In this document: piece after piece, positions 1 through 64,000 of the stretch
Layout of the letters: the number at the start of each line of letters is the position of its first letter
How positions within the stretch are numbered: the first letter of the stretch is position 1
Assembly: GCA_963664225.1 (NCBI GenBank)
Contig: OY760937.1
Location: forward strand, 1,504,001 to 1,568,000
DNA length: 64,000 nucleotides
From: Verrucomicrobiia bacterium
Lineage (GTDB): Bacteria; Verrucomicrobiota; Verrucomicrobiia; Limisphaerales; UBA1319
Direction: 5' to 3'
Made by a program: the position numbers and the translations under genes
The notes under the pieces: model-generated
Database searches by the model: none
What the model was told of the DNA's origin: nothing
The model's input: the letters and a program-made list of their open reading frames with translations, nothing else

Positions 1-721
1 AGTGCTTGTTCGAGTGCAAGCGCGCAGGATTTAGCAGCGAGCGACAGAGCTGGACTTTGGAAGCCGTGTTATTCGACTGGCACCCATTCTGGCCTGCCGG
101 TCGGACTGCAAGCATTCCACCGCGTCCGTAGGCGCTCAACAGTATGGACACGGGACAGAAACCGCGGCAAAACGAGCGATCCATAAAGAAAAGTCCGACA
201 GCAAACGCAATGGTCAGAGAGGTCCAGAGAAACAAGGACGTATAATGGGGCACGCGATGGATTTGTACGCCGGGCACGAGCAACTGCAAGAAGGCGAACA
301 AGAGAACCACCAAACCGCCTGAGGCCAGCAAACGAGGAAGCGGACGCTGGCTGATTCCGAGTTTTTGGCCCATCCGTTCCGCCTGGAAGGAAACCAACTC
401 AAGCGGACAAACGATGCACCAAACACGCCCCACCAGGAATGTCACCCAGACGATACCAGGCCACCATAGGCCCCACATCGCCAGGCTTACCAGGTTGGTT
501 TTGGCGTAAAGTTTGGCATTAACATCGTTCGGTGTGTAAAGGCCCCAACCCATGATCGCTAATGTAGTGAACACCAGCAGCAGCAGCATTTGCAGCATGG
601 AGGGAAATGCCGACGACCCCACAACGCTTCGGACCGCACGGTATTTCAGCAAATTGAACCCGTGATCGATTGCAGGATTGTTGGATAACCGTGACTTGCG
701 TTTAGTGATGGCGCTGAGCAT
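1..721 (-). CDS. NapH/MauN-like 4Fe-4S-binding membrane protein (partial, runs off left edge)
   Basis: Not in the ORF track. Manual translation from ATG at 721 gives TM segments and two CxxxCP motifs (GRVWCIVCPLE, RSFCRGFCPV); no stop before the edge. Confidence 0.8.
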   Translation of the reverse strand, partial: MLSAITKRKSRLSNNPAIDHGFNLLKYRAVRSVVGSSAFPSMLQMLLLLVFTTLAIMGWGLYTPNDVNAKLYAKTNLVSLAMWGLWWPGIVWVTFLVGRVWCIVCPLELVSFQAERMGQKLGISQRPLPRLLASGGLVVLLFAFLQLLVPGVQIHRVPHYTSLFLWTSLTIAFAVGLFFMDRSFCRGFCPVSILLSAYGRGGMLAVRPAGQNGCQSNNTASKVQLCRSLLNPARLHSNKH

Positions 722-798
722 TGGATTATATCTTGAGGGAGTGTGAATGACATGCCGACCGAAAGGCAATATTCCCAGTTTGAGTGATTGATTGGCTT

Positions 799-1602
799 TT
801 AGGCCCCGCCGGTTCCCTGGATTCCCCCGCATTCCGGACATTCAGGATTGCGGCTAATGCGTATGCGCCGATGGCTCATATTCGACAGGTTCATGGAGAG
901 TAATATGCTGTAAAGAGGTTCTCCAAGGTGGCTGATCACTTTGATCGCCTCCATTGCACCCAGGCAGGCGACGGAACCTGAAACGGCTCCAAACACAGGG
1001 AACTGTCGTTTCCATGCCTGTGGTTGTTCCGGATAAAGGCAGCGAAGGCACGGCGTTTTTCCAGGAACAAATGTCGTGATGTGGGTTTCCAGTCCATACA
1101 TGGCACACTCGATCATTGGTTTGCGCTGAAGCACGGCTTCTCGATTCATGGCGAAGCGCTCTTCGAACAGGGGTGCACAATCGATGACGATATCTGCTGA
1201 CGAAACAGCTTGAGCAGCATTTTCCGGCGAAATGTTTTCGTTAACCGCCACAATCTCAACATCAGGGTTCAATTCGTGGATTCGCCGGGCGATGGATTCG
1301 ATGCGCGGTTTTCCCAGCCAGTCACGAGTCATGAGCAGTTGACGGTTCAGGTCCCCTGGCATCAAGTTGCCGCCGTGGTAGAGCACCAAACGCCCCACTC
1401 CGGCAGCGGCCAATTCATACGCGACAAGGCCTCCCAAACCGCCGCATCGTGAAATGAGCGCGGAAGCATTTTTTAGCTTGCGCTGCCCCTCCTCACCAAA
1501 ACCCGGAATCCACATTTGCCATTCGTAAATGGCGCGATCAAGATCAGTGAGCTCCCTGGTCGGTTGTGGTGTCCCCCTTTTCAAATTCTTCAATGCGTTC
1601 AT
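799..1602 (-). CDS. hesA: HesA/MoeB/ThiF-family E1-like adenylyltransferase (HesA-like)
   Basis: CGGLGG nucleotide-binding loop, DLNRQLLMTRDWLGKPR, two CxxC Zn motifs; no MoeB/ThiF crossover-loop Cys after CLRC. Confidence 0.85.
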   Translation of the reverse strand: MNALKNLKRGTPQPTRELTDLDRAIYEWQMWIPGFGEEGQRKLKNASALISRCGGLGGLVAYELAAAGVGRLVLYHGGNLMPGDLNRQLLMTRDWLGKPRIESIARRIHELNPDVEIVAVNENISPENAAQAVSSADIVIDCAPLFEERFAMNREAVLQRKPMIECAMYGLETHITTFVPGKTPCLRCLYPEQPQAWKRQFPVFGAVSGSVACLGAMEAIKVISHLGEPLYSILLSMNLSNMSHRRIRISRNPECPECGGIQGTGGA

Positions 1603-1877
1603 CCTCCGGACATGGGTGGCATCAGCGCAACAACGTCTCCATTGTTTAGCGAAGGTGGATTCCTGATGAAAATCAGATCATTGTTAATGGCAATCAATAT
1701 GGATGGACGAATTTTTCCGTCCGGGCAAAAGACAAGATTCGCCAAGGCCGCCCCTCGTTTTTCCGCCGCGGTGGCGAGCAACTCGAGTAATGAGCAATTG
1801 TCAGCGACCGTGCAGGTCTCTGAATTTGTTCCTGCTGCCGCATTTGCCTGCGCAATATAGTCGATCGTGATTTTCAT
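1599..1877 (-). CDS. MoaD/ThiS-family ubiquitin-like sulfur carrier
   Basis: 92 aa, C-terminal GDVVALMPPMSGG; 4-nt overlap with the E1-like gene. Confidence 0.9.
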   Translation of the reverse strand: MKITIDYIAQANAAAGTNSETCTVADNCSLLELLATAAEKRGAALANLVFCPDGKIRPSILIAINNDLIFIRNPPSLNNGDVVALMPPMSGG

Positions 1878-1890
1878 AGAGAAGCGCGCA

Positions 1891-2283
1891 TTATTTCCAC
1901 AGAATCAGCAACCCGGCTCCGACAATGAACACGGCAAATACTTTTCTAAGAATCTCGGCGGAGAGTTCGAACGCAATGGAGCTGCCAATATTTGCCCCAA
2001 CCACGGCGGCGGCAGCCAGCACCGCGACGATCCATGGATTGATCTTGATTGTTGGGTTGAGGCAATACCGGGTTGCGGCCATCAACACCATGGGAGCCAT
2101 GACGAGCAGCGACATGGCCTGCGCGGTTTTTTGGGAGAACACCAGAAAGTAAACCAGCGCCGGGATCATGATTATGGCGCTGCCGACTCCCAAACTTCCT
2201 GAAATCGTTCCTGCCACAAGTCCGATCAGCACAACCCAAATCCATTGCAGTGCGGTAAGCGTTGTCATGTCCTCTCCTTCCAC
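1891..2283 (-). CDS. TauE/SafE (TSUP) family membrane protein, half-size
   Basis: GTISGSLGVGSAIIMIP and SQKTAQAMSL motifs; about 4 TM helices in 130 aa. Confidence 0.8.
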   Translation of the reverse strand: MEGEDMTTLTALQWIWVVLIGLVAGTISGSLGVGSAIIMIPALVYFLVFSQKTAQAMSLLVMAPMVLMAATRYCLNPTIKINPWIVAVLAAAAVVGANIGSSIAFELSAEILRKVFAVFIVGAGLLILWK

Positions 2284-2326
2284 GAGCTTCGCAAAGCCTG
2301 ATCCGTTCTGTTTATTTTTATCTTAT

Positions 2327-3064
2327 TCATAGCTGGTTTTGATTGGTTTCAGTATTGCATCGGACCGCAGCCAGGATTTCCGTCTCCGACGGCTCGCGCA
2401 GTGTTTTCTTCACGACAGGCACCAGTTCGGATTCACTCACACGCCCATCATCAAGGCGGAACAATACATCGGCCAGCCTGGCCGCCTCGCTGCGACGATG
2501 TGTAACGTGCAGGATGGTGATGCGAGTTTCACGTTGAACACGATGAAGCAAATCAGCCAGTGGCTCGCGCGTGCCGTCGTCGAGCGCGGAAAGCGGCTCA
2601 TCAAGCAACAACACGCGGGGTCGGAGCGCCAGGGCCCGCCCCAGGGCGACCCGCTGACGTTCCCCGCCGGACAGGCCAACTGGGAGGCGTTCCAGCAAGG
2701 ATCCAATCCCCAGTTGATGTGCCAACTCCGTCACCTGGCCCGATATTTCATCGGGTGGACGATGACGCACGCGCAGGGCAAATCCAAGATTCTCACGCAC
2801 GGTCATGGTGGAAAATAAAGCGCCGTCCTGCGGAACATATCCCAGCCCGCGTTCACCAGGCGCCAGATGCGTGACTTCCCGTTCTCCCAAGTGGACGCGG
2901 CCGACATTGGGACGGCGCAGGCCGCAGATGATTTCAAGCAACGAGGTCTTGCCCCCGCCCGTGCGCCCCATCAGCACGCCATAGCTTCCGGTTGGCACAA
3001 GGAACGAAATATTCGCCAGGGCAAAGGCGCCGGCACTCCATGCAATGTCTTCCAGACGAATCAC
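2327..3064 (-). CDS. modC: Mo/W oxyanion ABC transporter ATP-binding subunit
   Basis: Walker A GRTGGGKT, LSGGERQR signature, LLLDEP Walker B; coupled to the permease. Confidence 0.85.
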   Translation of the reverse strand: MIRLEDIAWSAGAFALANISFLVPTGSYGVLMGRTGGGKTSLLEIICGLRRPNVGRVHLGEREVTHLAPGERGLGYVPQDGALFSTMTVRENLGFALRVRHRPPDEISGQVTELAHQLGIGSLLERLPVGLSGGERQRVALGRALALRPRVLLLDEPLSALDDGTREPLADLLHRVQRETRITILHVTHRRSEAARLADVLFRLDDGRVSESELVPVVKKTLREPSETEILAAVRCNTETNQNQL

Positions 3065-3843
3065 AGGCGCTCCCCCACGAGGCGGACGGTGGCGAGCACC
3101 ACCGTGGCAAGCGCCACCATTACCAGGCTCACCGCAATGGCGGCTTCAAGATTGCCCACACTCAGTTCCAGCCAGACACTGGTCGGCAGGACCTCGGTCT
3201 TCATCCGTGTGGCGCCGGCGAACACCAGAATCGGACCGAACTCCCCCAGGCTGCGCGCCCAGGCAATACTCGCCGCGGCAAACATCCCGTGTCGCGCCGC
3301 CGGCAGCGTCACCAGCCAGATCGCCCGCGCCCTGGTGCATCCCAGTGTAAGGGCCACATCCTCCGGACGCGCTGACAGATGCTCAAACGTCCCTCGCATC
3401 GTGCGAACCGCGAATGCCGCGCCGATGACGAACTGAGCCAGCACGACACCGCCAATGGTGTATGTCAATGGCACCACACGTTCAATGAGATGGCCCGCCA
3501 TGGTCTGAAAGAAGATCAGAAGGCAAAGCCCCACAACCATGGGCGGCAGCACGATGGGAATGTCGAGCGCGGCATCCAGCCAGGCGCGGCCCGGGAAACG
3601 GCCACGTGCCAGCAAATAGCCCACGGGCACGGCAAGCAGCAACGACAGCAGAGCGGTGAGGGTGCAACTGAGCAGACTCAGCCCGATGGCGTAACGAATT
3701 TCCCGTGTCCGCAGCGCATGCCACAGATCCCCGGGCGAACTATGAACGGCAGTGGCGCCGAGCAGTGCCATCCAGAACAAAAGGTAACTCCCGGTGATGA
3801 CGCCGAGTGCCAGCCACAAAGGATCGAATTTGGGCCGGTTCAC
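3061..3843 (-). CDS. modB: Mo/W oxyanion ABC transporter permease
   Basis: DIPIVLPPMVVGL, EDVALTLG (EAA loop), WARSLGEFG motifs of ModB/CysTW-type permeases. Confidence 0.85.
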   Translation of the reverse strand: MNRPKFDPLWLALGVITGSYLLFWMALLGATAVHSSPGDLWHALRTREIRYAIGLSLLSCTLTALLSLLLAVPVGYLLARGRFPGRAWLDAALDIPIVLPPMVVGLCLLIFFQTMAGHLIERVVPLTYTIGGVVLAQFVIGAAFAVRTMRGTFEHLSARPEDVALTLGCTRARAIWLVTLPAARHGMFAAASIAWARSLGEFGPILVFAGATRMKTEVLPTSVWLELSVGNLEAAIAVSLVMVALATVVLATVRLVGERL

Positions 3844-5390
3844 TGGGAGGCCTGTTTTGGATCGGCTTCGTCCGCCAGAAGCCAGTCTGGCACCTTGATG
3901 TCGGCGCTCTTGATCGCAGATTCACCCCTCCAGCGAAAGCCTGCGGTTTCAAAGCGCGCCTGGTGGGCTCGGAGAGAATCCAGTAATCGGGTGGCAAGCT
4001 GGCGGTGCTGTGAATCCCCGCGCACACTAAACGGCTGCACTGCCTTGGCTCCGGGAAGGTCGAGTTCCAGATAATCGAGATGATTGCTTTGAGGAGCAGC
4101 GTTCACTTGATAAACGATCGCCGCGTCCAGGGCACCTGCACGCAGTTGATTGATTAGAAAGTCTGCCGTGGGCACCTGGACGACAACATTCTTCTGAACG
4201 TTGGTTTCCAGATTCACACTGCGCAAAAGGCCGCGAGTGATGAATCCAAGCGTGCTTTGCTGCGCATTGCAAACGCCAACACGAAGCCCGGGTTGAGCAA
4301 GATCGGACAGAGTGTGAACCTGGCGCGGATTGCCCTTTTGCACCGCCAGTCCAATGCCAGTTTCCGTCAAAACCACCGCCTCAGGGAAATACCGGGCAAC
4401 GGGTGGCACAAAGCAGAGGTCGCAGGCATAATAGGCGTCAGGAAACTTCGGACTGCTTGCTTCAGCCATGGCCTTCATGGAGGCGCACAGCACTCCGCAA
4501 CCGTTGAAGACGGTGGTGACCTCCGCGCCTTCACGGTCGGCAAACTCACGAAGCAAACCCTCGATGGCCGGACGATTCACACCGCCACTGTATAGAATGA
4601 GCTCAGGCCGGGCCGCCCACTGGTCGCCTGTCACCGGGGATAACCCGCTCGTCTTGAAAACCACGCCTCCCTTCTCTGGTGCCGCCAGGTAACGGGCGAA
4701 ACGCAGCGCGGCGGCAGACTCCTGGGCAAAGCTCAACACCGCCACACTGACATTTTCGACACGCGCGGACAGTTCGGGCGCCTCCACGGCCTCCAGTCCG
4801 GGGAACAATGCCACTGTGGAATTCCAGACAATCGCCACATCCACCGCTCCAAGTTTCAGATCGTTCGCGATGTCCGCAACCGTGGGTTTCGTCACCACGG
4901 CATGTTCCGCGAGCGCAGGGTAATTCGTTCCCAGCGCGGCCTTCGTCGCCCGTCCCACACTGGCCGCTTCGGGATTCGCAAGCGCCACGCGCACCCCGTC
5001 ACGCCGAAGGTCATCCAGTGTCTGGATGTGCAATGGGTTTCCAGCCCGCACTGCAATGACCGGATGCTGGCGGGCGAGCGGAATGACTTCTTTGATGACT
5101 TCATACTTGCGCGCGTCGGCAAGGGCGCCGTCATCCGCGGCAATGAACAGGTCGCCTTTCTTGGCAACACGTATGTTCGCGAGTAGCGTGCCGGTGCCCC
5201 CATACTGCAGTTGCACCTCCACACCCGTCTCGACACGGTACTGCCCGGCAATCGTCTCAACCGGTTTCTTTAAACCTGCCGCGCAATAGACAACGAGCGG
5301 ATCGTCAGCCGCTGATGCCGACAAAACAAAGGCGGCAAGCGTGACACTGCAGGCCACATGCTTCCATATTATTGTGCTTATTATTTTCAT
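3840..5390 (-). CDS. modA: Molybdate/tungstate-binding protein with two tandem ModA-like domains
   Basis: Signal peptide; domain 1 YCAAGL..YGGTGTL..GNPLHIQTLDDL; domain 2 YSGGVN..FNGCGVL..GNPRQVHTLSDL; 516 aa, about twice ModA length. Confidence 0.8.
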   Translation of the reverse strand: MKIISTIIWKHVACSVTLAAFVLSASAADDPLVVYCAAGLKKPVETIAGQYRVETGVEVQLQYGGTGTLLANIRVAKKGDLFIAADDGALADARKYEVIKEVIPLARQHPVIAVRAGNPLHIQTLDDLRRDGVRVALANPEAASVGRATKAALGTNYPALAEHAVVTKPTVADIANDLKLGAVDVAIVWNSTVALFPGLEAVEAPELSARVENVSVAVLSFAQESAAALRFARYLAAPEKGGVVFKTSGLSPVTGDQWAARPELILYSGGVNRPAIEGLLREFADREGAEVTTVFNGCGVLCASMKAMAEASSPKFPDAYYACDLCFVPPVARYFPEAVVLTETGIGLAVQKGNPRQVHTLSDLAQPGLRVGVCNAQQSTLGFITRGLLRSVNLETNVQKNVVVQVPTADFLINQLRAGALDAAIVYQVNAAPQSNHLDYLELDLPGAKAVQPFSVRGDSQHRQLATRLLDSLRAHQARFETAGFRWRGESAIKSADIKVPDWLLADEADPKQASQ

Positions 5391-5414
5391 ATATATAATA
5401 TTCTATTGATATAG

Positions 5415-6344
5415 TCAGTGCGTGTGATCCTTCGGCTTGATAACGACAGTCTCCGGCTTGAGCGAATCATCCGCCTGAACTGCGGAGCCGGACGCCAAAC
5501 CACGTGCAGCACCGGCTTTCTTCAATTCCACATCCCAATCCACGCGCATAAGGAGATCCCAACCAGGATTTTGAGATTTGACTTCGCAAGAGCAGGAGCC
5601 GAGGAGAAATCGTGTCGCTTCCTCGACGAATTCCTCGGTCAACCGGTCATGCGGCCAGGCGCCAAGCACCCGGCCGCGGCCGAAAACCACGGCAACGAAC
5701 GGTTCTTCGGAAGGAAATGATTTCAATCCCGCCGGTCCGGCAAGCAGCGAAAGGAGCCCTGCTTCACTGGCATCGGACCTCTTGAGGCGCAGCAGGGATA
5801 GCTGCACCTTGAGCTCCGGCCCGGGACCCAGCCGGCTTTCGGGATCGCCGGGATCCAAAGGGGGCAGGCCGGAAGCCGATTCAAGGAAGCGCAGGCGCCC
5901 TTCCAGCAAGCGGACTGCTGCTTCATTTCGTTCCCGATCACTGCCCTCGACGAGCACCCAAACTCCAGAATCACCGGCCAGGATTCGTCTTTTCAAATCC
6001 TGCCGGGCCGGCGAGTCTGTGAGAGTGCGATAAACCGCCGGGGTAAGTTCTCCCTCCCAAACAGGCGTCGCAGCGCCACGAACATGAGATGGAAAGAACA
6101 ACCGCGTCCCATTGGTCGAGACGGTGGTTTCCAGGTTCACGCCAGAGCTGCCGTTCAAATTCCGGAACTCCGCGGCCAGCGGTTCCGCATGCAGAACCGC
6201 TGCCGATGCCTCGAGTCGAAATGCGTCCGCCGGCCATCGATCCAACGCGTAGCGAAAGACTGGAATATCGCAGCCGAACACGGCTGGCATGCCGAGCATC
6301 AACGCTAGGGCAAGACTGGTGGTTTTGGAGGTTGTCCGTAGCAT
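5415..6344 (-). CDS. Exported hypothetical protein with N-terminal CxxPVFRYALDRW and CSC motif
   Basis: Signal peptide, CDIPVFRYALDRWPAD, GSCSCEVKSQNPGWDLL; overlaps the 3' end of the propeller gene. Confidence 0.75.
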   Translation of the reverse strand: MLRTTSKTTSLALALMLGMPAVFGCDIPVFRYALDRWPADAFRLEASAAVLHAEPLAAEFRNLNGSSGVNLETTVSTNGTRLFFPSHVRGAATPVWEGELTPAVYRTLTDSPARQDLKRRILAGDSGVWVLVEGSDRERNEAAVRLLEGRLRFLESASGLPPLDPGDPESRLGPGPELKVQLSLLRLKRSDASEAGLLSLLAGPAGLKSFPSEEPFVAVVFGRGRVLGAWPHDRLTEEFVEEATRFLLGSCSCEVKSQNPGWDLLMRVDWDVELKKAGAARGLASGSAVQADDSLKPETVVIKPKDHTH

Positions 6345-9300
6345 TTGATTTTTCCGTCTGTGGTTACAATAAAGATGCGGCCTTGGGCGACCGAGACGCC
6401 ATCCCAGACCGGCGGGCTGTCAATGGTAAAATCACGCGCGACCTGACCATTGCCGGAATTGAAGATTTTCACCAGCGCCCCGCGCTTGCCGCTCAAGCTC
6501 GCATCCTGTTCTTCCAGTTCCTTTTGAACGGTTGGATCCTTTTTGGTGAGCCTCTCAAACATTTGCTCTTCATTGACGAGATCCGGGGGGCCCGCAACGA
6601 CAAGGTTGGTGCCGGACATGGAAAAACCACGGGTCGAAATGGGGACATAGGCGGCCCAGTCGTATTTCACAAAGGTGCCTGCGCCAGCCTGGGCTTTGGC
6701 GGCTCCCGCACCACCGGCACGACGCGCCAACTTGTTGGTTCCACCGACAGAGGGCGTAGTCGCGTCCGGCGTGTTGGTCACCTGGCTGGCACCCTCTACC
6801 GCCGCCGCCGCCAGGGCTCCGGATCGATTTAAGTCACCCTGGTCCTGAGGCAGGGGAATTGCCGATGCAACGCCGGGGGCCGGATTTGTCGAACCAGCCA
6901 CAACGGGTGGAGTCAATTTATGAAACCACAAGGCCGCGCCATTCCTGCCCTTGCCCACATCCACTCCGGTGAGCACCCCATTGATGCCGTTGGTGGATTC
7001 GTCACGGGCGTCGTTGTTGTTGAAGGAATAGGCGACGACCGCATTACTGGCGGACCGGGCATCCGCCACCAGGGAACGAGCCTGAATTTCCTCCGTGCTG
7101 AGGGCGCGATAATAAATCGCAACTTCGTCAAGCAATCCCGCATAAGGATTGTTTTCCTCGTAGTCACCCACCGAGCCGGCGGAATCCACGCCGAACTCGA
7201 GAGGTTGAGCCGGCTTCGAATCGAGCAGGGAGGTGGCAGTGCCGGAGTTGACGAAATGGCCGTCCACGTAAAGACGAATGGCGCGGTCGGTATCCAACAC
7301 GGCCGCCAGATAATGCCAGCCTTCGCCAAGGGGTGAGAGGGCCGGCACCGATACGAGATCTCCCCCGTTGCGGATGTGAAAGACCGGGGTGCCATCACGC
7401 AAGGAGAGCGCATAACCGTAAGCTGGGCCGCCATGAGCGAGAATGACACCATTGGCGTTGTCCGGCAGAACCCAGGCTTCGACGGTAATCGCCTTGCCGG
7501 CTGGATTCAACCGCTCGTCATCAGGAAACCTGACGCCGGGAAAATCGACTTCAAGGTTAACCTGGGCGTTCGTGGCTCCCCCACCCTGGCGATTGCGCCG
7601 GTTGGCCGCCCTGTTCGGGGTTGCGAGTTGCGGTTTCACGTCCGGAGCCACGCGACTGGATGAGAACAACTGATTCTGCATCGTTGTTGTCCATTTGAGA
7701 TATTGCGGCTCCCGGCCATAACCGAAGACTTTCTCATTGTCGAACACCAGCATGCGCCCGGCGGGAGCATATTTACCGGCTTGATAGTAGCCGTTGTGGC
7801 CTCCGGCAAAGTTTTTGCCAAAGACCCAATAACTGCGATGGAAAAGCGCCTCGTCCAGAAAACCAATGGGCGAGAAGAGGTGAGCGCCTTCACCTTGTTG
7901 GGCGGCGCCCTGCTCCACCGCGTTGCCGGACACAGGGCCGATATCCACGCGTTTGCCGTCCGGGCCAATTTTCTGGCTGCGCAGGTAAGTCCATTTGCCA
8001 TCACTCACCAGGATGTCGTTCAGGCCAACCGGCATTTGCAGGGTCTTGATCCGCAATTGAAGATCGCCGCCGGTCTCGGGATCTGTCTTGTCGTAGAGTT
8101 GTTCCACCAGCTTGCTGCCAGTGGCGGCATCGAGTTTGAAAAAGCGCAAACCGCCATCGAGGAACACAGACCGGCCGGTCACAAAACTGACCTGGCCATT
8201 TTCCACCAGCACGCTGCCAGGCACCGGCCAGACACTCTCAAGTTGTTCAAATGCAAACAATCGCTGGTCGGGATAGGGTCGATAACGCCATGCCAGGACG
8301 CCATCCGTCGCACGCAACGCATAGACGCTGCCATCACGGCTGCCGAAGAGCACGCGGCCCTTCCAATAGGTGGGCGGCGAATCCACACGTCCACCCGTGA
8401 TGAAATGCCAGAGCGGCCTGCCACTGTTAAGATCGAGGGCGTAAATGGTGCCCGTGTCAACCTGCGCGACAAAGGCTTTTCCATTGGCCACTGTCAGCGC
8501 GCTTAATTGGCCGCCAAGAGGAATATCCCATGCCTGTGACAGATCCTCACTCAGAGACTGATCCGAGAAGCCGCTGCGTTGGCTGTCATGCCGATACGTC
8601 GGCCAGTCGAGCGGCCCTGGTTCGACTCCGAGCGGAGAGTCGTAAGCGGGTCCCCGTTCAAGCCTTTGATCGTCAGGCAGTAAATTGGCGGACTGGCTGG
8701 CACGGTGAGGAGCCAGGGCGTTGAGACCGTCCAGCTTCGCCTCGGGATAGCACGCGCAGTTGTGCGGCCCGGCATAGATCAGGCCGTTGGCGGGCATGGA
8801 ACCGTAAAGGCAGGCGGCGCGCACCCAGTGGTTAATCTCCCAGTGTTTGGCCCTGAAATCCACAAATTCAATTCCGGTGCGGGATGGGATGATGAAGCGT
8901 TCGGTGGCCTTGGCCATATAGCAGCGATGGTGAAACCAATAGGTGTCCACGTCGGGCAGAAACCGGCTCTTGATCTCACCCGTTTCTGGATCGCGGCCGA
9001 TGAATTCACCGGACATGTTTCCAGAAATCGTCGGCGCATTCCAGAGCAGCCCGCCAGCCAGAATCAAATCCTCCGGAGAGCGGTAGCCCGATTTGCTATG
9101 GGGCGCGGTCCACAGCTCTTTTCCACTTCTGGCATCGAAGCTTTTCATCGATCCGTCACCGCCTGCATAGAGGACCAGGTTGCTGCTCAGGAGCACCCGC
9201 GGGCCAAAGTTGTATTCGAAGAGCTGGCGTCTGCCAGCCGGTTGACTGGCCCAGAGCTGATCTCCGGTTTTCGGATCCAGGCTGACGAGCTTTTCTCCAT

Positions 9301-10549
9301 CATGATACACGAGGCGTTGGCCATCGGCCGCCAGCGTCAGCGGCGCCACTTTGCCCTCCTTTTTCCAAAGCAGCCGTCCGGTGGCCGCCTCCACAGCCTG
9401 CAAGTCACGCGGTTTTTCATCCCAGTCGAATTCGGTCTCCACCCGTTTTTGATCGCCTGTATTGAACTTGGGCGCAAAGTCTTCGAGGGTCCAATTGCGT
9501 GGATTGACAAGCACGTAAAGAACACCGTCCACGTTCAGGATTTCCTCGGCGCCTTTTGTATTCTCGTAAACTCGGAGAGTGCGGCCAGTGGCCCCGTCCA
9601 GTTTGCTGACGGGCGCATCGATGGACAGGGTGACATAAACATTATTACCCTCGGCCACCAGCCGCCGGGCAAGCTGTGTGGGTCCGGACTTCAACGGCCA
9701 CAGATGCGGCTGCCAGTGGGGAATTTCGTTGGTCCACAAGATGGTCCCATTGAAAGCATCGCGCGCCGTAAGCACCCAATGGGCCGGTAACAAAACTGAG
9801 GTGCGGGAACCCTGATCCATGATATAGAAAAGCCGCCCCCCCGCCGATACCTGGGCGCTGAGGCTTGACATGCGGTCGTGATGCCGGGACCAGCGCGGAC
9901 TGCCAATCCACTGGTAGCCTTCGGGCGAAGCCACCTGCAAATCCCGCGATACGGCATTGCCTTTCGCGTCGTAGAAGTAATGGGTCCAGTCGTCAATATC
10001 CGTGGGACGAGGCTTCACAAGCTTGCGCCATTCCCCACCCTCCTTGTAATAGGCAATGCCGTTGGGAACCAGCACGCGGATTATTTCATCGCGAGAAACG
10101 CCGTCCAGGTTTTCAGCGACAAGCAGATTGACCAGATTATCGATGTAAGGCAATGACCCCGGGCGCCAAAGATCAACCGTGACCTGACCGTTTAACTTTT
10201 CTGAGAGCAGCCATTCGCGAGCCGACTGGACTTTTGCAGCATCGCGCTCCAGACCCTGAACCTGATAGCTCACGTTCCGCCGCAGAGCTGCGGTCAATTG
10301 GCCGTCGCCGGCTCCCAGATGAACGACGAAACCGCCCTTCACGCCCGTTTCCTCAATGATCCGGGCTGACTCCGCCTCCGCGGACGGACTCACCGCAAAT
10401 GCAGTGGAAGCCCCGATGGCGATTGCCGCAATGCCTGCCGCAAGGAAGCGACGCAGCGAGAAGTGATGGTATGACTTTCGCCTGAGAGGCGAATCCAACA
10501 AAACAGTATTCAGTGGTATTTGCATGGGCGCGTTTTCAATTCCAATCAA
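6305..10549 (-). CDS. Large exported protein: SAM-methyltransferase-like N-domain, PQQ-like beta-propeller repeats, inserted LamG domain
   Basis: VVHLGAGDG Rossmann-like motif; repeated DAxTGxxLW blades; WPTYRHDSQRSG; HHRCY/RAAC/HNCAC cluster; LamG signature GWHYLAAV..LYVDG..GLLDEVAIY. Start may be ATG 10525. Confidence 0.85.
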   Translation of the reverse strand: MIGIENAPMQIPLNTVLLDSPLRRKSYHHFSLRRFLAAGIAAIAIGASTAFAVSPSAEAESARIIEETGVKGGFVVHLGAGDGQLTAALRRNVSYQVQGLERDAAKVQSAREWLLSEKLNGQVTVDLWRPGSLPYIDNLVNLLVAENLDGVSRDEIIRVLVPNGIAYYKEGGEWRKLVKPRPTDIDDWTHYFYDAKGNAVSRDLQVASPEGYQWIGSPRWSRHHDRMSSLSAQVSAGGRLFYIMDQGSRTSVLLPAHWVLTARDAFNGTILWTNEIPHWQPHLWPLKSGPTQLARRLVAEGNNVYVTLSIDAPVSKLDGATGRTLRVYENTKGAEEILNVDGVLYVLVNPRNWTLEDFAPKFNTGDQKRVETEFDWDEKPRDLQAVEAATGRLLWKKEGKVAPLTLAADGQRLVYHDGEKLVSLDPKTGDQLWASQPAGRRQLFEYNFGPRVLLSSNLVLYAGGDGSMKSFDARSGKELWTAPHSKSGYRSPEDLILAGGLLWNAPTISGNMSGEFIGRDPETGEIKSRFLPDVDTYWFHHRCYMAKATERFIIPSRTGIEFVDFRAKHWEINHWVRAACLYGSMPANGLIYAGPHNCACYPEAKLDGLNALAPHRASQSANLLPDDQRLERGPAYDSPLGVEPGPLDWPTYRHDSQRSGFSDQSLSEDLSQAWDIPLGGQLSALTVANGKAFVAQVDTGTIYALDLNSGRPLWHFITGGRVDSPPTYWKGRVLFGSRDGSVYALRATDGVLAWRYRPYPDQRLFAFEQLESVWPVPGSVLVENGQVSFVTGRSVFLDGGLRFFKLDAATGSKLVEQLYDKTDPETGGDLQLRIKTLQMPVGLNDILVSDGKWTYLRSQKIGPDGKRVDIGPVSGNAVEQGAAQQGEGAHLFSPIGFLDEALFHRSYWVFGKNFAGGHNGYYQAGKYAPAGRMLVFDNEKVFGYGREPQYLKWTTTMQNQLFSSSRVAPDVKPQLATPNRAANRRNRQGGGATNAQVNLEVDFPGVRFPDDERLNPAGKAITVEAWVLPDNANGVILAHGGPAYGYALSLRDGTPVFHIRNGGDLVSVPALSPLGEGWHYLAAVLDTDRAIRLYVDGHFVNSGTATSLLDSKPAQPLEFGVDSAGSVGDYEENNPYAGLLDEVAIYYRALSTEEIQARSLVADARSASNAVVAYSFNNNDARDESTNGINGVLTGVDVGKGRNGAALWFHKLTPPVVAGSTNPAPGVASAIPLPQDQGDLNRSGALAAAAVEGASQVTNTPDATTPSVGGTNKLARRAGGAGAAKAQAGAGTFVKYDWAAYVPISTRGFSMSGTNLVVAGPPDLVNEEQMFERLTKKDPTVQKELEEQDASLSGKRGALVKIFNSGNGQVARDFTIDSPPVWDGVSVAQGRIFIVTTDGKIKCYGQPPKPPVLP

Positions 10550-10552
10550 GGC

Positions 10553-10643
10553 CGTTTGGGAACCATTCCCAAACGAACGGGAGGAGTCATGCGCGCCCCT
10601 GGAGAGGTAGCAACCGAATCATTCCCAGACCGCAAGTATGGCT
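10553..10643 (-). ncRNA. Candidate Moco/Tuco-type cis-regulatory RNA (P3-less variant)
   Basis: Minus strand AGCCAU..GCGGUC-UGGGAAUGAUUC-GGUUGC..CCAGGGG..CUCCUCCCG..UUUGGGAAUGGUU: closing stem AGCCAU/AUGGUU plus internal hairpins. Resembles my recollection of the E. coli moaA leader; lies upstream of mod/moaD-like genes. No covariance model run. Confidence 0.45.
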
Positions 10644-10657
10644 GCACACAGCAGCCT

Positions 10658-10680
10658 ATATACGATGTATATTATCGTCT
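10658..10680. promoter_or_regulatory. Putative operator ATATACGAT-N7-ATCGTCT
   Basis: One of 5-6 intergenic copies of the same spaced imperfect palindrome. Confidence 0.55.
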
Positions 10681-10881
10681 TTTATATCGGTGTCAATCCC
10701 ATGCGTGATATATTTTTTGCATTCGATAATCTCACCGATCCAATTCAGCATCTCAGTTACACAACCGTTCTTATTATATTGTATTACAATTGTTTATATT
10801 GCTACTGCAAAAGCGTTCACGCGGTCTTCAGGGTGTGGATTCTGTGGAATGATTTCTTTCATGGATTGGCGTACATGCCTT

Positions 10882-10904
10882 TTATACGATGCTTTAAGGC
10901 GTCT
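10882..10904. promoter_or_regulatory. Putative operator, weaker copy TTATACGAT-N7-GGCGTCT
   Basis: Same left half-site and spacing as the other copies. Confidence 0.35.
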
Positions 10905-10905
10905 T

Positions 10906-11667
10906 TTATCTGTCTGCTATCCATTGGATCTGGTCTTTCTTAACCCAGCCTGAATCCCCCGTGCTTAGGCAGAGAAAAAGGTAATCGCCTCGCGCAAACT
11001 GACAACGGCCCACCTCCCCGGCGGGAATGCGCGTGAGAACCTGTGCGTGGCTCGTGGGAGTCTGGCAGAGCGGCGTTCCGGGCTTTAATACGACACCCAG
11101 ACTTGTGCGCGTGTGAATCCCCACCATACCGGGAATCGCCAACAGAAATATTCCGAATCCGATCGCTGCAAAGGACTGCGTCCAGGATGATCCGCGCAAT
11201 CCAAAGAGAACTGGCAAGACAAAAGCCAGTGTGACCGCAAGCCAGAAACTAACGGCTCCCACACAGGCCCATGCATCCACCGGCAGCCACGTGGAGAAGG
11301 TTTCCCACCAACGCAAGGATGGTTCGGCCAGTTGGCCCGAACGCCGGGCATACCGCAGGCTGGCGCTGGCAGCCTTATCCAATGGACTAATCCACAATGC
11401 ACGCTCCCAAGCCAGGATGGCTGTGCCGGAATGACGGCATTCCCATTCTGCGTTTCCAAAATTGTGCCACGCCTCAGCGGAAGGCGATTGCTTGATTTCC
11501 ACGGCAAACAACTTCGCAGCCTGGGCAAACTCCCGCGCTTCGTAAGCAGCACATCCCCGTTCAAAGATGTTTGTTTCGCCTTTTACGCCAAAAGTGGTAA
11601 TCGTCCAAATCAGGCCGGTCATTATAACGGCCATGCCGCGCGTAAACCTGAAAATGAGGGTCAGCAT
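10906..11667 (-). CDS. batE: BatE-like TPR / TM / SH3-like protein
   Basis: AWHNFGNA..AILAWERAL TPR, two TM helices, C-terminal GWVKKDQI SH3-like end; last gene of the Bat cluster. Confidence 0.75.
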   Translation of the reverse strand: MLTLIFRFTRGMAVIMTGLIWTITTFGVKGETNIFERGCAAYEAREFAQAAKLFAVEIKQSPSAEAWHNFGNAEWECRHSGTAILAWERALWISPLDKAASASLRYARRSGQLAEPSLRWWETFSTWLPVDAWACVGAVSFWLAVTLAFVLPVLFGLRGSSWTQSFAAIGFGIFLLAIPGMVGIHTRTSLGVVLKPGTPLCQTPTSHAQVLTRIPAGEVGRCQFARGDYLFLCLSTGDSGWVKKDQIQWIADR

Positions 11668-13496
11668 AGACGCCTCCTCATTTGGGCAAGCAAGGTCTCC
11701 AATTCAGGTTGGAGCGACCACAGCATTTCCGTTCTTTTTGATTTACCTTCAAATGCGATTTCATCCGCGACCAAAAACAACTGGCGCACCAGAGTGCCCG
11801 CCTGCCCCTCACAGTCTGCATGCGGCAAAGCACGTATGATGTCGCTGCACACCAACGCCCCGGGACTGGCATGCAAATGGGGCGCGCCAGCCTCACGCAA
11901 TGAGGCGATTGCGGACCGAGCATACACCACCACATCATGGTCCCTGATCGCTCGACGGCGAATCCGTTCCAGGCGCCGAAGCTCACGGCGCGCCCGGGCA
12001 AATCGGACGATCTCCGGATGTGCTCTCAGAAAATGTTTGCGGCGATTCCACCCACAAAAAGCCGCCAGCACCAAGCCCGGGAATAATTGGAACAACCAAA
12101 AGGCCGGACGTTGCTGGAATGCCAACAATCCGGCACTGAAATGCACCGGGCGACGCGCAAGCGGACCCAACCCATCCAAATCGTGACCGGCAGGATTATC
12201 AACATTTGCACCCATCGCGTTCGCAGGCTGAAGCTGACCTGAGGCGCTGCCCCCCGGTGATGCCAGAACCAGTATCTGAGTTGAAGGAATCGTCAAGTCC
12301 ACATAGATCTGCCGTTCCGGATCGAAGCAGCTGAATGGTATCCTGGGCGTTCCCGTCATTCCCGGCTTCAGTGGAATCATGGTGTAATGAAACACGTTAC
12401 TGCCACGCTGCCAGATGCTGGCAGGCGGATTCACATCGGCGACGGCTGGAAACACCCTCCAACCTGGCGCATGTTCGACGCGCGGAGGTATCAGGCGCCC
12501 ATGGTTTCCCTCCCCACAAACCGTGATAGCCAGATCAAGGGGATCACCGGCATGAACTTCACGAGCCGAGGGTCTCGGCGAAGCCACCTCAAATTTGCCT
12601 ATCAATCCCGTAAACCCGGGCAGAGCACCATCGGGGAGATGCTTGACGACAATCTCCACCGGACTGGATTCCAGAAAGGGGCGATATCCAGCCAGCCGTA
12701 TGCTTTGCGGATCGGCGGTCGGACGACATTCCACAAAAGCCTGGCCATTGAGCGCCAGACGCCCTTCACGAACGGGAATGGCGATGACTTCGGCAATCGA
12801 TGCCGAAACAGATCGTCCGCCAACCGTGCGCATTTCACGTCGCAGCGAGCCCGTCACCCGATCAAACAGAAAGGCATCGCCAAGCAGCGTCGGATCCACC
12901 AGGCCAAAAACACCACTGTCTCCCGGATCGAGCACCACAATTCGCACGGGAATGGCCTGGGCAACATAAAAATCCCCATCAGGAATTTCGAGATGCAAGG
13001 AGGCGGCATGTCTGGCTTCAGGTGAACCGGCGGGGACCACCGTAAGGACCCGTGATGGCGCCACGAGCCGTCTTCCGCCAGCCTTCAACTCGAACGGACC
13101 AATTGGAAACGATCCCGGTGTCTGGGCAATCACACGATAGTTGAATGTGGCACGGTATTGAGACACCTGCCCTTTCGTCACAACGGATCTTCCAACGCCA
13201 CTTTTCGCAAGCTCAAGCCCCGGCGGCACGGGAATGCGTTCAGGCAAATCAACGGCATCCGGCTCCGTGGTGATCACCACCCTGTAGGTGGCTGGTTCTC
13301 CCGCAGCCACCACCAACGGATCAAAACCCGCAGCCACCACCACGTCCGATTCCACCGCCGCCTGCCGCAGCAACTGTGACATGGCGGAATTAAGCGGTGT
13401 GGACTCCGTATGGACAGGCGGATCCGGCGCTGGAAAAACCATGCACTCCAACACGAGAAGTCCGCCTGTAACAAGTGAAAGATATCGCGCAGTCAT
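11661..13496 (-). CDS. batD: BatD-family protein
   Basis: Beta-rich repeats, GFTGLIGKFEV, GDPLDLAITVCGEGN, IPFSCFDP, C-terminal TM; cluster position. Confidence 0.8.
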   Translation of the reverse strand: MTARYLSLVTGGLLVLECMVFPAPDPPVHTESTPLNSAMSQLLRQAAVESDVVVAAGFDPLVVAAGEPATYRVVITTEPDAVDLPERIPVPPGLELAKSGVGRSVVTKGQVSQYRATFNYRVIAQTPGSFPIGPFELKAGGRRLVAPSRVLTVVPAGSPEARHAASLHLEIPDGDFYVAQAIPVRIVVLDPGDSGVFGLVDPTLLGDAFLFDRVTGSLRREMRTVGGRSVSASIAEVIAIPVREGRLALNGQAFVECRPTADPQSIRLAGYRPFLESSPVEIVVKHLPDGALPGFTGLIGKFEVASPRPSAREVHAGDPLDLAITVCGEGNHGRLIPPRVEHAPGWRVFPAVADVNPPASIWQRGSNVFHYTMIPLKPGMTGTPRIPFSCFDPERQIYVDLTIPSTQILVLASPGGSASGQLQPANAMGANVDNPAGHDLDGLGPLARRPVHFSAGLLAFQQRPAFWLFQLFPGLVLAAFCGWNRRKHFLRAHPEIVRFARARRELRRLERIRRRAIRDHDVVVYARSAIASLREAGAPHLHASPGALVCSDIIRALPHADCEGQAGTLVRQLFLVADEIAFEGKSKRTEMLWSLQPELETLLAQMRRRLC

Positions 13497-13501
13497 TTTA
13501 A

Positions 13502-15457
13502 TTACCAGGTGCGGCCTGCGCGATTCTGACGATCGTTCGGCAAATTACCCGCGGAGTATTGGCGGCTCAAATCCAGTCGGAGTGAGGACAGAAGTCGCAT
13601 GGCCTCTTCCGGGGTCAGAACCAGTTCTTTGCCGTTATCGCCCTTGTTCTCCTGATCGTCAGGTTTGGACGACTGGCTGGGGTCACGCGAGTCATCATCG
13701 TCGGCGCCGTGTTCGCCCTTGCTCTCCTCGGGCGGCAGCCGTCGTTTGAGTGCATCCAGAAATTTCTGCAAGTCCGCTTTCCTGGCGGCGACCGCATTCC
13801 TAATCTCCTGGATCTTCCATTGTTCATTGGTCAGTTCCACGACATGCCGGTCCACAGCGGCCGCATTCAATCTGGCATTTTCGTAACCGACCCGAAGTTC
13901 CATCGCACTCCTGAAGTCATTTGCAGCGCGTTGCCATCGCAACAGCACGGCACCACAAGCATCCGAGCTGCCTTTGATGGCATCCAAAACCTGCTTGAGA
14001 CTCTTTGATGTCGCACGCCCCGTCCGGTAGGCCGCCACAACCGCCTTTATGTCGCCGCCCGCCAAAGCGGTTTCCGCCGACTTGATGGCTGAATCGGCGG
14101 ATTGAATCCCCTGCTCGCTCCGCGCCTCCAATGCGTCTGAAGCCAATGAGCCTTTCAACGTTTCCATCCCGGCGCGAAACCGGACTTGGGCCAGATTGTA
14201 AAGTGCCAGTGGTTGGATCTCCGCATCGTTGCTGTTGACGGCAGCGTCCAATGCCGCTTCGGCCTCACGCCACCGGCTTTCACGCAAGTTCTGCGTGCCA
14301 AGGTTGAACAAGTGACGCGCCGATCGCGGCAGCTCCGGTTGATTCCCTGCGCCGTGCGCCGCCAATGCCCATCCGAATGTGAGCGCCATCACAGACGGGA
14401 GGACTTTGACTGCCTGGCGGCGTAATCCGGCGCCAGTCCATTCTGGCCGTCGGGTTCCCAGCAGAGATTGTACAATCAACAGGATCAATCCCAAGGCCAC
14501 CGGAACATGGAAATGATCCACCCCTTCCCGGCGGGTGGCCGCGAACCGTGCAAATCCATCCCTATCCTCAAGCGTTTGGCGGACGCGGTCCAATCCGTCG
14601 CCCAACATGCCCAAGGGTTGATAACTTCCGTGTCCAGCCTCGGCAATCGCGCGCAGTGTCGGCTCATCAAGTCGGCTGCGTACGGGCTGCCCCTGTTCGC
14701 TGCGCAACAATTCGCGCTTCCCGGATGGATCGGCGATGAGCAGTTCGCCGCCAGTCGGCGTCCCAACGCCAACCGTGAAAATCACCACATTCGTCATTGC
14801 CAGGGCTCTGGCCTGGGCCACACTGGTTTTCTCCAAATCTTCTCCATCGGATACCAGGACGAGAATTTTTCGCCGCCCGTTCTTATCCACCGCGGAATAG
14901 CCTTCTTTCAGGGCACGACCAATATCCGTTCCCAAAGCGGGAATGGCGCGCTCATCCACCGCCTGCAAGGCTTCTCGAAACGCATCGTAATCGAACGTCA
15001 ACGGGCACTGTAAAAAGGCCTGCCCTGCGAACGCCACCAGACCAACCCTTCCCTGTCCGGATTTCTGCACGAACTCCTGAATCGCCATCTTCGCCCGTGC
15101 CAGACGGCTCGGAGTCACGTCCGTGGCGAGCATGCTTTGCGAACAATCCAGGAGAAATACGACATCCTCTCCAGCCGATTCGCTACTCTCCGTTTGCTCG
15201 CCCCACTGTGGACGTGCAAGTCCGAAACAAAGGCAAGCCACCGTCATGACCTGGAGTATATTCTTTAGGAAACTCCTCCCACGACTGTGCGATGTCTGCA
15301 TTGCCTCCAGAATTGACGGAGAGGCCAGTCGCGCGATCTGGCGCCGACGGACCCGACCGGCATGAACCTGGAGCATCACCAGCAACAGGGGTGCAGCCAG
15401 TGCAATCCAGAGCCACGCTGGCGATGCAAAATGCGGGTGGGCAAAGTGATCGGTCAT
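13502..15457 (-). CDS. batB: BatB-like VWA domain fused to TPR (BatB/BatC-like)
   Basis: LARPQWG, MIDAS DCSQSM, VGLVAFAG..CPLTFD, SDGED, TPR ALYNLA; ATG 15457 chosen. Confidence 0.85.
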   Translation of the reverse strand: MTDHFAHPHFASPAWLWIALAAPLLLVMLQVHAGRVRRRQIARLASPSILEAMQTSHSRGRSFLKNILQVMTVACLCFGLARPQWGEQTESSESAGEDVVFLLDCSQSMLATDVTPSRLARAKMAIQEFVQKSGQGRVGLVAFAGQAFLQCPLTFDYDAFREALQAVDERAIPALGTDIGRALKEGYSAVDKNGRRKILVLVSDGEDLEKTSVAQARALAMTNVVIFTVGVGTPTGGELLIADPSGKRELLRSEQGQPVRSRLDEPTLRAIAEAGHGSYQPLGMLGDGLDRVRQTLEDRDGFARFAATRREGVDHFHVPVALGLILLIVQSLLGTRRPEWTGAGLRRQAVKVLPSVMALTFGWALAAHGAGNQPELPRSARHLFNLGTQNLRESRWREAEAALDAAVNSNDAEIQPLALYNLAQVRFRAGMETLKGSLASDALEARSEQGIQSADSAIKSAETALAGGDIKAVVAAYRTGRATSKSLKQVLDAIKGSSDACGAVLLRWQRAANDFRSAMELRVGYENARLNAAAVDRHVVELTNEQWKIQEIRNAVAARKADLQKFLDALKRRLPPEESKGEHGADDDDSRDPSQSSKPDDQENKGDNGKELVLTPEEAMRLLSSLRLDLSRQYSAGNLPNDRQNRAGRTW

Positions 15458-15458
15458 G

Positions 15459-16499
15459 TCAGGGAATGCGTCGAAACCATGTCGATGCCAGGAATAGTTC
15501 AAGTAGCAGCGTGGCCAGGGCAGCCAGCAACGTCCATTGATACATTGCGGTGTGGCGCGTATGGCGGCGCAGCTTTACATCCGTTTTTTCCAACCGATCG
15601 ATCTCGTTATAGATGCCGGTCAATTCGTCGCGGTTGGTGGCCCGGTAATTGCGTCCGCGTGCAATGCGCGCCATTTTGTCGAGAACAAGGTAATTGGCGG
15701 GCCGCAACGTGATGGTTGGAATGATCTCACCTTTTGCGTCCAGACGTAGTTTACCGGTGTCAGGCTCAAATGCCGGCAAGACGCCGGCCGTTTCCTGGCC
15801 CAGACCGATCGTATAAATCTTCACACCCAGCGCCGCCGCCAATTCGGCGGCGGGAACCGGATTGATTTCACCGATATTATTGTCGCCATCCGTCAACAGG
15901 ATGACGATCCGGCTCTTGCTGTTCCTGAGTCCCGCCATGCGTTTGACCGCCGCCGCGGTGGCGTCTCCAATGCCTGTGCCCAAATCTTGAACGGATCCGA
16001 TATGGATCCGGTCGAGGTTCTGCAACAACCAGTCATGATCCAGGGTAAAAGGACTGACCGAGTAAGGCAGCGCCGAGAAAATGATCAGACCAATGCGGTC
16101 ACCTTGACGCCGCCCGACAAAGTCCCTCAATACCGATCGGGCCACATCGAACCGGGTAACGCGCCTCGAGGGTTGTTCCATGTCCAGTGCCATCATCGAC
16201 CAGGAGACATCGAGCAACAGCATGATGTCCACGCCACTGGCCTGGGTTTCAGTCTGCTCGCGGGCTGTTCGGGGTCCGGCGAGAGTCACGATGACCAGTG
16301 CGGCGGTTAACAGCGTTGGAAAGAGTCTTAGGCGACCGGATGCGGATCGGACAGGGTGGCTCACCTTCCTGACCAAATCGACACTCGGAAAGCGCAGGGC
16401 TGACTCTTTGCCCAGGCGCCCCAGCAGCACGGCATATACCGGCAACAATGCCAGCAGTCCCAGAACCCACGGATAATGAAACTCGAAGGAAACGCTCAT
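15459..16499 (-). CDS. batA: BatA-like VWA domain protein
   Basis: GVDIMLLLDVSWSM MIDAS, GDRIGLIIF, ILLTDGDNN, IYNEIDRLEK; ATG 16499 chosen. Confidence 0.85.
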   Translation of the reverse strand: MSVSFEFHYPWVLGLLALLPVYAVLLGRLGKESALRFPSVDLVRKVSHPVRSASGRLRLFPTLLTAALVIVTLAGPRTAREQTETQASGVDIMLLLDVSWSMMALDMEQPSRRVTRFDVARSVLRDFVGRRQGDRIGLIIFSALPYSVSPFTLDHDWLLQNLDRIHIGSVQDLGTGIGDATAAAVKRMAGLRNSKSRIVILLTDGDNNIGEINPVPAAELAAALGVKIYTIGLGQETAGVLPAFEPDTGKLRLDAKGEIIPTITLRPANYLVLDKMARIARGRNYRATNRDELTGIYNEIDRLEKTDVKLRRHTRHTAMYQWTLLAALATLLLELFLASTWFRRIP

Positions 16500-17050
16500 G
16501 GGTGATTCCCTGGAATACCCGCGCATTTAGCACGTGCCGCTTCAATGTTACGAACGACACCCAATGCGCAGCCTGCCAACCGGCTGGTCAAAAGACGGCC
16601 CGTGTAAAATTGTCGCTGTTCGCACCGCCTTAACAGAGCGGTGATTTCGTTTATGAGCTCGGGATGCAAAAACGAATCCAGATTCAACTGGAGGACCATT
16701 TCTTCGGCGGTCAAATCCCTGTGCGGCCACTTTGGCATGACTCCAGCGAAGTAACGTCGCAACACCTGCAGAACCGAGCACGCCAGCGCCCCATTTTCCG
16801 GTTCGGACTCCAGCTTCCGCAAGGCTTCGAGCGCAACGGCTACAGGCGGCTGCAACACTGTGGGGCGCACACGACGGCGCCACCAGACCGTTGCCATGGA
16901 AACCACCAAGGCCAGCAGGCCCATCAGCAGAATGGCGCTCCCGTGCTGCTCCCGGAACGTGGGCGGCAGCAATTCCTCCATCGGTCGCAAATCGGGAATC
17001 ACCTCAGCAACAAGCGGAGCACGGAAAAACTGTAAGACGCCGGCAAACAT
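16496..17050 (-). CDS. Membrane-anchored hypothetical protein of MoxR/Bat clusters (DUF4381-like)
   Basis: Single TM helix then PPVAVALEAL..LRRYF..LTAEE; lies between DUF58 and batA. Confidence 0.7.
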   Translation of the reverse strand: MFAGVLQFFRAPLVAEVIPDLRPMEELLPPTFREQHGSAILLMGLLALVVSMATVWWRRRVRPTVLQPPVAVALEALRKLESEPENGALACSVLQVLRRYFAGVMPKWPHRDLTAEEMVLQLNLDSFLHPELINEITALLRRCEQRQFYTGRLLTSRLAGCALGVVRNIEAARAKCAGIPGNHP

Positions 17051-17052
17051 GA

Positions 17053-17952
17053 TCAGGCGCGCCGCCGCGGGCGATTTTGGAAAAAGCGTTGCAATACAGC
17101 TCCAAAAGGCTTGTCCGTTTCGAGTCGCAGTGTGTCCACCCTCTCGCGTTGAAGGGCCAGATCGAGAGCGGTAATTCGCTGCAAATTAATTCTGGCGTAG
17201 TGCTCCCTGTTGGCTTCTCGTGACAAATCGACCTCCAGTATCTCGCCGGTTTCCGCATCCTCAAAGCGGGTTATTCCAGCCTCCGGCAGCACCATTTCGC
17301 AAGGATCATGCAGGTGGATGCAAACCAGGTCATGGCGTGCATTGACCTGCCCCAGAGCCTGGACCAATGCATGATCCATCGGGCACAGGAAGTCACCGAC
17401 CAGAATGGCCATCGAGCGGTGCTTGAGATGGTGCATCAACCCCTGCAGGGCCACTGTGGGATTCGTGCCGCGGCGCGTTGGTTGAAAGAAAAGAACCTCC
17501 CGCAAAAGGCGCAGCAGGTGCCGCCGTCCTTTGCCAGGCCTGAGAAACAATTCCACCTTGTCTGAAAAAAGCAGCAATCCAACCTTGTCGCCGCAACGTG
17601 CGGCGGCGAACGCCAGCGTCCCAACCACCTCGGCTGCCAGACGGCGCTTGTTGGAAACAGTGGAGCCATACTCGTTGGAGGCCGACACGTCCACAACCAG
17701 AACCATGCCAATCTCGCGCTCCTCGCGATAACGCTTCACAAATGGACGCCCAAGCCGGTTGGTGACATTCCAGTCGATATGACGCACGTCGTCACCGGGA
17801 GCGTAGTCGCGCAAATCATCGAAATCCATGCCACGCCCTTTGAACGAACTTAAGTAGGCGCCAGCCATGGAGTCATTCGCCAACCGATTGACGACTACCT
17901 CCACCTTCTGCACGGTCTGAATAATCTCGTTTAGCCTCTGCGCGTCCTTCAT
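17053..17952 (-). CDS. DUF58 domain protein
   Basis: FKGRGMDFDDLRDYAPGDDVRHIDWNVT. Confidence 0.9.
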   Translation of the reverse strand: MKDAQRLNEIIQTVQKVEVVVNRLANDSMAGAYLSSFKGRGMDFDDLRDYAPGDDVRHIDWNVTNRLGRPFVKRYREEREIGMVLVVDVSASNEYGSTVSNKRRLAAEVVGTLAFAAARCGDKVGLLLFSDKVELFLRPGKGRRHLLRLLREVLFFQPTRRGTNPTVALQGLMHHLKHRSMAILVGDFLCPMDHALVQALGQVNARHDLVCIHLHDPCEMVLPEAGITRFEDAETGEILEVDLSREANREHYARINLQRITALDLALQRERVDTLRLETDKPFGAVLQRFFQNRPRRRA

Positions 17953-19007
17953 GGCACCGGGATGGCATCGAAAATGGTCTGGATAATGACATCGCTGATG
18001 ATGCCCTGTGATTCCGCCTCATAGGAAAGGATGATCCTGTGTCGCAGGACATCCGGGCCGATCGTCTTGACATCCTGCGGAGTCACATAACCACGGCCCT
18101 GCATCAATGCCCATGCTTTGGCCGCCAGTGTCAGCGAAATCGTCGCGCGCGGTGATGCCCCAACCTGTATCAGATGCTTCAAGTCGAGCTTGTAATCACC
18201 CGGAAAACGTGTTGCAAACACCACCTTCACGATGTAATCCCGCACGTCCTCATGCACTTGAATCTCATAAACCCGCTCGCGTGCCCGCTGAATTTCATCC
18301 AACGTAACCATCGGACGCACCTTTGCGCCCGATTTTCCAAAAGTCATGGTATCAAGGATCCGACGTTCCTCCTCAAAGGTGGGATATCCAATGACCACCT
18401 TTAACATGAACCGATCCACCTGCGCCTCCGGTAAAGGATAGGTGCCCTCCTGGTCAATCGGATTCTCCGTGGCCAGCACAAGAAATGGATCCGGCAACGA
18501 CACCGTCTTTCCGCCCAGTGTAACCTGCCGTTCCTGCATGGCCTCGAGTAAAGCCGATTGAACCTTTGCGGGAGCGCGGTTGATCTCGTCGGCCAGCACC
18601 AGATTGGCAAAGACCGGGCCCGGGGTGGCACTATAATTCTTTTCCTCCGGATTGTAGATCAACGTGCCAACGATGTCTGCCGGCAGCAGGTCTGGAGTGA
18701 ATTGGATGCGGCTGAAATCGGCGTGTATGGCGGAGGCGAGCGTGCGGGCCGCCAGAGTTTTGGCCAGCCCTGGCACACCTTCCAACAGAATATGGCCGTT
18801 GGCGAGCAGACCCACCAGGAGGCGGTCCACAAGCTGCTGCTGTCCAACAATGGTGCGGGCGATTTCGGCGCGCAATCGTTTCACCCAGGCCGCGACTTCA
18901 CCAATTCCATCATCCAATCCTTCGACGTCCTGAACTACTGTGGAAGGTTGCGACAAATTCAGTGTGCTTTTCGTTTCGGCAATGGCCAGGGATTCGAAAG
19001 TATTCAT
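17949..19007 (-). CDS. moxR: MoxR-family AAA+ ATPase
   Basis: GHILLEGVPGLAKT, RIQFTPDLLPAD, DEINRAPAKVQSALLEAMQE, GTYPLPEAQVDRF, GASPR. Confidence 0.95.
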   Translation of the reverse strand: MNTFESLAIAETKSTLNLSQPSTVVQDVEGLDDGIGEVAAWVKRLRAEIARTIVGQQQLVDRLLVGLLANGHILLEGVPGLAKTLAARTLASAIHADFSRIQFTPDLLPADIVGTLIYNPEEKNYSATPGPVFANLVLADEINRAPAKVQSALLEAMQERQVTLGGKTVSLPDPFLVLATENPIDQEGTYPLPEAQVDRFMLKVVIGYPTFEEERRILDTMTFGKSGAKVRPMVTLDEIQRARERVYEIQVHEDVRDYIVKVVFATRFPGDYKLDLKHLIQVGASPRATISLTLAAKAWALMQGRGYVTPQDVKTIGPDVLRHRIILSYEAESQGIISDVIIQTIFDAIPVP

Positions 19008-20944
19008 TCTGTCACCACCTCTAGTTGAGAGATGCTACCGGCGAAAAGTTTCTCCCCGTCGTAATCGCCAACCACAGCGCCGTTATCGTGTCCAACGCAA
19101 AAGTCTTCCTGCGGCTGTCTGGAAATCAATCCGGGTGCTTTCCCAGCGGCCAGCGGTTTTCCATCCACAACCAACGTCAAAGCGCCATCCCGGGCGAGAT
19201 GCGCTTCAAGTCGGAAGCGTCCCGACGGCGTGTTGCTCGCCACTATGGATACCGGCAGACCATCCTCGCGAACCGTAAAAACCGGCCTGCCTTCACGGAG
19301 GGAAAGCGCGTAACCGAATCCACTGCCGCCCTGTGCGACGATGACACCGTCACGCGTCGATGGCTCCACTTCCACAGAAATACGCAGAGACTTGCCGGCA
19401 ACTTGCGGCGCTTCGTTACTCTCCAGGACATTGCCGATGTCCAGTTTGTTGATCGGCCTCGAGTCGTAATGAGCGCCTAGGAGTTCCGCGGACGGTTCCT
19501 GGCCTGGGAGCCAAAGTCCGACCGGATGAGTCACGCGGCCTGGCGGGCGCACGCCGGGACCGAGGTTGGTGACACCAAGGTCGGCATCCATTTTTGCAAC
19601 GAGCGCCTGGAGCCGTTTCACAACCTCGGGATTATGAGCGGCAATGTTGTTTCTTTCTCCGATATCCGTGTCAAGGTTGTAAAGCGTCGGCGTAAACGGT
19701 TGGTCCGCGGCGGGTGTCGCCCTTGTGCCCGCGGCACGGAAGAGATTTTCATTCTGACGCGCGATGGCGAGTTTCCAGGGCCCGGAGCGCACGGCCTGAA
19801 GTTGGTTGCCGGAAAAGTAATAGTACGCTTCGTGAGGTGATTGGTTGCGCTGACCCAGGAGGATTGGAGAGATGTCCTCACCATCGATCCTGTTGTCCGA
19901 GGGCAGCGTGCCGCCCGAAAGTTTCACGAATGTGGGAAGTACATCGAAATTGGCGGCAACCGCATCGCTTGTGCTCCCGGCTGCGACTTTGCCGGGCCAC
20001 CACGCAATGGTCGGCTCGCGCACTCCACCCTCGAACGTGCCGCCCTTCCCGCCACGCAGCGGACCGGCCACACCGCCATTCGTCCCCTGAGTGAGCCACG
20101 GTCCGTTATCGCTGGTGAATATGACCAGGGTTTTTTCGGCAATGCCTTGCTCACGCAACGTGTCGAGCACTCGCCCAACGCTCGAGTCCAATTCCTCCAC
20201 CCAGTCGCCGAATGGGCCGTTGGCCGACTTGCCTTTAAACTTGTCGCCCGGGTGAACCGGTGTGTGGACGGCCGTGTGCGGCATATAAAGAAAGAATGGT
20301 TCATTCTTGTGATCACGAATGAACTTCACGGCTTCCGCAGTGTATCGCTCCGTGAGCCGGTCCTGGGCGGCGGGTGAAACCGTTTCGATCACCTGCCCGT
20401 CGCGCAAAAGCGGCAGAGGCGGACGGCGATTCGACTTGTTCGCGGCCAATGCGGGCTTGCTGGCCGTCTCACGCCCCCCCATGTCGTTCGAGTAAGGCAG
20501 TCCGAAATAGTGATCGAAACCGTGCCGTGTCGGCAGAAACTCCGCATGGTCGCCGACATGCCACTTCCCAATCGCCATGGTGGCATAGCCCTGTCGCTTG
20601 AGAAGTTCTGCGATCGTATGTTCGTTGGTGCTCAGGCCAATGGCCGCCGCCGGGGGGAGCACCTGTGGGAGCGAAACACGTTTGGCGTAAGAACCGGTAA
20701 GGATCTGTGCCCGCGAAGGGGTGCATACCGGTGCCGCATAAAAACTCGTCAACTTCATTCCTTCACGCGCCAATCGGTCCAGGTGGGGCGTGCGGTTTAT
20801 GGTCGAACCGAAGGGCCCAATGTCCCCGTAGCCCAGGTCGTCGGCCAGAATGAGGATAAAGTTGGGGCGGTCGGCCGCATGGGCGGCCATGAGTCCAAAG
20901 AGCAGCCCTGTAAGCAGGGTGATGCCAAAGCGGAGTTGTTTCAT
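19004..20944 (-). CDS. Cys-type (FGly) sulfatase with C-terminal LamG-like domain
   Basis: PNFILILADDLGYGD, CTPSRAQILTG, GKWH, SDNG; extra ~130-aa beta domain at the C-terminus. Confidence 0.93.
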   Translation of the reverse strand: MKQLRFGITLLTGLLFGLMAAHAADRPNFILILADDLGYGDIGPFGSTINRTPHLDRLAREGMKLTSFYAAPVCTPSRAQILTGSYAKRVSLPQVLPPAAAIGLSTNEHTIAELLKRQGYATMAIGKWHVGDHAEFLPTRHGFDHYFGLPYSNDMGGRETASKPALAANKSNRRPPLPLLRDGQVIETVSPAAQDRLTERYTAEAVKFIRDHKNEPFFLYMPHTAVHTPVHPGDKFKGKSANGPFGDWVEELDSSVGRVLDTLREQGIAEKTLVIFTSDNGPWLTQGTNGGVAGPLRGGKGGTFEGGVREPTIAWWPGKVAAGSTSDAVAANFDVLPTFVKLSGGTLPSDNRIDGEDISPILLGQRNQSPHEAYYYFSGNQLQAVRSGPWKLAIARQNENLFRAAGTRATPAADQPFTPTLYNLDTDIGERNNIAAHNPEVVKRLQALVAKMDADLGVTNLGPGVRPPGRVTHPVGLWLPGQEPSAELLGAHYDSRPINKLDIGNVLESNEAPQVAGKSLRISVEVEPSTRDGVIVAQGGSGFGYALSLREGRPVFTVREDGLPVSIVASNTPSGRFRLEAHLARDGALTLVVDGKPLAAGKAPGLISRQPQEDFCVGHDNGAVVGDYDGEKLFAGSISQLEVVTE

Positions 20945-20992
20945 AATATGAGTAAGCTTAAGGAGGCGCGTTCAAATATTGCTCACAGGTTC

Positions 20993-22561
20993 TTATCGGG
21001 ATTTTCCATTCCCGGGACCGCCCGGGTTTGCATCCACGCCTTGCGCCGGTTGTTCCAAGGCGAATTGATCATTATCCCTGAGTTCCTTCTTCAATCGGTA
21101 GAGCTCTGTTTTCAGTTTGGCGACAGTCCCGACTTGCGCAGGGTCGTTGTAGAGATTGTGCAATTCCGCCGGGTCATGGAGGAGATCATACAATTCCCAT
21201 TGGTCCTTCTTATGGAAGTAAATGAGCTTGTGTGTCTCCGTACGGACGCCGTAGTGAGCGCGGGTATTGTGATCGCCGGGGTCGTGGTAATAACGGTAAT
21301 ACCAACTGGTGCGCCAGTCAGTGGGGCGTTTGCCGGTCAGTAACGGGACCAGGCTGCGACCCTGCATGTCGGCGGGCACGGGAAGGCCCGCGATTTCCAT
21401 GAAGGTCGGCGCAAAATCCACGTTAATGGCCATCGCCGTTTCCGTGGTGGCCGGTTTAACGACTCCCGGCCATCGGACCAGGAACGGCATGCGAATGGAT
21501 TCCTCGTACATGAACCGTTTATCGAATAAACCATGGTCGCCGAGGAAGAATCCTTGATCGCTGGTGTAGATGACAATTGTGTTCGTGCTCAGCCCGGTTT
21601 GGTCAAGGAAGTCGAGCAACCGTCCGACGTTGTCGTCCACGGACTGCACGCAAGCGAGGTAGTCCTGCATGTAACGCTGGTATTTCCATTTCTTGAGTTC
21701 ATCCCCTGCTAGGATCTTCTTTTCGCCATTGAGTTCGATCTCCACCTCAGCCGGCTTGACTGCCAGCCATTTGTTGCGCTCCCCCCCTTTGAGCGAGGCA
21801 GGCGGTTCAAGTTTTAGGTCGCGCCGACTGAGGTCGTCGAACACCCGCTGGCGATTTTCATGCAGGGCATCCGTGCGCCCGGCGTAATCGTCCTGCAAAG
21901 TTGACGGCTCGGGCAACTCCTTATTGGCGAACAGGGCCTTGTTTTTGGCGTCGGGCTCCCAACTTCGGTGCGGGGCCTTGTGCTGGCACATAAGAAAGAA
22001 AGGTTTGTCTTTGGGGCGGTTCTTGAGGAACTCAATGGACAGATCGGTGATGACATCGGTGACGTAACCGGGGAAGTTGGTGCGTCCATCGGGGGTGAGA
22101 AAGGTGGGATTGAAATAGACCCCCTGGCCGGGCAGGATGCTCCAGGAATCAAAGCCGGTTGGATCGCTGCCCAAGTGCCATTTGCCGATCATGCCGGTGT
22201 GGTAACCGGCGGCCTGGAGATATTTGGCGACGGTCGGTTGCGAGCCATCAAAGCGGTTGAAGACAGGCACCCCGTTGATGTGGCTGTACTTGCCAGTGAG
22301 AATCGCTGCCCGGCTCGGGGTGCAGATGGAGTTGACCGCGAACACACGATCAAACCGGATGCCTTCCCTGGCCAGACGGTCCAGATTGGGCGTTTGATTG
22401 ACACGGCTGCCGTACGCGCTGATGGCGTGGGCAGCGTGATCGTCCGACATGATGTAGAGGATGTTTGGTCTGGCTGGGCATTCGGCACCGCCCAGGCCCA
22501 AGCTGAAAGACAGGAATACCGCCAGTGTGACGAACAAGACTTTCACTCTTCTTCTCCCCAC
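20993..22561 (-). CDS. Cys-type (FGly) sulfatase, N-acetylglucosamine-6-sulfatase-like
   Basis: PNILYIMSDDH, CTPSRAAILTG, HKAPHR, SDQGFFLGDHGLFDKRFMYEES. Confidence 0.93.
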   Translation of the reverse strand: MGRRRVKVLFVTLAVFLSFSLGLGGAECPARPNILYIMSDDHAAHAISAYGSRVNQTPNLDRLAREGIRFDRVFAVNSICTPSRAAILTGKYSHINGVPVFNRFDGSQPTVAKYLQAAGYHTGMIGKWHLGSDPTGFDSWSILPGQGVYFNPTFLTPDGRTNFPGYVTDVITDLSIEFLKNRPKDKPFFLMCQHKAPHRSWEPDAKNKALFANKELPEPSTLQDDYAGRTDALHENRQRVFDDLSRRDLKLEPPASLKGGERNKWLAVKPAEVEIELNGEKKILAGDELKKWKYQRYMQDYLACVQSVDDNVGRLLDFLDQTGLSTNTIVIYTSDQGFFLGDHGLFDKRFMYEESIRMPFLVRWPGVVKPATTETAMAINVDFAPTFMEIAGLPVPADMQGRSLVPLLTGKRPTDWRTSWYYRYYHDPGDHNTRAHYGVRTETHKLIYFHKKDQWELYDLLHDPAELHNLYNDPAQVGTVAKLKTELYRLKKELRDNDQFALEQPAQGVDANPGGPGNGKSR

Positions 22562-24000
22562 ACTTTTGGTGTTTTGAAGCCCTTGGTTACGGGTGCGGAC
22601 TTTGGTGGCACGGCAGTTTTGGCGAAGACCTCGAGACGGGCGCGCAGTTCCTTCACCTTCTCCGGTTGTGCCGCCGCCAGATCGTTCTTCTCGTATGGAT
22701 CCCGGGCCAGATTGAATAGTTCGACGAGTTCTTTGGTTGATGCCGCCGCCAGACTTTCGCGGCGCGGTTGAATTGTTTCGCCATCATTCTCGCCATCGCC
22801 AGCAGCCACTTTCCCATTCAACACCAATTTCCAGTCACCAACGCGAATCGCGCCGTTCTGGGGCGTTGAATTAAGCAGGATCTCCGAATGCGGCGATGGC
22901 TTGCCTTCAGCGATGGTGGGCCAGGCGTCCCTGCCGTCCAGCGGCAGCTTCTGTTCTAGTGAAACGCCGACAAGGTTCAGCAACGTGGGATACCAGTCAA
23001 CGATATGGAGGGGCTCGTTCACTATGGAGCCCGGCTTGATGCGTCCATCCCAGGTCGCAAACGCCGCGACCCGGGTGCCGCCTTCGTAAAGGGTGCCTTT
23101 ACCAGCCCGCAACGGGCCATTGCTGGTGACCCGGCCTGGTGCGGGGCCGCCGTTATCACTGGAGAAGATGATGAGTGTGTTCTGGCGCAAACCCTTGTTC
23201 TCCAGCGCTGCGATGATCGTGCCGATGGCTTCGTCCATCGCGGCGACCATGCCTGCATACGTGCGGCGCGGCTCCTTGAGTTGCGCGTACGGCTCCTTGT
23301 ATTTCTCCGGCACCTGATGGGGTGCGTGAACGGCATTGAAGGGCACATAAAGAAACAGAGGCTTGCTCACATTGTGCTCGGTGATGAGCCGCGCCGCCTC
23401 CCTGGCGTTGAGAAATGTGGTGTAGCCTTCATCTCGTGAAACCTTGTCATCCCGATGCCAGTCGAAACCGCCATCACGGATGTGCGTGAAGTAATCCAAA
23501 GCGCCATTGTAATGACCGTATTGATGGTCGAAGCCGCGTCGGGTCGGCAGATAGGCAGGCTCGAAATGGCCCAGATGCCACTTGCCGACAATGGCCGTCT
23601 CGTAGCCGGCTTCCTTCAACGCCTGAGGCAACGTGCGTTCCTCCAGCGGCAAACCGTATTGCGCCCATGGACGCACCACGCCGACCTGCAAACCGTGCCG
23701 GATGGGATAACGCCCGGTCATGAGTCCGGCTCGTGTTGGCGAGCAAACTGGCTGCACATAGAACTGCTCCAACCGCGCACCGGCAGTGGCGAGCCTGTCG
23801 ATATTAGGCGTCTTGATTTCGCTGCCGTGAAAACCGACATCGCCCCAACCAAGATCGTCGGCAAGGATATACACTATATTGGGACGTCGGGAGAATTGGC
23901 CTCCCGGGAGTTCGGCGGACTGATTGGCGCCAGCCACGTTCAGGCCTGGCGCGGCGATGGCGATCGCCATCCAAAGAGCGATAATATTCTGCGTTATCAT
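22543..24000 (-). CDS. Cys-type (FGly) arylsulfatase (arylsulfatase B-like)
   Basis: PNIVYILADDLGWGD, CSPTRAGLMTGRY, GKWHLG, PLRAGKGTLYEGG. Confidence 0.93.
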   Translation of the reverse strand: MITQNIIALWMAIAIAAPGLNVAGANQSAELPGGQFSRRPNIVYILADDLGWGDVGFHGSEIKTPNIDRLATAGARLEQFYVQPVCSPTRAGLMTGRYPIRHGLQVGVVRPWAQYGLPLEERTLPQALKEAGYETAIVGKWHLGHFEPAYLPTRRGFDHQYGHYNGALDYFTHIRDGGFDWHRDDKVSRDEGYTTFLNAREAARLITEHNVSKPLFLYVPFNAVHAPHQVPEKYKEPYAQLKEPRRTYAGMVAAMDEAIGTIIAALENKGLRQNTLIIFSSDNGGPAPGRVTSNGPLRAGKGTLYEGGTRVAAFATWDGRIKPGSIVNEPLHIVDWYPTLLNLVGVSLEQKLPLDGRDAWPTIAEGKPSPHSEILLNSTPQNGAIRVGDWKLVLNGKVAAGDGENDGETIQPRRESLAAASTKELVELFNLARDPYEKNDLAAAQPEKVKELRARLEVFAKTAVPPKSAPVTKGFKTPKVWGEEE

Positions 24001-24186
24001 ATCAAACCGTCCTATTTTGTAATATTGTTTTGATGGCTGTCCCGCCTCTCATCGCTTCCATTATTTGGATCCCATTTTGGTTCAGATTGACCGCGCCAGG
24101 CTGCGGAGGACGCTGCCCGACACGGTTGATGCACGAACTCAGGAGGGATTCATTGGCAGATTAATGACTTGGCGATCACGGACTGG

Positions 24187-27100
24187 CTATCGAACCAACC
24201 TGAAGAATCCAATCGTGTTGTTTGTGCTTGATTCCCGATATGGGCTTGCGGCTCCATCAACTTCCGTAAATGGACCTTTTATGTCGGATGCCCGTTGCAA
24301 CCTGGCGGCGCCTTCCCAAGTGATGATCAATGTTTTACTTTCAACCCGGTAGCCGCCGAATACCGGCAGCACAAGTAGAGGAGGTGGGGTAACCGCCGCC
24401 TGGTAATGCGCTGTGACGCGATCGCTGGTCAGGGCATGATTATAGAGCGACAGTTCGTCAATGACTCCGCTGAAGAAATCATTGGTGCTGACCACCACGC
24501 CATCGTGACGTAAAAACTTGTCACCGTTGCCAATTTGAGTGCCGCTGCCCGTGTGGTTGTAGATTTGCCCTGCCCCGACCGCTTCGCCCGCGAGAATCCC
24601 ATTGGTATACAACCGCAATTGGCCCGCAAATCCCGAATTATCTCCGTCCAGCACAGCCACCACGTGATAACTTTCATTCACCCGCACGGGCGCGCTCACA
24701 TACACCGCACTGTTGCTGCTTCCCAATAAGTTTCCCCACGGCGAGCCAGGCCCCTCGCTTTTGTTATTGAGGGCCTGCCAGACCAGAAGCGCCTCATCCG
24801 GAGTATCGCTGTCTTGAGTGCCGTAAAGATATAGTCCCAATCCCCGGTTTCCGGCGCCCTGTTTGTAAAGCACTGGCGCCTGCACATTGGTTCCACCCCG
24901 GGGCAGACTTGCTGCCTTAAACCAGAATTCGACGGTTTTCTTTGCCCACGGCCCCACGGTGCCATTCAAATCAGAACCATTTGGAATAGTGATGCTCTGC
25001 TTCTGGGCGGCATCGAGTTGAACGGCGGTTCGGTTCAAATTCGTAGCCAGTCCAGGAACCCCCAATTTCGGCCCGTTAATATAAGTTCCCTGTGCCGTAA
25101 TAAGCGTGTCCAGTTTGGCGGTCAGACTATAGGCAATGCTGCCATTGGTTTCGCCAAACGGCCAGTACCTTACCGGATCATCGGCAAGGACCTCCTCGGC
25201 GTAGCTCACCTCTGTCTGGAACGTCACTTTTGTGTTCAACACATTGGGAATCCCAGCCCGGTCCCGAATGCCGCTGATAGTCAACTGATAAGCCTGACCC
25301 GTGGTTTGCGGACTGGTTCGGAGCGTTACCTGGCGTGCGCTGGAATCAAGGATGGCTCCCAGGATTTGCAGCGGCGCCACAGCGTAATTGGCCGTATTCG
25401 TCGCGGTGACTTCGTCCACCGGCTCATCAAAAACAAGACGCACTTCATTCAGAGTTCCCCCAAAACCCCGAACCTGCTGAAGCACCGGCGCGGCAATGTC
25501 GCTTTGCACCGTGACTTGCGCCGTGGAACTGCTCGTTTCGCTGAATTCATTTCGCAAGGTGACGCGGTAGCTGCCTTCCGTATTGGCAGAAAGAACCAAA
25601 GTGAGCTCGCGATTTGTAACTCCAGGTAAAACCGTGTTATTCCGATACCACTCGTACGTGTAAGGGCTTGCCCCCGTCGGAGTCACCGTCAAGATCACCA
25701 CGCTATTCTCCAAGCCGGTCAGGTTTGTCAAATCATGCCCGGGCACAATGCCAACCGGTCCGATATTATAGGGCTGGCCTGCGGGCGCGGCAAAAGCAAA
25801 CGTCACGACCGTCGGATTGGGGGTGAGACGGCTCGGCTGTGCGGCTTGATCGAGGACGTCGCGAATAGTCAGCTCATATTGGGTCCCAAGCTGGAAGTTA
25901 AAGCTTCCGGCAAGTTGAACGGAACTTTGGTCCGCCAGCAATACCGCCGTGGTAATGGGCACATTCGCTCCCGCCAGACTCCGCAGAGAATAATTTGCCA
26001 GATTCGTCGAGGTGGCCGGATCAACCGGCTCGTTGAATGTGACCCGAACCCCGTTGGGATTACCCCGATGGTCCACGGTTTGAACCGCAGGCGGAATCAA
26101 GTTGGATGCGTCATGAGTTATTGCCAGTTGATGAAGCGCCGTCACGCGCTCGCCGGTCAGGGCCTCGTTGAAAAGTGCCAACTCATCCAGGATGCCGCTG
26201 AATGGGCTTTTGCTGGCTGGATTGCCGCCGTCGTGCAAAAGCACGTCGCCATTGGCAATCTGGATGTTTGAACTGTGGTTGTATAATTGCCCGGCTCCAG
26301 GAGCTGTTCCTGCCAGCACGCCGTTGGTGTAAAGCCGCAATTCGCCGGCAACCCCGTTTGTATCGCCATCCAGGACCGCGACCACATCATAAACCTCACC
26401 CAGGCGAATGGGGGCCGACACATAAACCGAGGTGCTGCCGTCACCGACTTTTGTGCCCCAGGGCGAACCGGCCCCTTCCGACAGATTGTTAAAAGCGTTT
26501 AACACCAACAAGGCTTCTGTCGGATTGGCCACATCCTGGCTGCCATACAAATAGAGTGTCAAACCACGATTTGCACCCCCTTGTTCAAAGACCACTGCGC
26601 TTCCGTTGGTGCTCCCGCCGCGTGGCAACGAGGTCGCCTTAAACCATAGGCTGATCGATTTTTTCGCCCAGGGACCGGAGGTGATGTTCACATCCACCCC
26701 GTTGGGCACATTGATGCTCTGGTTTCTGGCGCCATCAAACTGAATCGCGGTGGAACCTCCCAAATTAGCCACCAGTCCCGGGACGCCAAATTGAGGTCCG
26801 TTTACCAGCGTCGCCTGCCCCGTAGTCAGGGGATCGTTAATCGTGGTTAAACTGTTTGCGATCGGACTGCCATCTATTTCCTCAAAGCGCCAGTAACGCG
26901 CGGGAACATCGGCCACAATCTCGTCGTTGTAGTGGCGCGACGTCACAAAATTGACTTGTGCGAACAATGGACTCGCCGATATGGACTGGTCGGTAATCCC
27001 GTTCAGATGCAGAACATAATTGGCGTCCGGAGTCAGAGGTGATGTTTCCAGCACCACCGAGCGTCCGTCAGCCGATTGGCTGGCGGACAGAATCTGGGCC

Positions 27101-30100
27101 CTGTCCACTGAGTAAAGACTCGCATTGGTTGCAGTGGCGGGGCTCAAGGCTTCATCGAATTGGATCTCCACTTCACTTCGAATCGTGGCCAAGCCCCGGA
27201 CAGCCACAATGCGCGGAGGCAATGTGTCGGGCTGAACGACAAGACTGGCCGTCCGGCTGATCACACCGCTGAACTCATTGCTGATCGTCACATAATACTG
27301 TCCAGCCGTTGCCGGGGCGCCAACGACTTGAAGCAATCGATTCGTCTCACCCGCGAGCGCTGTGTTATTCTGATACCATTGGTATTTGAATGGACTGGCG
27401 CCCTGGGGCACGATTGAAAACGTGGTCGTTGCGGTCTCGTTGATCGTGCGATCCACCAAATCCGTTCCCGATTGAATGGTGACCGGACCCAGGTCCCCAT
27501 CCGCATAATTAATCCGGATATCATCCAGCCAATGCGATTCAAAGGCACTGCTGGTGCGGGCGCCAAAACCGATCTGGGCATTTTTCAAGCCGGTAAAACC
27601 TGTGGAAAATTGTTCCAGAATGGTGGTGCCACCATAGGTCAATGTTAACCGGCCATCCCGCTTTAGATTGATATCCACGTCCACCCATCCGGTGGTGGTT
27701 AAGGCGGGTACTGGAGCGACTCCCGTTGGAACATTGGTGATCACCTGGCCCTTCCACTTAACCGCAATGGATGGAGAAACATCGGCGAGTCCTGATTTTG
27801 CGGTGTCAAACGCCACGATGAATCCCTGACCGGTCGTCGTGATGGCGTTGGCATTGTAACCCTCTTCCGGATAAGGATACGTGCCCGCGGGCAAATCCGA
27901 CGCGAGGTTGAAGCTGAATCCTTCTCCGGCCGGGATGCTGGCATCGGAAATCCTCGTCTTAAAACTCACTCGGATTTGTTCCACATCATTGCGCTCGGTA
28001 AAGAGAATGCTCCCATTCTGGTTGGAACTTCCATCCGTCAGCTTCAGGTATCCGCTGCCATCATAGCTGTTATTGGTCCGCACTTCCGTGTTGCCATATT
28101 TCTTGATGGTTGCGGGCAAAGCGCCGTTAAAGTCATACAACACACCGCTCGAAGCCTGGTATGTCAATGGGAGCGACGTTGGATTAGGCTGCAGCGTGCG
28201 ACCTGTTGGAGAGCTGTCTTTTAAATCATGTGCCAGCAGTTGATAGCTCTGGCCGGGCTGGAAATTGAAGGATCCAGCCAATTGGACACTGCTCGCATCA
28301 TCCAGCAAAGTGGCGGATTGAATGGCTAATGGCGTGCCGTTGGCCGACGATAACGTGTAATGGTCGATCGCCGTTGCCAATGCAGGAGATAGAAAGTCCG
28401 AGAATAATACCCGCACCCCGTTGGGATTGCCCCGCGTATCCACCTGGGTAATCGTCAAAGGTTGCTGCTGAATCCCCACGTCCACCGTGTTGGCAAAGTT
28501 ATAAAGCACCGTCACCCGCTCGGTGGTCAATGCGGTATTGTAGATTGCCAACTCATCAATCACACCATCGAATGGGCTCTTATTGGATGGATTGACACCG
28601 TCATGAAGCAGAATAGTGCCATTGCCAATTTGAATATTGCTGGAATGATTATAGAGCTGCCCGGCGCCTTTGGCGGTTCCCGCCAATGTTCCGTTCAGGT
28701 ACAGACGCAATTCGCCGGCTGTTCCGGTTTTGTCGCCGTCGAGAACGGCGACGACATGATATACCTGGCCAGTTTGGACAGGCGTTGACACATACACAGA
28801 CGAGCTGCCATCGCCACTCTTGGTCCCCCAAGGAGAACCCGGCCCATCCGTTAAGTTATTAAATGCGTTGAATGCCAGCAAGGCTTCTGAGGGATTCGCC
28901 ACATCCTGGCTGCCGTACAAATAGATCCCATATCCCCGATTAACCCCACCGGCCTCAAAGATCACGGCGCTTCCCTTGGCGGCTCCCCCGGAGGGCAACG
29001 AGGTCGCCTTGAACCAGAAGGAAATGGTCCGCTTGTCCCAGGGACCTGTATTAATGTTCAAATCTGAACCGTTAGGCACGGTGATGCTTTGAATCCTGGC
29101 GGCGTCAAATTGGATGGCTGTGGATCCAACCAGATTGGAAACAAGTCCGGGCACACCAAGTTTTGGTCCATTGACCAAAACCGATTGCCCTGTAATCAAA
29201 GGATCCAGCAGTGTAACGAGGCTGTCAACCGTTCCACTATTCTCTGCTTCCTCAAAGCGCCAATAACGGACGGGCTGATCTGCGAGCGCTTCCTCTGAAT
29301 AGGTCTTCGTGCCACGGAAGCGGACCAGTGTTGTCAACGCATTGCCAGCCACCGATATATCTTTCAATCCGTAAATGTGCAGGACATAGGAGAAGCCGAT
29401 GTTTTGAGGTGATGTCGTCAGAATGACCCACCGGGCATCCGCGGAAAGTCGGGCACTGAGAATTTGCAGCCCATCCACCCTGTAAATGCTGGCGTTGGTC
29501 GCTGTCGAGATGTCGAGTGCTTCATCAAATTCAAGTTGCACCTCGCTATTGGCTCCCGCCAGTCCCCGGATGGAAACCAGTCGCGGCGGAGTGGTGTCTT
29601 TGATGAATCCAACTGCAGCCACCCGGCTGGTCACGCTGCTGAACTCATTGCTGATCACCACCTTGTATTGCCCGACTGCGCCTGCTGTGGCCGTGAAGTG
29701 GAGAACATGGTTTGTTTCCGGGAGAATGGCGGTGTTATTAAAATACCACTGATAATAAAAGGGCGAGGCACCCGCCAATTGCACCGATAAATCGACCGCC
29801 TGGTTTTCAGCCGCCTGGACATCCTGCAAATCCGTCGTAATGCTTACCGGACCAAGTCCACCATCGACCGGCGCCACAAACGAAAACGAACTGACGGTGG
29901 GATTCGGGTCCAGACTGTTGGCGGTTAATGCCTGGTCCTTGATGTCACGCACTGTCAATTGATAGCTTTGACCCACCTGGAAATTAAATATTCCCGCCAA
30001 TTGGACACTCGTGCCAGCGTTCAATGACTTTGCCGACTGAATGACCAGCACCGCACCGCCGGGGCCCTGCAGGCTGTAATGGCTTAAGTTTGTCGCGGCA

Positions 30101-31116
30101 TCTTCCTGAACAGGCTCTGAGAAGGTCACTCGCACCCCGTTGGGATTGCCCCGATGATCCACCAGAGTCACCTGGGGCGCAAGAGTGTCAGGAGTAACTG
30201 CAAGAACGGTGGTGGCGCTTGACAGTGTTCCCTGTCCATTGGAAATCGTCACCTGGAACTGGTCCCCATTGGCCGATGCCGAGATGGAGTCCAAAGCCAG
30301 GTAGGAGAGGTTCTCGCCTGCAATCACCTGTCCATTGCGTCGCCAGACAAAAATCGCGGGCTGGGCGGCAATGACATCCGTTTCCAATAATAACCGTTGA
30401 CCTTCCGCCACATTCACGCTGGCTGGCAAATCGCCCCCATTCAACCCATCCGTGTTAAAGAAAGGCGCCGCGTTCGGGGTCAACCTGTTCAAAAATGGAT
30501 CCACTGGATGCTGAGCCAGATGCAATGCGGGAATTATTTCCTCCACACCATCAGGACGCCGCCAGCCGACTTGGAGAAAAGCGATCCCCCCACCCTGTTG
30601 GTGAAAGACTTCAAAATAGTATTTATTGCCACGCACCAGTGAAATGGACTGGCTCCGGCGTTGATCCAGGCGCAACCCATCGAACAAAGTAATGCCCGAC
30701 TGCGATTCAAAAGCGATGACCCGCTTCGTCGTCTCCGCATGATCCGTGCTCAACCAAAGCTCGGCATTGTCGTCGCTGGCAATGTAAAATACGTAATCGC
30801 CATTCTGAGGGGCCTCCAAATATCCGTGAATCCACGAGCCAAAATCAGTTCCGCTGTTATCGCGGCCTTGAAGACCGTAGATGAGCGCCCCGTTCGGCGC
30901 GGGATTAAAGTCGTCCAGTTGTTCGCGAAAAGTCGGTTGATCGGGGAAGCTGGCTGCATTTTTCAAAGTACTCACACTTTGCCGCACCGTGGCGGAATCG
31001 ACCGATGTCGAATCGCCCTCATAAAACAGACGGGCCACCGAGCCTGCCGTTACATTCAAAGGCGCCACTGCCAAGAGCAACAGTGCCGGAATTGTCATCC
31101 AATATTTAGCATTCAT
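24187..31116 (-). CDS. Giant secreted/surface protein: PA14, Ig-like domains, three LamG domains, L-type-lectin-like domain, C-terminal FFRL domain
   Basis: PA14 GDYVFYIASDDNAELWL; Ig YQWY-NN repeats; three PxRYWxFxE..YHVVAV..GVIDEL LamG units; ends GFFRLVR. ATG 31116 chosen; the ORF track extends to TTG 31185. Confidence 0.85.
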   Translation of the reverse strand: MNAKYWMTIPALLLLAVAPLNVTAGSVARLFYEGDSTSVDSATVRQSVSTLKNAASFPDQPTFREQLDDFNPAPNGALIYGLQGRDNSGTDFGSWIHGYLEAPQNGDYVFYIASDDNAELWLSTDHAETTKRVIAFESQSGITLFDGLRLDQRRSQSISLVRGNKYYFEVFHQQGGGIAFLQVGWRRPDGVEEIIPALHLAQHPVDPFLNRLTPNAAPFFNTDGLNGGDLPASVNVAEGQRLLLETDVIAAQPAIFVWRRNGQVIAGENLSYLALDSISASANGDQFQVTISNGQGTLSSATTVLAVTPDTLAPQVTLVDHRGNPNGVRVTFSEPVQEDAATNLSHYSLQGPGGAVLVIQSAKSLNAGTSVQLAGIFNFQVGQSYQLTVRDIKDQALTANSLDPNPTVSSFSFVAPVDGGLGPVSITTDLQDVQAAENQAVDLSVQLAGASPFYYQWYFNNTAILPETNHVLHFTATAGAVGQYKVVISNEFSSVTSRVAAVGFIKDTTPPRLVSIRGLAGANSEVQLEFDEALDISTATNASIYRVDGLQILSARLSADARWVILTTSPQNIGFSYVLHIYGLKDISVAGNALTTLVRFRGTKTYSEEALADQPVRYWRFEEAENSGTVDSLVTLLDPLITGQSVLVNGPKLGVPGLVSNLVGSTAIQFDAARIQSITVPNGSDLNINTGPWDKRTISFWFKATSLPSGGAAKGSAVIFEAGGVNRGYGIYLYGSQDVANPSEALLAFNAFNNLTDGPGSPWGTKSGDGSSSVYVSTPVQTGQVYHVVAVLDGDKTGTAGELRLYLNGTLAGTAKGAGQLYNHSSNIQIGNGTILLHDGVNPSNKSPFDGVIDELAIYNTALTTERVTVLYNFANTVDVGIQQQPLTITQVDTRGNPNGVRVLFSDFLSPALATAIDHYTLSSANGTPLAIQSATLLDDASSVQLAGSFNFQPGQSYQLLAHDLKDSSPTGRTLQPNPTSLPLTYQASSGVLYDFNGALPATIKKYGNTEVRTNNSYDGSGYLKLTDGSSNQNGSILFTERNDVEQIRVSFKTRISDASIPAGEGFSFNLASDLPAGTYPYPEEGYNANAITTTGQGFIVAFDTAKSGLADVSPSIAVKWKGQVITNVPTGVAPVPALTTTGWVDVDINLKRDGRLTLTYGGTTILEQFSTGFTGLKNAQIGFGARTSSAFESHWLDDIRINYADGDLGPVTIQSGTDLVDRTINETATTTFSIVPQGASPFKYQWYQNNTALAGETNRLLQVVGAPATAGQYYVTISNEFSGVISRTASLVVQPDTLPPRIVAVRGLATIRSEVEIQFDEALSPATATNASLYSVDRAQILSASQSADGRSVVLETSPLTPDANYVLHLNGITDQSISASPLFAQVNFVTSRHYNDEIVADVPARYWRFEEIDGSPIANSLTTINDPLTTGQATLVNGPQFGVPGLVANLGGSTAIQFDGARNQSINVPNGVDVNITSGPWAKKSISLWFKATSLPRGGSTNGSAVVFEQGGANRGLTLYLYGSQDVANPTEALLVLNAFNNLSEGAGSPWGTKVGDGSTSVYVSAPIRLGEVYDVVAVLDGDTNGVAGELRLYTNGVLAGTAPGAGQLYNHSSNIQIANGDVLLHDGGNPASKSPFSGILDELALFNEALTGERVTALHQLAITHDASNLIPPAVQTVDHRGNPNGVRVTFNEPVDPATSTNLANYSLRSLAGANVPITTAVLLADQSSVQLAGSFNFQLGTQYELTIRDVLDQAAQPSRLTPNPTVVTFAFAAPAGQPYNIGPVGIVPGHDLTNLTGLENSVVILTVTPTGASPYTYEWYRNNTVLPGVTNRELTLVLSANTEGSYRVTLRNEFSETSSSTAQVTVQSDIAAPVLQQVRGFGGTLNEVRLVFDEPVDEVTATNTANYAVAPLQILGAILDSSARQVTLRTSPQTTGQAYQLTISGIRDRAGIPNVLNTKVTFQTEVSYAEEVLADDPVRYWPFGETNGSIAYSLTAKLDTLITAQGTYINGPKLGVPGLATNLNRTAVQLDAAQKQSITIPNGSDLNGTVGPWAKKTVEFWFKAASLPRGGTNVQAPVLYKQGAGNRGLGLYLYGTQDSDTPDEALLVWQALNNKSEGPGSPWGNLLGSSNSAVYVSAPVRVNESYHVVAVLDGDNSGFAGQLRLYTNGILAGEAVGAGQIYNHTGSGTQIGNGDKFLRHDGVVVSTNDFFSGVIDELSLYNHALTSDRVTAHYQAAVTPPPLLVLPVFGGYRVESKTLIITWEGAARLQRASDIKGPFTEVDGAASPYRESSTNNTIGFFRLVR
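24400..30180 (-). repeat. Intragenic triplication of an (Ig-like)n + LamG module
   Basis: Three copies of RGNPNGVRV..VQLAGxFNFQ and of GPWxKxxxxxWFKAxSLP..GAGQ(L/I)YNH; DNA CCGTTGGGATT(G/A)CCC recurs near 26051, 28418 and 30137. Confidence 0.8.
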
Positions 31117-31224
31117 AACCAGTAGGGAAAAAAGGAATCGTTTATTAAATTGAGATTGTTGATTGGAGCTGGAGTTTGCATTCAACCCCAGCCCATCATT
31201 TTTAAGTGAGGAGTGTTCGGGAGT

Positions 31225-32151
31225 TCAGCGCAACCACGCGGGGAACTGCACCTTGGTGGCATAGGCCTCTGTATCGAAATCCCGGTTCCATTTGAGTTTC
31301 CAGAGCTCTCGCAATCGGACATTCCGAACCGAACCGTCGAAAAACAGCACGTTGGGTCCCTTGCCGTGGCGGGGAACAACAAAATGCTGCATTTCCTGCG
31401 ATTCGAAGTTATTGATGGTGGAATAGTTGCCTGGTGAGGGCGGCGGCATATAGGCCGATCGTTCACCATACCAGGGACCACCGCCACGCCACATGCTATC
31501 GGCCATCAATGGAATCTTGGTTGTATTGCCATTGACATTCAGGGATCCCCAATGATATTCCAACTTGCGACCTTGAATATCCTGTTTGGAATTGTAGATC
31601 CAACTGTTAACGCCATAGCTGGCCACTTCACCATGGGTAAACTCTCCCTCTCCCATGATGTACGCGGTATCGATGCCTCCAAAGGCTTCAAGGCCACTGC
31701 CATCCTCCGCCACGCGCCTTTTGGTTGCCACCGGGCATACCAACAAATCAGCCTTTTTGCGCCAGAATCCCTGCATAGCATTGAGCCATTCGCCGCGAGC
31801 CCATCCCACGGATTGACCCGTCGGAAATTTCTCCCCGTTGTCGCTGCTGTAAATGTTCCAATTGATGCCCCACTGTCTTAAATTGGAGATGCAACTGATG
31901 GACCTGGCTTTTTGTTTTGCTTTTGCCAGGGCTGGCAGGAGCATGGAGGCCAAAATCGCGATGATTGCGATGACGACCAGTAATTCTATGAGGGTGAATC
32001 CCCGGTCGGCAGCGTCCTCCAAGGGCGGATCGTTCTGTTTTTCGCCTGGCGCGCGAAAGCCTGCCAGGATGGTCCCCTTTGACGGGACGCCGTTGTTTGC
32101 GGTATCAGGGCTTTCAGGCATCGTGCCAGCAAGCCATCCATTTGTTTTCAT
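31225..32151 (-). CDS. Prepilin-type N-terminal cleavage/methylation protein with H-X9-DG motif
   Basis: [49 protein letters not shown]. Confidence 0.9.
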
Positions 32152-32251
32152 GATATTTAGTATTTAAGTTGCGCATGAAAACCTCCAGTGGACTGGTTAG
32201 TTCACGATTCTGTTTCTTTGTTAAGCGAGCGTTCAGTGGTCTGTTATGTCT

Positions 32252-32274
32252 ATATACTACTTGTTTGGTCGTTA
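32252..32274. promoter_or_regulatory. Putative operator ATATACTAC-N7-GTCGTTA
   Basis: Half-sites identical to the reverse-complement copy at 35146-35168. Confidence 0.65.
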
Positions 32275-32463
32275 TTATGGACAAATAAAAGAGCGTTTAT
32301 AATTCAACCAGGGAGCCTTTGAATTCCAGCGATTCAAGGCTGCTGCAATGCGGATATGGCGGTCAAATTACAATTTCCGCTTGATTCGCCGCGACATCGA
32401 CGCTCCGTCTTATCGTGCTGCGCCGCGTCAAAAGTGAATCGATTTGACAGCCAATTTCACACT

Positions 32464-32486
32464 ATATACGATCTCTTTTGTCGTTC
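32464..32486. promoter_or_regulatory. Putative operator ATATACGAT-N7-GTCGTTC
   Basis: Same motif and spacing, in the divergent promoter region. Confidence 0.6.
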
Positions 32487-32570
32487 TTTACGCTCTTATC
32501 TATAGCGTTCTTTGGAGTTGTGTCAACTCCAGGTTGAAAGTATTTTAAACATATTATCCGTTCTTACGTT

Positions 32571-34919
32571 ATGCATTATGTGATGTTGTTTTTGCTCCCG
32601 CATTTGTGCGGCTCTCTGCTGGCCGTGCGTGGCCTGGGCCAGACACCCCCTCCCCCGGCTGTCGGCGGCTTCACCGGATCTTCCGAATGCCGATCCTGCC
32701 ACCAGGATTTTTATGCCCGCTGGGCGCCCTCTTTTCATGGCTTGGCAATGCAACCGTTTACAACCCGCTGGGCGCGCGAGCATCTGACACCTCAGCCTTC
32801 CCCTGTTCGCATCAAGGACCATGAATACCGCGTGGAGCTGAACACACAAGAGGGGCGCATGCTTGAAACAGACCCCCGCGGAAAACAGGATTACCCGATT
32901 GTTCAAGTCCTTGGAGGCAAGAATGTCTATTATTTTATAACCACGCTGAATCGCGGTTTTTTACAGGTTCTGCCCGTGGCATATGATGTGCGCCGCAAGG
33001 AATGGTTCGATACCACGCTCAGCGCGATGCGCCATTTTACTGAGGTTTCGGAAGAGGCCTTGAACTGGAAAGAACGCCCGCTCACCTTCAATACGGGTTG
33101 CTATAAATGCCATGTCAGCCAGTTATCCAATCATTATGACCTCGACAGCGACGCCTATCACACCACCTGGAAAGAGCCCGGCATTAATTGCGAAACTTGC
33201 CATGGGCCGGGAGGGGAACATGTGCGGACTTTTCGGGCCGCCGCCTCTGAGGGCGCCAAACCGAAGGCATTAAACATCATTAGCACAAAACAGTTCACAC
33301 ATGACCAGATTAACGACCTCTGTTCCTCCTGCCATTCCAAAATGATTTTGCTGACAACCACTTTCAGCCCTGGCGATCGATTCTTCGACCATTTCGACCT
33401 GGTCGCGTGGGAAAATCCGGATTTCCATCCGGACGGGCGCGATTTGGGCGAAAATTACACAGTGACTCAATTTCGTTCCAGCGCGTGCGTGAAGGACGGG
33501 CAACTCGACTGTTTGCATTGCCACACCTCCAGCGGACGCAACCGCTTTACCGGCGCTCAAGTCAACCACGCGTGCCTTCCGTGTCATGCGGATAAGGTGA
33601 GTAACGCACCCGCTCATTCGCACCATTCCTCCGGGAGCTCGGGCAACCAGTGTGTTTCCTGCCACATGCCCACCACGGAATTCGCCCGAATGCGAAGGAC
33701 CGACCATTCGATGCGGCCACCGACTCCCGCAGCCACCCTCGCGTTCAAATCCCCGAATGCCTGCAGTTTATGTCATACAAATGAGTCCCCCCAATGGGCT
33801 GATCAACAAGTGCGTCGATGGTGGACTCGTGATTTCCAGGCCCCGGTTCTAAAACAAGCGGAGTTGGTTACCGGCGCCCGCCGTGGCGACTGGAGCCGCC
33901 TCACGAACATTCTGGAGGCCATACAAAGCCCGGGTGAAAAGGAAATTTATAAAACGTCCCTTATTCGTTTGATACGAGGCTGCGAGCGTGATGAGGTCCG
34001 CGTGGTGCTGCTGGGCTGTCTAAAAGATCCCTCGCCTTTAATCCGCGCGAGCTCGGCGGAATCCCTGGGCGCGCAAATAGTCCCGCAAACCGTTTCGGGG
34101 CTGTTGGCCGCCACGCGCGACGACTATCGCCTGGTCCGTGTTCGGGCCGCCGCAGCGTTGGCACCCGTGTCCGACGATTTGATTCCAATCACTGAACGCA
34201 GCTTCCTGCAAAGGGCTTACACAGAATTGGAGGCCGGTTTGCTGGCCCGGCCGGATGATTTCTTGTCCCATTACAACTTGGGTAATTATTATCAACAACG
34301 CGGCAATCCCAGTGCGGCCGTTAATTCCTTTCGCGCGGCCCTCCGATTGCAGACCAATTATGTACCCGCCTGGATCAATGTTTCGCTTGCCTACAACATG
34401 CTGCAGCAAAATAATCTCGCGGAAGAGGCCCTGCGCCAGGCCCTGCAACTAAGTCCCACCAATGCGGCGGCCCATTTTAACCTCGGGTTGTTGCTCGCCG
34501 AGTTGAGCCGCTTTGAAGAAGCCGAAGCCGGTTTTCGCGCCGCCATAAAGTTTGAACCCCGGTCGGCCCAGGCGGCTTACAATCTCGGGGTGCTTTTGGC
34601 TGCGAAAAGCCACGGCGAATCCATTAATTGGTGCCGCAAAGCCGCCGAATGGCAGCCGGACGAGCCAAAATATGCGTACACACTGGCATTCTACCTGCAG
34701 CAAAATGGGGATCGTTCAAGGGCCATCCAATGGCTGCAATCTTTTGTCAAAAGGCCAGCCGCGGATGCATCCATTTTTGATTTGCTCGGAAAACTCCTTG
34801 AAACATCCAATCCCGCTGAAGCCGCCCAGGTTTATCGAAACGCCGCCGCCAATGAACGGCTGTCCGCATCCGACAGGCAAATGTTTACGATCCGAGCTGG
34901 CAACTTGCTCAATAAATAA
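32571..34919 (+). CDS. Octaheme cytochrome c fused to HEAT and TPR repeats
   Basis: Eight CxxCH motifs (CRSCH, CYKCH, CETCH, CSSCH, CLHCH, CLPCH, CVSCH, CSLCH); HEAT DPSPLIRASSAESL; TPRs HYNLG/HFNLG/AYNLG. Confidence 0.9.
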   Translation: MHYVMLFLLPHLCGSLLAVRGLGQTPPPPAVGGFTGSSECRSCHQDFYARWAPSFHGLAMQPFTTRWAREHLTPQPSPVRIKDHEYRVELNTQEGRMLETDPRGKQDYPIVQVLGGKNVYYFITTLNRGFLQVLPVAYDVRRKEWFDTTLSAMRHFTEVSEEALNWKERPLTFNTGCYKCHVSQLSNHYDLDSDAYHTTWKEPGINCETCHGPGGEHVRTFRAAASEGAKPKALNIISTKQFTHDQINDLCSSCHSKMILLTTTFSPGDRFFDHFDLVAWENPDFHPDGRDLGENYTVTQFRSSACVKDGQLDCLHCHTSSGRNRFTGAQVNHACLPCHADKVSNAPAHSHHSSGSSGNQCVSCHMPTTEFARMRRTDHSMRPPTPAATLAFKSPNACSLCHTNESPQWADQQVRRWWTRDFQAPVLKQAELVTGARRGDWSRLTNILEAIQSPGEKEIYKTSLIRLIRGCERDEVRVVLLGCLKDPSPLIRASSAESLGAQIVPQTVSGLLAATRDDYRLVRVRAAAALAPVSDDLIPITERSFLQRAYTELEAGLLARPDDFLSHYNLGNYYQQRGNPSAAVNSFRAALRLQTNYVPAWINVSLAYNMLQQNNLAEEALRQALQLSPTNAAAHFNLGLLLAELSRFEEAEAGFRAAIKFEPRSAQAAYNLGVLLAAKSHGESINWCRKAAEWQPDEPKYAYTLAFYLQQNGDRSRAIQWLQSFVKRPAADASIFDLLGKLLETSNPAEAAQVYRNAAANERLSASDRQMFTIRAGNLLNK

Positions 34920-35045
34920 AGTCAGCCTTCTACTTCATATGGTATTTTGAGTCGTTTATGATCACTTTGTGGCAAATTTTGAATTCATCTTAAATATCTC
35001 AGGAAAAACGTTTCCTGCGCTTGACTCACGAATCGAACGGGGTGT

Positions 35046-35070
35046 TAATACGATCCTGCTTATCGTATAT
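35046..35070. promoter_or_regulatory. Putative operator, perfect ATACGAT-N7-ATCGTAT palindrome
   Basis: taATACGAT cctgctt ATCGTATat upstream of yezD-cysTWA. Confidence 0.7.
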
Positions 35071-35145
35071 AAGATCGATACGATCTGAGCAGTCTTTGTG
35101 TCTATTTGGCCATGCAATGTCGCATGGCCATTTATTGGCTTTTAA

Positions 35146-35168
35146 TAACGACTCTATTGGTAGTATAT
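35146..35168. promoter_or_regulatory. Putative operator TAACGAC-N7-GTAGTATAT overlapping the YezD start codon
   Basis: Reverse complement ATATACTAC caataga GTCGTTA matches 32252-32274 in both half-sites. Confidence 0.65.
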
Positions 35169-35451
35169 GTCACGCACTGAAACAATTGACCGGACCGAAT
35201 CAAGCGCAGGGATTGAATCCTGGCTGGCTGAAGTCCAGAACCGGGTCCACTCCATCCAATATGGCCTCGTTCAAATTACGCTTCACGAGGGTCGGGTGAC
35301 TCAGATTGATGCCACAGAGAAAATGAGAATTCCCTGGGAGGGTGCCCAGTCAGAGGACCGACGCCTCAACGGGAGGCCGGCAGGCGACCAGATGACTCCA
35401 TTGAACGAAATGAAGCGTCTCTCTGCTGCGCTGACGGACAAGAACATCTAA
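35167..35451 (+). CDS. YezD/DUF2292 (OscA-like) small protein
   Basis: [36 protein letters not shown]; family typically precedes sulfur-uptake genes; TAATG overlap with cysT. Confidence 0.8.
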
Positions 35452-36290
35452 TGCGCATGCATCGTCTGAAACAAAACAACGTCCTGCCGGGCTTCGGATT
35501 GACGCTGGGTTATACGTTGCTCTATCTCTCGATCATCGTGCTTATCCCATTGTCGGCGGCGTTTCTCAAAACAGCCACGATCGGATGGGCCGAGTTCTGG
35601 CACACAATCTCCGCGCCGCGGGTGGTGGCCTCCTACCGCCTGACATTCACGGTCTCATTTCTGGCCGCGCTGGCGAACATGGGATTCGGTCTCCTGGTGG
35701 CCTGGGTGCTGGTGCGCTACCGGTTTCCCGGGCGCAAACTGTTGGACGCCGTGGTGGATTTGCCTTTTGCGCTACCCACCGCAGTGGCCGGCATCGCGTT
35801 GACGTCCATCTACGCCAAGGAGGGCCTTGTGGGGCGCTGGCTGGAACCGCTCGGAATCCGGGTGGCATTCACGCCACTAGGTATTTGGGTGGCACTGACG
35901 TTCATCGGACTTCCCTTTGTGGTGCGCACGGTCCAGCCAGTCCTCGAGGATTTGGACAAGGAATTGGAGGAAGCCGCCGCAAGTCTGGGAGCCACGCGCG
36001 GCCAGACCATTCGCCGCGTGATTTTCCCCATGATATGGCCCTCGCTGCTCACGGGCTTTTCGCTCGCCTTTGCCCGTGCGCTCGGCGAATACGGCTCGGT
36101 GGTGTTTATCTCGGGTAACATGCCCATGCGAACGGAAATTACGCCGCTGCTCATCATCACAAAACTCGAGCAATACGATTACACCGGGGCCACGTCCATC
36201 GCGGTGGTCATGCTGGTTGTCTCTTTCGTGTTGCTGCTCTCCATCAATGGCCTGCAGGCGTGGAGCCTGCGCAAACAATCCCTTTCCTGA
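35451..36290 (+). CDS. cysT: Sulfate/thiosulfate ABC permease CysT
   Basis: [49 protein letters not shown]. Confidence 0.95.
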
Positions 36291-36301
36291 ACTCTTGTAT
36301 T

Positions 36302-37189
36302 ATGCCCGCAATTCAATCCGCCGCCGCACGCGAACAATCCCCGCCGCCCATTCAGGAATCGGGATGGATGCGTGTACTTCTAATATTGACCGCGATTTTC
36401 GTCATGGGCGCGTTTTTATTGCTGCCGCTCTTCGCCGTTTTCGCGCAGGCGCTGGGCAAGGGGTTGAGCGCTTATTTCAAGGCGATTACCGAACCTGCCG
36501 CGTGGGCCGCGATCCGGCTTACCTTGATCACTGCGCTCGTTGCCGTGCCCCTCAACACGGTCTTCGGAGTCGCCGCCGCCTGGGCCATCGCCAAGTTTCA
36601 ATTTTTCGGACGGAACTTTTTGATCACCCTGATCGATCTGCCCTTTTCCGTTTCGCCGGTGGTTTCGGGATTGATCTATGTGCTGGTCTTTGGACGCCAG
36701 GGCTGGATGGGATCCTGGCTGGATGACCACAACATCAAAATCATTTTCGCGCTGCCGGGCATTGTGCTGGCGACCACCTTCGTCACATTTCCGTTTGTGG
36801 CGCGCGAATTGATTCCACTCATGCAGAGCCAGGGGCGGGATGAGGAGGAGGCGGCGCTGGTGCTGGGCGCGGGCGGCTGGAAAACGTTCTGGCGCGTGAC
36901 ACTGCCCAATATCAAGTGGGGGCTCCTCTATGGAGTCATTTTGTGCAACGCCCGCGCGATGGGCGAATTCGGCGCGGTATCCGTGGTTTCCGGCCATGTG
37001 CGCGGGTTGACCAATACCATGCCGCTGCACATCGAGATTCTTTATAACGAATATCAATTTACCGCAGCCTTTGCGGTGGCGTCGCTGCTGACCCTGCTGG
37101 CGCTGGTGACTCTGGTTTTAAAAACATTCGTCGAAGCCAAGGCTCGCAAGGAGCATTCCAACACACCAGTACACGGCGCATCCGTATGA
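36302..37189 (+). CDS. cysW: Sulfate/thiosulfate ABC permease CysW
   Basis: [45 protein letters not shown] 36302 chosen. Confidence 0.95.
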
Positions 37190-38262
37190 GCATCAAAGTC
37201 GAAAGCATTTCAAAAACATTTGGCGCCTATCAGGCGTTGAACCGGGTGAGCCTGGAGGTCCAAACTGGCGAGTTGGTGGCCTTGCTCGGGCCATCCGGTT
37301 CCGGCAAGACCACGCTGCTGCGCATCATCGCCGGGTTGGAATTCGCGGACCGGGACTCCGGCCATATCGAGATCGAAGGGCGCGAGGTGACGGCCTGGCA
37401 CGCGCGGGATCGCCAGATCGGCTTTGTGTTTCAACACTACGCGCTGTTCCGGCATCTGACGGTGTTTGAGAATATCGCCTTTGGTTTGCGGGTGCGCCCG
37501 CGTGCGCAGCGGCCCTCCGAGGAGGCGATTCAAAAGAAGGTCGCCGAGTTGCTTAAACTGGTGCAAATCGCGGAATTGGCCCAGCGGTTTCCATCCCAGC
37601 TTTCCGGCGGCCAACGTCAGCGTGTGGCTCTGGCGCGATCCCTGGCTGTGGAGCCGCGAGTGCTTTTGCTCGACGAACCCTTTGGCGCGTTGGATGCCAA
37701 GGTGCGCAAGGATTTGCGCCGGTGGCTGCGCCGCCTGCATGACGAAATTCATGTCACCAGCCTGTTCGTCACGCATGATCAGGATGAGGCGCTCGAGGTG
37801 GCGGACCGCGTGGTGGTGATGAACAAGGGACACATCGAGCAAATCGGCACTCCAGCCGAGGTCTATGATCGCCCCGCCAATCCCTTTGTGTATGACTTTC
37901 TAGGCAATGTGAATCTCTTCCGGGGCCGGGTGGAGTCCGGCCGTGTGCATATCGGCCGCGCCGAATACGCCATGCCGGAGGATGAAGCGTCCAAGGACGC
38001 GCCTGCCATTGCCTATGTGCGCCCGCACGACATTAAAATCCATCGACAGATTGCAGGACCGGATTTCATTCCTGCCGCAATCAAGTTGATCAATCCAATG
38101 GGATCCGTCGTGCGCCTTCAACTCGATGCCTTGGATGAATCGGGCGCGTTTGAAGTGGAACTAACCCGGGAGGAATGGAAGCTTCACAACTACCAGGCGG
38201 GAGAAAACGTCTTCGTGGAACTGCGCAATCTTCGTGTTTTCTCGGATGATTATGTCATTTAG
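37186..38262 (+). CDS. cysA: Sulfate/thiosulfate ABC ATPase CysA
   Basis: [39 protein letters not shown]-terminal TOBE-like region. Confidence 0.95.
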
Positions 38263-38636
38263 CTCGGGAATACGTTTCTTGAAGGTCAACAAGCTGTCTG
38301 CGAACAACGTATTACACGAGGCCAATTCCCTTCGCTCGCCTGCCATCTTCTGAACTGGGCAAAAACCAAGCAAAGTCAGGGATGACGTGAGGGCGCTGCG
38401 TAATTGTTTGGAATGTAATCGACGGGTTTTCTCCCGTTTAAAGATTGGCACCTCTTTCCACTACACAAGCCAATAGGCAGACCCGCCCTGCGAAAATGGC
38501 GCTATTCGACCAATCTGCCCAAAATTGGCCTTCAACCACCAGGCATGCCCAGGCAATGCAAAACATTATTCTGTTTGGCGGCAATGAGTTAGATGTGCTT
38601 TGACAATCCTGGAATGGGCCATGCTACGGACGCAGC

Positions 38637-39503
38637 ATGGTTCGAGTGATTGGCCATATTCTGGTTTTGGTTGTCTTGTTCGCTAACATGCTGTCGGCTC
38701 AGCCTCCCATCGGCCGCGACGTTCCCTTTGAATTCCGTGATGGATTGCTTTGGGTGCGCGTGCAAGCGACGAATCCCTCCCGAACCTTGCATTTTCTTCT
38801 GGATACTGGAGCCACAGTGAGCGCGGTGGATGAAGGTGTGGCAAGAGAGCTCGGGTTAAGGCTTGGGGAACGAGTAATGGTGCAAGGAGTTAAATCCGAA
38901 ATCGACGGTTATTGGCCAACAAGGTTGGTCGGCAATTGTGGCGATTATCAATTGCCGGATAAAATCCTGGCGGTCGACCTCAAGACATTGGGTTCAACCT
39001 GTTGCCAACCGGTTGACGGCCTGTTGGGGGCTGATTTTATACAGGGTAAAGTCGTCCAAATCGATTTCAAGGCCAACCGTTTGCGTGTTGTAGAGGGTCC
39101 CGTTCCGTTGAATCCTAACATTGAAACGATACCGTTACAAAACCAGGGATGCAAACTGCTGGTGCCCATGCACATTAATCACGGAAAGACTCAATGGTTT
39201 CGTCTGGATACGGGATGTGCGTCAGACCTGCATTGGGTTGTTGGAAAGGTTATTTCAACGGCTCGGAATGTAAAGGTCTCGGTAGGGCTGGCGCCAGTAT
39301 CCATTCCTTGGGACACCACTTTTGTTCGCTTGGGGCAAATGGAATTTGAAAATGTACCCGCAGGCCTGCATCAGGGACGCATCTTCAAAGGGGAGGATGG
39401 ATTGCTCGGAATGGGCCTGCTGAGGCGATTCGACCGGGTGACCATCGATTTTCCTGGCAAAAAACTGGTCCTGGAAAAATGCCCATCCATTCCTGAACGC
39501 TGA
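38637..39503 (+). CDS. Exported two-domain retropepsin-like aspartyl protease
   Basis: FLLDTGA..DGLLGADF and FRLDTGC..DGLLGMGLL. Confidence 0.8.
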   Translation: MVRVIGHILVLVVLFANMLSAQPPIGRDVPFEFRDGLLWVRVQATNPSRTLHFLLDTGATVSAVDEGVARELGLRLGERVMVQGVKSEIDGYWPTRLVGNCGDYQLPDKILAVDLKTLGSTCCQPVDGLLGADFIQGKVVQIDFKANRLRVVEGPVPLNPNIETIPLQNQGCKLLVPMHINHGKTQWFRLDTGCASDLHWVVGKVISTARNVKVSVGLAPVSIPWDTTFVRLGQMEFENVPAGLHQGRIFKGEDGLLGMGLLRRFDRVTIDFPGKKLVLEKCPSIPER

Positions 39504-39732
39504 ATGGTTCAGCCCTGTTAACCCGAGGGCCACCCTTCAAGACGCTCAGGTTGCGCCACGCTTCAGGGACTCTCTCTGTATCGAACCTCTAGAGACAGGC
39601 ACAGCGGCAAGCTTGATCCAGCACGAGGATCAAGCCGTTCGAGGTGCCACATCCACAACTCGAGTTTACAGAGCCCCTCGGGCTGCAGTCCTCGGTCGAT
39701 TTATTCCGGTGGCTGACATTGATCATTATTCC

Positions 39733-39758
39733 TGAGGGATAGGTTTCGGCGCGGCGTA
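39733..39758 (+). promoter_or_regulatory. Putative ECF sigma promoter TGAGGGAT-N13-GCGTA
   Basis: One of three identically spaced copies; 59 nt upstream of the CDS at 39817. Confidence 0.7.
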
Positions 39759-39816
39759 TTAAGGACAACGAACAAATGGTGAATCGGTAAAAACATCCGG
39801 TTTACAGAAAGGAAAA

Positions 39817-40176
39817 ATGAACACCAATAAAACAGTCCGTGGAATCGTGGCCTTGATCGCTACTTTAACCATCGCGCAATCCGTGAGCGGGGCGGATATC
39901 CTGCTCTCTCCGAGTGCGGGGTCCCGCCAGACCTACCAAGTCTCTGGCATCGCAAATGATCGGGATTTCGTTCATGGCACAGTACAGAACACCTTTCAAT
40001 CGCCTCGAGGGCTGGCAAACCAGACACGGATGGTACCCGGGCCATCGACCAAGGATAGGGATTATGTCCATAACCAAAGCGGTTTGCGCCCCGGTAAGGA
40101 CCCGCTTCGCGAACAGTACGTCCGTTATTTGAAATCGACCGGAAAGGACGCCTATCAACTGGCACCGGTTAAATAA
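39817..40176 (+). CDS. Small exported protein with an internal two-copy repeat
   Basis: AGGA-like RBS, signal peptide, two SP..Q..V.G...DRD(F/Y)VH units. Confidence 0.7.
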   Translation: MNTNKTVRGIVALIATLTIAQSVSGADILLSPSAGSRQTYQVSGIANDRDFVHGTVQNTFQSPRGLANQTRMVPGPSTKDRDYVHNQSGLRPGKDPLREQYVRYLKSTGKDAYQLAPVK

Positions 40177-40309
40177 CAACACCGAAACAAACGGAGAGGT
40201 AAAAAACACTCTGCGCTGGTTTCCGATGTTCGGCACAATTGAAAAGAATGGAGGGCTCAGACGGCCCTCCAAAGGCAATCAACGCATATTAACAAATGTG
40301 AAACCAATC

Positions 40310-40906
40310 ATGAACAAATATCAGATTATTCTGGTCGCTACGTTTGCACTGGCGACTGTTCCTGCAGTCCTGGCTCAAAGCTGCTGCGGGAGTTCTATGG
40401 CGTCCTGCCCCATGACGGGAGCTCCGATGGGGAGCAACACCACAGCGGAGGCTCGCACCGGCGTGCTCCTGTCAGCGCCAGCCGGCGTGGCTAAAGCGGT
40501 TTTGGACGATTACATTGCGATACAGGCTGCCCTCGCAAAGGATTCCCTCAGCGGCATTTCCGAGAATGCGAACGCGTTGGCAAAGGCGGTTCAGGAGGAT
40601 CAAACAAAGTCATTTCCAGCGCAAATCTCCAAACAGGCGGAAGCCTTGTCCCAAGCCACGAATTTAGCGGCTGCCCGCGAGGCTTTCAAATGGTTGAGCC
40701 AGTCTCTCATCGGATACGTCAATACAAGGAAGATGACGACGGGAACCTATTACGAGGTGTATTGTCCCATGGCCAAGGCCAAATGGCTGCAAGCCGAAAA
40801 AACCGTCACCAATCCTTACATGGGCCAGGCAATGCTCGAGTGCGGGCAATTGGTGCAGGTAATCAATGGTGCGGACGCCAGTCACACAGGGCATGCCGGC
40901 CATTAA
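40310..40906 (+). CDS. DUF3347-domain exported metal-binding protein
   Basis: YIAIQAALAKD..REAFKWLS..YCPMA..WLQ..NPYMGQAMLECG; ATG 40310 chosen. Confidence 0.85.
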   Translation: MNKYQIILVATFALATVPAVLAQSCCGSSMASCPMTGAPMGSNTTAEARTGVLLSAPAGVAKAVLDDYIAIQAALAKDSLSGISENANALAKAVQEDQTKSFPAQISKQAEALSQATNLAAAREAFKWLSQSLIGYVNTRKMTTGTYYEVYCPMAKAKWLQAEKTVTNPYMGQAMLECGQLVQVINGADASHTGHAGH

Positions 40907-41142
40907 TACGAACACGATCGACGATGAACGCGAAATTCAACGGCTCCTCGCTACTGCTGGAACGCCACACCCATGCCAGCAACACCGGTCCTCCCGAGCG
41001 TGTCGCGGGAAGCCCCCCGGTGGCGCAAGCCACAGTGTCTATCTCACAAATACACCCACATGCGCCTCTTGCTGGCAACCCGGTTGCAGCAAGATTACCC
41101 GCCGGATCCTCAACTGAAGTGCTCGAATCATTATACTGAAGT

Positions 41143-42450
41143 ATGCCCACCCCATCAACGTCCCCTCATGCCGACGGAAGCATGCAAAAGCTGCGTTGCC
41201 GCCGACGTTGGCCTGTCGCAATTGCAGTGGTTGGCTCAATGCTTGCGTTCGTTTTCTGGCAGCCGATTCAGACCCGATTCCTGGAGTATTTAGTAATGCG
41301 AAACGAGGACCCAGCGCCAACGGTGCTCTCGGAAGTCGCTGATCGACTTGGGAATCCAACGGAATTTCTGCTCAAACTTTGGCGCTCGCCGAATCTCTCC
41401 AATCATCAGTTTGTCCTGGACTACTTGAGGCAGCATCCGGACTCCAACCCGGACTTGTTTCCCCCTTTGGAATTCGCCGTGCTGGCGGCAACTCATGACG
41501 TGGATCTCGAAGCCAGAGAACAAGCCTTCAGTTTGCTGGCCCGGATGAAACATCCCGAATTACCTCGCCTGGCCCGGGAACAATTGGGCGATGTCGATCC
41601 TGAGGTGCGCGCGCTGGGTCTGCAAATGCTGAGTGGTGCGGCGGTTTCGAACGATGTGCCAGCGGCCATCGCCTTGTTGGGCGATCCCGACCCGCGCGTG
41701 GTGGTTTCCGCGGCCAGCCTGTTGCGCCATGTGACCGGCCAGGACTTCGGCATCCGGCAAGCACAAGCTCCACCGCGATTCTCTGGTCCGGCAGCTCAGA
41801 CACCCTCTCCAGCCAATCTGGAAATCATCCGCCAGGGCACCGAGCGCTGGCAGCAATGGTGGACGGTCCACCACGCGGAATATCCTGCCTCATCCACACA
41901 GAACCAAAGAAAACTCACAACCCCAAGCCTTGCGATGCCCGATGTCACACTGCAGGATTTAAGCGGGCACGAGGTTCGCCTTTCAGCCTTTCAGGACAAG
42001 GCCGTTCTTCTCAGTTTTTGGGAAGCCACCAACACCCTGAGCCTGGCCGAATTATCCAGCCTGAATTCGCTTCAGACCCGGCTTCAACAACGTCTGACAA
42101 TCCTTGGCATCTGCTTTACCGCGCCCGTCCTGCAGGACTGCGGCGACCACGGGGACGAGCACGCAGGCGAACATGAATCTGGAGGCGCGCACGCTCATAA
42201 ACATGAATGCCCTGCGCCGGACCTGGTCCAGGTCCGAACCCAAATTCAGGAGGTTGTGAAAGCCAAACAAATCAATTATCCGGTGCTTCTGGATGAGAAA
42301 GAAGTGCTTAAGGGCCGCGACTTTGTTGGGCAGATGCCAACCTATGTGCTCATTGACACGCAGGGAAATATTCGCCGCCGGTTTATCGGAAGCAGAACGG
42401 AAACCGTTTTCGCGGCCATGATCAATGAATTGTCAGCAAACGGCGAGTGA
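41143..42450 (+). CDS. Membrane-anchored HEAT-repeat + TlpA/AhpC-like thioredoxin-fold protein lacking CxxC
   Basis: DVDPEVRALGL and DPDPRVVVSAA HEATs; MPDVTLQDLSGHEVRLSAFQDKAVLLSFW; INYPVLLD..MPTYVLIDTQG. Confidence 0.75.
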   Translation: MPTPSTSPHADGSMQKLRCRRRWPVAIAVVGSMLAFVFWQPIQTRFLEYLVMRNEDPAPTVLSEVADRLGNPTEFLLKLWRSPNLSNHQFVLDYLRQHPDSNPDLFPPLEFAVLAATHDVDLEAREQAFSLLARMKHPELPRLAREQLGDVDPEVRALGLQMLSGAAVSNDVPAAIALLGDPDPRVVVSAASLLRHVTGQDFGIRQAQAPPRFSGPAAQTPSPANLEIIRQGTERWQQWWTVHHAEYPASSTQNQRKLTTPSLAMPDVTLQDLSGHEVRLSAFQDKAVLLSFWEATNTLSLAELSSLNSLQTRLQQRLTILGICFTAPVLQDCGDHGDEHAGEHESGGAHAHKHECPAPDLVQVRTQIQEVVKAKQINYPVLLDEKEVLKGRDFVGQMPTYVLIDTQGNIRRRFIGSRTETVFAAMINELSANGE

Positions 42451-42718
42451 CCGCGGAAGAGCCAACCAACTGCGACACTATTCCTCGCTGGAGGCTTTGT
42501 TAGTTGTGCTTTATTTTCGGGGCGGTTGAAATAATTCATAGGGTAGGATTCAAAAGGAGTCGCAACGGCAAACTCCTAGCAAGAGTTAAAGGTGTTCGTC
42601 CGGAGGTAAACATTCTCAATTCCTTACAATCTCTTTAAGGAATGGCGCCTGGGAATGATACCCTCACGCCATCCCGATTCATTTGAAACAAATCATGCCC
42701 TGTGCTGTGTGATCACCC

Positions 42719-43945
42719 TCAGAACTTATAGATGACGTTGAGCGCCAGCGAGAGCGCATTGTTGTCGTTGACGCCAAAGGGGCGTTGATTTGCCAAATCA
42801 TGGTCCCAGCGAAACTCCGCCCGGGTGACGACGTTGGCCCAAAGCGAATAGTCAGTCGTAAAAGTCCAGGCGGCGACCTCGTTGCGAGGATGTGTGGTGG
42901 TGGCTGCCGGATCCAGGCTATACCATGTGCCGACGGTACCCGTGGCGTATTCCGCACGACTCGCGAGCTTGAGTTTCTCCGTAGCCTGATACATGAGATA
43001 TAATGACGCGGCATTCGCGTAACTGGAAGCCACGGTGTCTTTCTCTTTCGTGCCCCGATATTCCCAGGCATATCCCACTGTGAGGGCCTTCAAAGGCGTT
43101 GCAACCGCGCCTCCGACATAAAAGCTCGTAATGTCGCTGGCCGGGCTGGTGGCTCCCGAACCCAGGCCGTCAATGACCCCAAAACCCAGTGTGCTGCCTC
43201 CAAACCAGCCAAGGCTCTTGGGTGCGGTGAGCGTGATGAGTCCCATGTAGGTTTTCTCGGACTCGGCGGCGGGCACTCCCGCCCGCGTTGGGCGGGCATT
43301 CAATCCGGGCGACCAGGTGTTGGCCACGCCCGCCTGCGCCCCAATAATGTCGTTAAACTGGTAACTGGCCAGCACTCCGGTCAATTGCGTTGGTTCGATG
43401 AAGAAACCATAGGACCGGCTGAAGTTGGGATTATTGGCACTTTCGATGACTTCGTAACCGAGAAATTCCGTGAAGTTGCCCAGCTTGACGGTGATGTCGT
43501 TTCCTACAGGCACTTTCAAGTTCACATAGGCGTCCTTCAGGGCAAAGTCAGACAATCCAGCCCCGGGGGACTGGTTGTAATTAACCGCGTCCGGACCAAA
43601 CATCATCGTAAAATTGTAACCGGCGGACCATGGGGTCTCGTCCAAAGGCTTGCTTAAAGTCAGGAAGACCGCGTTCAGGTTAAAGCCATCCTGTTTTCCC
43701 GTGCCGTCATAGGATCGCCCGGGAAAGGTGTCTCCTGGCTGAGGATTGTTTACACCCCGGCCGCCGTTGCCGGTGCCAAATTTCCAGATGGCAGAGGTAT
43801 CGACATACCCACTGAGAGTCGTGCTGGACAAAGCCGTTATTACCGCATGTTGCTGTTCCTCCGCCTGCAGCAGGGCTGGAAGCGTGATAAGTCCTGTAGC
43901 GGCCAAGGCCAAAGTCCACGGACTGATTTTCGTCACTGGTCTCAT
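42719..43945 (-). CDS. Outer-membrane beta-barrel porin (BBP2/DUF1597-like)
   Basis: Signal peptide, TLSGYVDTS, LGYEVIES..NPNFSRS, RAEFRWDH, C-terminal VIYKF. Confidence 0.85.
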   Translation of the reverse strand: MRPVTKISPWTLALAATGLITLPALLQAEEQQHAVITALSSTTLSGYVDTSAIWKFGTGNGGRGVNNPQPGDTFPGRSYDGTGKQDGFNLNAVFLTLSKPLDETPWSAGYNFTMMFGPDAVNYNQSPGAGLSDFALKDAYVNLKVPVGNDITVKLGNFTEFLGYEVIESANNPNFSRSYGFFIEPTQLTGVLASYQFNDIIGAQAGVANTWSPGLNARPTRAGVPAAESEKTYMGLITLTAPKSLGWFGGSTLGFGVIDGLGSGATSPASDITSFYVGGAVATPLKALTVGYAWEYRGTKEKDTVASSYANAASLYLMYQATEKLKLASRAEYATGTVGTWYSLDPAATTTHPRNEVAAWTFTTDYSLWANVVTRAEFRWDHDLANQRPFGVNDNNALSLALNVIYKF

Positions 43946-44078
43946 TGCTTTCCTTTTTTATTCGGTCAGTTGCGCGTCTCCCGTCCCGCCGCCAACGTTC
44001 ATCGACCGCATTGTGTATTCTGATTTTAAGGTTTCATTGCCCTCCCGGATGTAACCGGGAAGCCTCAGCAACGGCCCA

Positions 44079-44095
44079 AGCACGGACCATGCCAA
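44079..44095 (-). promoter_or_regulatory. Putative sigma-54 (-24/-12) promoter of the porin gene
   Basis: Minus strand TTGGCATGGTCCGTGCT has GG-N10-GC spacing, ~135 nt upstream of the ATG. Confidence 0.5.
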
Positions 44096-44361
44096 GGCTT
44101 CATATTGTGATGAATATCCTTCCCTCCACTCCTGAATTGCAGTCTGCCCAACCTCTCGTGGCTGCATCAAGAATGGAGTGTGCGCAAAGATGATCACTTG
44201 GGCGGGCTGTAATTATGCACAATGAACAATAATACACACCGTAAGAACCCGGCATCGTTCTTGGCGCTCGTTAAACTGTGCCTTAAGCCATTCCACTGCC
44301 TTCGCATCCGATCGGTTCTGCGTCGCCGATGGGCGCAATGAATTATCGAACACAATTACTT

Positions 44362-44387
44362 TGAGGGATTTTCAAAGGGGCGGCGTA
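44362..44387 (+). promoter_or_regulatory. Putative ECF sigma promoter TGAGGGAT-N13-GCGTA
   Basis: Upstream of the small lipoprotein and the RND operon. Confidence 0.7.
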
Positions 44388-44506
44388 TAATGGATGCGTC
44401 GATCAGAGTAATGATGTGGAAAACAAACCAGGGCAAACGAATCAAACTTGGATGTTATGCCATACCTCAATCGAACCGTGTTTGGACCCATAACAACAAT
44501 AAGACA

Positions 44507-44638
44507 ATGAACAATCTGTTTAATTATGCAAACGTCCTGCTCTTGGGCGTGCTTTTGGCGGGTGTGGTAATGCTTGCCTCCGGTTGTGAATCAAATGATC
44601 ACAGCAGCGCTCCGCAGTCTCAGGAACACCACCATTGA
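44507..44638 (+). CDS. 43-aa lipoprotein with His-rich tail
   Basis: MNNLFNYANVLLLGVLLAGVVMLASG/CESNDHSSAPQSQEHHH: hydrophobic core plus lipobox. Confidence 0.6.
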   Translation: MNNLFNYANVLLLGVLLAGVVMLASGCESNDHSSAPQSQEHHH

Positions 44639-44782
44639 AGTCCGTCGCACCTTCGGATAGATACTTGCGCGAATGCCTTGCATGATCTTGTTGCGCATAA
44701 ATAATGACGGCACACTTTAAAGAGATTAATTTGGATTTGTTGCGAGCTTTCCTATACACACATATTAAATATAATTTTGCCT

Positions 44783-46192
44783 ATGAAGTTGAAGCGCGCA
44801 CTCTATTTAACGACGGTTGGATTCCTGGGGGTGGCGCTTTTTGTTCTTGCCGGTTGCAAAGGTGTTCCGACAAAGGCAGAGAAGGAGGCGCGACAGCAAA
44901 TGCAGGAGGCTCGAGCGCATTATCGTCCCAATGATCACAAACCTGCGCTTCCGATTTTGACGACCAATTCCAACCTGGGCGATTTTCTGAGTTTTGCCCT
45001 GTTGAATCAGCCAAGTGTCGAGGCCGCTTATTACGACTGGGCGGCTTCGGTGGAGCGCATCACCACGGCCCGCTCCCTTCCGGACCCGCAGTTGACGTTT
45101 CAGATGGATATCCAGAATGTCGTCACCTCGATCATGCCGGGACTCATGGCCAATTTTCCGTGGCCGGGCAAACTCCGGGCCGGAGCCGGGGTGGCGTCGG
45201 CGGAAAGCCAGGCCAAATATTTTGCGTTTCAGTCGGCGGTCCTGAAGAGCGCTTTCGATGTGAAGAAGGCTTATTACCAGCTTTTCTTTCTCGAGGAAAA
45301 AATCCACGTCAATCGCGAGAACTTCAATCTGCTGGCAGGACTGGAAAAGCTTGCCCGCGCGCAAAACGAAGTGGGCAAGGTGACTTTGCAGGATGTGCTC
45401 CGCGCGCAAATCGAGCAGGCCCGCCTCAACACGGGAATTGCCAATCTCGAGGATTCGCGCAATTCGTTCCTGGCCCAATTCAAGGCGGCGTTGGGACTCA
45501 AAGCTCAAGATCCAGCCGCTCCAATGCCAAACCACTTTGAATCAACACCGCTGGATTTGACTTCCGACAAGCTTCTTGAGACTGCAATGGCTCAAAATAC
45601 CCGGCTCAAAGCACTGGAAGCCGAAGTGCGTGCGGCGGAAGTTTCCATTGTATTGGCTCGCAAGGCGCGCAGGCCTGATTTCAGCCTGGGACTCATGGCC
45701 GACGCGCAGATGGACCCAACACTCTATCGTCCCCTGGGCACAATGACGCTGCCCATCTGGCGGGACAAGATCGCGGCGCAAATCGCCGAGGCTCAAGCCA
45801 ACAAACGTTCAGCCGAAGCCCGCCTTTCTGACGAGCAGATTGCGCTGGCTGTGAATTTTGCGGACAGGAGTTTTCAGTATAGGGAAGCAACGCGCAACCT
45901 GGCCCTTCTCAATGACCAACTCTTGCCCAAAGCCCGTCAATCCCTCGACGTGGCCCGCTCAGGTTATCTTGGTGGACAAATCGATTTTTTCAATCTGACC
46001 GATGCGGAACGAACATTGCTCAGCTTCGAATTGGACCGGGTGGAGGCATCCATGCAACGGGAGATCGCCCTGGCTGAACTCTCGCTGATCATCGTGGGCA
46101 TGCCGCCATCCAATTCTGCCACAGATCCAAAGTCCCCCGGAATGTCGGGAGGCAGCCCCTCTTCGCCAAAGAAACAGTCCGGAGGCATGTAA
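44783..46192 (+). CDS. cusC: TolC-family outer-membrane factor of heavy-metal RND efflux
   Basis: Lipobox LAGC, ARSLPDPQL, PWPGKL, MTLPIWRDK; first gene of a CBA triplet. Confidence 0.8.
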   Translation: MKLKRALYLTTVGFLGVALFVLAGCKGVPTKAEKEARQQMQEARAHYRPNDHKPALPILTTNSNLGDFLSFALLNQPSVEAAYYDWAASVERITTARSLPDPQLTFQMDIQNVVTSIMPGLMANFPWPGKLRAGAGVASAESQAKYFAFQSAVLKSAFDVKKAYYQLFFLEEKIHVNRENFNLLAGLEKLARAQNEVGKVTLQDVLRAQIEQARLNTGIANLEDSRNSFLAQFKAALGLKAQDPAAPMPNHFESTPLDLTSDKLLETAMAQNTRLKALEAEVRAAEVSIVLARKARRPDFSLGLMADAQMDPTLYRPLGTMTLPIWRDKIAAQIAEAQANKRSAEARLSDEQIALAVNFADRSFQYREATRNLALLNDQLLPKARQSLDVARSGYLGGQIDFFNLTDAERTLLSFELDRVEASMQREIALAELSLIIVGMPPSNSATDPKSPGMSGGSPSSPKKQSGGM

Positions 46193-46218
46193 TTTTTCCT
46201 GCAAACCAATCATTATTT

Positions 46219-48222
46219 ATGAAATGCAAGACCCCGAATTGGAAATGGCCGGTTCTATGCACGCTGGCTTTGTTGATGACAGTCAGCGCAGGTCTCATAC
46301 TTACGGCTTGTGGGCGGGCGGAGGGGCCTGTGGCGAACGCGGCAGCTAAAACCCTTTACACCTGCGGCATGCATCCCCAGGTCATCCAGGATAAACCCGG
46401 TAATTGCCCGATCTGCGGCATGAAGCTCACGCCGATCCGCAAACAGGCCGGAACTTCTGGAATAACCAACGCGTCCGCCTCAAATACGGGCGAACGCAAA
46501 ATCAAATATTACAAATCGACCATGAATCCCGGCGAGATGAAGCCTGAACCGGGCAAGGACAGCATGGGCATGGACATGGTCCCAGTCTATGCGGACGAGG
46601 CTGCGGCCGCCCAGTCTCAGACCATCGATCTCGACTCTGTCACCATCCAAACCATGGGCATCCGGACGGCTGCAGTCACACGTGGTCCATTGCGCCGGGT
46701 CATTCGAACCGTGGGCACGATCGATTACAACGAGACCGCTCAGCAGGATGTGAGCACCAAGTTCAAAGGCTGGATTGAAAAGCTTTACGTGGACGCCACC
46801 GGTCAGCAGGTCCATCGCGGCGATCCCCTTTTCGAGATTTATTCCCCGGAGCTTTACAGCGCGCAACGCGAATACCTGCTCGCCATTGATCAGGGAACGA
46901 ATGCGCCTGGCGCCATGGCCCTCAAAACCAGCGCGCTGACCAAGTTGAAGTTTTTTGACATCTCCGATGCGCAAATTGCAGATCTGGACCGCACGGGCCA
47001 GCCCAGCAAAACCCTGCGCATCCTCGCTCCGATGGATGGTTTTGTAGTCGAAAAGATGGTGGTTCAAGGCCAGATGGTGGATCCCGGCATGAAAATCTAC
47101 CGGCTGGCGGACCTCGGTCTGGTATGGGTGCAGGCCCAAGTTTATGAGCAGGACCTGTCCTATGTGAAGTTGGGGCAGGAGGCCACCGTCGCACTGTCCT
47201 ATCTTTCCGACCGAGAGTTTCGCGGGAGGGTTACCTACATTTATCCCAACGTGGATGAAAAGACCCGGACAGCGCGCGTGCGGATGGAATTTCACAACCC
47301 GGGTTATTTTCTAAAGCCGGGAATGTTTGCGACCGTTCAGGTCTCCTCTGAGTTGGACCCCTCCGTGCTGCTGGTCCCTGACATGGCCATCTTGCGCAGC
47401 GGCGAGAAATACACGGTCTTTGTGGCCCTCGATGGAGGGAAGTTCGAGCCGCGCACCCTCATATTGGGACCGCAAGCCGAGAATGACATGTACCAGGTGA
47501 TCAGTGGACTCAAGGAAGGCGAACGGATCGTCACTTCCGGCCAGTTCATGCTCGATTCGGAAAGCCAGCTTCGGGAGGCGATCCAGAAAATGCTTCAACC
47601 CAACAAACCCGGCGGTAGCGAACCTGTCGCGCAGGCGGCCCATGGTGGTATGGCTGGCGGTCAAAAACCCATGGCGGCGGCATTCAATGGAACCAACGCT
47701 CCCCGATCTGATGCTTCCGTGAAGTACATCTGCCCGATGCCGGAGCACGTTACCATCCAGTACGACCATCCAGGCAAGTGCTCCATCTGCGGCATGACCC
47801 TTGTTCCAGTGTCGGCAGCCGTTTTGAAAAACCTGCCTCCTGACGGCAAGCTGCTTTATTATACCTGCCCCATGCCGGAGCACAGTGACGTGCGCTCAGA
47901 TAAACCCGGCAAGTGTCCCAAGTGCGACATGACGCTGATTCCGGTCATGCAGCCGACGCCACTAGCGCCCACCTCCACGAACCAACCGGTTGTTGGGAAA
48001 GTTCAGGCCGCGCCCGCCATCCCCGCCACGCTTTACACCTGCCCGATGGCCTCCCATGCGGATGTGGTTTCGGACAAACCCGGCAAATGCCCCAAGTGCG
48101 AGATGGATCTTGTGCCCACCAGCACGGTGGCCCATGGGAAAGTCGCTGAGGAGGCCTGGCGCAAACAACATTCGAGTGCTCCGCCAACTACTGACACGAT
48201 GCCTCAGCAACACCAACACTAA
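46219..48222 (+). CDS. cusB: CusB-like RND membrane fusion protein with several heavy-metal-binding modules
   Basis: GWIEKLYV, YSPELYSAQREY, LKPGMFA, QFMLDSES; four YxC(P/G)M..CxxCxM modules plus one Cys-less KDSMGMDMVP module. Confidence 0.9.
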   Translation: MKCKTPNWKWPVLCTLALLMTVSAGLILTACGRAEGPVANAAAKTLYTCGMHPQVIQDKPGNCPICGMKLTPIRKQAGTSGITNASASNTGERKIKYYKSTMNPGEMKPEPGKDSMGMDMVPVYADEAAAAQSQTIDLDSVTIQTMGIRTAAVTRGPLRRVIRTVGTIDYNETAQQDVSTKFKGWIEKLYVDATGQQVHRGDPLFEIYSPELYSAQREYLLAIDQGTNAPGAMALKTSALTKLKFFDISDAQIADLDRTGQPSKTLRILAPMDGFVVEKMVVQGQMVDPGMKIYRLADLGLVWVQAQVYEQDLSYVKLGQEATVALSYLSDREFRGRVTYIYPNVDEKTRTARVRMEFHNPGYFLKPGMFATVQVSSELDPSVLLVPDMAILRSGEKYTVFVALDGGKFEPRTLILGPQAENDMYQVISGLKEGERIVTSGQFMLDSESQLREAIQKMLQPNKPGGSEPVAQAAHGGMAGGQKPMAAAFNGTNAPRSDASVKYICPMPEHVTIQYDHPGKCSICGMTLVPVSAAVLKNLPPDGKLLYYTCPMPEHSDVRSDKPGKCPKCDMTLIPVMQPTPLAPTSTNQPVVGKVQAAPAIPATLYTCPMASHADVVSDKPGKCPKCEMDLVPTSTVAHGKVAEEAWRKQHSSAPPTTDTMPQQHQH

Positions 48223-48233
48223 GCCCGCCACTT

Positions 48234-51200
48234 ATGCTTAAAGGCATCATCGATTTTTCGCTCAAGAATAAGTTCATCGTCCTGCTGGGAACGATCCTAC
48301 TCGTGATGGGCGGGCTTTACGCGCTCAAGAACATCCCGCTGGATGCCATCCCTGACCAATCCGACGTGCAGGTCATCGTCTATACCGAGTGGCCCGGTCA
48401 GGCGCCGCAGATCGTCCAGGATCAGGTCACCTATCCGCTCACCACCAAGATGCTCTCGGTGCCCAAGGCAAAAGTGGTGCGCGGCTATTCGTTCTACGGC
48501 TTCTCGTTTGTGTATGTCATTTTTGAGGACGGCACGGATCCCTACTGGGCCCGCAGCCGGGTGCTCGAATACCTGAGCGGCTTGAGCGGACGCCTGCCCG
48601 CCGGTGTCTCCCCAAGTCTCGGACCGGACGCCACCGGCGTGGGCTGGGCGTTCATGTATTCGATCAACTCGACGAACCGGGATCTGGCCGAACTGCGCTC
48701 CATGCAGGACTGGTATCTGCGTTACCAGCTCGCCTCTGTGGAAGGAGTGGCGGAAGTCGCCTCCGTCGGCGGCTTCGTAAAGCAATATCAGGTGACTGTC
48801 GATCCGACCAAATTGCGCGCCTATAACCTTTCCATCTCCGAAGTGGCCATGGCCGTCAAACGCAGCAACGGCGAGGTGGGTGGACGTTCCATCGAACTCT
48901 CGGAAAAAGAGTTCATCCTCCGCGTGCGTGGCTACATCGAAAAACTTGATGACCTGCGAAAAGTCGCCGTGGGTGTCGGCGATAAAGGGGTTCCAATTTT
49001 GTTGGGTCAGGTCGCCAATGTGGAACTGGGCCCGGATATGCGGCGGGGCATCGCTGAACTCAACGGAGAAGGGGAAACGGTCGCTGGCGTGGTCGTCGTG
49101 CGCTACGGAGCCAATGCCCGGCAGGTGATTCTCGACGTGAAGAAGCGGCTGGATGAGGCCATGAAGGGATTGCCTGCAGATGTCAAATACACCGTCGTCT
49201 ATGACCGAAGCGCGCTCATCCAGCGCGCCGTAAAAACACTCGAAGAAAAGCTCATTGAGGAAAGCATCGTCGTGGCGCTTGTTTGCATCGCCTTCCTCAT
49301 GCACCTGCGCAGCGCCTTTGTGGCGATCCTGATTTTACCCATCGCCGTGCTGATGTCCTTCCTCGTCATGTTCGGCCAGGGCATCAGTTCCAACATCATG
49401 TCCTTGGGTGGCATTGCCATTGCCATTGGCGCGATGGTGGATGCCGTGATCATCATGATCGAAAATGCCCACAAGCACATGGAGCACGATCAGGGCAAAA
49501 AACCTCACTGGGACATCATCCGCGATGCCTCGATCGAAGTGGGGCCGACATTGTTCTACTCGCTGCTGGTGATCACGGTATCGTTCATTCCGGTGTTCAC
49601 GCTCCAGGCTCAGGAGGGGCGCCTATTCAAGCCGCTGGCCTTCACGAAGACCTATTCCATGGGAGCGGCGGCCTTGCTCTCCATCACCCTCGCGCCGATT
49701 CTCATGGGCTTCTTCATCCGCGGTAAGATTCCGGCCGAGGAGAAAAATCCCATCAACCGTTTTCTCATCTGGCTCTACCATCCGGTGATCGATTTCGTCA
49801 TCAAATGGCGCTGGCCGGTGGTCTTCTCTGCCGCCGCCCTCATCGTTTGGGTGTTTCTCCCCTGGAACATGATTGTGGCGAAGGTGCTCCCCGACGGCAA
49901 AGCCAAGGAGTGGGCCTTCAAGGTGGGGAGGATTTTCCCATACCAGAACCTCGGTTCGGAATACATGCCCCCAATGTACGAGGGAGACCTTCTCTACATG
50001 CCCACGACCTTTCCGGGCATCTCGCCAACAAAGGCCCGTGAAATCCTCCAGACGACCGACCGCATGATCCGCCGCTTTCCAGAGGTGCACCATGTTTTCG
50101 GCAAGGTCGGCCGCGCTGAGAGCGCCACTGACCCCGCACCATTCGACATGGTGGAAACCACCGTCATGCTCAAGCCCGAGGAAGAATGGCCGGTGGTCGA
50201 TATCAAGGACGATGCCGGCAATGTCATTGCCCACCGGCGTCGCACTCCAGACGAGCTCATCGACGCGATGAACGCCGCTGTTCAAATCCCGGGCCTCAAC
50301 AACGCGTGGACCATGCCCATCAAGACGCGTATCGACATGCTTGCGACGGGCATCAAGACTCCTGTCGGCATCAAGATCGCCGGACCCAACCTGGCCGAAT
50401 TGGAGCGTGTGGCCTCGGAGGTTGAAGCCGTGGTTAAGGGCGTTCCCGGCACGCTGAGCGCCTTTGCAGAGCGCACCATGGGCGGCAATTATATCGAGTT
50501 CAACATCGATCGCGATGCCATTGCCCGCTACGGCCTGACCGTGGGCGATGTTCAGGACGTGTTGGAGGTCGCCCTGGGAGGCATGCCTTTGACCACCACG
50601 GTGGAGGGCCTCGAACGCTATGCCGTCAACCTCCGCTACAGCCGCGATTTCCGGGAGAACCTTGGTGCCTTGCGTGAAATCGTCGTGCCCACTCCGACCG
50701 GAGCGCAGATTCCCCTGGGACAGCTCGCCAAAATCGAAACCGTCCATGCCCCCATGGGCATCAAGAGCGAGGGAGCCGTTCCCAATGCCTGGATCTATGT
50801 CGATGTCAAAGGCATCGACATCGGCACCTACGTCCAGATGGCCATGCGCGCGGTCAACGAAGCGACGGCCAATGGGACGATCAAATTGCCCAGCGGCTAC
50901 AACATCTTCTGGAGTGGCCAATACGAATACATGCTCCGGTCCCAGCAGCGCCTGATGATCGTGGTGCCGCTCACACTCCTGCTCATCGTCCTGATCATTT
51001 ATCTGAACACACGCTCAGCCATCAAAACCGCCATCGTCATGCTGGCCGTGCCGTTCTCCCTGGTGGGAGCCATCGGCATCCTGGCGCTCCTTCACTACAA
51101 CCTGAGTGTGGCGGTATGGGTTGGAATCATCGCCCTGGCCGGCCTAGATGCCGAAACCGGCGTGGTCATGCTCCTGTACCTGGACCTTGCGTTCGACGAT

Positions 51201-51518
51201 TCGAAAAAGAAGGGTCTGATGCGCAATGTCACCGATTTGCGGGACGCCATTTATCATGGCGCCGTCAAACGCGTTCGCCCCAAGGCCATGACGGCCTGTG
51301 TGATCATCGCCGGATTGGCACCCATCCTCTGGAGCCATGGCAGCGGGGCCGACGTCATGAAACGCATCGCCACCCCCATGGTTGGGGGCGTGGTCACCTC
51401 CACCATGATGGAACTGCTGGTCTATCCCGCCATCTATTTTCTGTGGCGGTCGCATGGCATCCGACGCCTGCCGCCGTCTGAGACCGCCGGTCAGCCAGAT
51501 CCAAAGCCGCTTGCATGA
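48234..51518 (+). CDS. cusA: CusA/SilA-type heavy-metal RND permease (Cu/Ag clade)
   Basis: PLDAIPDQSDVQVI, GPDATGVGW, NIMSLGGIAIAIGAMVD, GSEYMP..EGDLLYMP, WTMPIKTRIDML. Confidence 0.93.
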   Translation: MLKGIIDFSLKNKFIVLLGTILLVMGGLYALKNIPLDAIPDQSDVQVIVYTEWPGQAPQIVQDQVTYPLTTKMLSVPKAKVVRGYSFYGFSFVYVIFEDGTDPYWARSRVLEYLSGLSGRLPAGVSPSLGPDATGVGWAFMYSINSTNRDLAELRSMQDWYLRYQLASVEGVAEVASVGGFVKQYQVTVDPTKLRAYNLSISEVAMAVKRSNGEVGGRSIELSEKEFILRVRGYIEKLDDLRKVAVGVGDKGVPILLGQVANVELGPDMRRGIAELNGEGETVAGVVVVRYGANARQVILDVKKRLDEAMKGLPADVKYTVVYDRSALIQRAVKTLEEKLIEESIVVALVCIAFLMHLRSAFVAILILPIAVLMSFLVMFGQGISSNIMSLGGIAIAIGAMVDAVIIMIENAHKHMEHDQGKKPHWDIIRDASIEVGPTLFYSLLVITVSFIPVFTLQAQEGRLFKPLAFTKTYSMGAAALLSITLAPILMGFFIRGKIPAEEKNPINRFLIWLYHPVIDFVIKWRWPVVFSAAALIVWVFLPWNMIVAKVLPDGKAKEWAFKVGRIFPYQNLGSEYMPPMYEGDLLYMPTTFPGISPTKAREILQTTDRMIRRFPEVHHVFGKVGRAESATDPAPFDMVETTVMLKPEEEWPVVDIKDDAGNVIAHRRRTPDELIDAMNAAVQIPGLNNAWTMPIKTRIDMLATGIKTPVGIKIAGPNLAELERVASEVEAVVKGVPGTLSAFAERTMGGNYIEFNIDRDAIARYGLTVGDVQDVLEVALGGMPLTTTVEGLERYAVNLRYSRDFRENLGALREIVVPTPTGAQIPLGQLAKIETVHAPMGIKSEGAVPNAWIYVDVKGIDIGTYVQMAMRAVNEATANGTIKLPSGYNIFWSGQYEYMLRSQQRLMIVVPLTLLLIVLIIYLNTRSAIKTAIVMLAVPFSLVGAIGILALLHYNLSVAVWVGIIALAGLDAETGVVMLLYLDLAFDDSKKKGLMRNVTDLRDAIYHGAVKRVRPKAMTACVIIAGLAPILWSHGSGADVMKRIATPMVGGVVTSTMMELLVYPAIYFLWRSHGIRRLPPSETAGQPDPKPLA

Positions 51519-51588
51519 TGAACCACGAAAGTCGATGGAAGCACCGTACGACAAGCCCTGAGCGTGTCGCATGGCCGCGGCAAAAACG

Positions 51589-51614
51589 TGAGGGATTCTT
51601 TGTTGGGCAGCGTA
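51589..51614 (+). promoter_or_regulatory. Putative ECF sigma promoter TGAGGGAT-N13-GCGTA (autoregulatory)
   Basis: Upstream of the anti-sigma/sensor/sigma triplet. Confidence 0.7.
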
Positions 51615-51788
51615 GTGTAACATTAGAGTGTGGTATGACGACTGGAGCCAGACCAAAAAGACAGAATCATAAGCACGAAGTGCATGAAGAACGAGCACGC
51701 GAAACCGAATATGTCAGCACGATTTCTCGCGACCTGGGAATTGGGCGTTGAATGTTGAACGCGAAAAGGTCATAGGATTGCTTGCAGT

Positions 51789-52136
51789 ATGAATCTGAAT
51801 CAAAATCCAAAAAATGATGAGGACCTTCGCGCCGTATTGCGTGAATGGGTTGTGGACACTTCGCTGCCATCTCGTTTTCAGGACCGGGTTTGGCAGCGGA
51901 TTGAGCAGGCTGAAACACGTCCGGAATCCAGGTTTTGGGCACAATTAGCCAGTCTGGTAGAAACCACCCTGCCCCATCCGAAAATCGCCTTTTCCTATTT
52001 TGCGAGCCTTTTGGTATTGGGAATCCTGGCCGGTTCTATGACGGCCCAGGTGAAAAGCAATCGCCTCAATTCAGACCTGAGCACGCGCTACGTCCAGTCA
52101 GTGGATCCTTACCAGAAAGATTTTTCTCAACCATGA
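51789..52136 (+). CDS. Putative single-TM anti-sigma factor (CnrY-like position)
   Basis: LREW..LPSRFQDRVWQRIE, one TM, YVQSVDPY; 4-nt overlap with the sensor gene. Confidence 0.7.
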   Translation: MNLNQNPKNDEDLRAVLREWVVDTSLPSRFQDRVWQRIEQAETRPESRFWAQLASLVETTLPHPKIAFSYFASLLVLGILAGSMTAQVKSNRLNSDLSTRYVQSVDPYQKDFSQP

Positions 52137-52636
52137 AAAAGGGCGGATTAATCTTGTTGTCAGGCCTTTTGCTGGGCATCGCGGCCTTCTCAGGATTCTA
52201 TTATCTGGGAATGGCTCCGTGCCGAAACATGATGCAGGAGCCTCAACCGGAACTGGCCTGGCTGAAGAAGGAATTCAATCTCAACGAAGCTGAGTTCGCT
52301 CGCATCACACAATTGCATGAGGCCTACCTGCCCCAATGCGCCGAGCGATGCCGGCTCATCGAAGAGCAGAATGGGAAACTTAAGGCCCTGCTCCTCAGGG
52401 ATTCCACCATGACCCCTGAAATCCAGAGCCTGTTGACTGCGCGAGCCAAGACCCGGGCGCAATGTGAAGGGGAGATGCTGAAACACTTTCAGAATGTCAG
52501 CCGCGCAATGCCTTTTGAACAAGGCCGCCGCTACCTGGCATGGGTCCAGGCACAAACGGTGTTACAGGCCCAACCCATGGAAAGCCGCCACAAAATGCAA
52601 GGTGCCAACCCGATGATCGAAGATCCTCCCCGGTAA
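52133..52636 (+). CDS. Periplasmic heavy-metal sensor (CnrX/NccX-like)
   Basis: N-terminal TM, ELAWLKKEFNLNEAEFARITQLHEAY, MLKHF..AMPFEQGRRYL; ATG 52133 chosen. Confidence 0.75.
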   Translation: MKKGGLILLSGLLLGIAAFSGFYYLGMAPCRNMMQEPQPELAWLKKEFNLNEAEFARITQLHEAYLPQCAERCRLIEEQNGKLKALLLRDSTMTPEIQSLLTARAKTRAQCEGEMLKHFQNVSRAMPFEQGRRYLAWVQAQTVLQAQPMESRHKMQGANPMIEDPPR

Positions 52637-52645
52637 TGCCGCACC

Positions 52646-53239
52646 ATGAATGTCACCAAATCCGATGAGCAGGATACGCTGGACATGCAACAGTTGGCCC
52701 AAGGCAACAATCAGGCCCTCAATGACCTGATGGACAGGCACTCTGAGAAACTCTACCATTACCTGTTGCGATCCCTGCAGGACGAGGCCGATGCTGGCGA
52801 TCTGGCCCAGGAGACATTCGTCAAGATTTACCAAAATCGCGCGAAATTCGATCCGCGGCAGAAATTTACAACCTGGCTTTATGCCATTGCCAGCAACCTC
52901 GTGCGTGACCGATATCGGTGGCGGTCACGTCACCCGCAGGTTTCTCTCGACGCCGATAACGAGCAAACCGAATCCAGTCTTAAAGATACCCTGAGCGCTG
53001 TCGATCCGCCTCCCGATCAAAGGGTGCAAGCCGAAGAACGCGCCGGGGCGGTGCGAAAAGCGGTGGATGCCTTGCCCGACGAACTGAAACAGCCTTTGAT
53101 CCTGGCCATTTATCAGGATTTACCCCAGCTTGAAATCGCGGCCATCTTGAGTTGTTCGGTAAAGGCGGTCGAGATGCGCCTCTACAGGGCGCGACAACAA
53201 TTACGCACAGAACTAGCCGGCTTAATGGCGACCCTTTGA
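52646..53239 (+). CDS. ECF sigma-70 factor (CnrH-like)
   Basis: DAGDLAQETFVKIY, FTTWLYAIASN, EIAAILSCSVKAVEMRLYRARQQL. Confidence 0.9.
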   Translation: MNVTKSDEQDTLDMQQLAQGNNQALNDLMDRHSEKLYHYLLRSLQDEADAGDLAQETFVKIYQNRAKFDPRQKFTTWLYAIASNLVRDRYRWRSRHPQVSLDADNEQTESSLKDTLSAVDPPPDQRVQAEERAGAVRKAVDALPDELKQPLILAIYQDLPQLEIAAILSCSVKAVEMRLYRARQQLRTELAGLMATL

Positions 53240-53263
53240 CCACGACAAATCAAAAACACTGAA

Positions 53264-53518
53264 ATGAAACTGAATCAAATGAAAAGAACATCGTTAATAA
53301 AGATCACTGCACTTGCGGCCGTCACCGTGATTGCCAGCCTGGCCCTGGCAGGCTGCACCGGTTCCCCTCAAAAAGACACGACCGAGCCATCGACTACTCA
53401 GTCGACTCAAAAAAGTGAGCACGCCGTGCAATACACATGCTCCATGCATCCGGAGATTGTACAGGACAAACCGGGCGATTGTCCCAAGTGCGGAATGAAA
53501 CTGGTTGAAAAGCGTTAA
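53264..53518 (+). CDS. Small lipoprotein with a single heavy-metal-binding module
   Basis: Lipobox LAGC; YTCSMHPEIVQDKPGDCPKCGMKLV. Confidence 0.85.
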   Translation: MKLNQMKRTSLIKITALAAVTVIASLALAGCTGSPQKDTTEPSTTQSTQKSEHAVQYTCSMHPEIVQDKPGDCPKCGMKLVEKR

Positions 53519-54000
53519 GTCGCGCACATCGGAACAATCCATTTACGGTTCAGCCTTGTTTGAAAACGACCGGAGCACCGATCCGGTTATGACCATATTT
53601 TCAATTAGACTTGCCCTTTAGGCTTGATGCCGTCGCCTGTTAAAGCCTCAAATCGCTTCATCGTCGGCCACGAATCCCCAATAAAACACCGACATTGAAA
53701 TCAACGGAACCTCACAGACCTCCGCGATGTTCTTTGATTTGTCAGACAGCTTTTACAGGAATTGTGATCTCACGAATTGGTTACTGGAATCGACGTTCTG
53801 GTCCCACGACATCACACCAGCATCTGTACGGTTACGACGCCTGTTGTTTTGTTGGAAAATTGACTCCGATCCTGCAATAGGTATTTGAAAATCAAGGAGG
53901 TGTCTTTGTGTGATTTGACAGCAGTGCGTATTGGGCTGAGTTTGTTAAGTTGTATTGATATGGCTTATAAGCCACCCGCATATGACATCAGGACATAGTT

Positions 54001-54990
54001 ATGAATATGAGACGCATTCGAATGTATGGAACGCTCGTGGCGTTCATGTTATTGGCGGGAACATACAACCCCCTGGCACAAAGTTGGATGACCAACGGTT
54101 TGATTGCTCATTACCCGATGCACGGCAACGCCAATGATGCAAGCGGCTACGGAATGGATGGAACAATGACTGGCGCACCGGCGATGACCACCAACCGTTT
54201 TGGCGGATTCGGTGACGCTTTCGGTTTTCAGGGTGGAATGGACGCGATCATGTTGACCAACCTGAACGTGAACATGATCACGAATGGTCAGAACACTGTT
54301 TGTCTTTGGATGCGATGGGATGGTGGCGCTGATGGGATTACGAATCCGGTTGCCATGCCCTTTGGCTGGGGGGACACAAACGAGAATTATTGCCTGCTCT
54401 TCCAGCGCGCAGGAACGGGTCGCTTTGGCTTCAGCGATGGCATGGGGGATGTTTATGGAACGAACTACGGCTCCATGTTATCCAATCATTGGGTCCATGT
54501 GGCCGCCGTCTTCAACAACGGCGACATGATGAACTCCGGGCTTTATATCAACGGTCAGCGGGTGGGTGGATCGATGACGGCTGGCGGAATGCCGATGGGC
54601 ATGGGAATGGGGATGATGGTCCGGCGAAGCGCGAGTCCGATGGCCTTCCTTGGTGGATTTGGCGATCAGGATTCGGTTCCTTATCACTTCTTTGGCGCAA
54701 TGAGCGACGTGCGCATATACAACCGTTCCCTCACCGACACGGAAATTGCCGCCCTGTTTCAGATGGATGCCGCCCCCTCCATGCGGATGATGGCAGGATC
54801 TGAAGAAGGCACTGAAAATGTGGAGTTCAATTCAATGATGATGGACTGGCATTTTCAGATGCAGTTTTCCGACGACCTGTTGCACTGGACCAACTATTCA
54901 AATATGTTTGAGCCTAGCTCGGGCACAATGGTGCGCACTATTAACACAACAACCTCCAACATGTTCTGGCGATTGATGGGCAATCCCTGA
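54001..54990 (+). CDS. Met-rich LamG-domain exported protein with C-terminal FWRL domain
   Basis: GLIAHYPMHGNANDASG, WVHVAAVF, GAMSDVRIYNRSL; about 39 Met in 329 aa by hand count. Confidence 0.85.
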   Translation: MNMRRIRMYGTLVAFMLLAGTYNPLAQSWMTNGLIAHYPMHGNANDASGYGMDGTMTGAPAMTTNRFGGFGDAFGFQGGMDAIMLTNLNVNMITNGQNTVCLWMRWDGGADGITNPVAMPFGWGDTNENYCLLFQRAGTGRFGFSDGMGDVYGTNYGSMLSNHWVHVAAVFNNGDMMNSGLYINGQRVGGSMTAGGMPMGMGMGMMVRRSASPMAFLGGFGDQDSVPYHFFGAMSDVRIYNRSLTDTEIAALFQMDAAPSMRMMAGSEEGTENVEFNSMMMDWHFQMQFSDDLLHWTNYSNMFEPSSGTMVRTINTTTSNMFWRLMGNP

Positions 54991-55286
54991 GCGGTTCTCC
55001 GCCAAGCCGTTGTGGGAGTCCCAATCCGTCGTTTCGCGAACAGCCTTGAACGGAACAGAAGACAATATGCAAACGGTTTTTGCAGACGAATGCGGGGCGG
55101 CCAACACCTGATCACTCTGCAATTACTCGTTGAGTTGACGCATAAAAGCAGACCTTATTTGGCGAACCAATACTCACAAAGGGACAAGCGCGAAGGAGCA
55201 TTTGTATTTTTGCGCCCCTTGGATTATAAATAGCAAAGGAGGATACGAAGAACATCTAAAAACCAAACAATGCGAAAATCCTATCT

Positions 55287-55736
55287 ATGAAAACAACGAA
55301 ACTAATCTCCAGTTGTCTGACACTCTCAGCCTTCCTAATTACAGTTACCGCTGCGGTCTGGCTGTCCGGAACCGTCCGGGCCGAAGAAATGAAATCCATG
55401 AAAGGCGCAGAACACCTGATGATGCTCAATGCCATCACCACTCCCGAACAGGTCGAGGCGCTCAAGCCAGGTGACACCATCGCCATGGCCTGTCCCAAGT
55501 GCAAAACGATCATCGTTGAAAAAGTGACAACGGAAAAGGGACACATCACCACGATGACTCCGGGTGAGGTGCATCTGTGCTCCGGTTGTCAGTCCAGCAT
55601 CGTGACGGTTGGCACCGGCAAAACCGCGCATAACGAACTGAAACACGTTTGTAAGAAATGTGGCAGCGACACAGTCTTCTGCTGCGCCACCACGAAGGAC
55701 GCCCCGCCGACGAAGGGCATGGAGACCGAAAAGTAA
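55287..55736 (+). CDS. Exported Cys/His-rich putative metal-binding protein
   Basis: Signal peptide; CPKC, HLCSGC, HVCKKC, FCC. Confidence 0.75.
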   Translation: MKTTKLISSCLTLSAFLITVTAAVWLSGTVRAEEMKSMKGAEHLMMLNAITTPEQVEALKPGDTIAMACPKCKTIIVEKVTTEKGHITTMTPGEVHLCSGCQSSIVTVGTGKTAHNELKHVCKKCGSDTVFCCATTKDAPPTKGMETEK

Positions 55737-55758
55737 TTCAACCGAAGACTTCGTTCGC

Positions 55759-55792
55759 AAGCGGTCAGGAGGGAATTCCTCCAGCCGCTTTT
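55759..55792. terminator. Hairpin between convergent genes, probable intrinsic terminator
   Basis: AAGCGG tca GGAGG gaatt CCTCC ag CCGCTT followed by TT. Confidence 0.55.
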
Positions 55793-55807
55793 GTATTGCG
55801 AGAACCA

Positions 55808-56914
55808 TCACTGCATCAAGTGCTTGAATCCTTGCATGGCGATGAATAATCCAATCAATGTCATTAACGCGCAACTGGCATACGGCAATTTGCGCGCAAA
55901 CTCCCCGAAACCTTTAAAATGTTTGCTGGCGTGGCGGACGGAAAAGGCGGCAACCGATCCGACGGTGACAAGCGTGATGGCCAATCCCACGCTGAATGCC
56001 ATTACCAGGGCAAAACCCAGGGTGTAACGCTTCAATTGAAGGCAGATCAGCAGCACCGCAAATGCGGATGGACAAGGCAGCAATCCGCCAGTCAATCCAA
56101 ACAGAATGAGTTGGCCGGTCGTCACCTGCCGATTCTCGAAGCGATTCTTTAATTCGACGGCATGCTCCCTTTCGTGTTCATCTTGATACTCAGGCGAAGC
56201 ACCGTGTTGTGAATGATGATGATCTTCCTCGAATTTGGCGTGGTAAGAGATGCCAGGCCTTTTGAGGACCACCTCGAACTCGTGCGGTTCGGGAATGTTG
56301 GAGGTGGATTGGAGATAATCTTGCTTTGAGATAAACTCGAACAATTGTTTGGTCCCATCGGGCCGGGAGGTTTCTAAATGGACAGTGTCGGCATCGGGTG
56401 CCAAAAGCACTTGATTCCCCTGATCGAAAAAATAGAGCCGAAAAGAGGGCATCACGCCTGTTTCAAAAACGCTGATTTCCATCTGCTCATTCGCGCCGGT
56501 CTGCAACAACGGCCCGCCATGTATTCCTCGTGGTCCATGATCGTGGGTGTGATGAGGAGATTCCTTTGCAGATTGTTGCACCCTGATGCTGCGGGCTAAC
56601 ATCCACGCCGCCATGCCGATCACAATCACTCCAGTCGCCAGTTGGAAATAGGGCTCGGTGGTTTCAACATCGAACCGCCCTGAATAATGCAGTCCGATAA
56701 ACGCGAGGACCCAAATGATTGCCGTATGCGAAACGGTGGCAGACAAACCAAGCAGCATCGCCTGGGTTAAGGTGCCTCGAATGGCGACGATGAACGCTGC
56801 CATCATCGTTTTACTATGGCCTGGCTCCAAACCGTGCAGGATGCCCAGAAGAATCGCGGCGGGAATGAAAAGCCACGCATTGCCCTGGGCCAGGTAATCG
56901 GAAAAGGAGTTCAT
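55808..56914 (-). CDS. rcnA: Nickel/cobalt efflux transporter RcnA
   Basis: LHGLEPGHSKTMMAAFIVAIRG, His-rich loop with inserted beta domain, GLTGGLLPCPSA; ATG 56914 chosen. Confidence 0.92.
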   Translation of the reverse strand: MNSFSDYLAQGNAWLFIPAAILLGILHGLEPGHSKTMMAAFIVAIRGTLTQAMLLGLSATVSHTAIIWVLAFIGLHYSGRFDVETTEPYFQLATGVIVIGMAAWMLARSIRVQQSAKESPHHTHDHGPRGIHGGPLLQTGANEQMEISVFETGVMPSFRLYFFDQGNQVLLAPDADTVHLETSRPDGTKQLFEFISKQDYLQSTSNIPEPHEFEVVLKRPGISYHAKFEEDHHHSQHGASPEYQDEHEREHAVELKNRFENRQVTTGQLILFGLTGGLLPCPSAFAVLLICLQLKRYTLGFALVMAFSVGLAITLVTVGSVAAFSVRHASKHFKGFGEFARKLPYASCALMTLIGLFIAMQGFKHLMQ

Positions 56915-56985
56915 GAAGTTTTTGTCTTTCCAGCGCGGACTTGCGCTCGAACGATTCTTAAAGGCGATGATAAAAATGGCTTCGT

Positions 56986-57264
56986 CTAGCGGAGATATGT
57001 TTTTACCGCATCGATTACCTCTTGCGCTGCCTGCGTTTGCGCCGGGGTGGCATTCGTGTCGGGGTCTACCACATGATGCCGGATGTGGCCTTCGAGAAGC
57101 TCTGCCATGAGGCCGTTCATTGCGCCCCGGCAAGCCACGGTAAGGTGCAATGCTTCAGAGCAGCCTGCTTCGTTCTCCAGAAGCTTTTCGAGTGCTTCCA
57201 CCTGCCCCCGGATGCGACGGACGCGCAGGAGCAGCTTCTTTTTGTCGTGAATGGTATGCGCCAT
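56986..57264 (-). CDS. rcnR: RcnR/FrmR/CsoR-family metal-sensing repressor
   Basis: MAHTIHDKKKLLLRVRRIRGQVEAL..C..RGAMNGLMAELLEGHIRHH; ATG 57264 chosen. Confidence 0.9.
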   Translation of the reverse strand: MAHTIHDKKKLLLRVRRIRGQVEALEKLLENEAGCSEALHLTVACRGAMNGLMAELLEGHIRHHVVDPDTNATPAQTQAAQEVIDAVKTYLR

Positions 57265-57300
57265 AGTCGTCAATTTGTTCTTGTTTGCATCATCTGGCAC

Positions 57301-57322
57301 ATACCATACCCCGGTATGGTAT
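57301..57322. promoter_or_regulatory. RcnR/CsoR-type operator palindrome
   Basis: ATACCATACC-cc-GGTATGGTAT, perfect 10-bp arms around a C tract, 37 nt upstream of rcnR. Confidence 0.8.
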
Positions 57323-57577
57323 AGTCGTCAATCAAATCCACCGACGCGCACAACTGCAAATCATTATCCTCAGCACGTCTCCGCAGAAGGAATAACTCAG
57401 GCTGGGCGTGAAAAGGGAACACTCCACGCACTCAGAACATGAAAGACGACCCACTGCATAGCCACGGTTTGTTCGGGAGCGGAAGAGCCAGTATTACGGT
57501 TGGCCGGATTCATCGCGACAGCCTTTCAGACGAGGAGTTTGAACGCTTGTTCGTGTGCATCGGGAACACGTCGCCAG

Positions 57578-58819
57578 TCACGTCTGGCTGGGGGCTGCCG
57601 ACACCTGTCCGGGATGGACTGCCACGGGCCGCTGATAAACGAAGCGCCAGTACCAAAGAGTCCCCAGAACGCCGCAAAGGGCCGCACCAATGAAGTTTGC
57701 CTGCGGACTCAAGCTCCACAACCATGCCCCGAGAAACGATCCGGTGGTCACCACGCAGTCCCGAATCAGATAGTACGCTCCATAGGTGCGGGCGCGGAGT
57801 TCGGGCCGGGCCTGGGCGATGATGAGCGCCTTGCGCGCAGGTTCACCGAACTCCTTGAGGCCGCGCACAACGAAGGCCACTGCCAGCCAGCCAAAGCTAT
57901 CGGCCCAAATCAGGGACACTGGGAACAAAGTGAAGAACCCGAAGGTGGCCAGGACAAACGGACGCTGTCCGTGCTTGTCCGCCAAATGCGCGACCGGAAT
58001 GTAACACACCATGGCTGTCACCATTTCCAGGGCCACCAGAACGCCGTATTGTCTGGCGCTGACGCCACCGTGATTCATGGCCCAGAGGATTACAAAGGCG
58101 TATGGCAACCGTTCGCAGAAGCGAATGAGAATGTCGCTGATGAGTAATTCGCGCAGTGTGGGGTTAAAAGACCTGACGACGCCCATGAATGAGAGACCCG
58201 GGTTGTTCGCGGTGGATGACCGCGTAGCGGTTGGCTCCGCCATAAACCATTGGAAAACTGCTGTGACCGCACTGAGAACGATGCAGCCCATTAACGCGAA
58301 GCGCATCCCTTGTTCCCAGCCATAAAAAGTGATGAGCCAGCCGCCAACCAACGGCCCAACCATCATCGGCACTCGGCGCACCATCGATTGTATTCCGACG
58401 CCCATGGTGTGCTGACGATTGTCCAGTGATGTGGCGACGACGCTCAGCGTGGCTGGAAGGGAAAAGGCGCTCCATGCGAGGAACAGGAAAGCCCCGACCA
58501 GCAGCGCCAACCAGTGGTGCCACAGCAGCACAAAAAGGTAGCCTGCCAGCGAAAGCGCGTTAAAAAGGAGCAGCGACTTCCTCTGTCCCCATCGGTCGGT
58601 CAGCCACCCGCCCGGATAGGCATAAAGTGCTCCCAGCAGAGTCTGCAATGCATCGAACAAGCCAATGATGAGGATAGTGGCACCCAGGGTTTGCAGATAC
58701 TTCGGCGCAAAACCAAGCCAGAGTCGTTCACCGGTTCCAGCCAGCACCAGCGCCACGAGCAGCAGGCTCGTGTTGCGGCGCAAGGCCAGAAATTCAGCAA
58801 GTTTGTGGCAACCATTCAC
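57578..58819 (-). CDS. MFS transporter
   Basis: GGWLTDRWGQRKSL and AHLADKHGQRPFV MFS motif A; about 12 TM. Confidence 0.9.
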   Translation of the reverse strand: MNGCHKLAEFLALRRNTSLLLVALVLAGTGERLWLGFAPKYLQTLGATILIIGLFDALQTLLGALYAYPGGWLTDRWGQRKSLLLFNALSLAGYLFVLLWHHWLALLVGAFLFLAWSAFSLPATLSVVATSLDNRQHTMGVGIQSMVRRVPMMVGPLVGGWLITFYGWEQGMRFALMGCIVLSAVTAVFQWFMAEPTATRSSTANNPGLSFMGVVRSFNPTLRELLISDILIRFCERLPYAFVILWAMNHGGVSARQYGVLVALEMVTAMVCYIPVAHLADKHGQRPFVLATFGFFTLFPVSLIWADSFGWLAVAFVVRGLKEFGEPARKALIIAQARPELRARTYGAYYLIRDCVVTTGSFLGAWLWSLSPQANFIGAALCGVLGTLWYWRFVYQRPVAVHPGQVSAAPSQT

Positions 58820-59427
58820 GCGGTGAATGTCACGTCCGGCATCTTCTTGTCAAAAAAGATGTTTTTATGAGTGACGCTCATGGACAACGCAACGGCCACG
58901 TCCGCCTTGATGATTCCCAAATGCCGGGCCGCAGCCGCAATCCGGGTTTGGCATCGGGTATCAATGTTGTTGAGGCTTGCGATTTTTGCGGCGGACCCAA
59001 CTGCGATCCCAAGGTCGATGCAGCGCAGTTGGCAAATGGGACCGTCGAACTGCCAGCCTTGCGAAGTCCCTGTCTTGTGTTTCGGTTTGGCCTGCAAAAA
59101 CTCCGCGCAGGTCCCGTAGCCGCAGGCTCCACAGTCATATTGCGGTGGATACCAATCTTCGAGGCCAATGAACAAAACCAAATCCAGCTTCTCCGCCATA
59201 TCTGCGTCGCGAAACCATATGGCTTCCTTGTGCTGCTGTCCTTGCTCCCGCAGCCAATCTGCGAGCTGTTTCAGCATGGTTTTGTCTTCGACGATAACCG
59301 TTTCGATGAATGGCTTTGCTCCTTTCAGGAAAAGTTGACCCCCACTCTTGGGCGCAGTCATGGCGGCGACGGCACAAAGCTTCGCAATACTCCGCAAAAC
59401 ATCCATAAACATTTCGTGTTGAATCAT
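58816..59427 (-). CDS. Ferredoxin-domain protein (DUF2148-like)
   Basis: AAMTAPKSGG, DCGACGYGTC, GPICQLRCIDLGIAVGSA, KNIFFD. Confidence 0.8.
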   Translation of the reverse strand: MIQHEMFMDVLRSIAKLCAVAAMTAPKSGGQLFLKGAKPFIETVIVEDKTMLKQLADWLREQGQQHKEAIWFRDADMAEKLDLVLFIGLEDWYPPQYDCGACGYGTCAEFLQAKPKHKTGTSQGWQFDGPICQLRCIDLGIAVGSAAKIASLNNIDTRCQTRIAAAARHLGIIKADVAVALSMSVTHKNIFFDKKMPDVTFTA

Positions 59428-59867
59428 TTAATCTCCTTTCTTTCTGAAATCCGCCTCTGGCACTCCACATACAGCGCATCATAAACCATGAACTCGCGTT
59501 CGAGAATTTCAGGATCGCTCAGTCCCAGGGCGCTGTATCCAAAGGCAATCCAGCGCAAGCCTTCACCAGCCGGGTGTGGATTGGATGGATGGGAGTCGGC
59601 TGCACGGACAATCTCGCCGAGCAGTGTCAGCGCAGGGTCATGCAGATGGTATTTCTTAAGGATCGAGTTAAAAGAAACATCCTCGCCGTGATGGCCAAGT
59701 TCGCAGGAGCCAATATCGAATGGAACCGCGCCCAGTTCAATCGCCTTCGTGGCGACCTGGTCGCTTCGTACAAACAGGAATTCCGCTTTGGGATCGATGA
59801 ACTTCCTGATGAGCCACGGACAGGCGACCCGGTCCACTTTCACATTTTCACGGGTAATCCACTTCAT
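59424..59867 (-). CDS. Chromate-resistance ChrB C-terminal-domain protein (ChrF-like)
   Basis: MKWITRENVKVDRVACPWLIRKFIDPKAEFLFV, PFDI, IVRAAD, YDALY. Confidence 0.88.
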   Translation of the reverse strand: MKWITRENVKVDRVACPWLIRKFIDPKAEFLFVRSDQVATKAIELGAVPFDIGSCELGHHGEDVSFNSILKKYHLHDPALTLLGEIVRAADSHPSNPHPAGEGLRWIAFGYSALGLSDPEILEREFMVYDALYVECQRRISERKEIK

Positions 59868-59871
59868 AATC

Positions 59872-60801
59872 CTAATTCGTTAATGACCGGTAAAGTCCCT
59901 CGAAACATTCGACGCCCTTGTCCAGCAGCACGTCATCGCTCAGACCGGACTTTGCCCAGCCAGCCAGCACACTGTTGATGCCAACACACTCGCACCGCTG
60001 GAACTTGCCATCCTCCAAATCCGCATCATGCACCATTTCCGCCATCTTGAGCACCGCTTCGTCTGAAATGCCAAACCGGATCACCAGCGTCTCAAAGGTG
60101 CAATTCTCCCCGTGGTGTGAGAACTCTGCGTCCGCCATGTCGAAGGGCACCGTATTTGGGTGCTTTGATGGTTCCATCCCAAACACGAAACGGGCTTTTC
60201 GGTCGATATATTTGCGAATCAGCCAGGCTGATCCCGCCCGGTCAATGCCCGGTTGTGGCCGCGTGAGCCAGACGCGTCCCACAAATCGGGCTGCGTCTGC
60301 CTTCAGTGCCACGACTTCGCCTTTTCGTGGGGATAACAACTTCTCCAAACGTTCGATAAGAATCTGCACATCATGTACCGCAGGCGAATTGAAATAGTCC
60401 GTCTCGCGAATTTCGCGCAAGCGCTTCTGGTGGTTCGCCAGCTCCGCAGCAAGGTCCATCCCGTCCTTGCGCTTGTAACGCGCCAAAGTTTCCCGACACA
60501 CTTCCGCTAAATCCTTGTATTCCACGGCTCGCGCCTCGTTGAACAGCTGAACGATCTGCCCGCTGGTCACTCCCTCAATCTGCGCCACCCGGATGAGCGT
60601 CGCCTCGCCCCCAGCATCCTGAAGCTCCCTGGACAACCACTGAAACCTTTCGTATTGCGTGGGGGTGTCCGGGAGGACATATGCGGAGCTCTTCAATTGT
60701 ACAGCCCCAAACTTCTTGAGCTTGCGCCACAGGCTCACGCGCTCAGCGCTCCGTTTCGTGGGCAGTCCATAGAGCAGTAAAAGCCAGGATTTATCTTTCA
60801 T
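59872..60801 (-). CDS. chrB: Chromate-responsive regulator ChrB (N- and C-domains)
   Basis: WLLLLYGLP..RVSLWRKLKKFGA, WLTRPQPGIDRAGSAWLIRKYID, FSHHGENCTFETL; ATG 60801 chosen. Confidence 0.9.
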   Translation of the reverse strand: MKDKSWLLLLYGLPTKRSAERVSLWRKLKKFGAVQLKSSAYVLPDTPTQYERFQWLSRELQDAGGEATLIRVAQIEGVTSGQIVQLFNEARAVEYKDLAEVCRETLARYKRKDGMDLAAELANHQKRLREIRETDYFNSPAVHDVQILIERLEKLLSPRKGEVVALKADAARFVGRVWLTRPQPGIDRAGSAWLIRKYIDRKARFVFGMEPSKHPNTVPFDMADAEFSHHGENCTFETLVIRFGISDEAVLKMAEMVHDADLEDGKFQRCECVGINSVLAGWAKSGLSDDVLLDKGVECFEGLYRSLTN

Positions 60802-60910
60802 GATGTTGACACATATACACACCTGATATACCTATTACAATGGTATGTGGTGTTTGTCGAGACGACGAATTGAAAAAGTTGAAGCTGCATACCGGACAGA
60901 AAGGTTAAAA

Positions 60911-61279
60911 ATGAAACTGAAGCATGTAATTATTGGGACCCTCGTCATCCTGGCGTTGACGTTGGTAATTCCACTGTTGATCGCAGAACCCAAGGGGGAC
61001 GAAACAACGGTCAAGGGCGAAGTAGTTGACCTCTGGTGTTATCTTGAGGGTGGAGACCATGGCCCGGAGCACAAGGCTTGTGCCGTCAGCTGTGCCAAGG
61101 CTGGGAATCCCATCGGAATCCTCGATGCAGACGGCAATATCTTCGTCGCCATGGGGATCAAAGACCACCAGCCGAGCCGTGAAGTGCTCATCGACAAGAT
61201 GGCCGATACGGTCACAGCCACGGGTACTGTTGTCAAAAAGGGCGGTGTGCAGGTCATCTACATTAAATCTGTCAAATGA
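60911..61279 (+). CDS. Exported hypothetical protein with DxxCY..HxxCAxxC motif
   Basis: Signal/TM, GEVVDLWCYLEGGDHGPEHKACAVSCAKAGNP; ATG 60911 chosen. Confidence 0.75.
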   Translation: MKLKHVIIGTLVILALTLVIPLLIAEPKGDETTVKGEVVDLWCYLEGGDHGPEHKACAVSCAKAGNPIGILDADGNIFVAMGIKDHQPSREVLIDKMADTVTATGTVVKKGGVQVIYIKSVK

Positions 61280-61342
61280 CTGATTGCCAATAGGTAAGCC
61301 ACTAATCCGCTGCCGGGCGGCAGCACAGCTCAGGATCGACGT

Positions 61343-62275
61343 ATGAAAGTCAGACTTCTCTTGTCCACACTCTGCGGGGTGGTCATTGTTCTTAACGCGA
61401 ACGGGGCAACCATCGACCAGGCCAAAATTGAACAGATCACCGGCCTAAAAGGCGCGTGGAATGACGCTGAGGGCGTATTCAAAGTCAGCAGTCCGCGCAA
61501 TGACGTGCCGGTGAAGGTGGACGAATGGACCATGCCGCCCTTCATGGGGCTGACTTCATGGGCTGCGTTTTCAGCAGGGGGGAAGGCCGATATGATGGTG
61601 ATGGGCGATCTGGTTCTCTTTGAAGACGAAGTCAATCCAGTCATGAGCGCCACGCTCGGCAGCGGACTCGAAGTGACTGCCTTGCACAACCATTTCTTTC
61701 ACGCCGAACCGCAGGTTTACTTCATGCACATCGGCGGAGAAGGCACGGTCGAGAAGTTGGCGGGTGGCGTGAAATCGGCATTCGCGGCGATCAAGGAAAT
61801 CCGCACCTCCCAGGCACCGCCTTCCAAATCATTTGGTGGTGGCATTCCTGAAAAGAGCGCGATCAGTTCCACACCGCTCGCGGAGTTGTTCCATGCCACG
61901 CCGCAGGAGAAGGACGGCATGGTGAAGTTCGTTTTTGGTCGTGTCGCCCGCATGGCGTGCGGTTGCGAGGTGGGCAAGGAAATGGGCGTGAACACCTGGG
62001 CCAGTTTTGCAGGCATTGACGATAATGCGATAGTGGACGGCGATTTTGCCAGCCGTGAGGACGAATTGCAGCCAGTGCTTAAAAGCCTGCGCGAGGCAGG
62101 CATTAACATTGTAGCGATTCACCATCATATGATCGGCGAGACACCGCGATATGTGTTTCTGCACTACTGGGGGCGCGGGAATGCCACCGAACTTGCGCGC
62201 GCGCTACAGGCGGCGCGGGAGAAACAGACCAAGGCGGATAACAATCAACAGACTGAAACTCAAAAATACCCATGA
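61343..62275 (+). CDS. DUF1259 (LppY/LpqO-like) tandem-domain protein
   Basis: MGLTSWAAF..MVMGDLV..VTALHNHF..FMHI and NTWASF..VDGDF..IVAIHHHM..FLHYWG. Confidence 0.88.
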   Translation: MKVRLLLSTLCGVVIVLNANGATIDQAKIEQITGLKGAWNDAEGVFKVSSPRNDVPVKVDEWTMPPFMGLTSWAAFSAGGKADMMVMGDLVLFEDEVNPVMSATLGSGLEVTALHNHFFHAEPQVYFMHIGGEGTVEKLAGGVKSAFAAIKEIRTSQAPPSKSFGGGIPEKSAISSTPLAELFHATPQEKDGMVKFVFGRVARMACGCEVGKEMGVNTWASFAGIDDNAIVDGDFASREDELQPVLKSLREAGINIVAIHHHMIGETPRYVFLHYWGRGNATELARALQAAREKQTKADNNQQTETQKYP

Positions 62276-62892
62276 AATCAATTGTCACACTCCTAATGGC
62301 AGCCTGGTTGCTTGCCAGCGCTGTGCATTCGGCAACCATTAGTTTCGATGACGCCAAAGCCGGTATGGCACCGCCCGGTTGGACAGTCACCAAGACCGGG
62401 AGTGGCAACCCGAAGTGGGTCGTGGAGACCGACGACACCGCGCCCAGCAAACCGAATGTGCTCAAACAGTCTGGGGAGGCGACCTATCCAATTTGCATCA
62501 AGGAAGGCACTGACCTCAAAGACGGCTACGTCGAAGTCAAATTCAAGCCCGTCTCCGGCAAGGAGGATCAAGCGGGCGGCGTCATCTGGCGGGCAAGGGA
62601 CGCGGACAATTACTACATCGCCCGCGCCAACGCGCTGGAGGACAATGTCACGATCTATCACACCATCAATGGCAGGCGCGTGTCGTTCAAGAACGTGAAC
62701 CTGCCGGTCAAATCCGGTGAATGGCATACCCTTCGGGTGGACTTCAACGGGACCAAATTTACGGTGACGTTCGACGGCAGAAAAGTCATCGAGGCGACTG
62801 ACGACAGCTTTGCGGACGCCGGAAAGGTCGGTGTCTGGACCAAGGCGGATAGCGTGACGCTTTTCGATGATTTCAGTTACGGCAGCAAATAG
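62272..62892 (+). CDS. Exported concanavalin-fold protein (DUF1080-like)
   Basis: VEVKFKPVSGKEDQAGGVIWRARDADNYY, WHTLRV, GKVGVWTKADSVTLFDD. Confidence 0.75.
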   Translation: MKSIVTLLMAAWLLASAVHSATISFDDAKAGMAPPGWTVTKTGSGNPKWVVETDDTAPSKPNVLKQSGEATYPICIKEGTDLKDGYVEVKFKPVSGKEDQAGGVIWRARDADNYYIARANALEDNVTIYHTINGRRVSFKNVNLPVKSGEWHTLRVDFNGTKFTVTFDGRKVIEATDDSFADAGKVGVWTKADSVTLFDDFSYGSK

Positions 62893-62904
62893 TGAAATAT
62901 TCCC

Positions 62905-63111
62905 ATGAATACCTGGTCGTATCGCTGCTCTACTGCATCGGGTTCTGCGCTGGCGCCTAATGATTCCCAACACTCAAGGCTTCCCAAAACAATGCCATTA
63001 CCGGGTATCAAAGAATGTTTTGACCATTTTGCCATAGACGTGAAAGACCGCAGATTGTTTCTTGCCGCCCTCCGAAACAATACACTGGAAGTCGTTACTG
63101 TTTTTCAATGA
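62905..63111 (+). pseudogene. Truncated N-terminus of a YVTN/YncE-like beta-propeller gene
   Basis: KTMPLPGIKECFDHFAIDVKDRRLFLAALRNNTLEVV resembles the first blade of that family; it stops where the convergent gene ends. Confidence 0.55.
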
Positions 63112-64000
63112 CCACCGACCAATGATCACCCTCTTTGACTTGTTCAATGATTTTGTGGCCCTCGCCTGCCACCGAGCGAGGCACGTTTTGGGCCGGCGCA
63201 CCGTCGTCCAACAGAATCTTCAAGCGCTGCCCCGGTGTGAGTTTTTCCAGGGCCAGCTTGGTTTTAACAAAGTTCATGGGGCAAGTGACCCCTCGAAAGT
63301 CCTTTAGGACAAAAGTCTCGGCATGCGTTTTCTCAGTCTCTGAGGCTTTCGCAGTCACTTTGGAGGCTTCCCCCGGAAACCGCAGGGCATTGTCCATCGT
63401 CCCATAAAGCGCTTCCATCGTTTGGGCCAGACTCAACACCTCCCGGTCCCGGGCCTGGATATCCGCCAGATTCTTCTTTGCCGCGCTTTCCACCAAAGGC
63501 AGATACTTAGCTTCAACCAGCCTGGTCTCGATGAAGTGTTGCCGGAATTGCCAGAACACGTCGGCATCCGACCGTGCTTCAACGCCTCGCGTTATCAACA
63601 GCATGCGAGACGCGGACAAGGTGATCTGGTAAAGTGTTTCTCCACGCTGATCGGGCTTCAGTCCGGCCAGATGTTCCTTCAGCTCTTTAAGGCGTTTCAA
63701 ATCGAATTCGATCAAGTCAAACAGCCCGGCCGAGCATTCACCCACGCCGCGAGCCGCCAGGGAGAACACCTCGGTGGCTGTCCAGTCGTAGTAATAATTC
63801 TTGTCCTCCTCGAAATCCGGAATCTCCCGGTGCTCCTCGGTCCAGGCTCGAATGAACGGCTTGCCCTTCCCTTCGAGATACTGGCCATAAGTCCCAACCT
63901 GGGACTTGTGCTTTAGGTAATCTCTCAGAAAATCGGTGACAAAGCATGGCAAATCCCGGGCACTGACCTCTCCCGCCGGTTCCGCCAATTGGGCAAAACC
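63095..64000 (-). CDS. C-terminal part of a nitrite/sulfite-reductase-like protein fused to a TusA/SirA domain (partial)
   Basis: DFRGVTCPMNFVKTKLALE..LDDG..NVPRSV..EGH TusA domain; YYDW..FSL..GVGECSAG linker; frame open to the right edge. The reductase core lies outside the window and is inferred. Confidence 0.75.
   Translation of the reverse strand, partial: GFAQLAEPAGEVSARDLPCFVTDFLRDYLKHKSQVGTYGQYLEGKGKPFIRAWTEEHREIPDFEEDKNYYYDWTATEVFSLAARGVGECSAGLFDLIEFDLKRLKELKEHLAGLKPDQRGETLYQITLSASRMLLITRGVEARSDADVFWQFRQHFIETRLVEAKYLPLVESAAKKNLADIQARDREVLSLAQTMEALYGTMDNALRFPGEASKVTAKASETEKTHAETFVLKDFRGVTCPMNFVKTKLALEKLTPGQRLKILLDDGAPAQNVPRSVAGEGHKIIEQVKEGDHWSVVIEKQ

Follow-up and report, generated by a model that had tools for sequence, protein, structure and literature searches.

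Nitrous oxide reductase (NosZ) is an exported propeller enzyme with a His-ligated, sulfide-bridged metal centre that is built in the periplasm with NosDFY, NosL and NosR/NosH, helpers that comprise an ABC transporter, a periplasmic accessory protein and a NapH-type membrane Fe-S protein. The gene cluster described here, at one end of a 64,000-nt stretch of a Verrucomicrobiia genome (hereafter the window), presumably resembles this enzyme with its periplasmic assembly set. It differs in that no Nos family occurs among the Pfam matches of the nine cluster proteins, the importing ABC system of such loci is of Mod type and the exporting one of FtsX/LolD type, conservation does not extend to the NapH-like gene, and there is no cupredoxin domain.

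The importer genes recall ModABC (TIGR01256, TIGR02141, and TIGR02142; ModA structures such as 9wgd, 1amf, and 4xxu), with which they share SBP_bac_11, BPD_transp_1 and an ABC ATPase in mod order. Unlike ModABC, the binding protein has two domains in tandem, with invariant Cys residues (Cys 36, 298, and 323, with Cys 302 and 326 covarying), which, by our reading of the alignments, appear to fall in binding loops, and the 245-residue ATPase lacks the C-terminal domain. Among solved structures, ModA proteins match the first half best (E 6.8e-11), and for the whole protein the modA model outscores the sulfate-binding models by a wide margin, yet the protein barely reaches the modA cut-off, with 62.7 bits versus 209.6 for the canonical modA that coexists with a canonical modB elsewhere in the same genome. 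The permease falls short of both its best match, TIGR01581 (190 bits; cut-off, 210.3), and the modB model (155.2 bits; cut-off, 182.6), and scores 129.9 bits against the NCBIfam sulfate permease; the ModC, MoaD, and MoeB model scores of the cluster proteins are likewise all under their cut-offs.

Like the MoaD-MoeB, ThiS-ThiF, and CysO-MoeZ pairs, the cluster has a small carrier ending in GG adjoining a ThiF-family E1 with two C-x-x-C pairs, and the E1 heading a related module in genome G085 is MoeZ-like and carries a rhodanese domain. Unlike those pairs, E1 and carrier are the third such set in their genome, with the lowest scores, are always linked to transporters and a periplasmic Cys protein, and are accompanied by a MoaE-, ThiG-, or CysM-type synthase in no module examined.

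Gene content and operon structure

All nine genes are co-oriented on the minus strand at positions 1 to 10549, with five overlaps (4, 4, 4, 40, and 43 nt) and three gaps (13, 24, and 43 nt); the 40-nt overlap joins the end of the giant gene to the start of the CSC gene. The features are as follows.

10669..10696, minus strand: promoter-like site (TTGACA, 16 nt, TAATAT) 5' of the giant gene, matching the consensus at 10/12 positions
6305..10549, minus strand: giant exported protein, 1414 aa, with signal peptide, methyltransferase-like domain, propeller 1 with His/Cys motif, propeller 2, LamG and a C-terminal blade-like segment
10010..10387, minus strand: methyltransferase-like domain, about residues 55-180 of the giant protein (weak Methyltransf_25)
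8600..8992, minus strand: invariant motif stretch, residues 520-650, W-F-H-H-R-C-Y ... C580 ... H-N-C-A-C-Y (alignment)
7670..8611, minus strand: second PQQ_2/BamB-like propeller, about residues 647-960 (Pfam and structure model)
7082..7537, minus strand: LamG (Laminin_G_3) module, residues 1005-1156 (Pfam)
5415..6344, minus strand: CSC protein, 309 aa, with signal peptide, tandem thioredoxin-like fold and invariant C-S-C
3840..5390, minus strand: tandem ModA-type binding protein, 516 aa, with two SBP_bac_11 stretches
3061..3843, minus strand: ModB-type permease (Pfam and NCBIfam profiles)
2327..3064, minus strand: ModC/WtpC-like ABC ATPase, 245 aa, without C-terminal regulatory domain (Pfam and NCBIfam)
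1891..2283, minus strand: half-size TauE/TSUP membrane protein, 130 aa (Pfam TauE)
1599..1877, minus strand: ThiS/MoaD-family carrier, 92 aa, C-terminal GG (Pfam and NCBIfam)
799..1602, minus strand: ThiF-family E1, C-x-x-C ... C-x-x-C, without rhodanese domain (Pfam and NCBIfam)
1..841, minus strand, open at the window edge: NapH-like Fer4_5 polytopic Fe-S membrane protein, N-terminal 280 of 514 aa in the window

Since every junction either overlaps or leaves at most 43 nt, the nine genes form one operon, which is made of two units, a conserved module and the propeller protein. The promoter-like site is the best of 8 in the region and is a consensus match only, shuffles yielding 4.2 ± 2.1 sites. 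The first-pass annotation had described nine co-oriented, mostly overlapping genes, which the coordinates bear out, and Pfam and NCBIfam matches agree with its labels; for the E1, which it called HesA, the ThiF family stands and anything more specific does not, the protein scoring below every MoeB/ThiF equivalog cut-off. The half-size TauE aligns to positions 2 to 109 of the 237-position Pfam profile and also follows ModC in L041 and G094, giving three places in total (G000, L041, and G094); in L041, a sulfatase-like fragment comes after it.

The NapH-like gene, last of the nine, crosses the left window edge, and the remainder of its 514 codons lies beyond. Judged by position, it is likely co-transcribed with the cluster here, but it is found in 0/27 loci that extend 6 kb or more downstream and in none of 38 related loci, which weakens the electron donor role once proposed for it as part of the cluster. 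Farther left there are only IS and integrase genes and no nif or molybdoenzyme cluster that could account for the mod-like genes. The earlier statement that the window itself is free of moa, moe, nif, and Moco-enzyme genes agrees with the whole-genome searches for these families, whose only matches inside 1504001-1568000 are the ThiF, ThiS, and ModA of the cluster. Canonical sets do exist elsewhere in the genome: modA-modB, moaD-moaE-moeA-moaC-mog-moaA (with moaD adjoining moaE), thiF/thiS, a MoeZ-like E1, two nif clusters and two XDH-family proteins, as well as two ThiF genes scoring above the cluster's copy. Because the canonical modA, moaD, and thiF/thiS sets lie elsewhere, the Mod-like importer and ThiS/ThiF of the cluster are dedicated extra, diverged copies.

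The propeller protein and the CSC protein

The giant protein belongs to a family, so far uncharacterised, of exported double-propeller proteins with a methyltransferase-like domain. Its Pfam matches are PQQ_2 (E 6e-31), Laminin_G_3 (E 1.6e-22; 80.7 bits versus a cut-off of 27.6), and a weak Methyltransf_25 below cut-off (E 0.0015); a Methyltransf family is reached at E ≤ 1e-5 by 14/40 members of the giant protein family, and the G-x-G-x-G-like and LPYxDN motifs of this domain are partly conserved in the alignment. Accessory modules seen in relatives, among 40 proteins scanned, are LamG, F5/8 type C, ricin-type lectin, or PKD. Family signal peptides are short and of plain Sec type, with no conserved twin-arginine motif, the RR of the window copy not being conserved. 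Sec export of the propeller means that any cytoplasmically assembled cofactor would need separate export.

The propeller shares its fold with tetrathionate hydrolase, BamB, and PQQ-dependent dehydrogenases (Foldseek, E 3e-15 to 1e-13; Pfam PQQ_2), tetrathionate hydrolase being the best structural match with the other two scoring about equal. It departs from them in TM-scores of only 0.19 to 0.27 normalised on the query, in a score of 37.5 bits against a PQQ dehydrogenase model with a cut-off of 480, and in a His/Cys motif without counterpart in any family model matched. Within this motif stretch, 17/17 rows of alignment A3, the permuted relative L068 included, keep W, H, R, and four Cys unchanged. 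Across 32 aligned sequences, the invariant residues are His 190, 223, 224, 540, 541, 574, 890, and 904 and Cys 543, 580, 598, and 600. The structure model is poor exactly at these motifs (pLDDT <50 across the invariant stretch) and therefore gives no site geometry. The first-pass annotation proposed that this protein would be a new Mo/W(-S) metalloprotein class, possibly pterin-independent; the invariant His and Cys residues fit that proposal, as does the lack of a MoaC or MoeA match in G094, a genome with propeller and module, while the marginal ModA score, three genomes having the module and no motif propeller, and the His-rich site itself, which to our knowledge no known Mo/W site resembles, speak against it.

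The CSC protein has no family match in Pfam or NCBIfam. All 27 sequences compared keep Cys 25, 251, and 253, and the invariant Cys of C-x-[VI]-P-V-F-R-Y-A-L-D-x-W probably begins the mature chain. Structure comparison reveals a thioredoxin fold (Z 10.9, rmsd 2.6 Å over 102 residues), with the bb' domains of ERp57 and PDI as best Foldseek matches, and C-x-C is invariant in both CSC and the propeller.

Conservation and co-occurrence of the module

The expected synteny is conserved across related loci. The core module consists of CSC, tandem Cys-bearing ModA, ModB, ModC, ThiS, and ThiF, usually plus an FtsX/LolD-type exporter, and is found again in Planctomycetota and Verrucomicrobiota genomes, its genes in varying order. 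In five Planctomycetota genomes with three different gene orders, CSC, FtsX, the LolD-like ATPase, tandem ModA, ModB, and ModC are present in 5/5 and ThiS and ThiF in 4/5. G085 has two full copies, and a canonical ModA-ModB fusion and a ModC lie there, in divergent orientation, beside the MoeZ-like gene heading the module; G094 has CSC, two FtsX genes, an ABC ATPase, tandem ModA, ModB, ModC, and half-TauE. The window's operon has no FtsX/LolD exporter, the half-TauE following ModC instead.

This unstudied yet widely conserved module travels with the propeller in many Verrucomicrobia and Planctomycetes. Among loci with at least 1.5 kb downstream, the giant gene adjoins CSC in 18/29 (by label, 17/18 in Verrucomicrobiota and 1/10 in Planctomycetota); the 17 Verrucomicrobiota loci have the propeller directly upstream of CSC at 47 to 75% protein identity. 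Where the giant gene stands alone, CSC is encoded elsewhere in 5/5 genomes, and distant, domain-permuted family members adjoin CSC in G013 and G248. Among 151 Planctomycetota genomes, 17 have CSC and 22 the His/Cys motif, with both in 17, CSC alone in 0, and neither in 129, counts that include related, non-independent genomes and come from searches scoring part of the first-look candidates. The motif propeller was not found in 3/5 CSC-positive Verrucomicrobiota genomes tested besides the window's own (G040, G085, and G145).

Possible roles of the cluster

What do the two units do together? We tentatively favour, as possible rather than probable, an import, sulfuration and re-export line serving the periplasmic His/Cys site of these propellers. 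What the importer would bring into the cytoplasm is a tetrahedral oxyanion (molybdate, tungstate, or sulfate class), and this anion, or a product derived from it, would acquire sulfur from a ThiS thiocarboxylate made by ThiF; FtsX/LolD, or TauE in the window's operon, might export the product back to the periplasm, where the Cys triad of CSC could receive it and load or maintain the propeller site. The operon structure, module conservation in two phyla, and module-propeller co-occurrence computed here are consistent with such a line, as are the dedicated paralogues of modA, moaD, and ThiF, the invariant His/Cys of the propeller and the thioredoxin-like CSC with its three invariant Cys; the canonical Mod genes beside the G085 module are a candidate link to Mo. 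Against it, Sec signal peptides require an assumed export step for each cytoplasmic step, the window's operon has no FtsX/LolD and half-TauE occurs in only three places, the module exists without motif propeller, 5/22 motif-positive Planctomycetota genomes have no CSC match, the importer, carrier, and E1 scores are marginal or below cut-off, the propeller model is poor at the motifs, and lectin-type modules in relatives would fit a carbohydrate-active enzyme needing no such cofactor. Of the earlier proposal that metal import, sulfur relay, and an electron donor serve the propeller, the dedicated importer with E1/carrier and the conserved synteny are supported; the NapH donor is not, and Sec export of the propeller and the modules without motif propeller weaken the proposal.

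Those lectin-type modules instead suit an extracytoplasmic glycan-directed enzyme freeing a sulfur oxyanion (sulfate, thiosulfate, or sulfite), which the module would import, fix via ThiS thiocarboxylate and, in surplus, export by TauE or FtsX/LolD. Tetrathionate hydrolase as top structural match, though nearly tied, is in keeping with this, as are the TauE match, the sulfatase-like fragment in L041, the closeness of the permease's sulfate and modB scores, and the membership of SBP_bac_11, ModB-type permeases, and TauE in transporter groups also handling sulfur oxyanions. We consider it unlikely: a thiocarboxylate-using assimilation enzyme (CysM, MetY, or ThiG type) is in no module examined, the binding protein favours modA far above sulfate models, CSC and the exporter are left without a role, and the module occurs without propeller.

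This last fact, as in G085 with two complete modules and no motif propeller, would suit a self-contained system of Mo/W (or thiometallate) acquisition, storage, or detoxification whose clients are ordinary cytoplasmic enzymes (nitrogenase or Moco enzymes, for example), the propeller genes sitting behind the module promoter for regulation or by insertion. Nitrogenase genes in both G000 and G085 and the adjoining canonical modABC in G085 agree with this, to which we give the same low weight as to sulfur oxyanion capture: no Planctomycetota genome has CSC only, the giant-CSC junction kept at such divergence in Verrucomicrobiota is no recent insertion, CSC likewise adjoins two permuted family members, and G094 (95% complete), with propeller and module, has no MoaC, MoeA, or nitrogenase match.

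More doubtful is that CSC acts as a PDI-like folding or redox partner forming, isomerising or keeping reduced the four invariant propeller Cys, with the transporters moving a small redox-active sulfur compound that keeps CSC in the right state. Arylsulfate sulfotransferase, a propeller enzyme, has a dedicated DsbL/DsbI pair, and the CSC fold and the C-x-C in both partners fit such a role; by our reading of model and sequence, however, CSC appears to lack a C-x-x-C where thioredoxins usually have their active site (strand 127-133, helix from 137), and a ModA-type importer with ThiS/ThiF belongs to no known thiol-redox shuttle. Finally, it is very improbable that the mod genes and E1/carrier feed canonical Moco or FeMo-co synthesis beside unrelated secreted proteins by chance, even in a genome that makes Moco (moaD, moaE, moeA, moaC, mog, moaA) and has XDH-family and nif genes, since canonical copies elsewhere score much higher and synteny and co-occurrence are kept across two phyla.

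The operon and the synteny of its genes

ORF calling places nine minus-strand ORFs at window positions 2 to 10549, and these calls, together with family scans, bear out the nine co-oriented genes described in the first-pass annotation. The genes are tightly packed, with overlaps of 4, 4, 4, 40, and 43 nt and gaps of 13, 24, and 43 nt at their junctions, and the region's best promoter-like site (10669 to 10696) is found upstream of the first gene; terminator-like sites in the region are not commoner than in shuffled sequence. The window is G000:C1:1504001-1568000 in our genome set, G000 being a 5.78-Mb genome in a single contig. The encoded proteins are as follows.

6305 to 10549, minus strand: giant protein, 1414 aa, exported, with a weak Methyltransf_25 match, PQQ_2, and Laminin_G_3 (family scans)
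5415 to 6344, minus strand: CSC protein, 309 aa, no family match in Pfam and NCBIfam scans
Minus strand: tandem ModA, 516 aa, two SBP_bac_11 stretches
Minus strand: ModB, BPD_transp_1 permease, best matches NifC-like porter and modB
Minus strand: ModC, 245-aa ABC ATPase, nearest WtpC and ModC
Minus strand: half-TauE, 130 aa, matching the first half of the TauE profile
Minus strand: ThiS-family carrier, 92 aa, C-terminal GG
Minus strand: ThiF-family protein (E1), 267 aa, two C-x-x-C pairs
Minus strand: NapH-like Fer4_5 membrane protein, extending beyond the window edge, 514 aa in the genome

A scan with one genome per species yielded 38 loci with a giant homologue, with which the window proteins were compared by tblastn (E ≤ 1e-3, at least half of the query covered). 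The CSC gene lies downstream of the giant gene at 18 of the 29 loci with at least 1.5 kb of downstream sequence, and it is also present at two further loci with shorter flanks. By label, this adjacency is found at 17 of 18 Verrucomicrobiota loci, at 1 of 10 Planctomycetota loci (a Tepidisphaeraceae MAG), and not at the one Armatimonadia locus. Among the 27 loci with 6 kb or more of downstream sequence, CSC is found at 16, tandem ModA at 16, ModB at 13, ModC at 11, ThiF at 11, ThiS at 7, and TauE at 1, and these synteny counts overstate independence, since about nine of the positive loci belong to close kin (Roseibacillus and Akkermansiaceae). ThiF is located downstream of ModC in some lineages, and in Roseibacillus ThiF and ThiS are placed divergently upstream of the giant gene.

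The NapH-like protein, earlier taken as the electron donor of the system, is not conserved with it: it occurs in no related locus (0 of 27 with at least 6 kb downstream). Beyond this gene, to the left of the window (locus L009, G000:C1:1489001-1506000), are an IS-type (rve-type) integrase/transposase, a phage-type integrase, an HTH repressor-like protein, and a PIN protein, and such a mobile-element island at the end of the operon may explain why the NapH-like gene is confined to this locus. A family scan of L009 found no nif or molybdoenzyme cluster there, a neighbor that the first-pass annotation had named as a possible source of the mod and hesA genes. Directly upstream of the operon is a Bat/MoxR-type operon (10906 to 19007, minus strand) that encodes a TPR protein, BatD, and a VWA/BatA-domain protein besides other ORFs. 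Locus L041, the closest relative, has the same genes ahead of its giant gene, along with an AAA_3/bpMoxR ATPase. The Bat/MoxR genes were rejected as part of the system, being kept only in L041 among the related loci.

Several loci have unusual arrangements. Tandem arrays of four to five giant-protein paralogues are found in L016 (1 to 14781) and L029 (6591 to 19605), the former terminating at a CSC module. In the chromosome-level Tepidisphaeraceae MAG (L022, 9710 to 13844), three successive ORFs of 709, 491, and 211 aa take the place of a single giant-homologue gene, a pattern that points to frameshifts or assembly errors. The labels of L029 and L036 (Armatimonadia and Klebsiella) are at odds with the otherwise PVC-only distribution of close homologues, and both are probably mis-binned contigs.

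The module on its own and with motif propellers

The CSC gene was found elsewhere in all five tested genomes whose giant gene stands without module neighbors, in the company of an FtsX permease and ABC ATPase, tandem ModA, or ThiF. Five further Planctomycetota genomes all encode CSC, FtsX, a LolD-like ATPase, tandem ModA, ModB, and ModC within 20 kb, and four of the five also ThiS and ThiF, in three gene orders. The Verrucomicrobiota genome G085 contains two module copies, each starting with a rhodanese-bearing MoeZ-like E1 and ending with ThiF and ThiS. One of the two copies is arranged back to back with genes for a canonical ModA-ModB fusion and a ModC of full length. In G094, another Verrucomicrobiota genome (2.2 Mb, 95% complete), the module comprises CSC, two FtsX genes, an ABC ATPase, a gene for a TonB-type receptor, tandem ModA, ModB, and ModC, and after these comes a half-TauE with 45% identity to that of the window; its giant homologue is on a different contig from the module. 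The receptor gene there, with a TonB-dependent receptor plug domain, lies between the exporter genes and tandem ModA (L065, 4240 to 6207). The small BamB-like propellers that adjoin modules in L059 and L066 do not have the His/Cys motif of the giant protein and were excluded from the counts. One 735-aa PQQ_2 propeller by a G085 module (L066, 17786 to 19993) has Cys-Cys pairs at 516/517 and 603/604 and no His/Cys motif.

Overall, the module is an eight-gene unit, conserved in two phyla, that unites an importer and an exporter with a periplasmic Cys protein and a sulfur-carrier pair in the cytoplasm. The operon in the window is a variant of this module, without the FtsX/LolD exporter, with half-TauE kept and the NapH-like gene gained.

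Co-occurrence was examined with alignments of giant-protein residues 180 to 965 (A1), the CSC protein (A2), and the motif stretch, residues 520 to 650, with one distant relative included (A3). Among 151 evenly drawn Planctomycetota genomes (E ≤ 1e-8), CSC is present in 17 and the motif in 22: both in 17, the motif only in 5, CSC only in 0, and neither in 129, counts for which part of the first-look candidates were scored, genome completeness is not given, and related genomes are not independent. Many motif-positive genomes encode several motif proteins, with up to 10 matches per genome. The second half of tandem ModA has matches in 21 genomes of this sample; the 12 with E ≤ 3.1e-35, a line drawn after viewing the list, all have them in open frames of 509 to 584 aa, and 10 of them have CSC and the motif, 1 the motif only, and 1 neither. 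The system is too scarce for a useful table among 201 evenly drawn Verrucomicrobiota genomes, where CSC occurs in 6 and the full giant core in G000 and G094 alone, the giant-core match in the other two listed genomes being limited to about profile positions 397 to 656. Besides G000, the motif is found in two of the five CSC-positive genomes, G094 and G013; in this sample, too, part of the first-look candidates were scored and related genomes are not independent. Taken together, gene order in Verrucomicrobiota and genome content in Planctomycetota reveal a strong association between the module and motif propellers.

Sequence features of the giant protein and its partners

Across 32 full-length giant sequences (31 homologues and the window copy), His 190, 223, 224, 540, 541, 574, 890, and 904 and Cys 543, 580, 598, and 600 are invariant, and the motif stretch reads W-F-H-H-R-C-Y ... 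C ... H-N-C-A-C-Y. The motif W, H, R, and four Cys are retained even in a relative of 1346 aa with permuted domains, encoded immediately downstream of CSC in G013, and another permuted family member is placed divergently beside the module in G248. Both permuted relatives (L068, 121 to 4158, in G013; L072, about 4995 to 7250, in G248) adjoin a CSC gene, and in both the second-propeller-like part precedes the His/Cys core. The N-termini of the family are short Sec-type signal peptides; Tat export, considered for the S-L-R-R-F-L of the window copy, was rejected, as the RR motif is absent from the other N-termini.

An AlphaFold model of residues 180 to 965, built on a 26-sequence alignment, has a mean pLDDT of 67, falling below 50 precisely at the three motif stretches. 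Foldseek with the propeller returned generic propellers only, with tetrathionate hydrolase, BamB, and PQQ dehydrogenases about equal, and a comparison with sequences of solved structures matched nothing beyond BamB-type repeats and tetrathionate hydrolase (E 9e-5). Pfam matches at E ≤ 0.01 are PQQ_2, Laminin_G_3, Beta-prop_ACSF4, PQQ, and Methyltransf_25; the Mo/W enzyme families PF00384, PF00174, and PF02738 have no match in the protein at this threshold. The giant protein falls short of the PQQ-dependent dehydrogenase model (TIGR03075; 37.5 bits against a cutoff of 480) and passes only the general PQQ_2 repeat model. The Methyltransf_25 match (19.7 bits) is below its cutoff of 27, a G-x-G-x-G-like motif is partly conserved with His replacing the usual acidic residue, and the domain is exported, hence away from cytoplasmic SAM. 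At E ≤ 0.001 the motif profile matches 1,795 clusters (50% identity), and at E ≤ 1e-10 the number is 979.

CSC has at least 872 relatives, every one unnamed or "hypothetical"; the Protein Atlas entry for the CSC homologue P0019 comprises unnamed clusters and one auto-named "Lipoprotein family." Two elements are invariant in 27 aligned sequences. Cys 25 opens the motif C-x-[VI]-P-V-F-R-Y-A-L-D-x-W and probably begins the mature chain, because it directly follows the hydrophobic leader, and C-S-C occupies residues 251 to 253. Most members have a C-terminal transmembrane helix, which the window copy lacks. Complex prediction for CSC 25 to 290 with propeller 1 (residues 180 to 699) scored 0.00 in two runs, which speaks neither for nor against binding.

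The importer is a diverged member of the Mod class. Tandem ModA passes TIGR01256 marginally (79.5 bits for the whole protein and 62.7 bits in a six-frame search; cutoff, 62.5), with only its first half matching, and this half can be aligned with solved ModA proteins. Cys 36, 298, and 323 are invariant in 23 sequences; Cys 302 and Cys 326 are both present in 17 and both absent in 6, as a disulfide pair would be. By our reading of the alignments, made by eye and guided by the roles of residues in the E. coli protein, Cys 36 and Cys 298 would lie in loops matching the anion-binding loops of ModA. ModB passes Pfam BPD_transp_1 and is below the cutoffs of TIGR02141 (155.2 bits; cutoff, 182.6) and the NifC-like porter TIGR01581 (190 bits; cutoff, 210.3). 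ModC gains 169.2 bits with TIGR02142 (cutoff, 285), covering model positions 10 to 213 of 353, and its Pfam scan gave ABC_tran only and no C-terminal regulatory domain.

The carrier passes the ThiS/MoaD family PF02597 (30.6 bits; cutoff, 22.5), ends in SGG, and is below the cutoff of the MoaD equivalog TIGR01682 (37.5 bits; cutoff, 66.15). Its E1 passes PF00899 (176.3 bits; cutoff, 28.1) and stays below the cutoff of every MoeB, ThiF, MoeZ, and UbaA model (best, 185 against 449 bits); a HesA-specific model was not among its matches. The NapH-like protein has 41.3 bits with NapH/MauN TIGR02163 (cutoff, 213) and is barely over the Pfam Fer4_5 cutoff of 22 (24.5 and 22.8 bits). Half-TauE scores 64.8 bits with PF01925 (cutoff, 32.6), but over profile positions 2 to 109 of 237 only, and a protein of this size would have to pair with itself.

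Possible roles of the module and its genomic setting

What could such a module do? The simplest scheme in which each component has a job, which we put forward tentatively, has four steps: the importer would take up an anion, the dedicated ThiS/ThiF pair would sulfurate it, the product would be re-exported, and CSC would hand it to the exported propellers. A module serving the propellers in this way would constitute a new route to a periplasmic cofactor, combining a ubiquitin-like sulfur carrier with an importer and an exporter, and would provide the first functional handle on a giant exported family of about 1,800 clusters, multicopy in Planctomycetota. This family is not known to have been studied; a full-text search, whose coverage excluded subscription journals, found no paper on the system.

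Other readings have to be weighed. Among 40 long family members scanned, PQQ_2 is present in all 40, and at E ≤ 1e-5 a methyltransferase family is found in 14 and Laminin_G_3 in 10, with F5/8 type C, a ricin-type lectin, a PKD domain, and an HZS_alpha domain in one member each. These accessory modules suggest glycan-directed proteins, and capture of a product by a glycan-active enzyme is an unlikely alternative. A Mo/W module that acts autonomously, with the propellers carried along as passengers, has a similarly low probability; the motif was not found in the CSC-positive Verrucomicrobiota genomes G040, G085, and G145.

Returning to the import and hand-over scheme, the nearest families and the G085 neighborhood point to Mo or W for the putative anion. 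Against a simple Mo enzyme speak the His-rich site, the marginal score of ModA, and the lectin modules. We consider the earlier proposal of a Mo/W-sulfur metalloprotein built around the propeller unlikely. The absence of MoaC and MoeA matches in G094 argues against an ordinary Moco supply role. In its fullest form, the scheme would be a molybdopterin-independent cofactor line, in which a Mo/W-type oxyanion is imported, sulfurated by the ThiS thiocarboxylate, re-exported, and handed by the Cys triad of CSC to the hub His/Cys site of Sec-exported, lectin-bearing propellers. We regard this as unlikely; if true, Planctomycetota and Verrucomicrobiota would possess a new class of metal-sulfur enzymes that act outside the cell.

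A role in the thiol care of propellers appears quite improbable. The CSC model (pLDDT 79.6) predicts a tandem thioredoxin-like fold with a tandem bb'-like match, residues 109 to 261 matching the thioredoxin fold with Z 10.9 and an rmsd of 2.6 Å over 102 aligned residues; the usual C-x-x-C is absent where the first helix begins, the stretch that follows strand 127 to 133 having no Cys.

That these are housekeeping genes, adjacent by chance, is highly improbable. G000 has a canonical moaD, moaE, moeA, moaC, mog, moaA block at 4.432 to 4.436 Mb and a canonical modA at 4.420 Mb (209.6 bits against 62.7 for the cluster ModA in one search) with a ModB-like match just downstream; two ThiF genes, at 2.471 Mb and at 1.570 Mb, the latter adjoined by ThiS, outscore the cluster ThiF. 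Therefore, the cluster importer, carrier, and E1 are additional diverged copies, not the housekeeping ones, and within this genome the cluster's E1/carrier pair is the third and its Mod-type importer the second.

G000 also encodes two XDH-family MoCoBD proteins; no sulfite-oxidase family match was found in the genome, and its sole PF00384 match is a protein with NuoG-type domains beside other NADH dehydrogenase genes. Two nif-type clusters, at 3.855 to 3.862 and 5.767 to 5.774 Mb (G000:C1:3855154-3861590 and 5767372-5773807), contain four Oxidored_nitro genes each, with scores nearly equal between the clusters; the organism probably fixes nitrogen and has two copies of its nif region. Even under modest readings, an eight-gene unit with no described function extends across two phyla and is found in a probably nitrogen-fixing verrucomicrobium.

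Elsewhere in the window, two adjacent plus-strand ORFs (35451 to 36290 and 36260 to 37189) have ModB-like permease matches, within 35697 to 37033, at about 28 to 35% identity to the cluster ModB, and represent another ABC importer with the same permease class. An ORF of 2332 aa lies at 24187 to 31185 on the minus strand.

Follow-up and report, generated by a model that had tools for sequence, protein, structure and literature searches.

What keeps an exported bacterial protein of more than two thousand residues free of methionine and cysteine? The question is raised by a giant protein encoded at 24187..31116, on the minus strand of a 64,000-nucleotide stretch of the genome of a Verrucomicrobiia bacterium (referred to below as the window). 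The protein has 2,309 amino acids counted from its ATG codon; an upstream TTG at 31185 is an alternative start that would add 23 residues. The original prediction, made by reading the translation, was that Met is confined to the N-terminal signal region and that Cys is absent. The exact count agrees: Met is found at residues 1 and 7, both inside the signal peptide, and there is no Cys. The sequence A24-G25-S26 at the end of the signal peptide is invariant across all 46 aligned family members, and neither Met nor Cys occurs in the roughly 2,284 residues that follow as the mature chain. The giant is an extreme new case of known sulfur economy. The sequence comparisons described below make it probable that the protein is a member of a sulfur-starvation regulon, built without sulfur.

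Architecture of the giant protein

From the N- to the C-terminus, the giant consists of a signal peptide, a PA14 domain (residues 52-196), an Ig/Big_5 region, three tandem modules and a C-terminal domain of about 65 amino acids. The modules (418-991, 1206-1777 and 1784-2243) are about 570 amino acids long, and each has the order Ig-Big_5-Laminin_G_3. They are 51-58% identical to one another, and an insert occupies residues 991-1205 approximately. Both domain assignments are above the Pfam gathering thresholds, with 51.4 bits against 24 for PA14 (PF07691) and 142.5 bits against 27.6, in three stretches, for Laminin_G_3, a ConA-like lectin-glucanase family (PF13385). SLH and other S-layer domains are absent among the nine Pfam families found at E <= 0.01. 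When the first 440 amino acids were modelled with AlphaFold2 (mean pLDDT 73.6) and the PDB was searched with the result, the only matches were generic tandem-Ig proteins, for example titin and IgLON, with a TM score of about 0.2.

Sulfur content relative to the genome and to paralogues

The background for comparison is formed by the 3,677 non-overlapping open reading frames (ORFs) of at least 150 amino acids that were called for the analysis in the same genome. Met makes up 2.10% and Cys 1.25% of this proteome, 3.35% together. At this rate the binomial probability of the giant's composition is 8.6e-35, the minimum for the genome. Among 199 ORFs of at least 1,000 amino acids, the giant alone has no Met or Cys after the signal peptide. 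The original prediction would have been undermined by other large proteins of the organism being equally free of sulfur, and there are none among the other 198; the second-lowest has 6 Met and no Cys per 1,098 residues (0.55%).

Ig and LamG proteins are generally low in Met and Cys, which raises the question of whether the giant's composition is due to chance, or is a by-product of beta-rich repeats and internal duplication. The three similar modules do reduce the number of independent positions. Nevertheless, at the 1.36% found in paralogues with the same domain types, the probability of finding neither residue in 2,284 positions is 2.6e-14, and it is still 1.7e-7 if the three repeats are counted once (about 1,140 residues).

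The family itself gives the clearest answer. Family members were separated from paralogues at a gap in the search scores, from 1017 to 710 bits. Met+Cys does not exceed 0.28% in any of the 50 members and is absent from 18 of them, the totals being 27 Met and 39 Cys per 89,888 residues (0.07%). Each of the 36 paralogues has at least 0.48%, with 790 Met and 359 Cys per 81,305 residues and a Met+Cys content of 1.36-1.41% overall. The low-sulfur trait is thus found in 50/50 members, at identities reaching down to 34%, and in 0/36 paralogues. A separate exhaustive search agrees: none of its 15 top-scoring matches (at least 717 bits) exceeded 0.33%. This comparison refutes the reading by chance or composition, which is left with a negligible probability. 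The sulfur-free composition of the giant is due neither to chance nor to its domains.

The paralogues bring up a further explanation, that the giant stands in, under sulfur starvation, for a functionally equivalent paralogue that contains sulfur. There are precedents for such substitution in cyanobacterial phycobiliproteins and in yeast Pdc6, and giant PA14-headed paralogues with ordinary sulfur are present in the genome, such as an ORF of 1,864 amino acids (genome positions 2451216-2456810) with 33 Met. However, the best paralogue can be aligned over the N-terminal module only, with 29% identity. It has a different architecture (three PA14 domains, GLEYA and DUF1349, without Laminin_G_3) and no adjoining pilin-like or sulfur gene. 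Given this difference in architecture and neighbourhood, substitution was rejected for this genome and is considered very improbable.

Genes surrounding the giant in the window

The gene upstream of the giant (31225..32151, minus strand) encodes a pilin-like protein. It has a prepilin N-terminal cleavage and methylation motif at ORF residues 49-72 (PF07963, 37.0 against 21.2 bits; TIGR02532, 36.3 against 16.3 bits) and an H-x9-DG-like stretch at the C-terminus. The match to pilin and pseudopilin models is through the N-terminal helix only, and the protein is below the cut-offs of the named equivalogs GspG (33 against 88.85 bits), GspH (32.4 against 80) and PilA (31.1 against 400). It is not sulfur-poor, having 7 Met and 2 Cys (about 3%); both Cys are retained in each of 17 orthologues.

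Downstream of the giant there are three sulfatase genes on the same strand. The first (22543..24000) encodes 485 amino acids with a signal peptide, and its sole Cys, C86, is that of the C-S-P-T-R formylglycine site; after residue 30 it has 3 Met and 1 Cys (0.88%). The start of the second gene (20993..22561; 522 amino acids, C-T-P-S-R site) overlaps the end of the first, and its product has an ordinary sulfur content (2.44%). The third (19004..20944; 646 amino acids, C-T-P-S-R site) is sulfur-poor (1.14%), and its stop codon overlaps the start of a MoxR gene at 19007. All three, spanning 19004-24000, match PF00884 (218.5, 186.9 and 194.5 bits against a threshold of 25) and have the C/S-x-P-x-R site, and all three score below the NCBIfam arylsulfatase equivalog cut-off. 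Sulfatases are few in the genome as a whole: Pfam confirms four, of which these are three.

On the plus strand, a small ORF with DUF2292 (35167..35451, 94 amino acids) is similar to OscA, a protein of the sulfur starvation response, although at 32.4 bits it is below the OscA model's cut-off of 85. It is followed by the sulfate ABC transporter genes cysT (35451-36290), cysW (36260-37189) and cysA (37186-38262). CysA has 3 Met and no Cys after residue 30. Between these genes and the giant's operon lies a divergent plus-strand gene for a multihaem cytochrome/TPR/HEAT protein (32571..34919), which shares with the operon an intergenic region containing two palindromes. Its product may be a member of the system. 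In one related locus (L031), the gene for a protein of these Pfam families sits upstream of the giant's operon.

The control element and a candidate regulator

An element ATAACGAC-N8-GTAGTATAT is situated at 32252..32275 on the minus strand, with 124 nt separating it from the pilin-like ORF downstream. A second copy (35145..35168, plus strand), with its palindrome at 35147-35165, ends at the DUF2292 start codon, 306 nt upstream of cysT. There are exactly three copies in the 5.78 Mb genome, both strands considered, though the element was partly derived from promoters at which it was then found. They lie 124-306 nt upstream of, and face, the giant's operon, the DUF2292-cysTWA genes and a metY/sbp cluster. 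About 40 nt can be aligned around the three copies, and two of them belong to paralogous cysTWA clusters having about 170 nt in common by descent. The original prediction had placed the giant between a putative sulfur operator and three sulfatases, and both the upstream element and the downstream genes are found.

The core of the 24-nt element is a degenerate palindrome, [AT]ACGAC-N7-GT[CA]GT[AT], at 32255-32273, and a copy with one mismatch is found at 32467..32485 in the same divergent intergenic region. A spacing of N8 was rejected, with 7 matches against 8-23 in shuffled sequences; N7 is the right register. The palindrome has 13 intergenic matches in the genome, seven of them at five sulfur promoters that include those of cysK and cysI, both outside the set from which it was derived. 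Seven further genomes (L031, L032, L033, L036, L037, L038 and L039) also have it 5' of the operon of the giant. The intergenic DNA of 28 related loci, 52 kb in all, contains 14 sites with no more than one mismatch, where simple arithmetic gives an expectation of about 1.5. In three other genomes, however, the genome-wide counts with at most one mismatch are below those of a reversed-pattern control (31 against 66, 9 against 41 and 22 against 37), and the argument there rests on the position and quality of the sites only; three of the eight perfect sites in these genomes adjoin genes without a link to sulfur. A scan of 18800-35500 for sigma-70 promoters and terminators gave no excess over shuffled sequences (11 against 10.1 and 25 against 19.4, respectively).

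Through the element and the palindrome, the giant's operon appears to be linked to cysTWA, sbp/metY, cysK and cysI, from which we infer common regulation. Since the control element is shared with genes for sulfate uptake and cysteine synthesis, it is very probable that the giant is produced during sulfur scarcity.

A candidate regulator is suggested by the position of some of these sites. The palindrome is found between the gene of an Rrf2 regulator and that of a sulfur-poor porin in two of the three other genomes searched, as a perfect site in G041 and with one mismatch in G043. A further copy in G043, a perfect one, is found ahead of the gene for a sulfur-poor DUF3034 protein. The genome studied here has, at genome positions 2327322-2327798, an orthologue of the Rrf2 protein with 74% identity. 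Repression of cysteine and sulfur-uptake genes by Rrf2-family proteins of the CymR type is known from Firmicutes, where it resembles the present arrangement in the palindromic (here predicted) operator before sulfur uptake and assimilation genes and in the Rrf2-family gene beside the palindrome in two genomes. Unlike CymR, the Rrf2 proteins found here carry three Cys with the spacing C-x9-C-x5-C, a pattern characteristic of Rrf2 proteins that bind Fe-S clusters. The regulator gene of this genome does not adjoin a good palindrome site. The Rrf2-family protein is possibly the regulator acting through the palindrome.

Conservation of the operon in relatives

The conserved gene order is pilin-like gene, giant, and then sulfatases or a DUF1549/1553-DUF1501 pair, often followed by genes for rhodanese-like and metallo-beta-lactamase-fold proteins. 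The pilin-like gene is directly 5' of the giant in 17/20 loci scanned. Downstream genes were counted over the 24 distinct family loci having downstream sequence. The next gene is PSCyt1/DUF1549/DUF1553 in 17 loci, with DUF1501 after it in 11 of these 17, a sulfatase in four, MoxR/Bat genes in two and an integrase in one; in most relatives it is thus this pair, and not a classical sulfatase, that follows the giant. One locus (L028) has an AhpC gene among the neighbours.

The low sulfur content extends to several of these partners. Four sulfatases adjoining the giant, in the window and in L019, L033 and L041, contain just a single Cys each, that of the catalytic C-S-P-T-R. Rhodanese-like products have 0-1 Met+Cys in 6/7 loci, and metallo-beta-lactamase-fold products have 0-1 in 4/4. 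The DUF1501 products are not sulfur-poor (2.5-3.1%). Adjacency to a sulfatase was rejected as a specific marker in itself, because sulfatases, with 2.6% and 4.7% Met+Cys, are also found near 2/6 paralogues of normal sulfur content. Sulfur genes found within family loci are cysK-like (L019, L031, L037), sulfite reductase (L033), cysTWA (window), rhodanese-YgaP (L031, L033) and TauE (L019); two loci, L014 and L030, have no sulfur gene beside the giant.

Sulfur-poor proteins elsewhere in the genome

When the 3,478 ORFs of 150-1,000 amino acids are ranked by sulfur poverty, ranks 6, 15, 16 and 18 fall into one cluster, encoding a DUF3034 protein, homocysteine synthase, a porin and Sbp, with cysTWA following. 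This cluster serves as a positive control within the genome. Two of the giant's sulfatases have ranks 21 and 26. Exported and outer-membrane proteins are generally sulfur-poor in this genome and dominate the list, BamA, TolC-like and HlyD-like proteins (by Pfam) ranking high.

This last observation would suit a surface or S-layer-like coat that is always made and has been purged of sulfur by sheer abundance, not by induction under starvation. Textbooks describe low sulfur as a trait of S-layer proteins and of others exported in mass; the giant resembles these in being exported, large, beta-rich and without Cys, or Met in the mature chain. Sulfur-poor giant Ig-repeat proteins without a known sulfur link are also found in other lineages, for example P0133 at 0.14%. 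In contrast to S-layer proteins, the giant lacks an S-layer domain, the genome's 198 other giant proteins do not have the trait, and its gene is tied to the sulfur regulon. The promoter element that the operon has in common with sulfate-uptake and assimilation operons, and with these alone, argues for regulated expression. A constitutive coat is therefore unlikely.

Slightly less likely still is that Met and Cys, the most oxidisable residues, are avoided owing to an oxidising extracellular setting near cytochromes or reactive oxygen, and not to save sulfur. The PSCyt cytochrome-domain genes and the AhpC gene among the neighbours are consistent with this, as is the mild depletion of Trp (0.66x) in the family. 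However, strong depletion is limited to Met (0.03x) and Cys (0.11x), and Tyr, His and Phe are undepleted (1.10-1.13x). Homocysteine synthase, Sbp and CysA, cytoplasmic or periplasmic proteins under the same element, are sulfur-poor too, and oxidation outside the cell does not explain them. The adjoining sulfatases, moreover, retain exactly one Cys, the catalytic one. Economy under sulfur starvation, as originally suggested, is strongly supported by the family trait, the sulfur-poor neighbours and the element shared with sulfur operons, all read from sequence.

A possible mechanism

Under sulfur scarcity a repressor, possibly of the Rrf2 family, would release the promoters bearing the element. 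The giant would have been purged of sulfur amino acids within this sulfur-starvation regulon; being without sulfur, it can be made and exported under sulfur limitation at no loss of sulfur to the cell. Outside the cell, its PA14, lectin-like and LamG modules may retain organosulfur polymers, sulfated glycans among them. Sulfate could be freed from these polymers by the sulfatases, expressed together with the giant, or by DUF1501, an enzyme of the sulfatase superfamily, and would enter via the sulfur-poor porin, Sbp and CysTWA. The domain types (PA14, Laminin_G_3) and the neighbouring sulfatases are the whole basis on which we infer high abundance, a surface location and the capture of sulfated glycans.

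A more ambitious and quite tentative reading is that the conserved cluster might encode a machine, so far undescribed, with which Verrucomicrobiota scavenge organosulfur compounds outside the cell, and which a sulfur sensor of the Rrf2 type turns on. Its parts would be the pilin-like protein, the giant lectin, the PSCyt1/DUF1549/DUF1553 and DUF1501 proteins, the metallo-beta-lactamase-fold protein and the rhodanese-like protein, in which Ser replaces the catalytic Cys.

The giant may be held on a pilin-like stalk. A predicted complex of giant residues 26-420 with the globular part of the pilin-like protein (85-308) scored 0.36 (median of 0.61, 0.00 and 0.36), in the class termed 'weak support', on a scale whose mark is reached by 116/157 solved complexes and 2/215 mismatched pairs, with 18 of the 157 and both passing mismatches lying at scores of at most 0.60. 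The best of three controls scored 0.00, contact agreement between the runs is at least 0% and the partner pLDDT is at least 82. Binding between the two proteins is put forward as a modelling hypothesis.

Relation to known systems

Scott et al. reportedly described, in 2007, proteins of low sulfur content that are induced by sulfate starvation in Pseudomonas putida. Mazel and Marliere are said to have found a sulfur-depleted set of cyanobacterial phycobiliproteins in 1989, and Baudouin-Cornu et al., in 2001, a bias in the atomic composition of assimilatory enzymes. As in the latter two cases, selection appears to strip sulfur from abundant proteins of sulfur limitation and from sulfur-assimilation enzymes. 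The proteins of those two cases are isoform replacements or enzymes, whereas the giant has no sulfur-containing counterpart of the same architecture in the genome.

In bacterial sulfur-sparing responses, as presented in passages on that of Rhodococcus qingshengii (PMC8557817), proteins made under sulfur limitation are likewise poor in Met and Cys. The signature is there on binding proteins, sulfatases and assimilation enzymes, and here on Sbp, homocysteine synthase, CysA and sulfatases. The giant has two features of this class: Met+Cys is far below that of the proteome (0 against 3.35%) and, for the family, of sulfur-unlinked homologues (0.07% against 1.41%), and there is genetic linkage to sulfur acquisition genes (all three element copies, the palindrome at cysK and cysI, and sulfur genes in family loci). 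It differs from the known responses in being an exported multi-lectin protein of about 2,300 amino acids with zero sulfur and a conserved family in Verrucomicrobiota. Its operon partners (the pilin-like gene and DUF1549/1553-DUF1501) are outside the Ssu, Tau and Ats systems, and induction is here predicted from sequence.

In freshwater Verrucomicrobia, He et al. 2017 (PMC5615132) described pfam13385 proteins, sulfatases and PSCyt2 genes beside an unknown family, suggested that sulfur and carbon may be drawn from sulfated polysaccharides, and reported the function of the PSCyt genes as wholly unknown. These are the same gene families as those around the giant; the main-text passages of that paper on these neighbourhoods do not mention a sulfur-free composition, a pilin-like partner or a shared operator. 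A description of the giant family or of its composition was not found in the literature searched, on sulfur sparing, DUF1501/1549/1553, OscA/DUF2292 and Verrucomicrobia sulfatases.

Biological significance

Enzymes, binding proteins and pigment proteins are the established cases of sulfur sparing. The giant's family adds exported proteins of about 2,000 residues, and the sparing is taken to completion, with zero sulfur, in 18/50 members. The sulfur-free giant serves to mark, from sequence alone, a sulfur-starvation regulon in a phylum that has been little studied and is mostly uncultured. Its linkage gives hypotheses for several orphan parts: the predicted operator, the candidate regulator and the function of the pilin-like H-x9-DG protein. 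The most important hypothesis is that the DUF1549/DUF1553-DUF1501 pair may take part in organosulfur acquisition. If the cluster is a scavenging machine, this would be the first functional foothold for the pair, which is abundant in PVC genomes, because the pair is interchangeable with classical sulfatases in the giant's operon. The findings suggest that, when sulfate is scarce, these bacteria may invest in large extracellular binding proteins for mining sulfate esters.

Composition and architecture of the giant protein

The giant gene occupies positions 24187..31185 on the minus strand when read from a TTG codon and 24187..31116 when read from an ATG. Read from the ATG, the product has 2,309 residues, with Met at residues 1 and 7 only and no Cys. 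Because Met is confined to the signal peptide, the mature protein, about 2,284 residues long, has no sulfur amino acid, as the original prediction had held. The end of the signal peptide, A24-G25-S26 (positions 31039-31047), is invariant in the family alignment (46/46 members). Ordinary signal peptidase I sites are less strictly conserved, a hint that this boundary is processed in a particular way.

The Pfam domains of the giant are PA14 (residues 52-196), Ig-type domains, Big_5 and Laminin_G_3 in three stretches. Self-comparison resolves tandem modules of about 570 residues (418-991, 1206-1777 and 1784-2243) that are 51-58% identical, with an insert at about 991-1205. The insert region corresponds in some homologues to a bacterial L-type lectin domain (PF18483, precomputed Pfam), which a Pfam scan did not find in the giant itself. 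The final ~70 residues (24187-24400, minus strand) close in FFRLVR. A C-terminal domain of this length closing in [FYW][FYW]R[LVIA] is found in 113 of 3,677 ORFs of the genome, most giant exported ones included. The FFRLVR-type end is a generic C-terminal domain of the exported giants of this organism, nothing peculiar to the sulfur-free one, and is probably a sorting or anchoring domain.

Chance and selection

The genome is a single contig of 5.78 Mb with 56% G+C. Its 3,677 non-overlapping ORFs of at least 150 residues, called in this analysis without existing annotation, contain 2.10% Met and 1.25% Cys. At this background rate the exact count in the giant has a binomial probability of 8.6e-35, the genome minimum. 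Among the 199 ORFs of at least 1,000 residues the giant alone lacks Met and Cys; the other 198 all contain them, the second lowest at 0.55%, and large proteins of this organism are thus not equally sulfur-free. The probability of a zero count is 2.6e-14 at 1.36%, the rate in paralogues of the same domain types, and 1.7e-7 when the three internal modules enter once.

A word-index search gave 86 related proteins, which were divided at the drop from 1017 to 710 bits (between P0051 and P0052), composition not being used. The higher-scoring group (n=50, query included; 34-49% identity to the query) contains 27 Met and 39 Cys in 89,888 residues after position 40; Met+Cys is zero in 18 of the 50 and nowhere exceeds 0.28%. 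The 36 lower-scoring paralogues contain 790 Met and 359 Cys in 81,305 residues counted in the same way, with a minimum of 0.48%. Relative to the paralogues, Met (0.03x) and Cys (0.11x) are the sole strong differences; Trp stands at 0.66x, and Tyr, His and Phe at 1.10-1.13x. When HMMER was run exhaustively against 1.84 billion cluster representatives, the top 15 matches (at least 717 bits) all have at most 0.33% Met+Cys, and below them paralogues at 1-2.7% are intermixed with short sulfur-free fragments. The comparison of family and paralogues rules out a chance origin of the composition; the exported giant family is held free of sulfur by selection. Substitution of isoforms, in which the sulfur-free giant replaces a sulfur-containing counterpart, is very improbable, no matching counterpart having been found in this genome.

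The family is patchy, with a clear orthologue in 3 of the 41 related genomes searched (G000, which is this genome, G008 and G030). Members with source names come from Verrucomicrobiae or Verrucomicrobiales MAGs. Sulfur-poor giant Ig-repeat proteins of 2,434-4,372 residues, with 0.14-0.35% Met+Cys, also occur in other lineages (P0133, P0125, P0114 and P0149), and sulfur-poor giants may extend more widely than this family.

Organization of the operon

Twenty-eight loci were retrieved with the family alignment. The giant of 24 loci is a sulfur-poor member (Met+Cys no higher than 0.48%, the ORF start being over-extended in some), and that of the other four a sulfur-normal paralogue (0.82-1.42% Met+Cys); with the window and L014 added, and L013 and L034 merged as one, there are 26 distinct family loci. 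Immediately 5' of the giant, 17 of the 20 loci whose upstream ORF was scanned have a gene whose product bears a prepilin N-terminal methylation motif, the exceptions being L024, L043 and L045. The 17 pilin-like proteins are 43-59% identical to that of the window, have two invariant Cys and are not sulfur-poor.

Downstream sequence is present in 24 family loci. The next gene is PSCyt1/DUF1549/DUF1553 in 17, a sulfatase in four (the window, L019, L033 and, beyond a 138-residue ORF, L031), MoxR/Bat in two (L014 and L030) and an integrase in one (L027). DUF1553 is followed by DUF1501 in 11 of the 17, and DUF1501 by a rhodanese-domain gene in seven of the 11; a gene for a metallo-beta-lactamase-fold protein is present in four family loci. 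As either type lies downstream of the giant, the sulfatases and the DUF1549/1553-DUF1501 pair share the same operon slot. By sequence DUF1501 weakly resembles a solved arylsulfatase, 7aj0 (E 0.002), and no DUF1501 homologue was found among the ORFs of this genome. In freshwater Verrucomicrobia, He et al. 2017 (PMC5615132) found sulfatase, pfam13385 and PSCyt genes next to one another, and they state that PSCyt genes have no known function.

The three sulfatases predicted beside the giant (22543..24000, 20993..22561 and 19004..20944, all minus) are indeed there, and make up three of the four Pfam-confirmed sulfatases of the genome. Sulfatases 1 and 2 overlap, as do the stop codon of sulfatase 3 and the start of MoxR, and a terminator scan found no terminator-like site in the 186-nt gap 3' of the giant.

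Several family loci carry sulfur assimilation genes: cysK-like genes in L019, L031 and L037 (the L019 copy directly 5' of the pilin-like gene and codirectional with it), sulfite reductase in L033, rhodanese-YgaP in L031 and L033, and TauE in L019. Six sulfur-normal paralogue loci served as a control. Two have sulfatases, with 2.6% and 4.7% Met+Cys; in none of the six was an upstream pilin-like gene, a downstream DUF1549/1553-DUF1501 pair, or a cysK, sulfite reductase or rhodanese gene found.

Sulfur content of other proteins

Sulfatase 1 and its counterparts in L019, L033 and L041 each have a single Cys, that of the C-S-P-T-R formylglycine site, and 1-4 Met besides the initiator. The genome's one remaining sulfatase, away from the giant, has 4 Cys and 12 Met. 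The rhodanese-domain proteins are exported, about 280-330 residues long, and carry the domain C-terminally (L038:17728-18579; also L024, L026, L028, L039, L041 and L044). They have 0-1 Met+Cys in six of seven loci, the L026 product having three with an over-extended ORF start. The L038 protein, the one examined, has Ser at the catalytic Cys position when aligned to 6mxv; these proteins, nearly or wholly free of Met and Cys, may serve as inactive modules for anion binding or have a rhodanese fold with different chemistry. The metallo-beta-lactamase-fold products have 0-1 Met+Cys in 4/4 loci. DUF1553 products have 1.05-1.4% Met+Cys and DUF1501 products 2.5-3.1%; DUF1501, like the pilin-like protein, is of ordinary sulfur content.

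An unbiased ranking by sulfur poverty took in 3,478 ORFs of 150-1,000 residues. Ranks 6, 15, 16 and 18 fall in one cluster, which encodes DUF3034 (1 Met), homocysteine synthase (1 Met), a Porin_O_P porin (3 Met) and a sulfate-binding protein (1 Met), all with no Cys, and is followed by a second cysT-cysW-cysA set (G000:C1:4360184-4368858; locus L051, 4184-12858). Sulfatases 3 and 1 rank 21 and 26, and the other top ranks are mostly outer-membrane and exported proteins. Since sulfur-acquisition proteins cluster at the sulfur-poor top ranks, sulfur sparing of such proteins operates in this organism. Resistance to oxidation might instead account for the avoidance of Met and Cys. This is an improbable explanation, as it accounts neither for the undepleted Tyr and His, nor for the low sulfur of cytoplasmic and periplasmic proteins in the predicted regulon, nor for the retention of exactly the catalytic Cys in the sulfatases.

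The window also encodes the opposite of the giant, a Laminin_G_3 protein of 329 residues with 34 Met and 12% Met+Cys (54001-54990, plus strand). About 2.5 kb upstream of its gene is a Cus-like efflux set (OEP, 44777-46192; HlyD with HMBD repeats, 46219-48222; 1,094-residue pump ORF, 48234-51518), and it may be a Met-rich metal-binding protein.

The shared control element

In the window, DUF2292 is followed by cysT, cysW and cysA 3-4 kb from the giant's operon on the opposite strand. Against NCBIfam, CysT and CysW pass their equivalog cut-offs and CysA passes that of the sulfate-ABC ATPase subfamily. The element ATAACGAC-N8-GTAGTATAT has exactly three copies in the genome on both strands, about 0.003 being expected by chance according to our own arithmetic. 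One copy is 124 nt 5' of the pilin-like ORF; a second, whose end coincides with the DUF2292 start codon, is 306 nt 5' of cysT; the third is 304 nt 5' of the DUF3034-metY-porin-sbp cluster. The putative sulfur operator placed beside the giant by the original prediction is thereby borne out as a sequence element, with exact copies before two cysTWA clusters. The shorter core TAACGAC-N7-11-TAGTATA, with one mismatch tolerated, likewise has only three genome copies. The alignable block common to them is about 40 nt long. The promoter of the second cysTWA island is nearly identical over ~170 nt to that of the window's cysTWA and carries a GGCCATGC...GCATGGCC hairpin immediately before the block. 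Both cysTWA promoters being paralogous copies, the independent event is the copy before the giant's operon.

The core of the element is a degenerate palindrome, [AT]ACGAC-N7-GTCGT[AT]. Searched with C or A as third base of the right half-site and one mismatch allowed, this genome has 35 matches, 13 of them intergenic, and seven of the 13 belong to five sulfur promoters. The giant's operon and the metY/sbp cluster are each preceded by two, and cysTWA by one; the remaining two, neither used in defining the palindrome, stand 243 nt before cysK and 96 nt before cysI. The 28 related loci contain ten palindromes with at most one mismatch, all intergenic, compared with 2.9 per shuffle at any position. 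The 52 kb of intergenic DNA in these loci has 14 core sites at the same tolerance, among them sites 5' of the pilin-giant operon (L031, L032, L033, L036, L037, L038 and L039), and others where sulfite reductase begins in L033 and ahead of the ORF that precedes cysK in L037.

Two of three carrier genomes have a perfect palindrome at the giant's operon and the third a palindrome with one mismatch. In the whole genomes of these carriers the palindrome is not over-represented as such, since overall counts are not above a reversed-pattern control, and three further perfect palindromes adjoin genes without a sulfur link. A sulfur-poor DUF3034 gene in G043 is preceded by a perfect palindrome. Another palindrome, perfect in G041 and with one mismatch in G043, separates a sulfur-poor Porin_O_P gene from that of an Rrf2-family regulator with three Cys (C-x9-C-x5-C; L079:1569-2027 and L090:950-1447). 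Its orthologue in this genome (74% identity; G000:C1:2327322-2327798), which has no good palindrome adjoining, is a candidate regulator of the predicted sulfur regulon.

The region bearing the palindromes before the giant's operon also adjoins a divergent gene for a multihaem cytochrome/HEAT/TPR protein (32571-34919, plus strand), a counterpart of which stands before the giant's operon in another genome (L031:3-1985); the protein is rich in Cys (20), in keeping with the needs of haem binding. A one-mismatch variant of the GATCGTATATA motif, distinct from the palindrome, lies 118 nt upstream of the propeller ORF 6305-10549. This ORF was picked as sulfatase-like in a phmmer screen and was rejected as such, Pfam showing only PQQ_2 and Laminin_G_3.

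A very abundant coat protein might be purged of sulfur as a constitutive economy. This would leave the shared element unexplained and is unlikely, if slightly less so than resistance to oxidation.

Proposed role of the giant

Sulfur sparing was reportedly treated by Mazel and Marliere in 1989 and Baudouin-Cornu in 2001, and by Scott et al. in 2007 for sulfur-starvation proteins. For such proteins it is established (PMC8557817). No description of the giant's family, its sulfur-free composition, its operon or its operator was found in the literature searched. What is new is not the principle but the protein family, together with its operon and predicted regulon. At the level of sequence, the analysis establishes a conserved operon, sulfur-poor partners and an element common to the giant's operon and the operons of sulfur uptake and assimilation.

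The preferred reading is that the giant belongs to a sulfur-starvation regulon. Operators that overlap a promoter block are typical of repressors, and the palindrome overlaps the conserved promoter block. In sulfur shortage a repressor would leave the palindrome, and the giant's operon would be transcribed along with the genes for sulfate uptake and cysteine synthesis. The giant would be exported by the Sec route, perhaps tethered or exported by its pilin-like partner. A complex prediction for the two, not counted as evidence, gives weak support: it scores 0.36 against 0.00 for the best control, its runs agree to at least 0%, and the pLDDT of the partner is 82 or more. In calibration, 116 of the 157 solved complexes and 2 of the 215 mismatches reach the mark; at 0.60 or less only 18 of the 157 do, along with both mismatches. 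Being sulfur-free, the giant costs the cell no sulfur on export, a saving of about 30 atoms per molecule against an equal-sized paralogue by our arithmetic. Its approximately five lectin-type modules would hold polymeric substrates, from which the sulfatases or the DUF1501 enzyme would set sulfate free.
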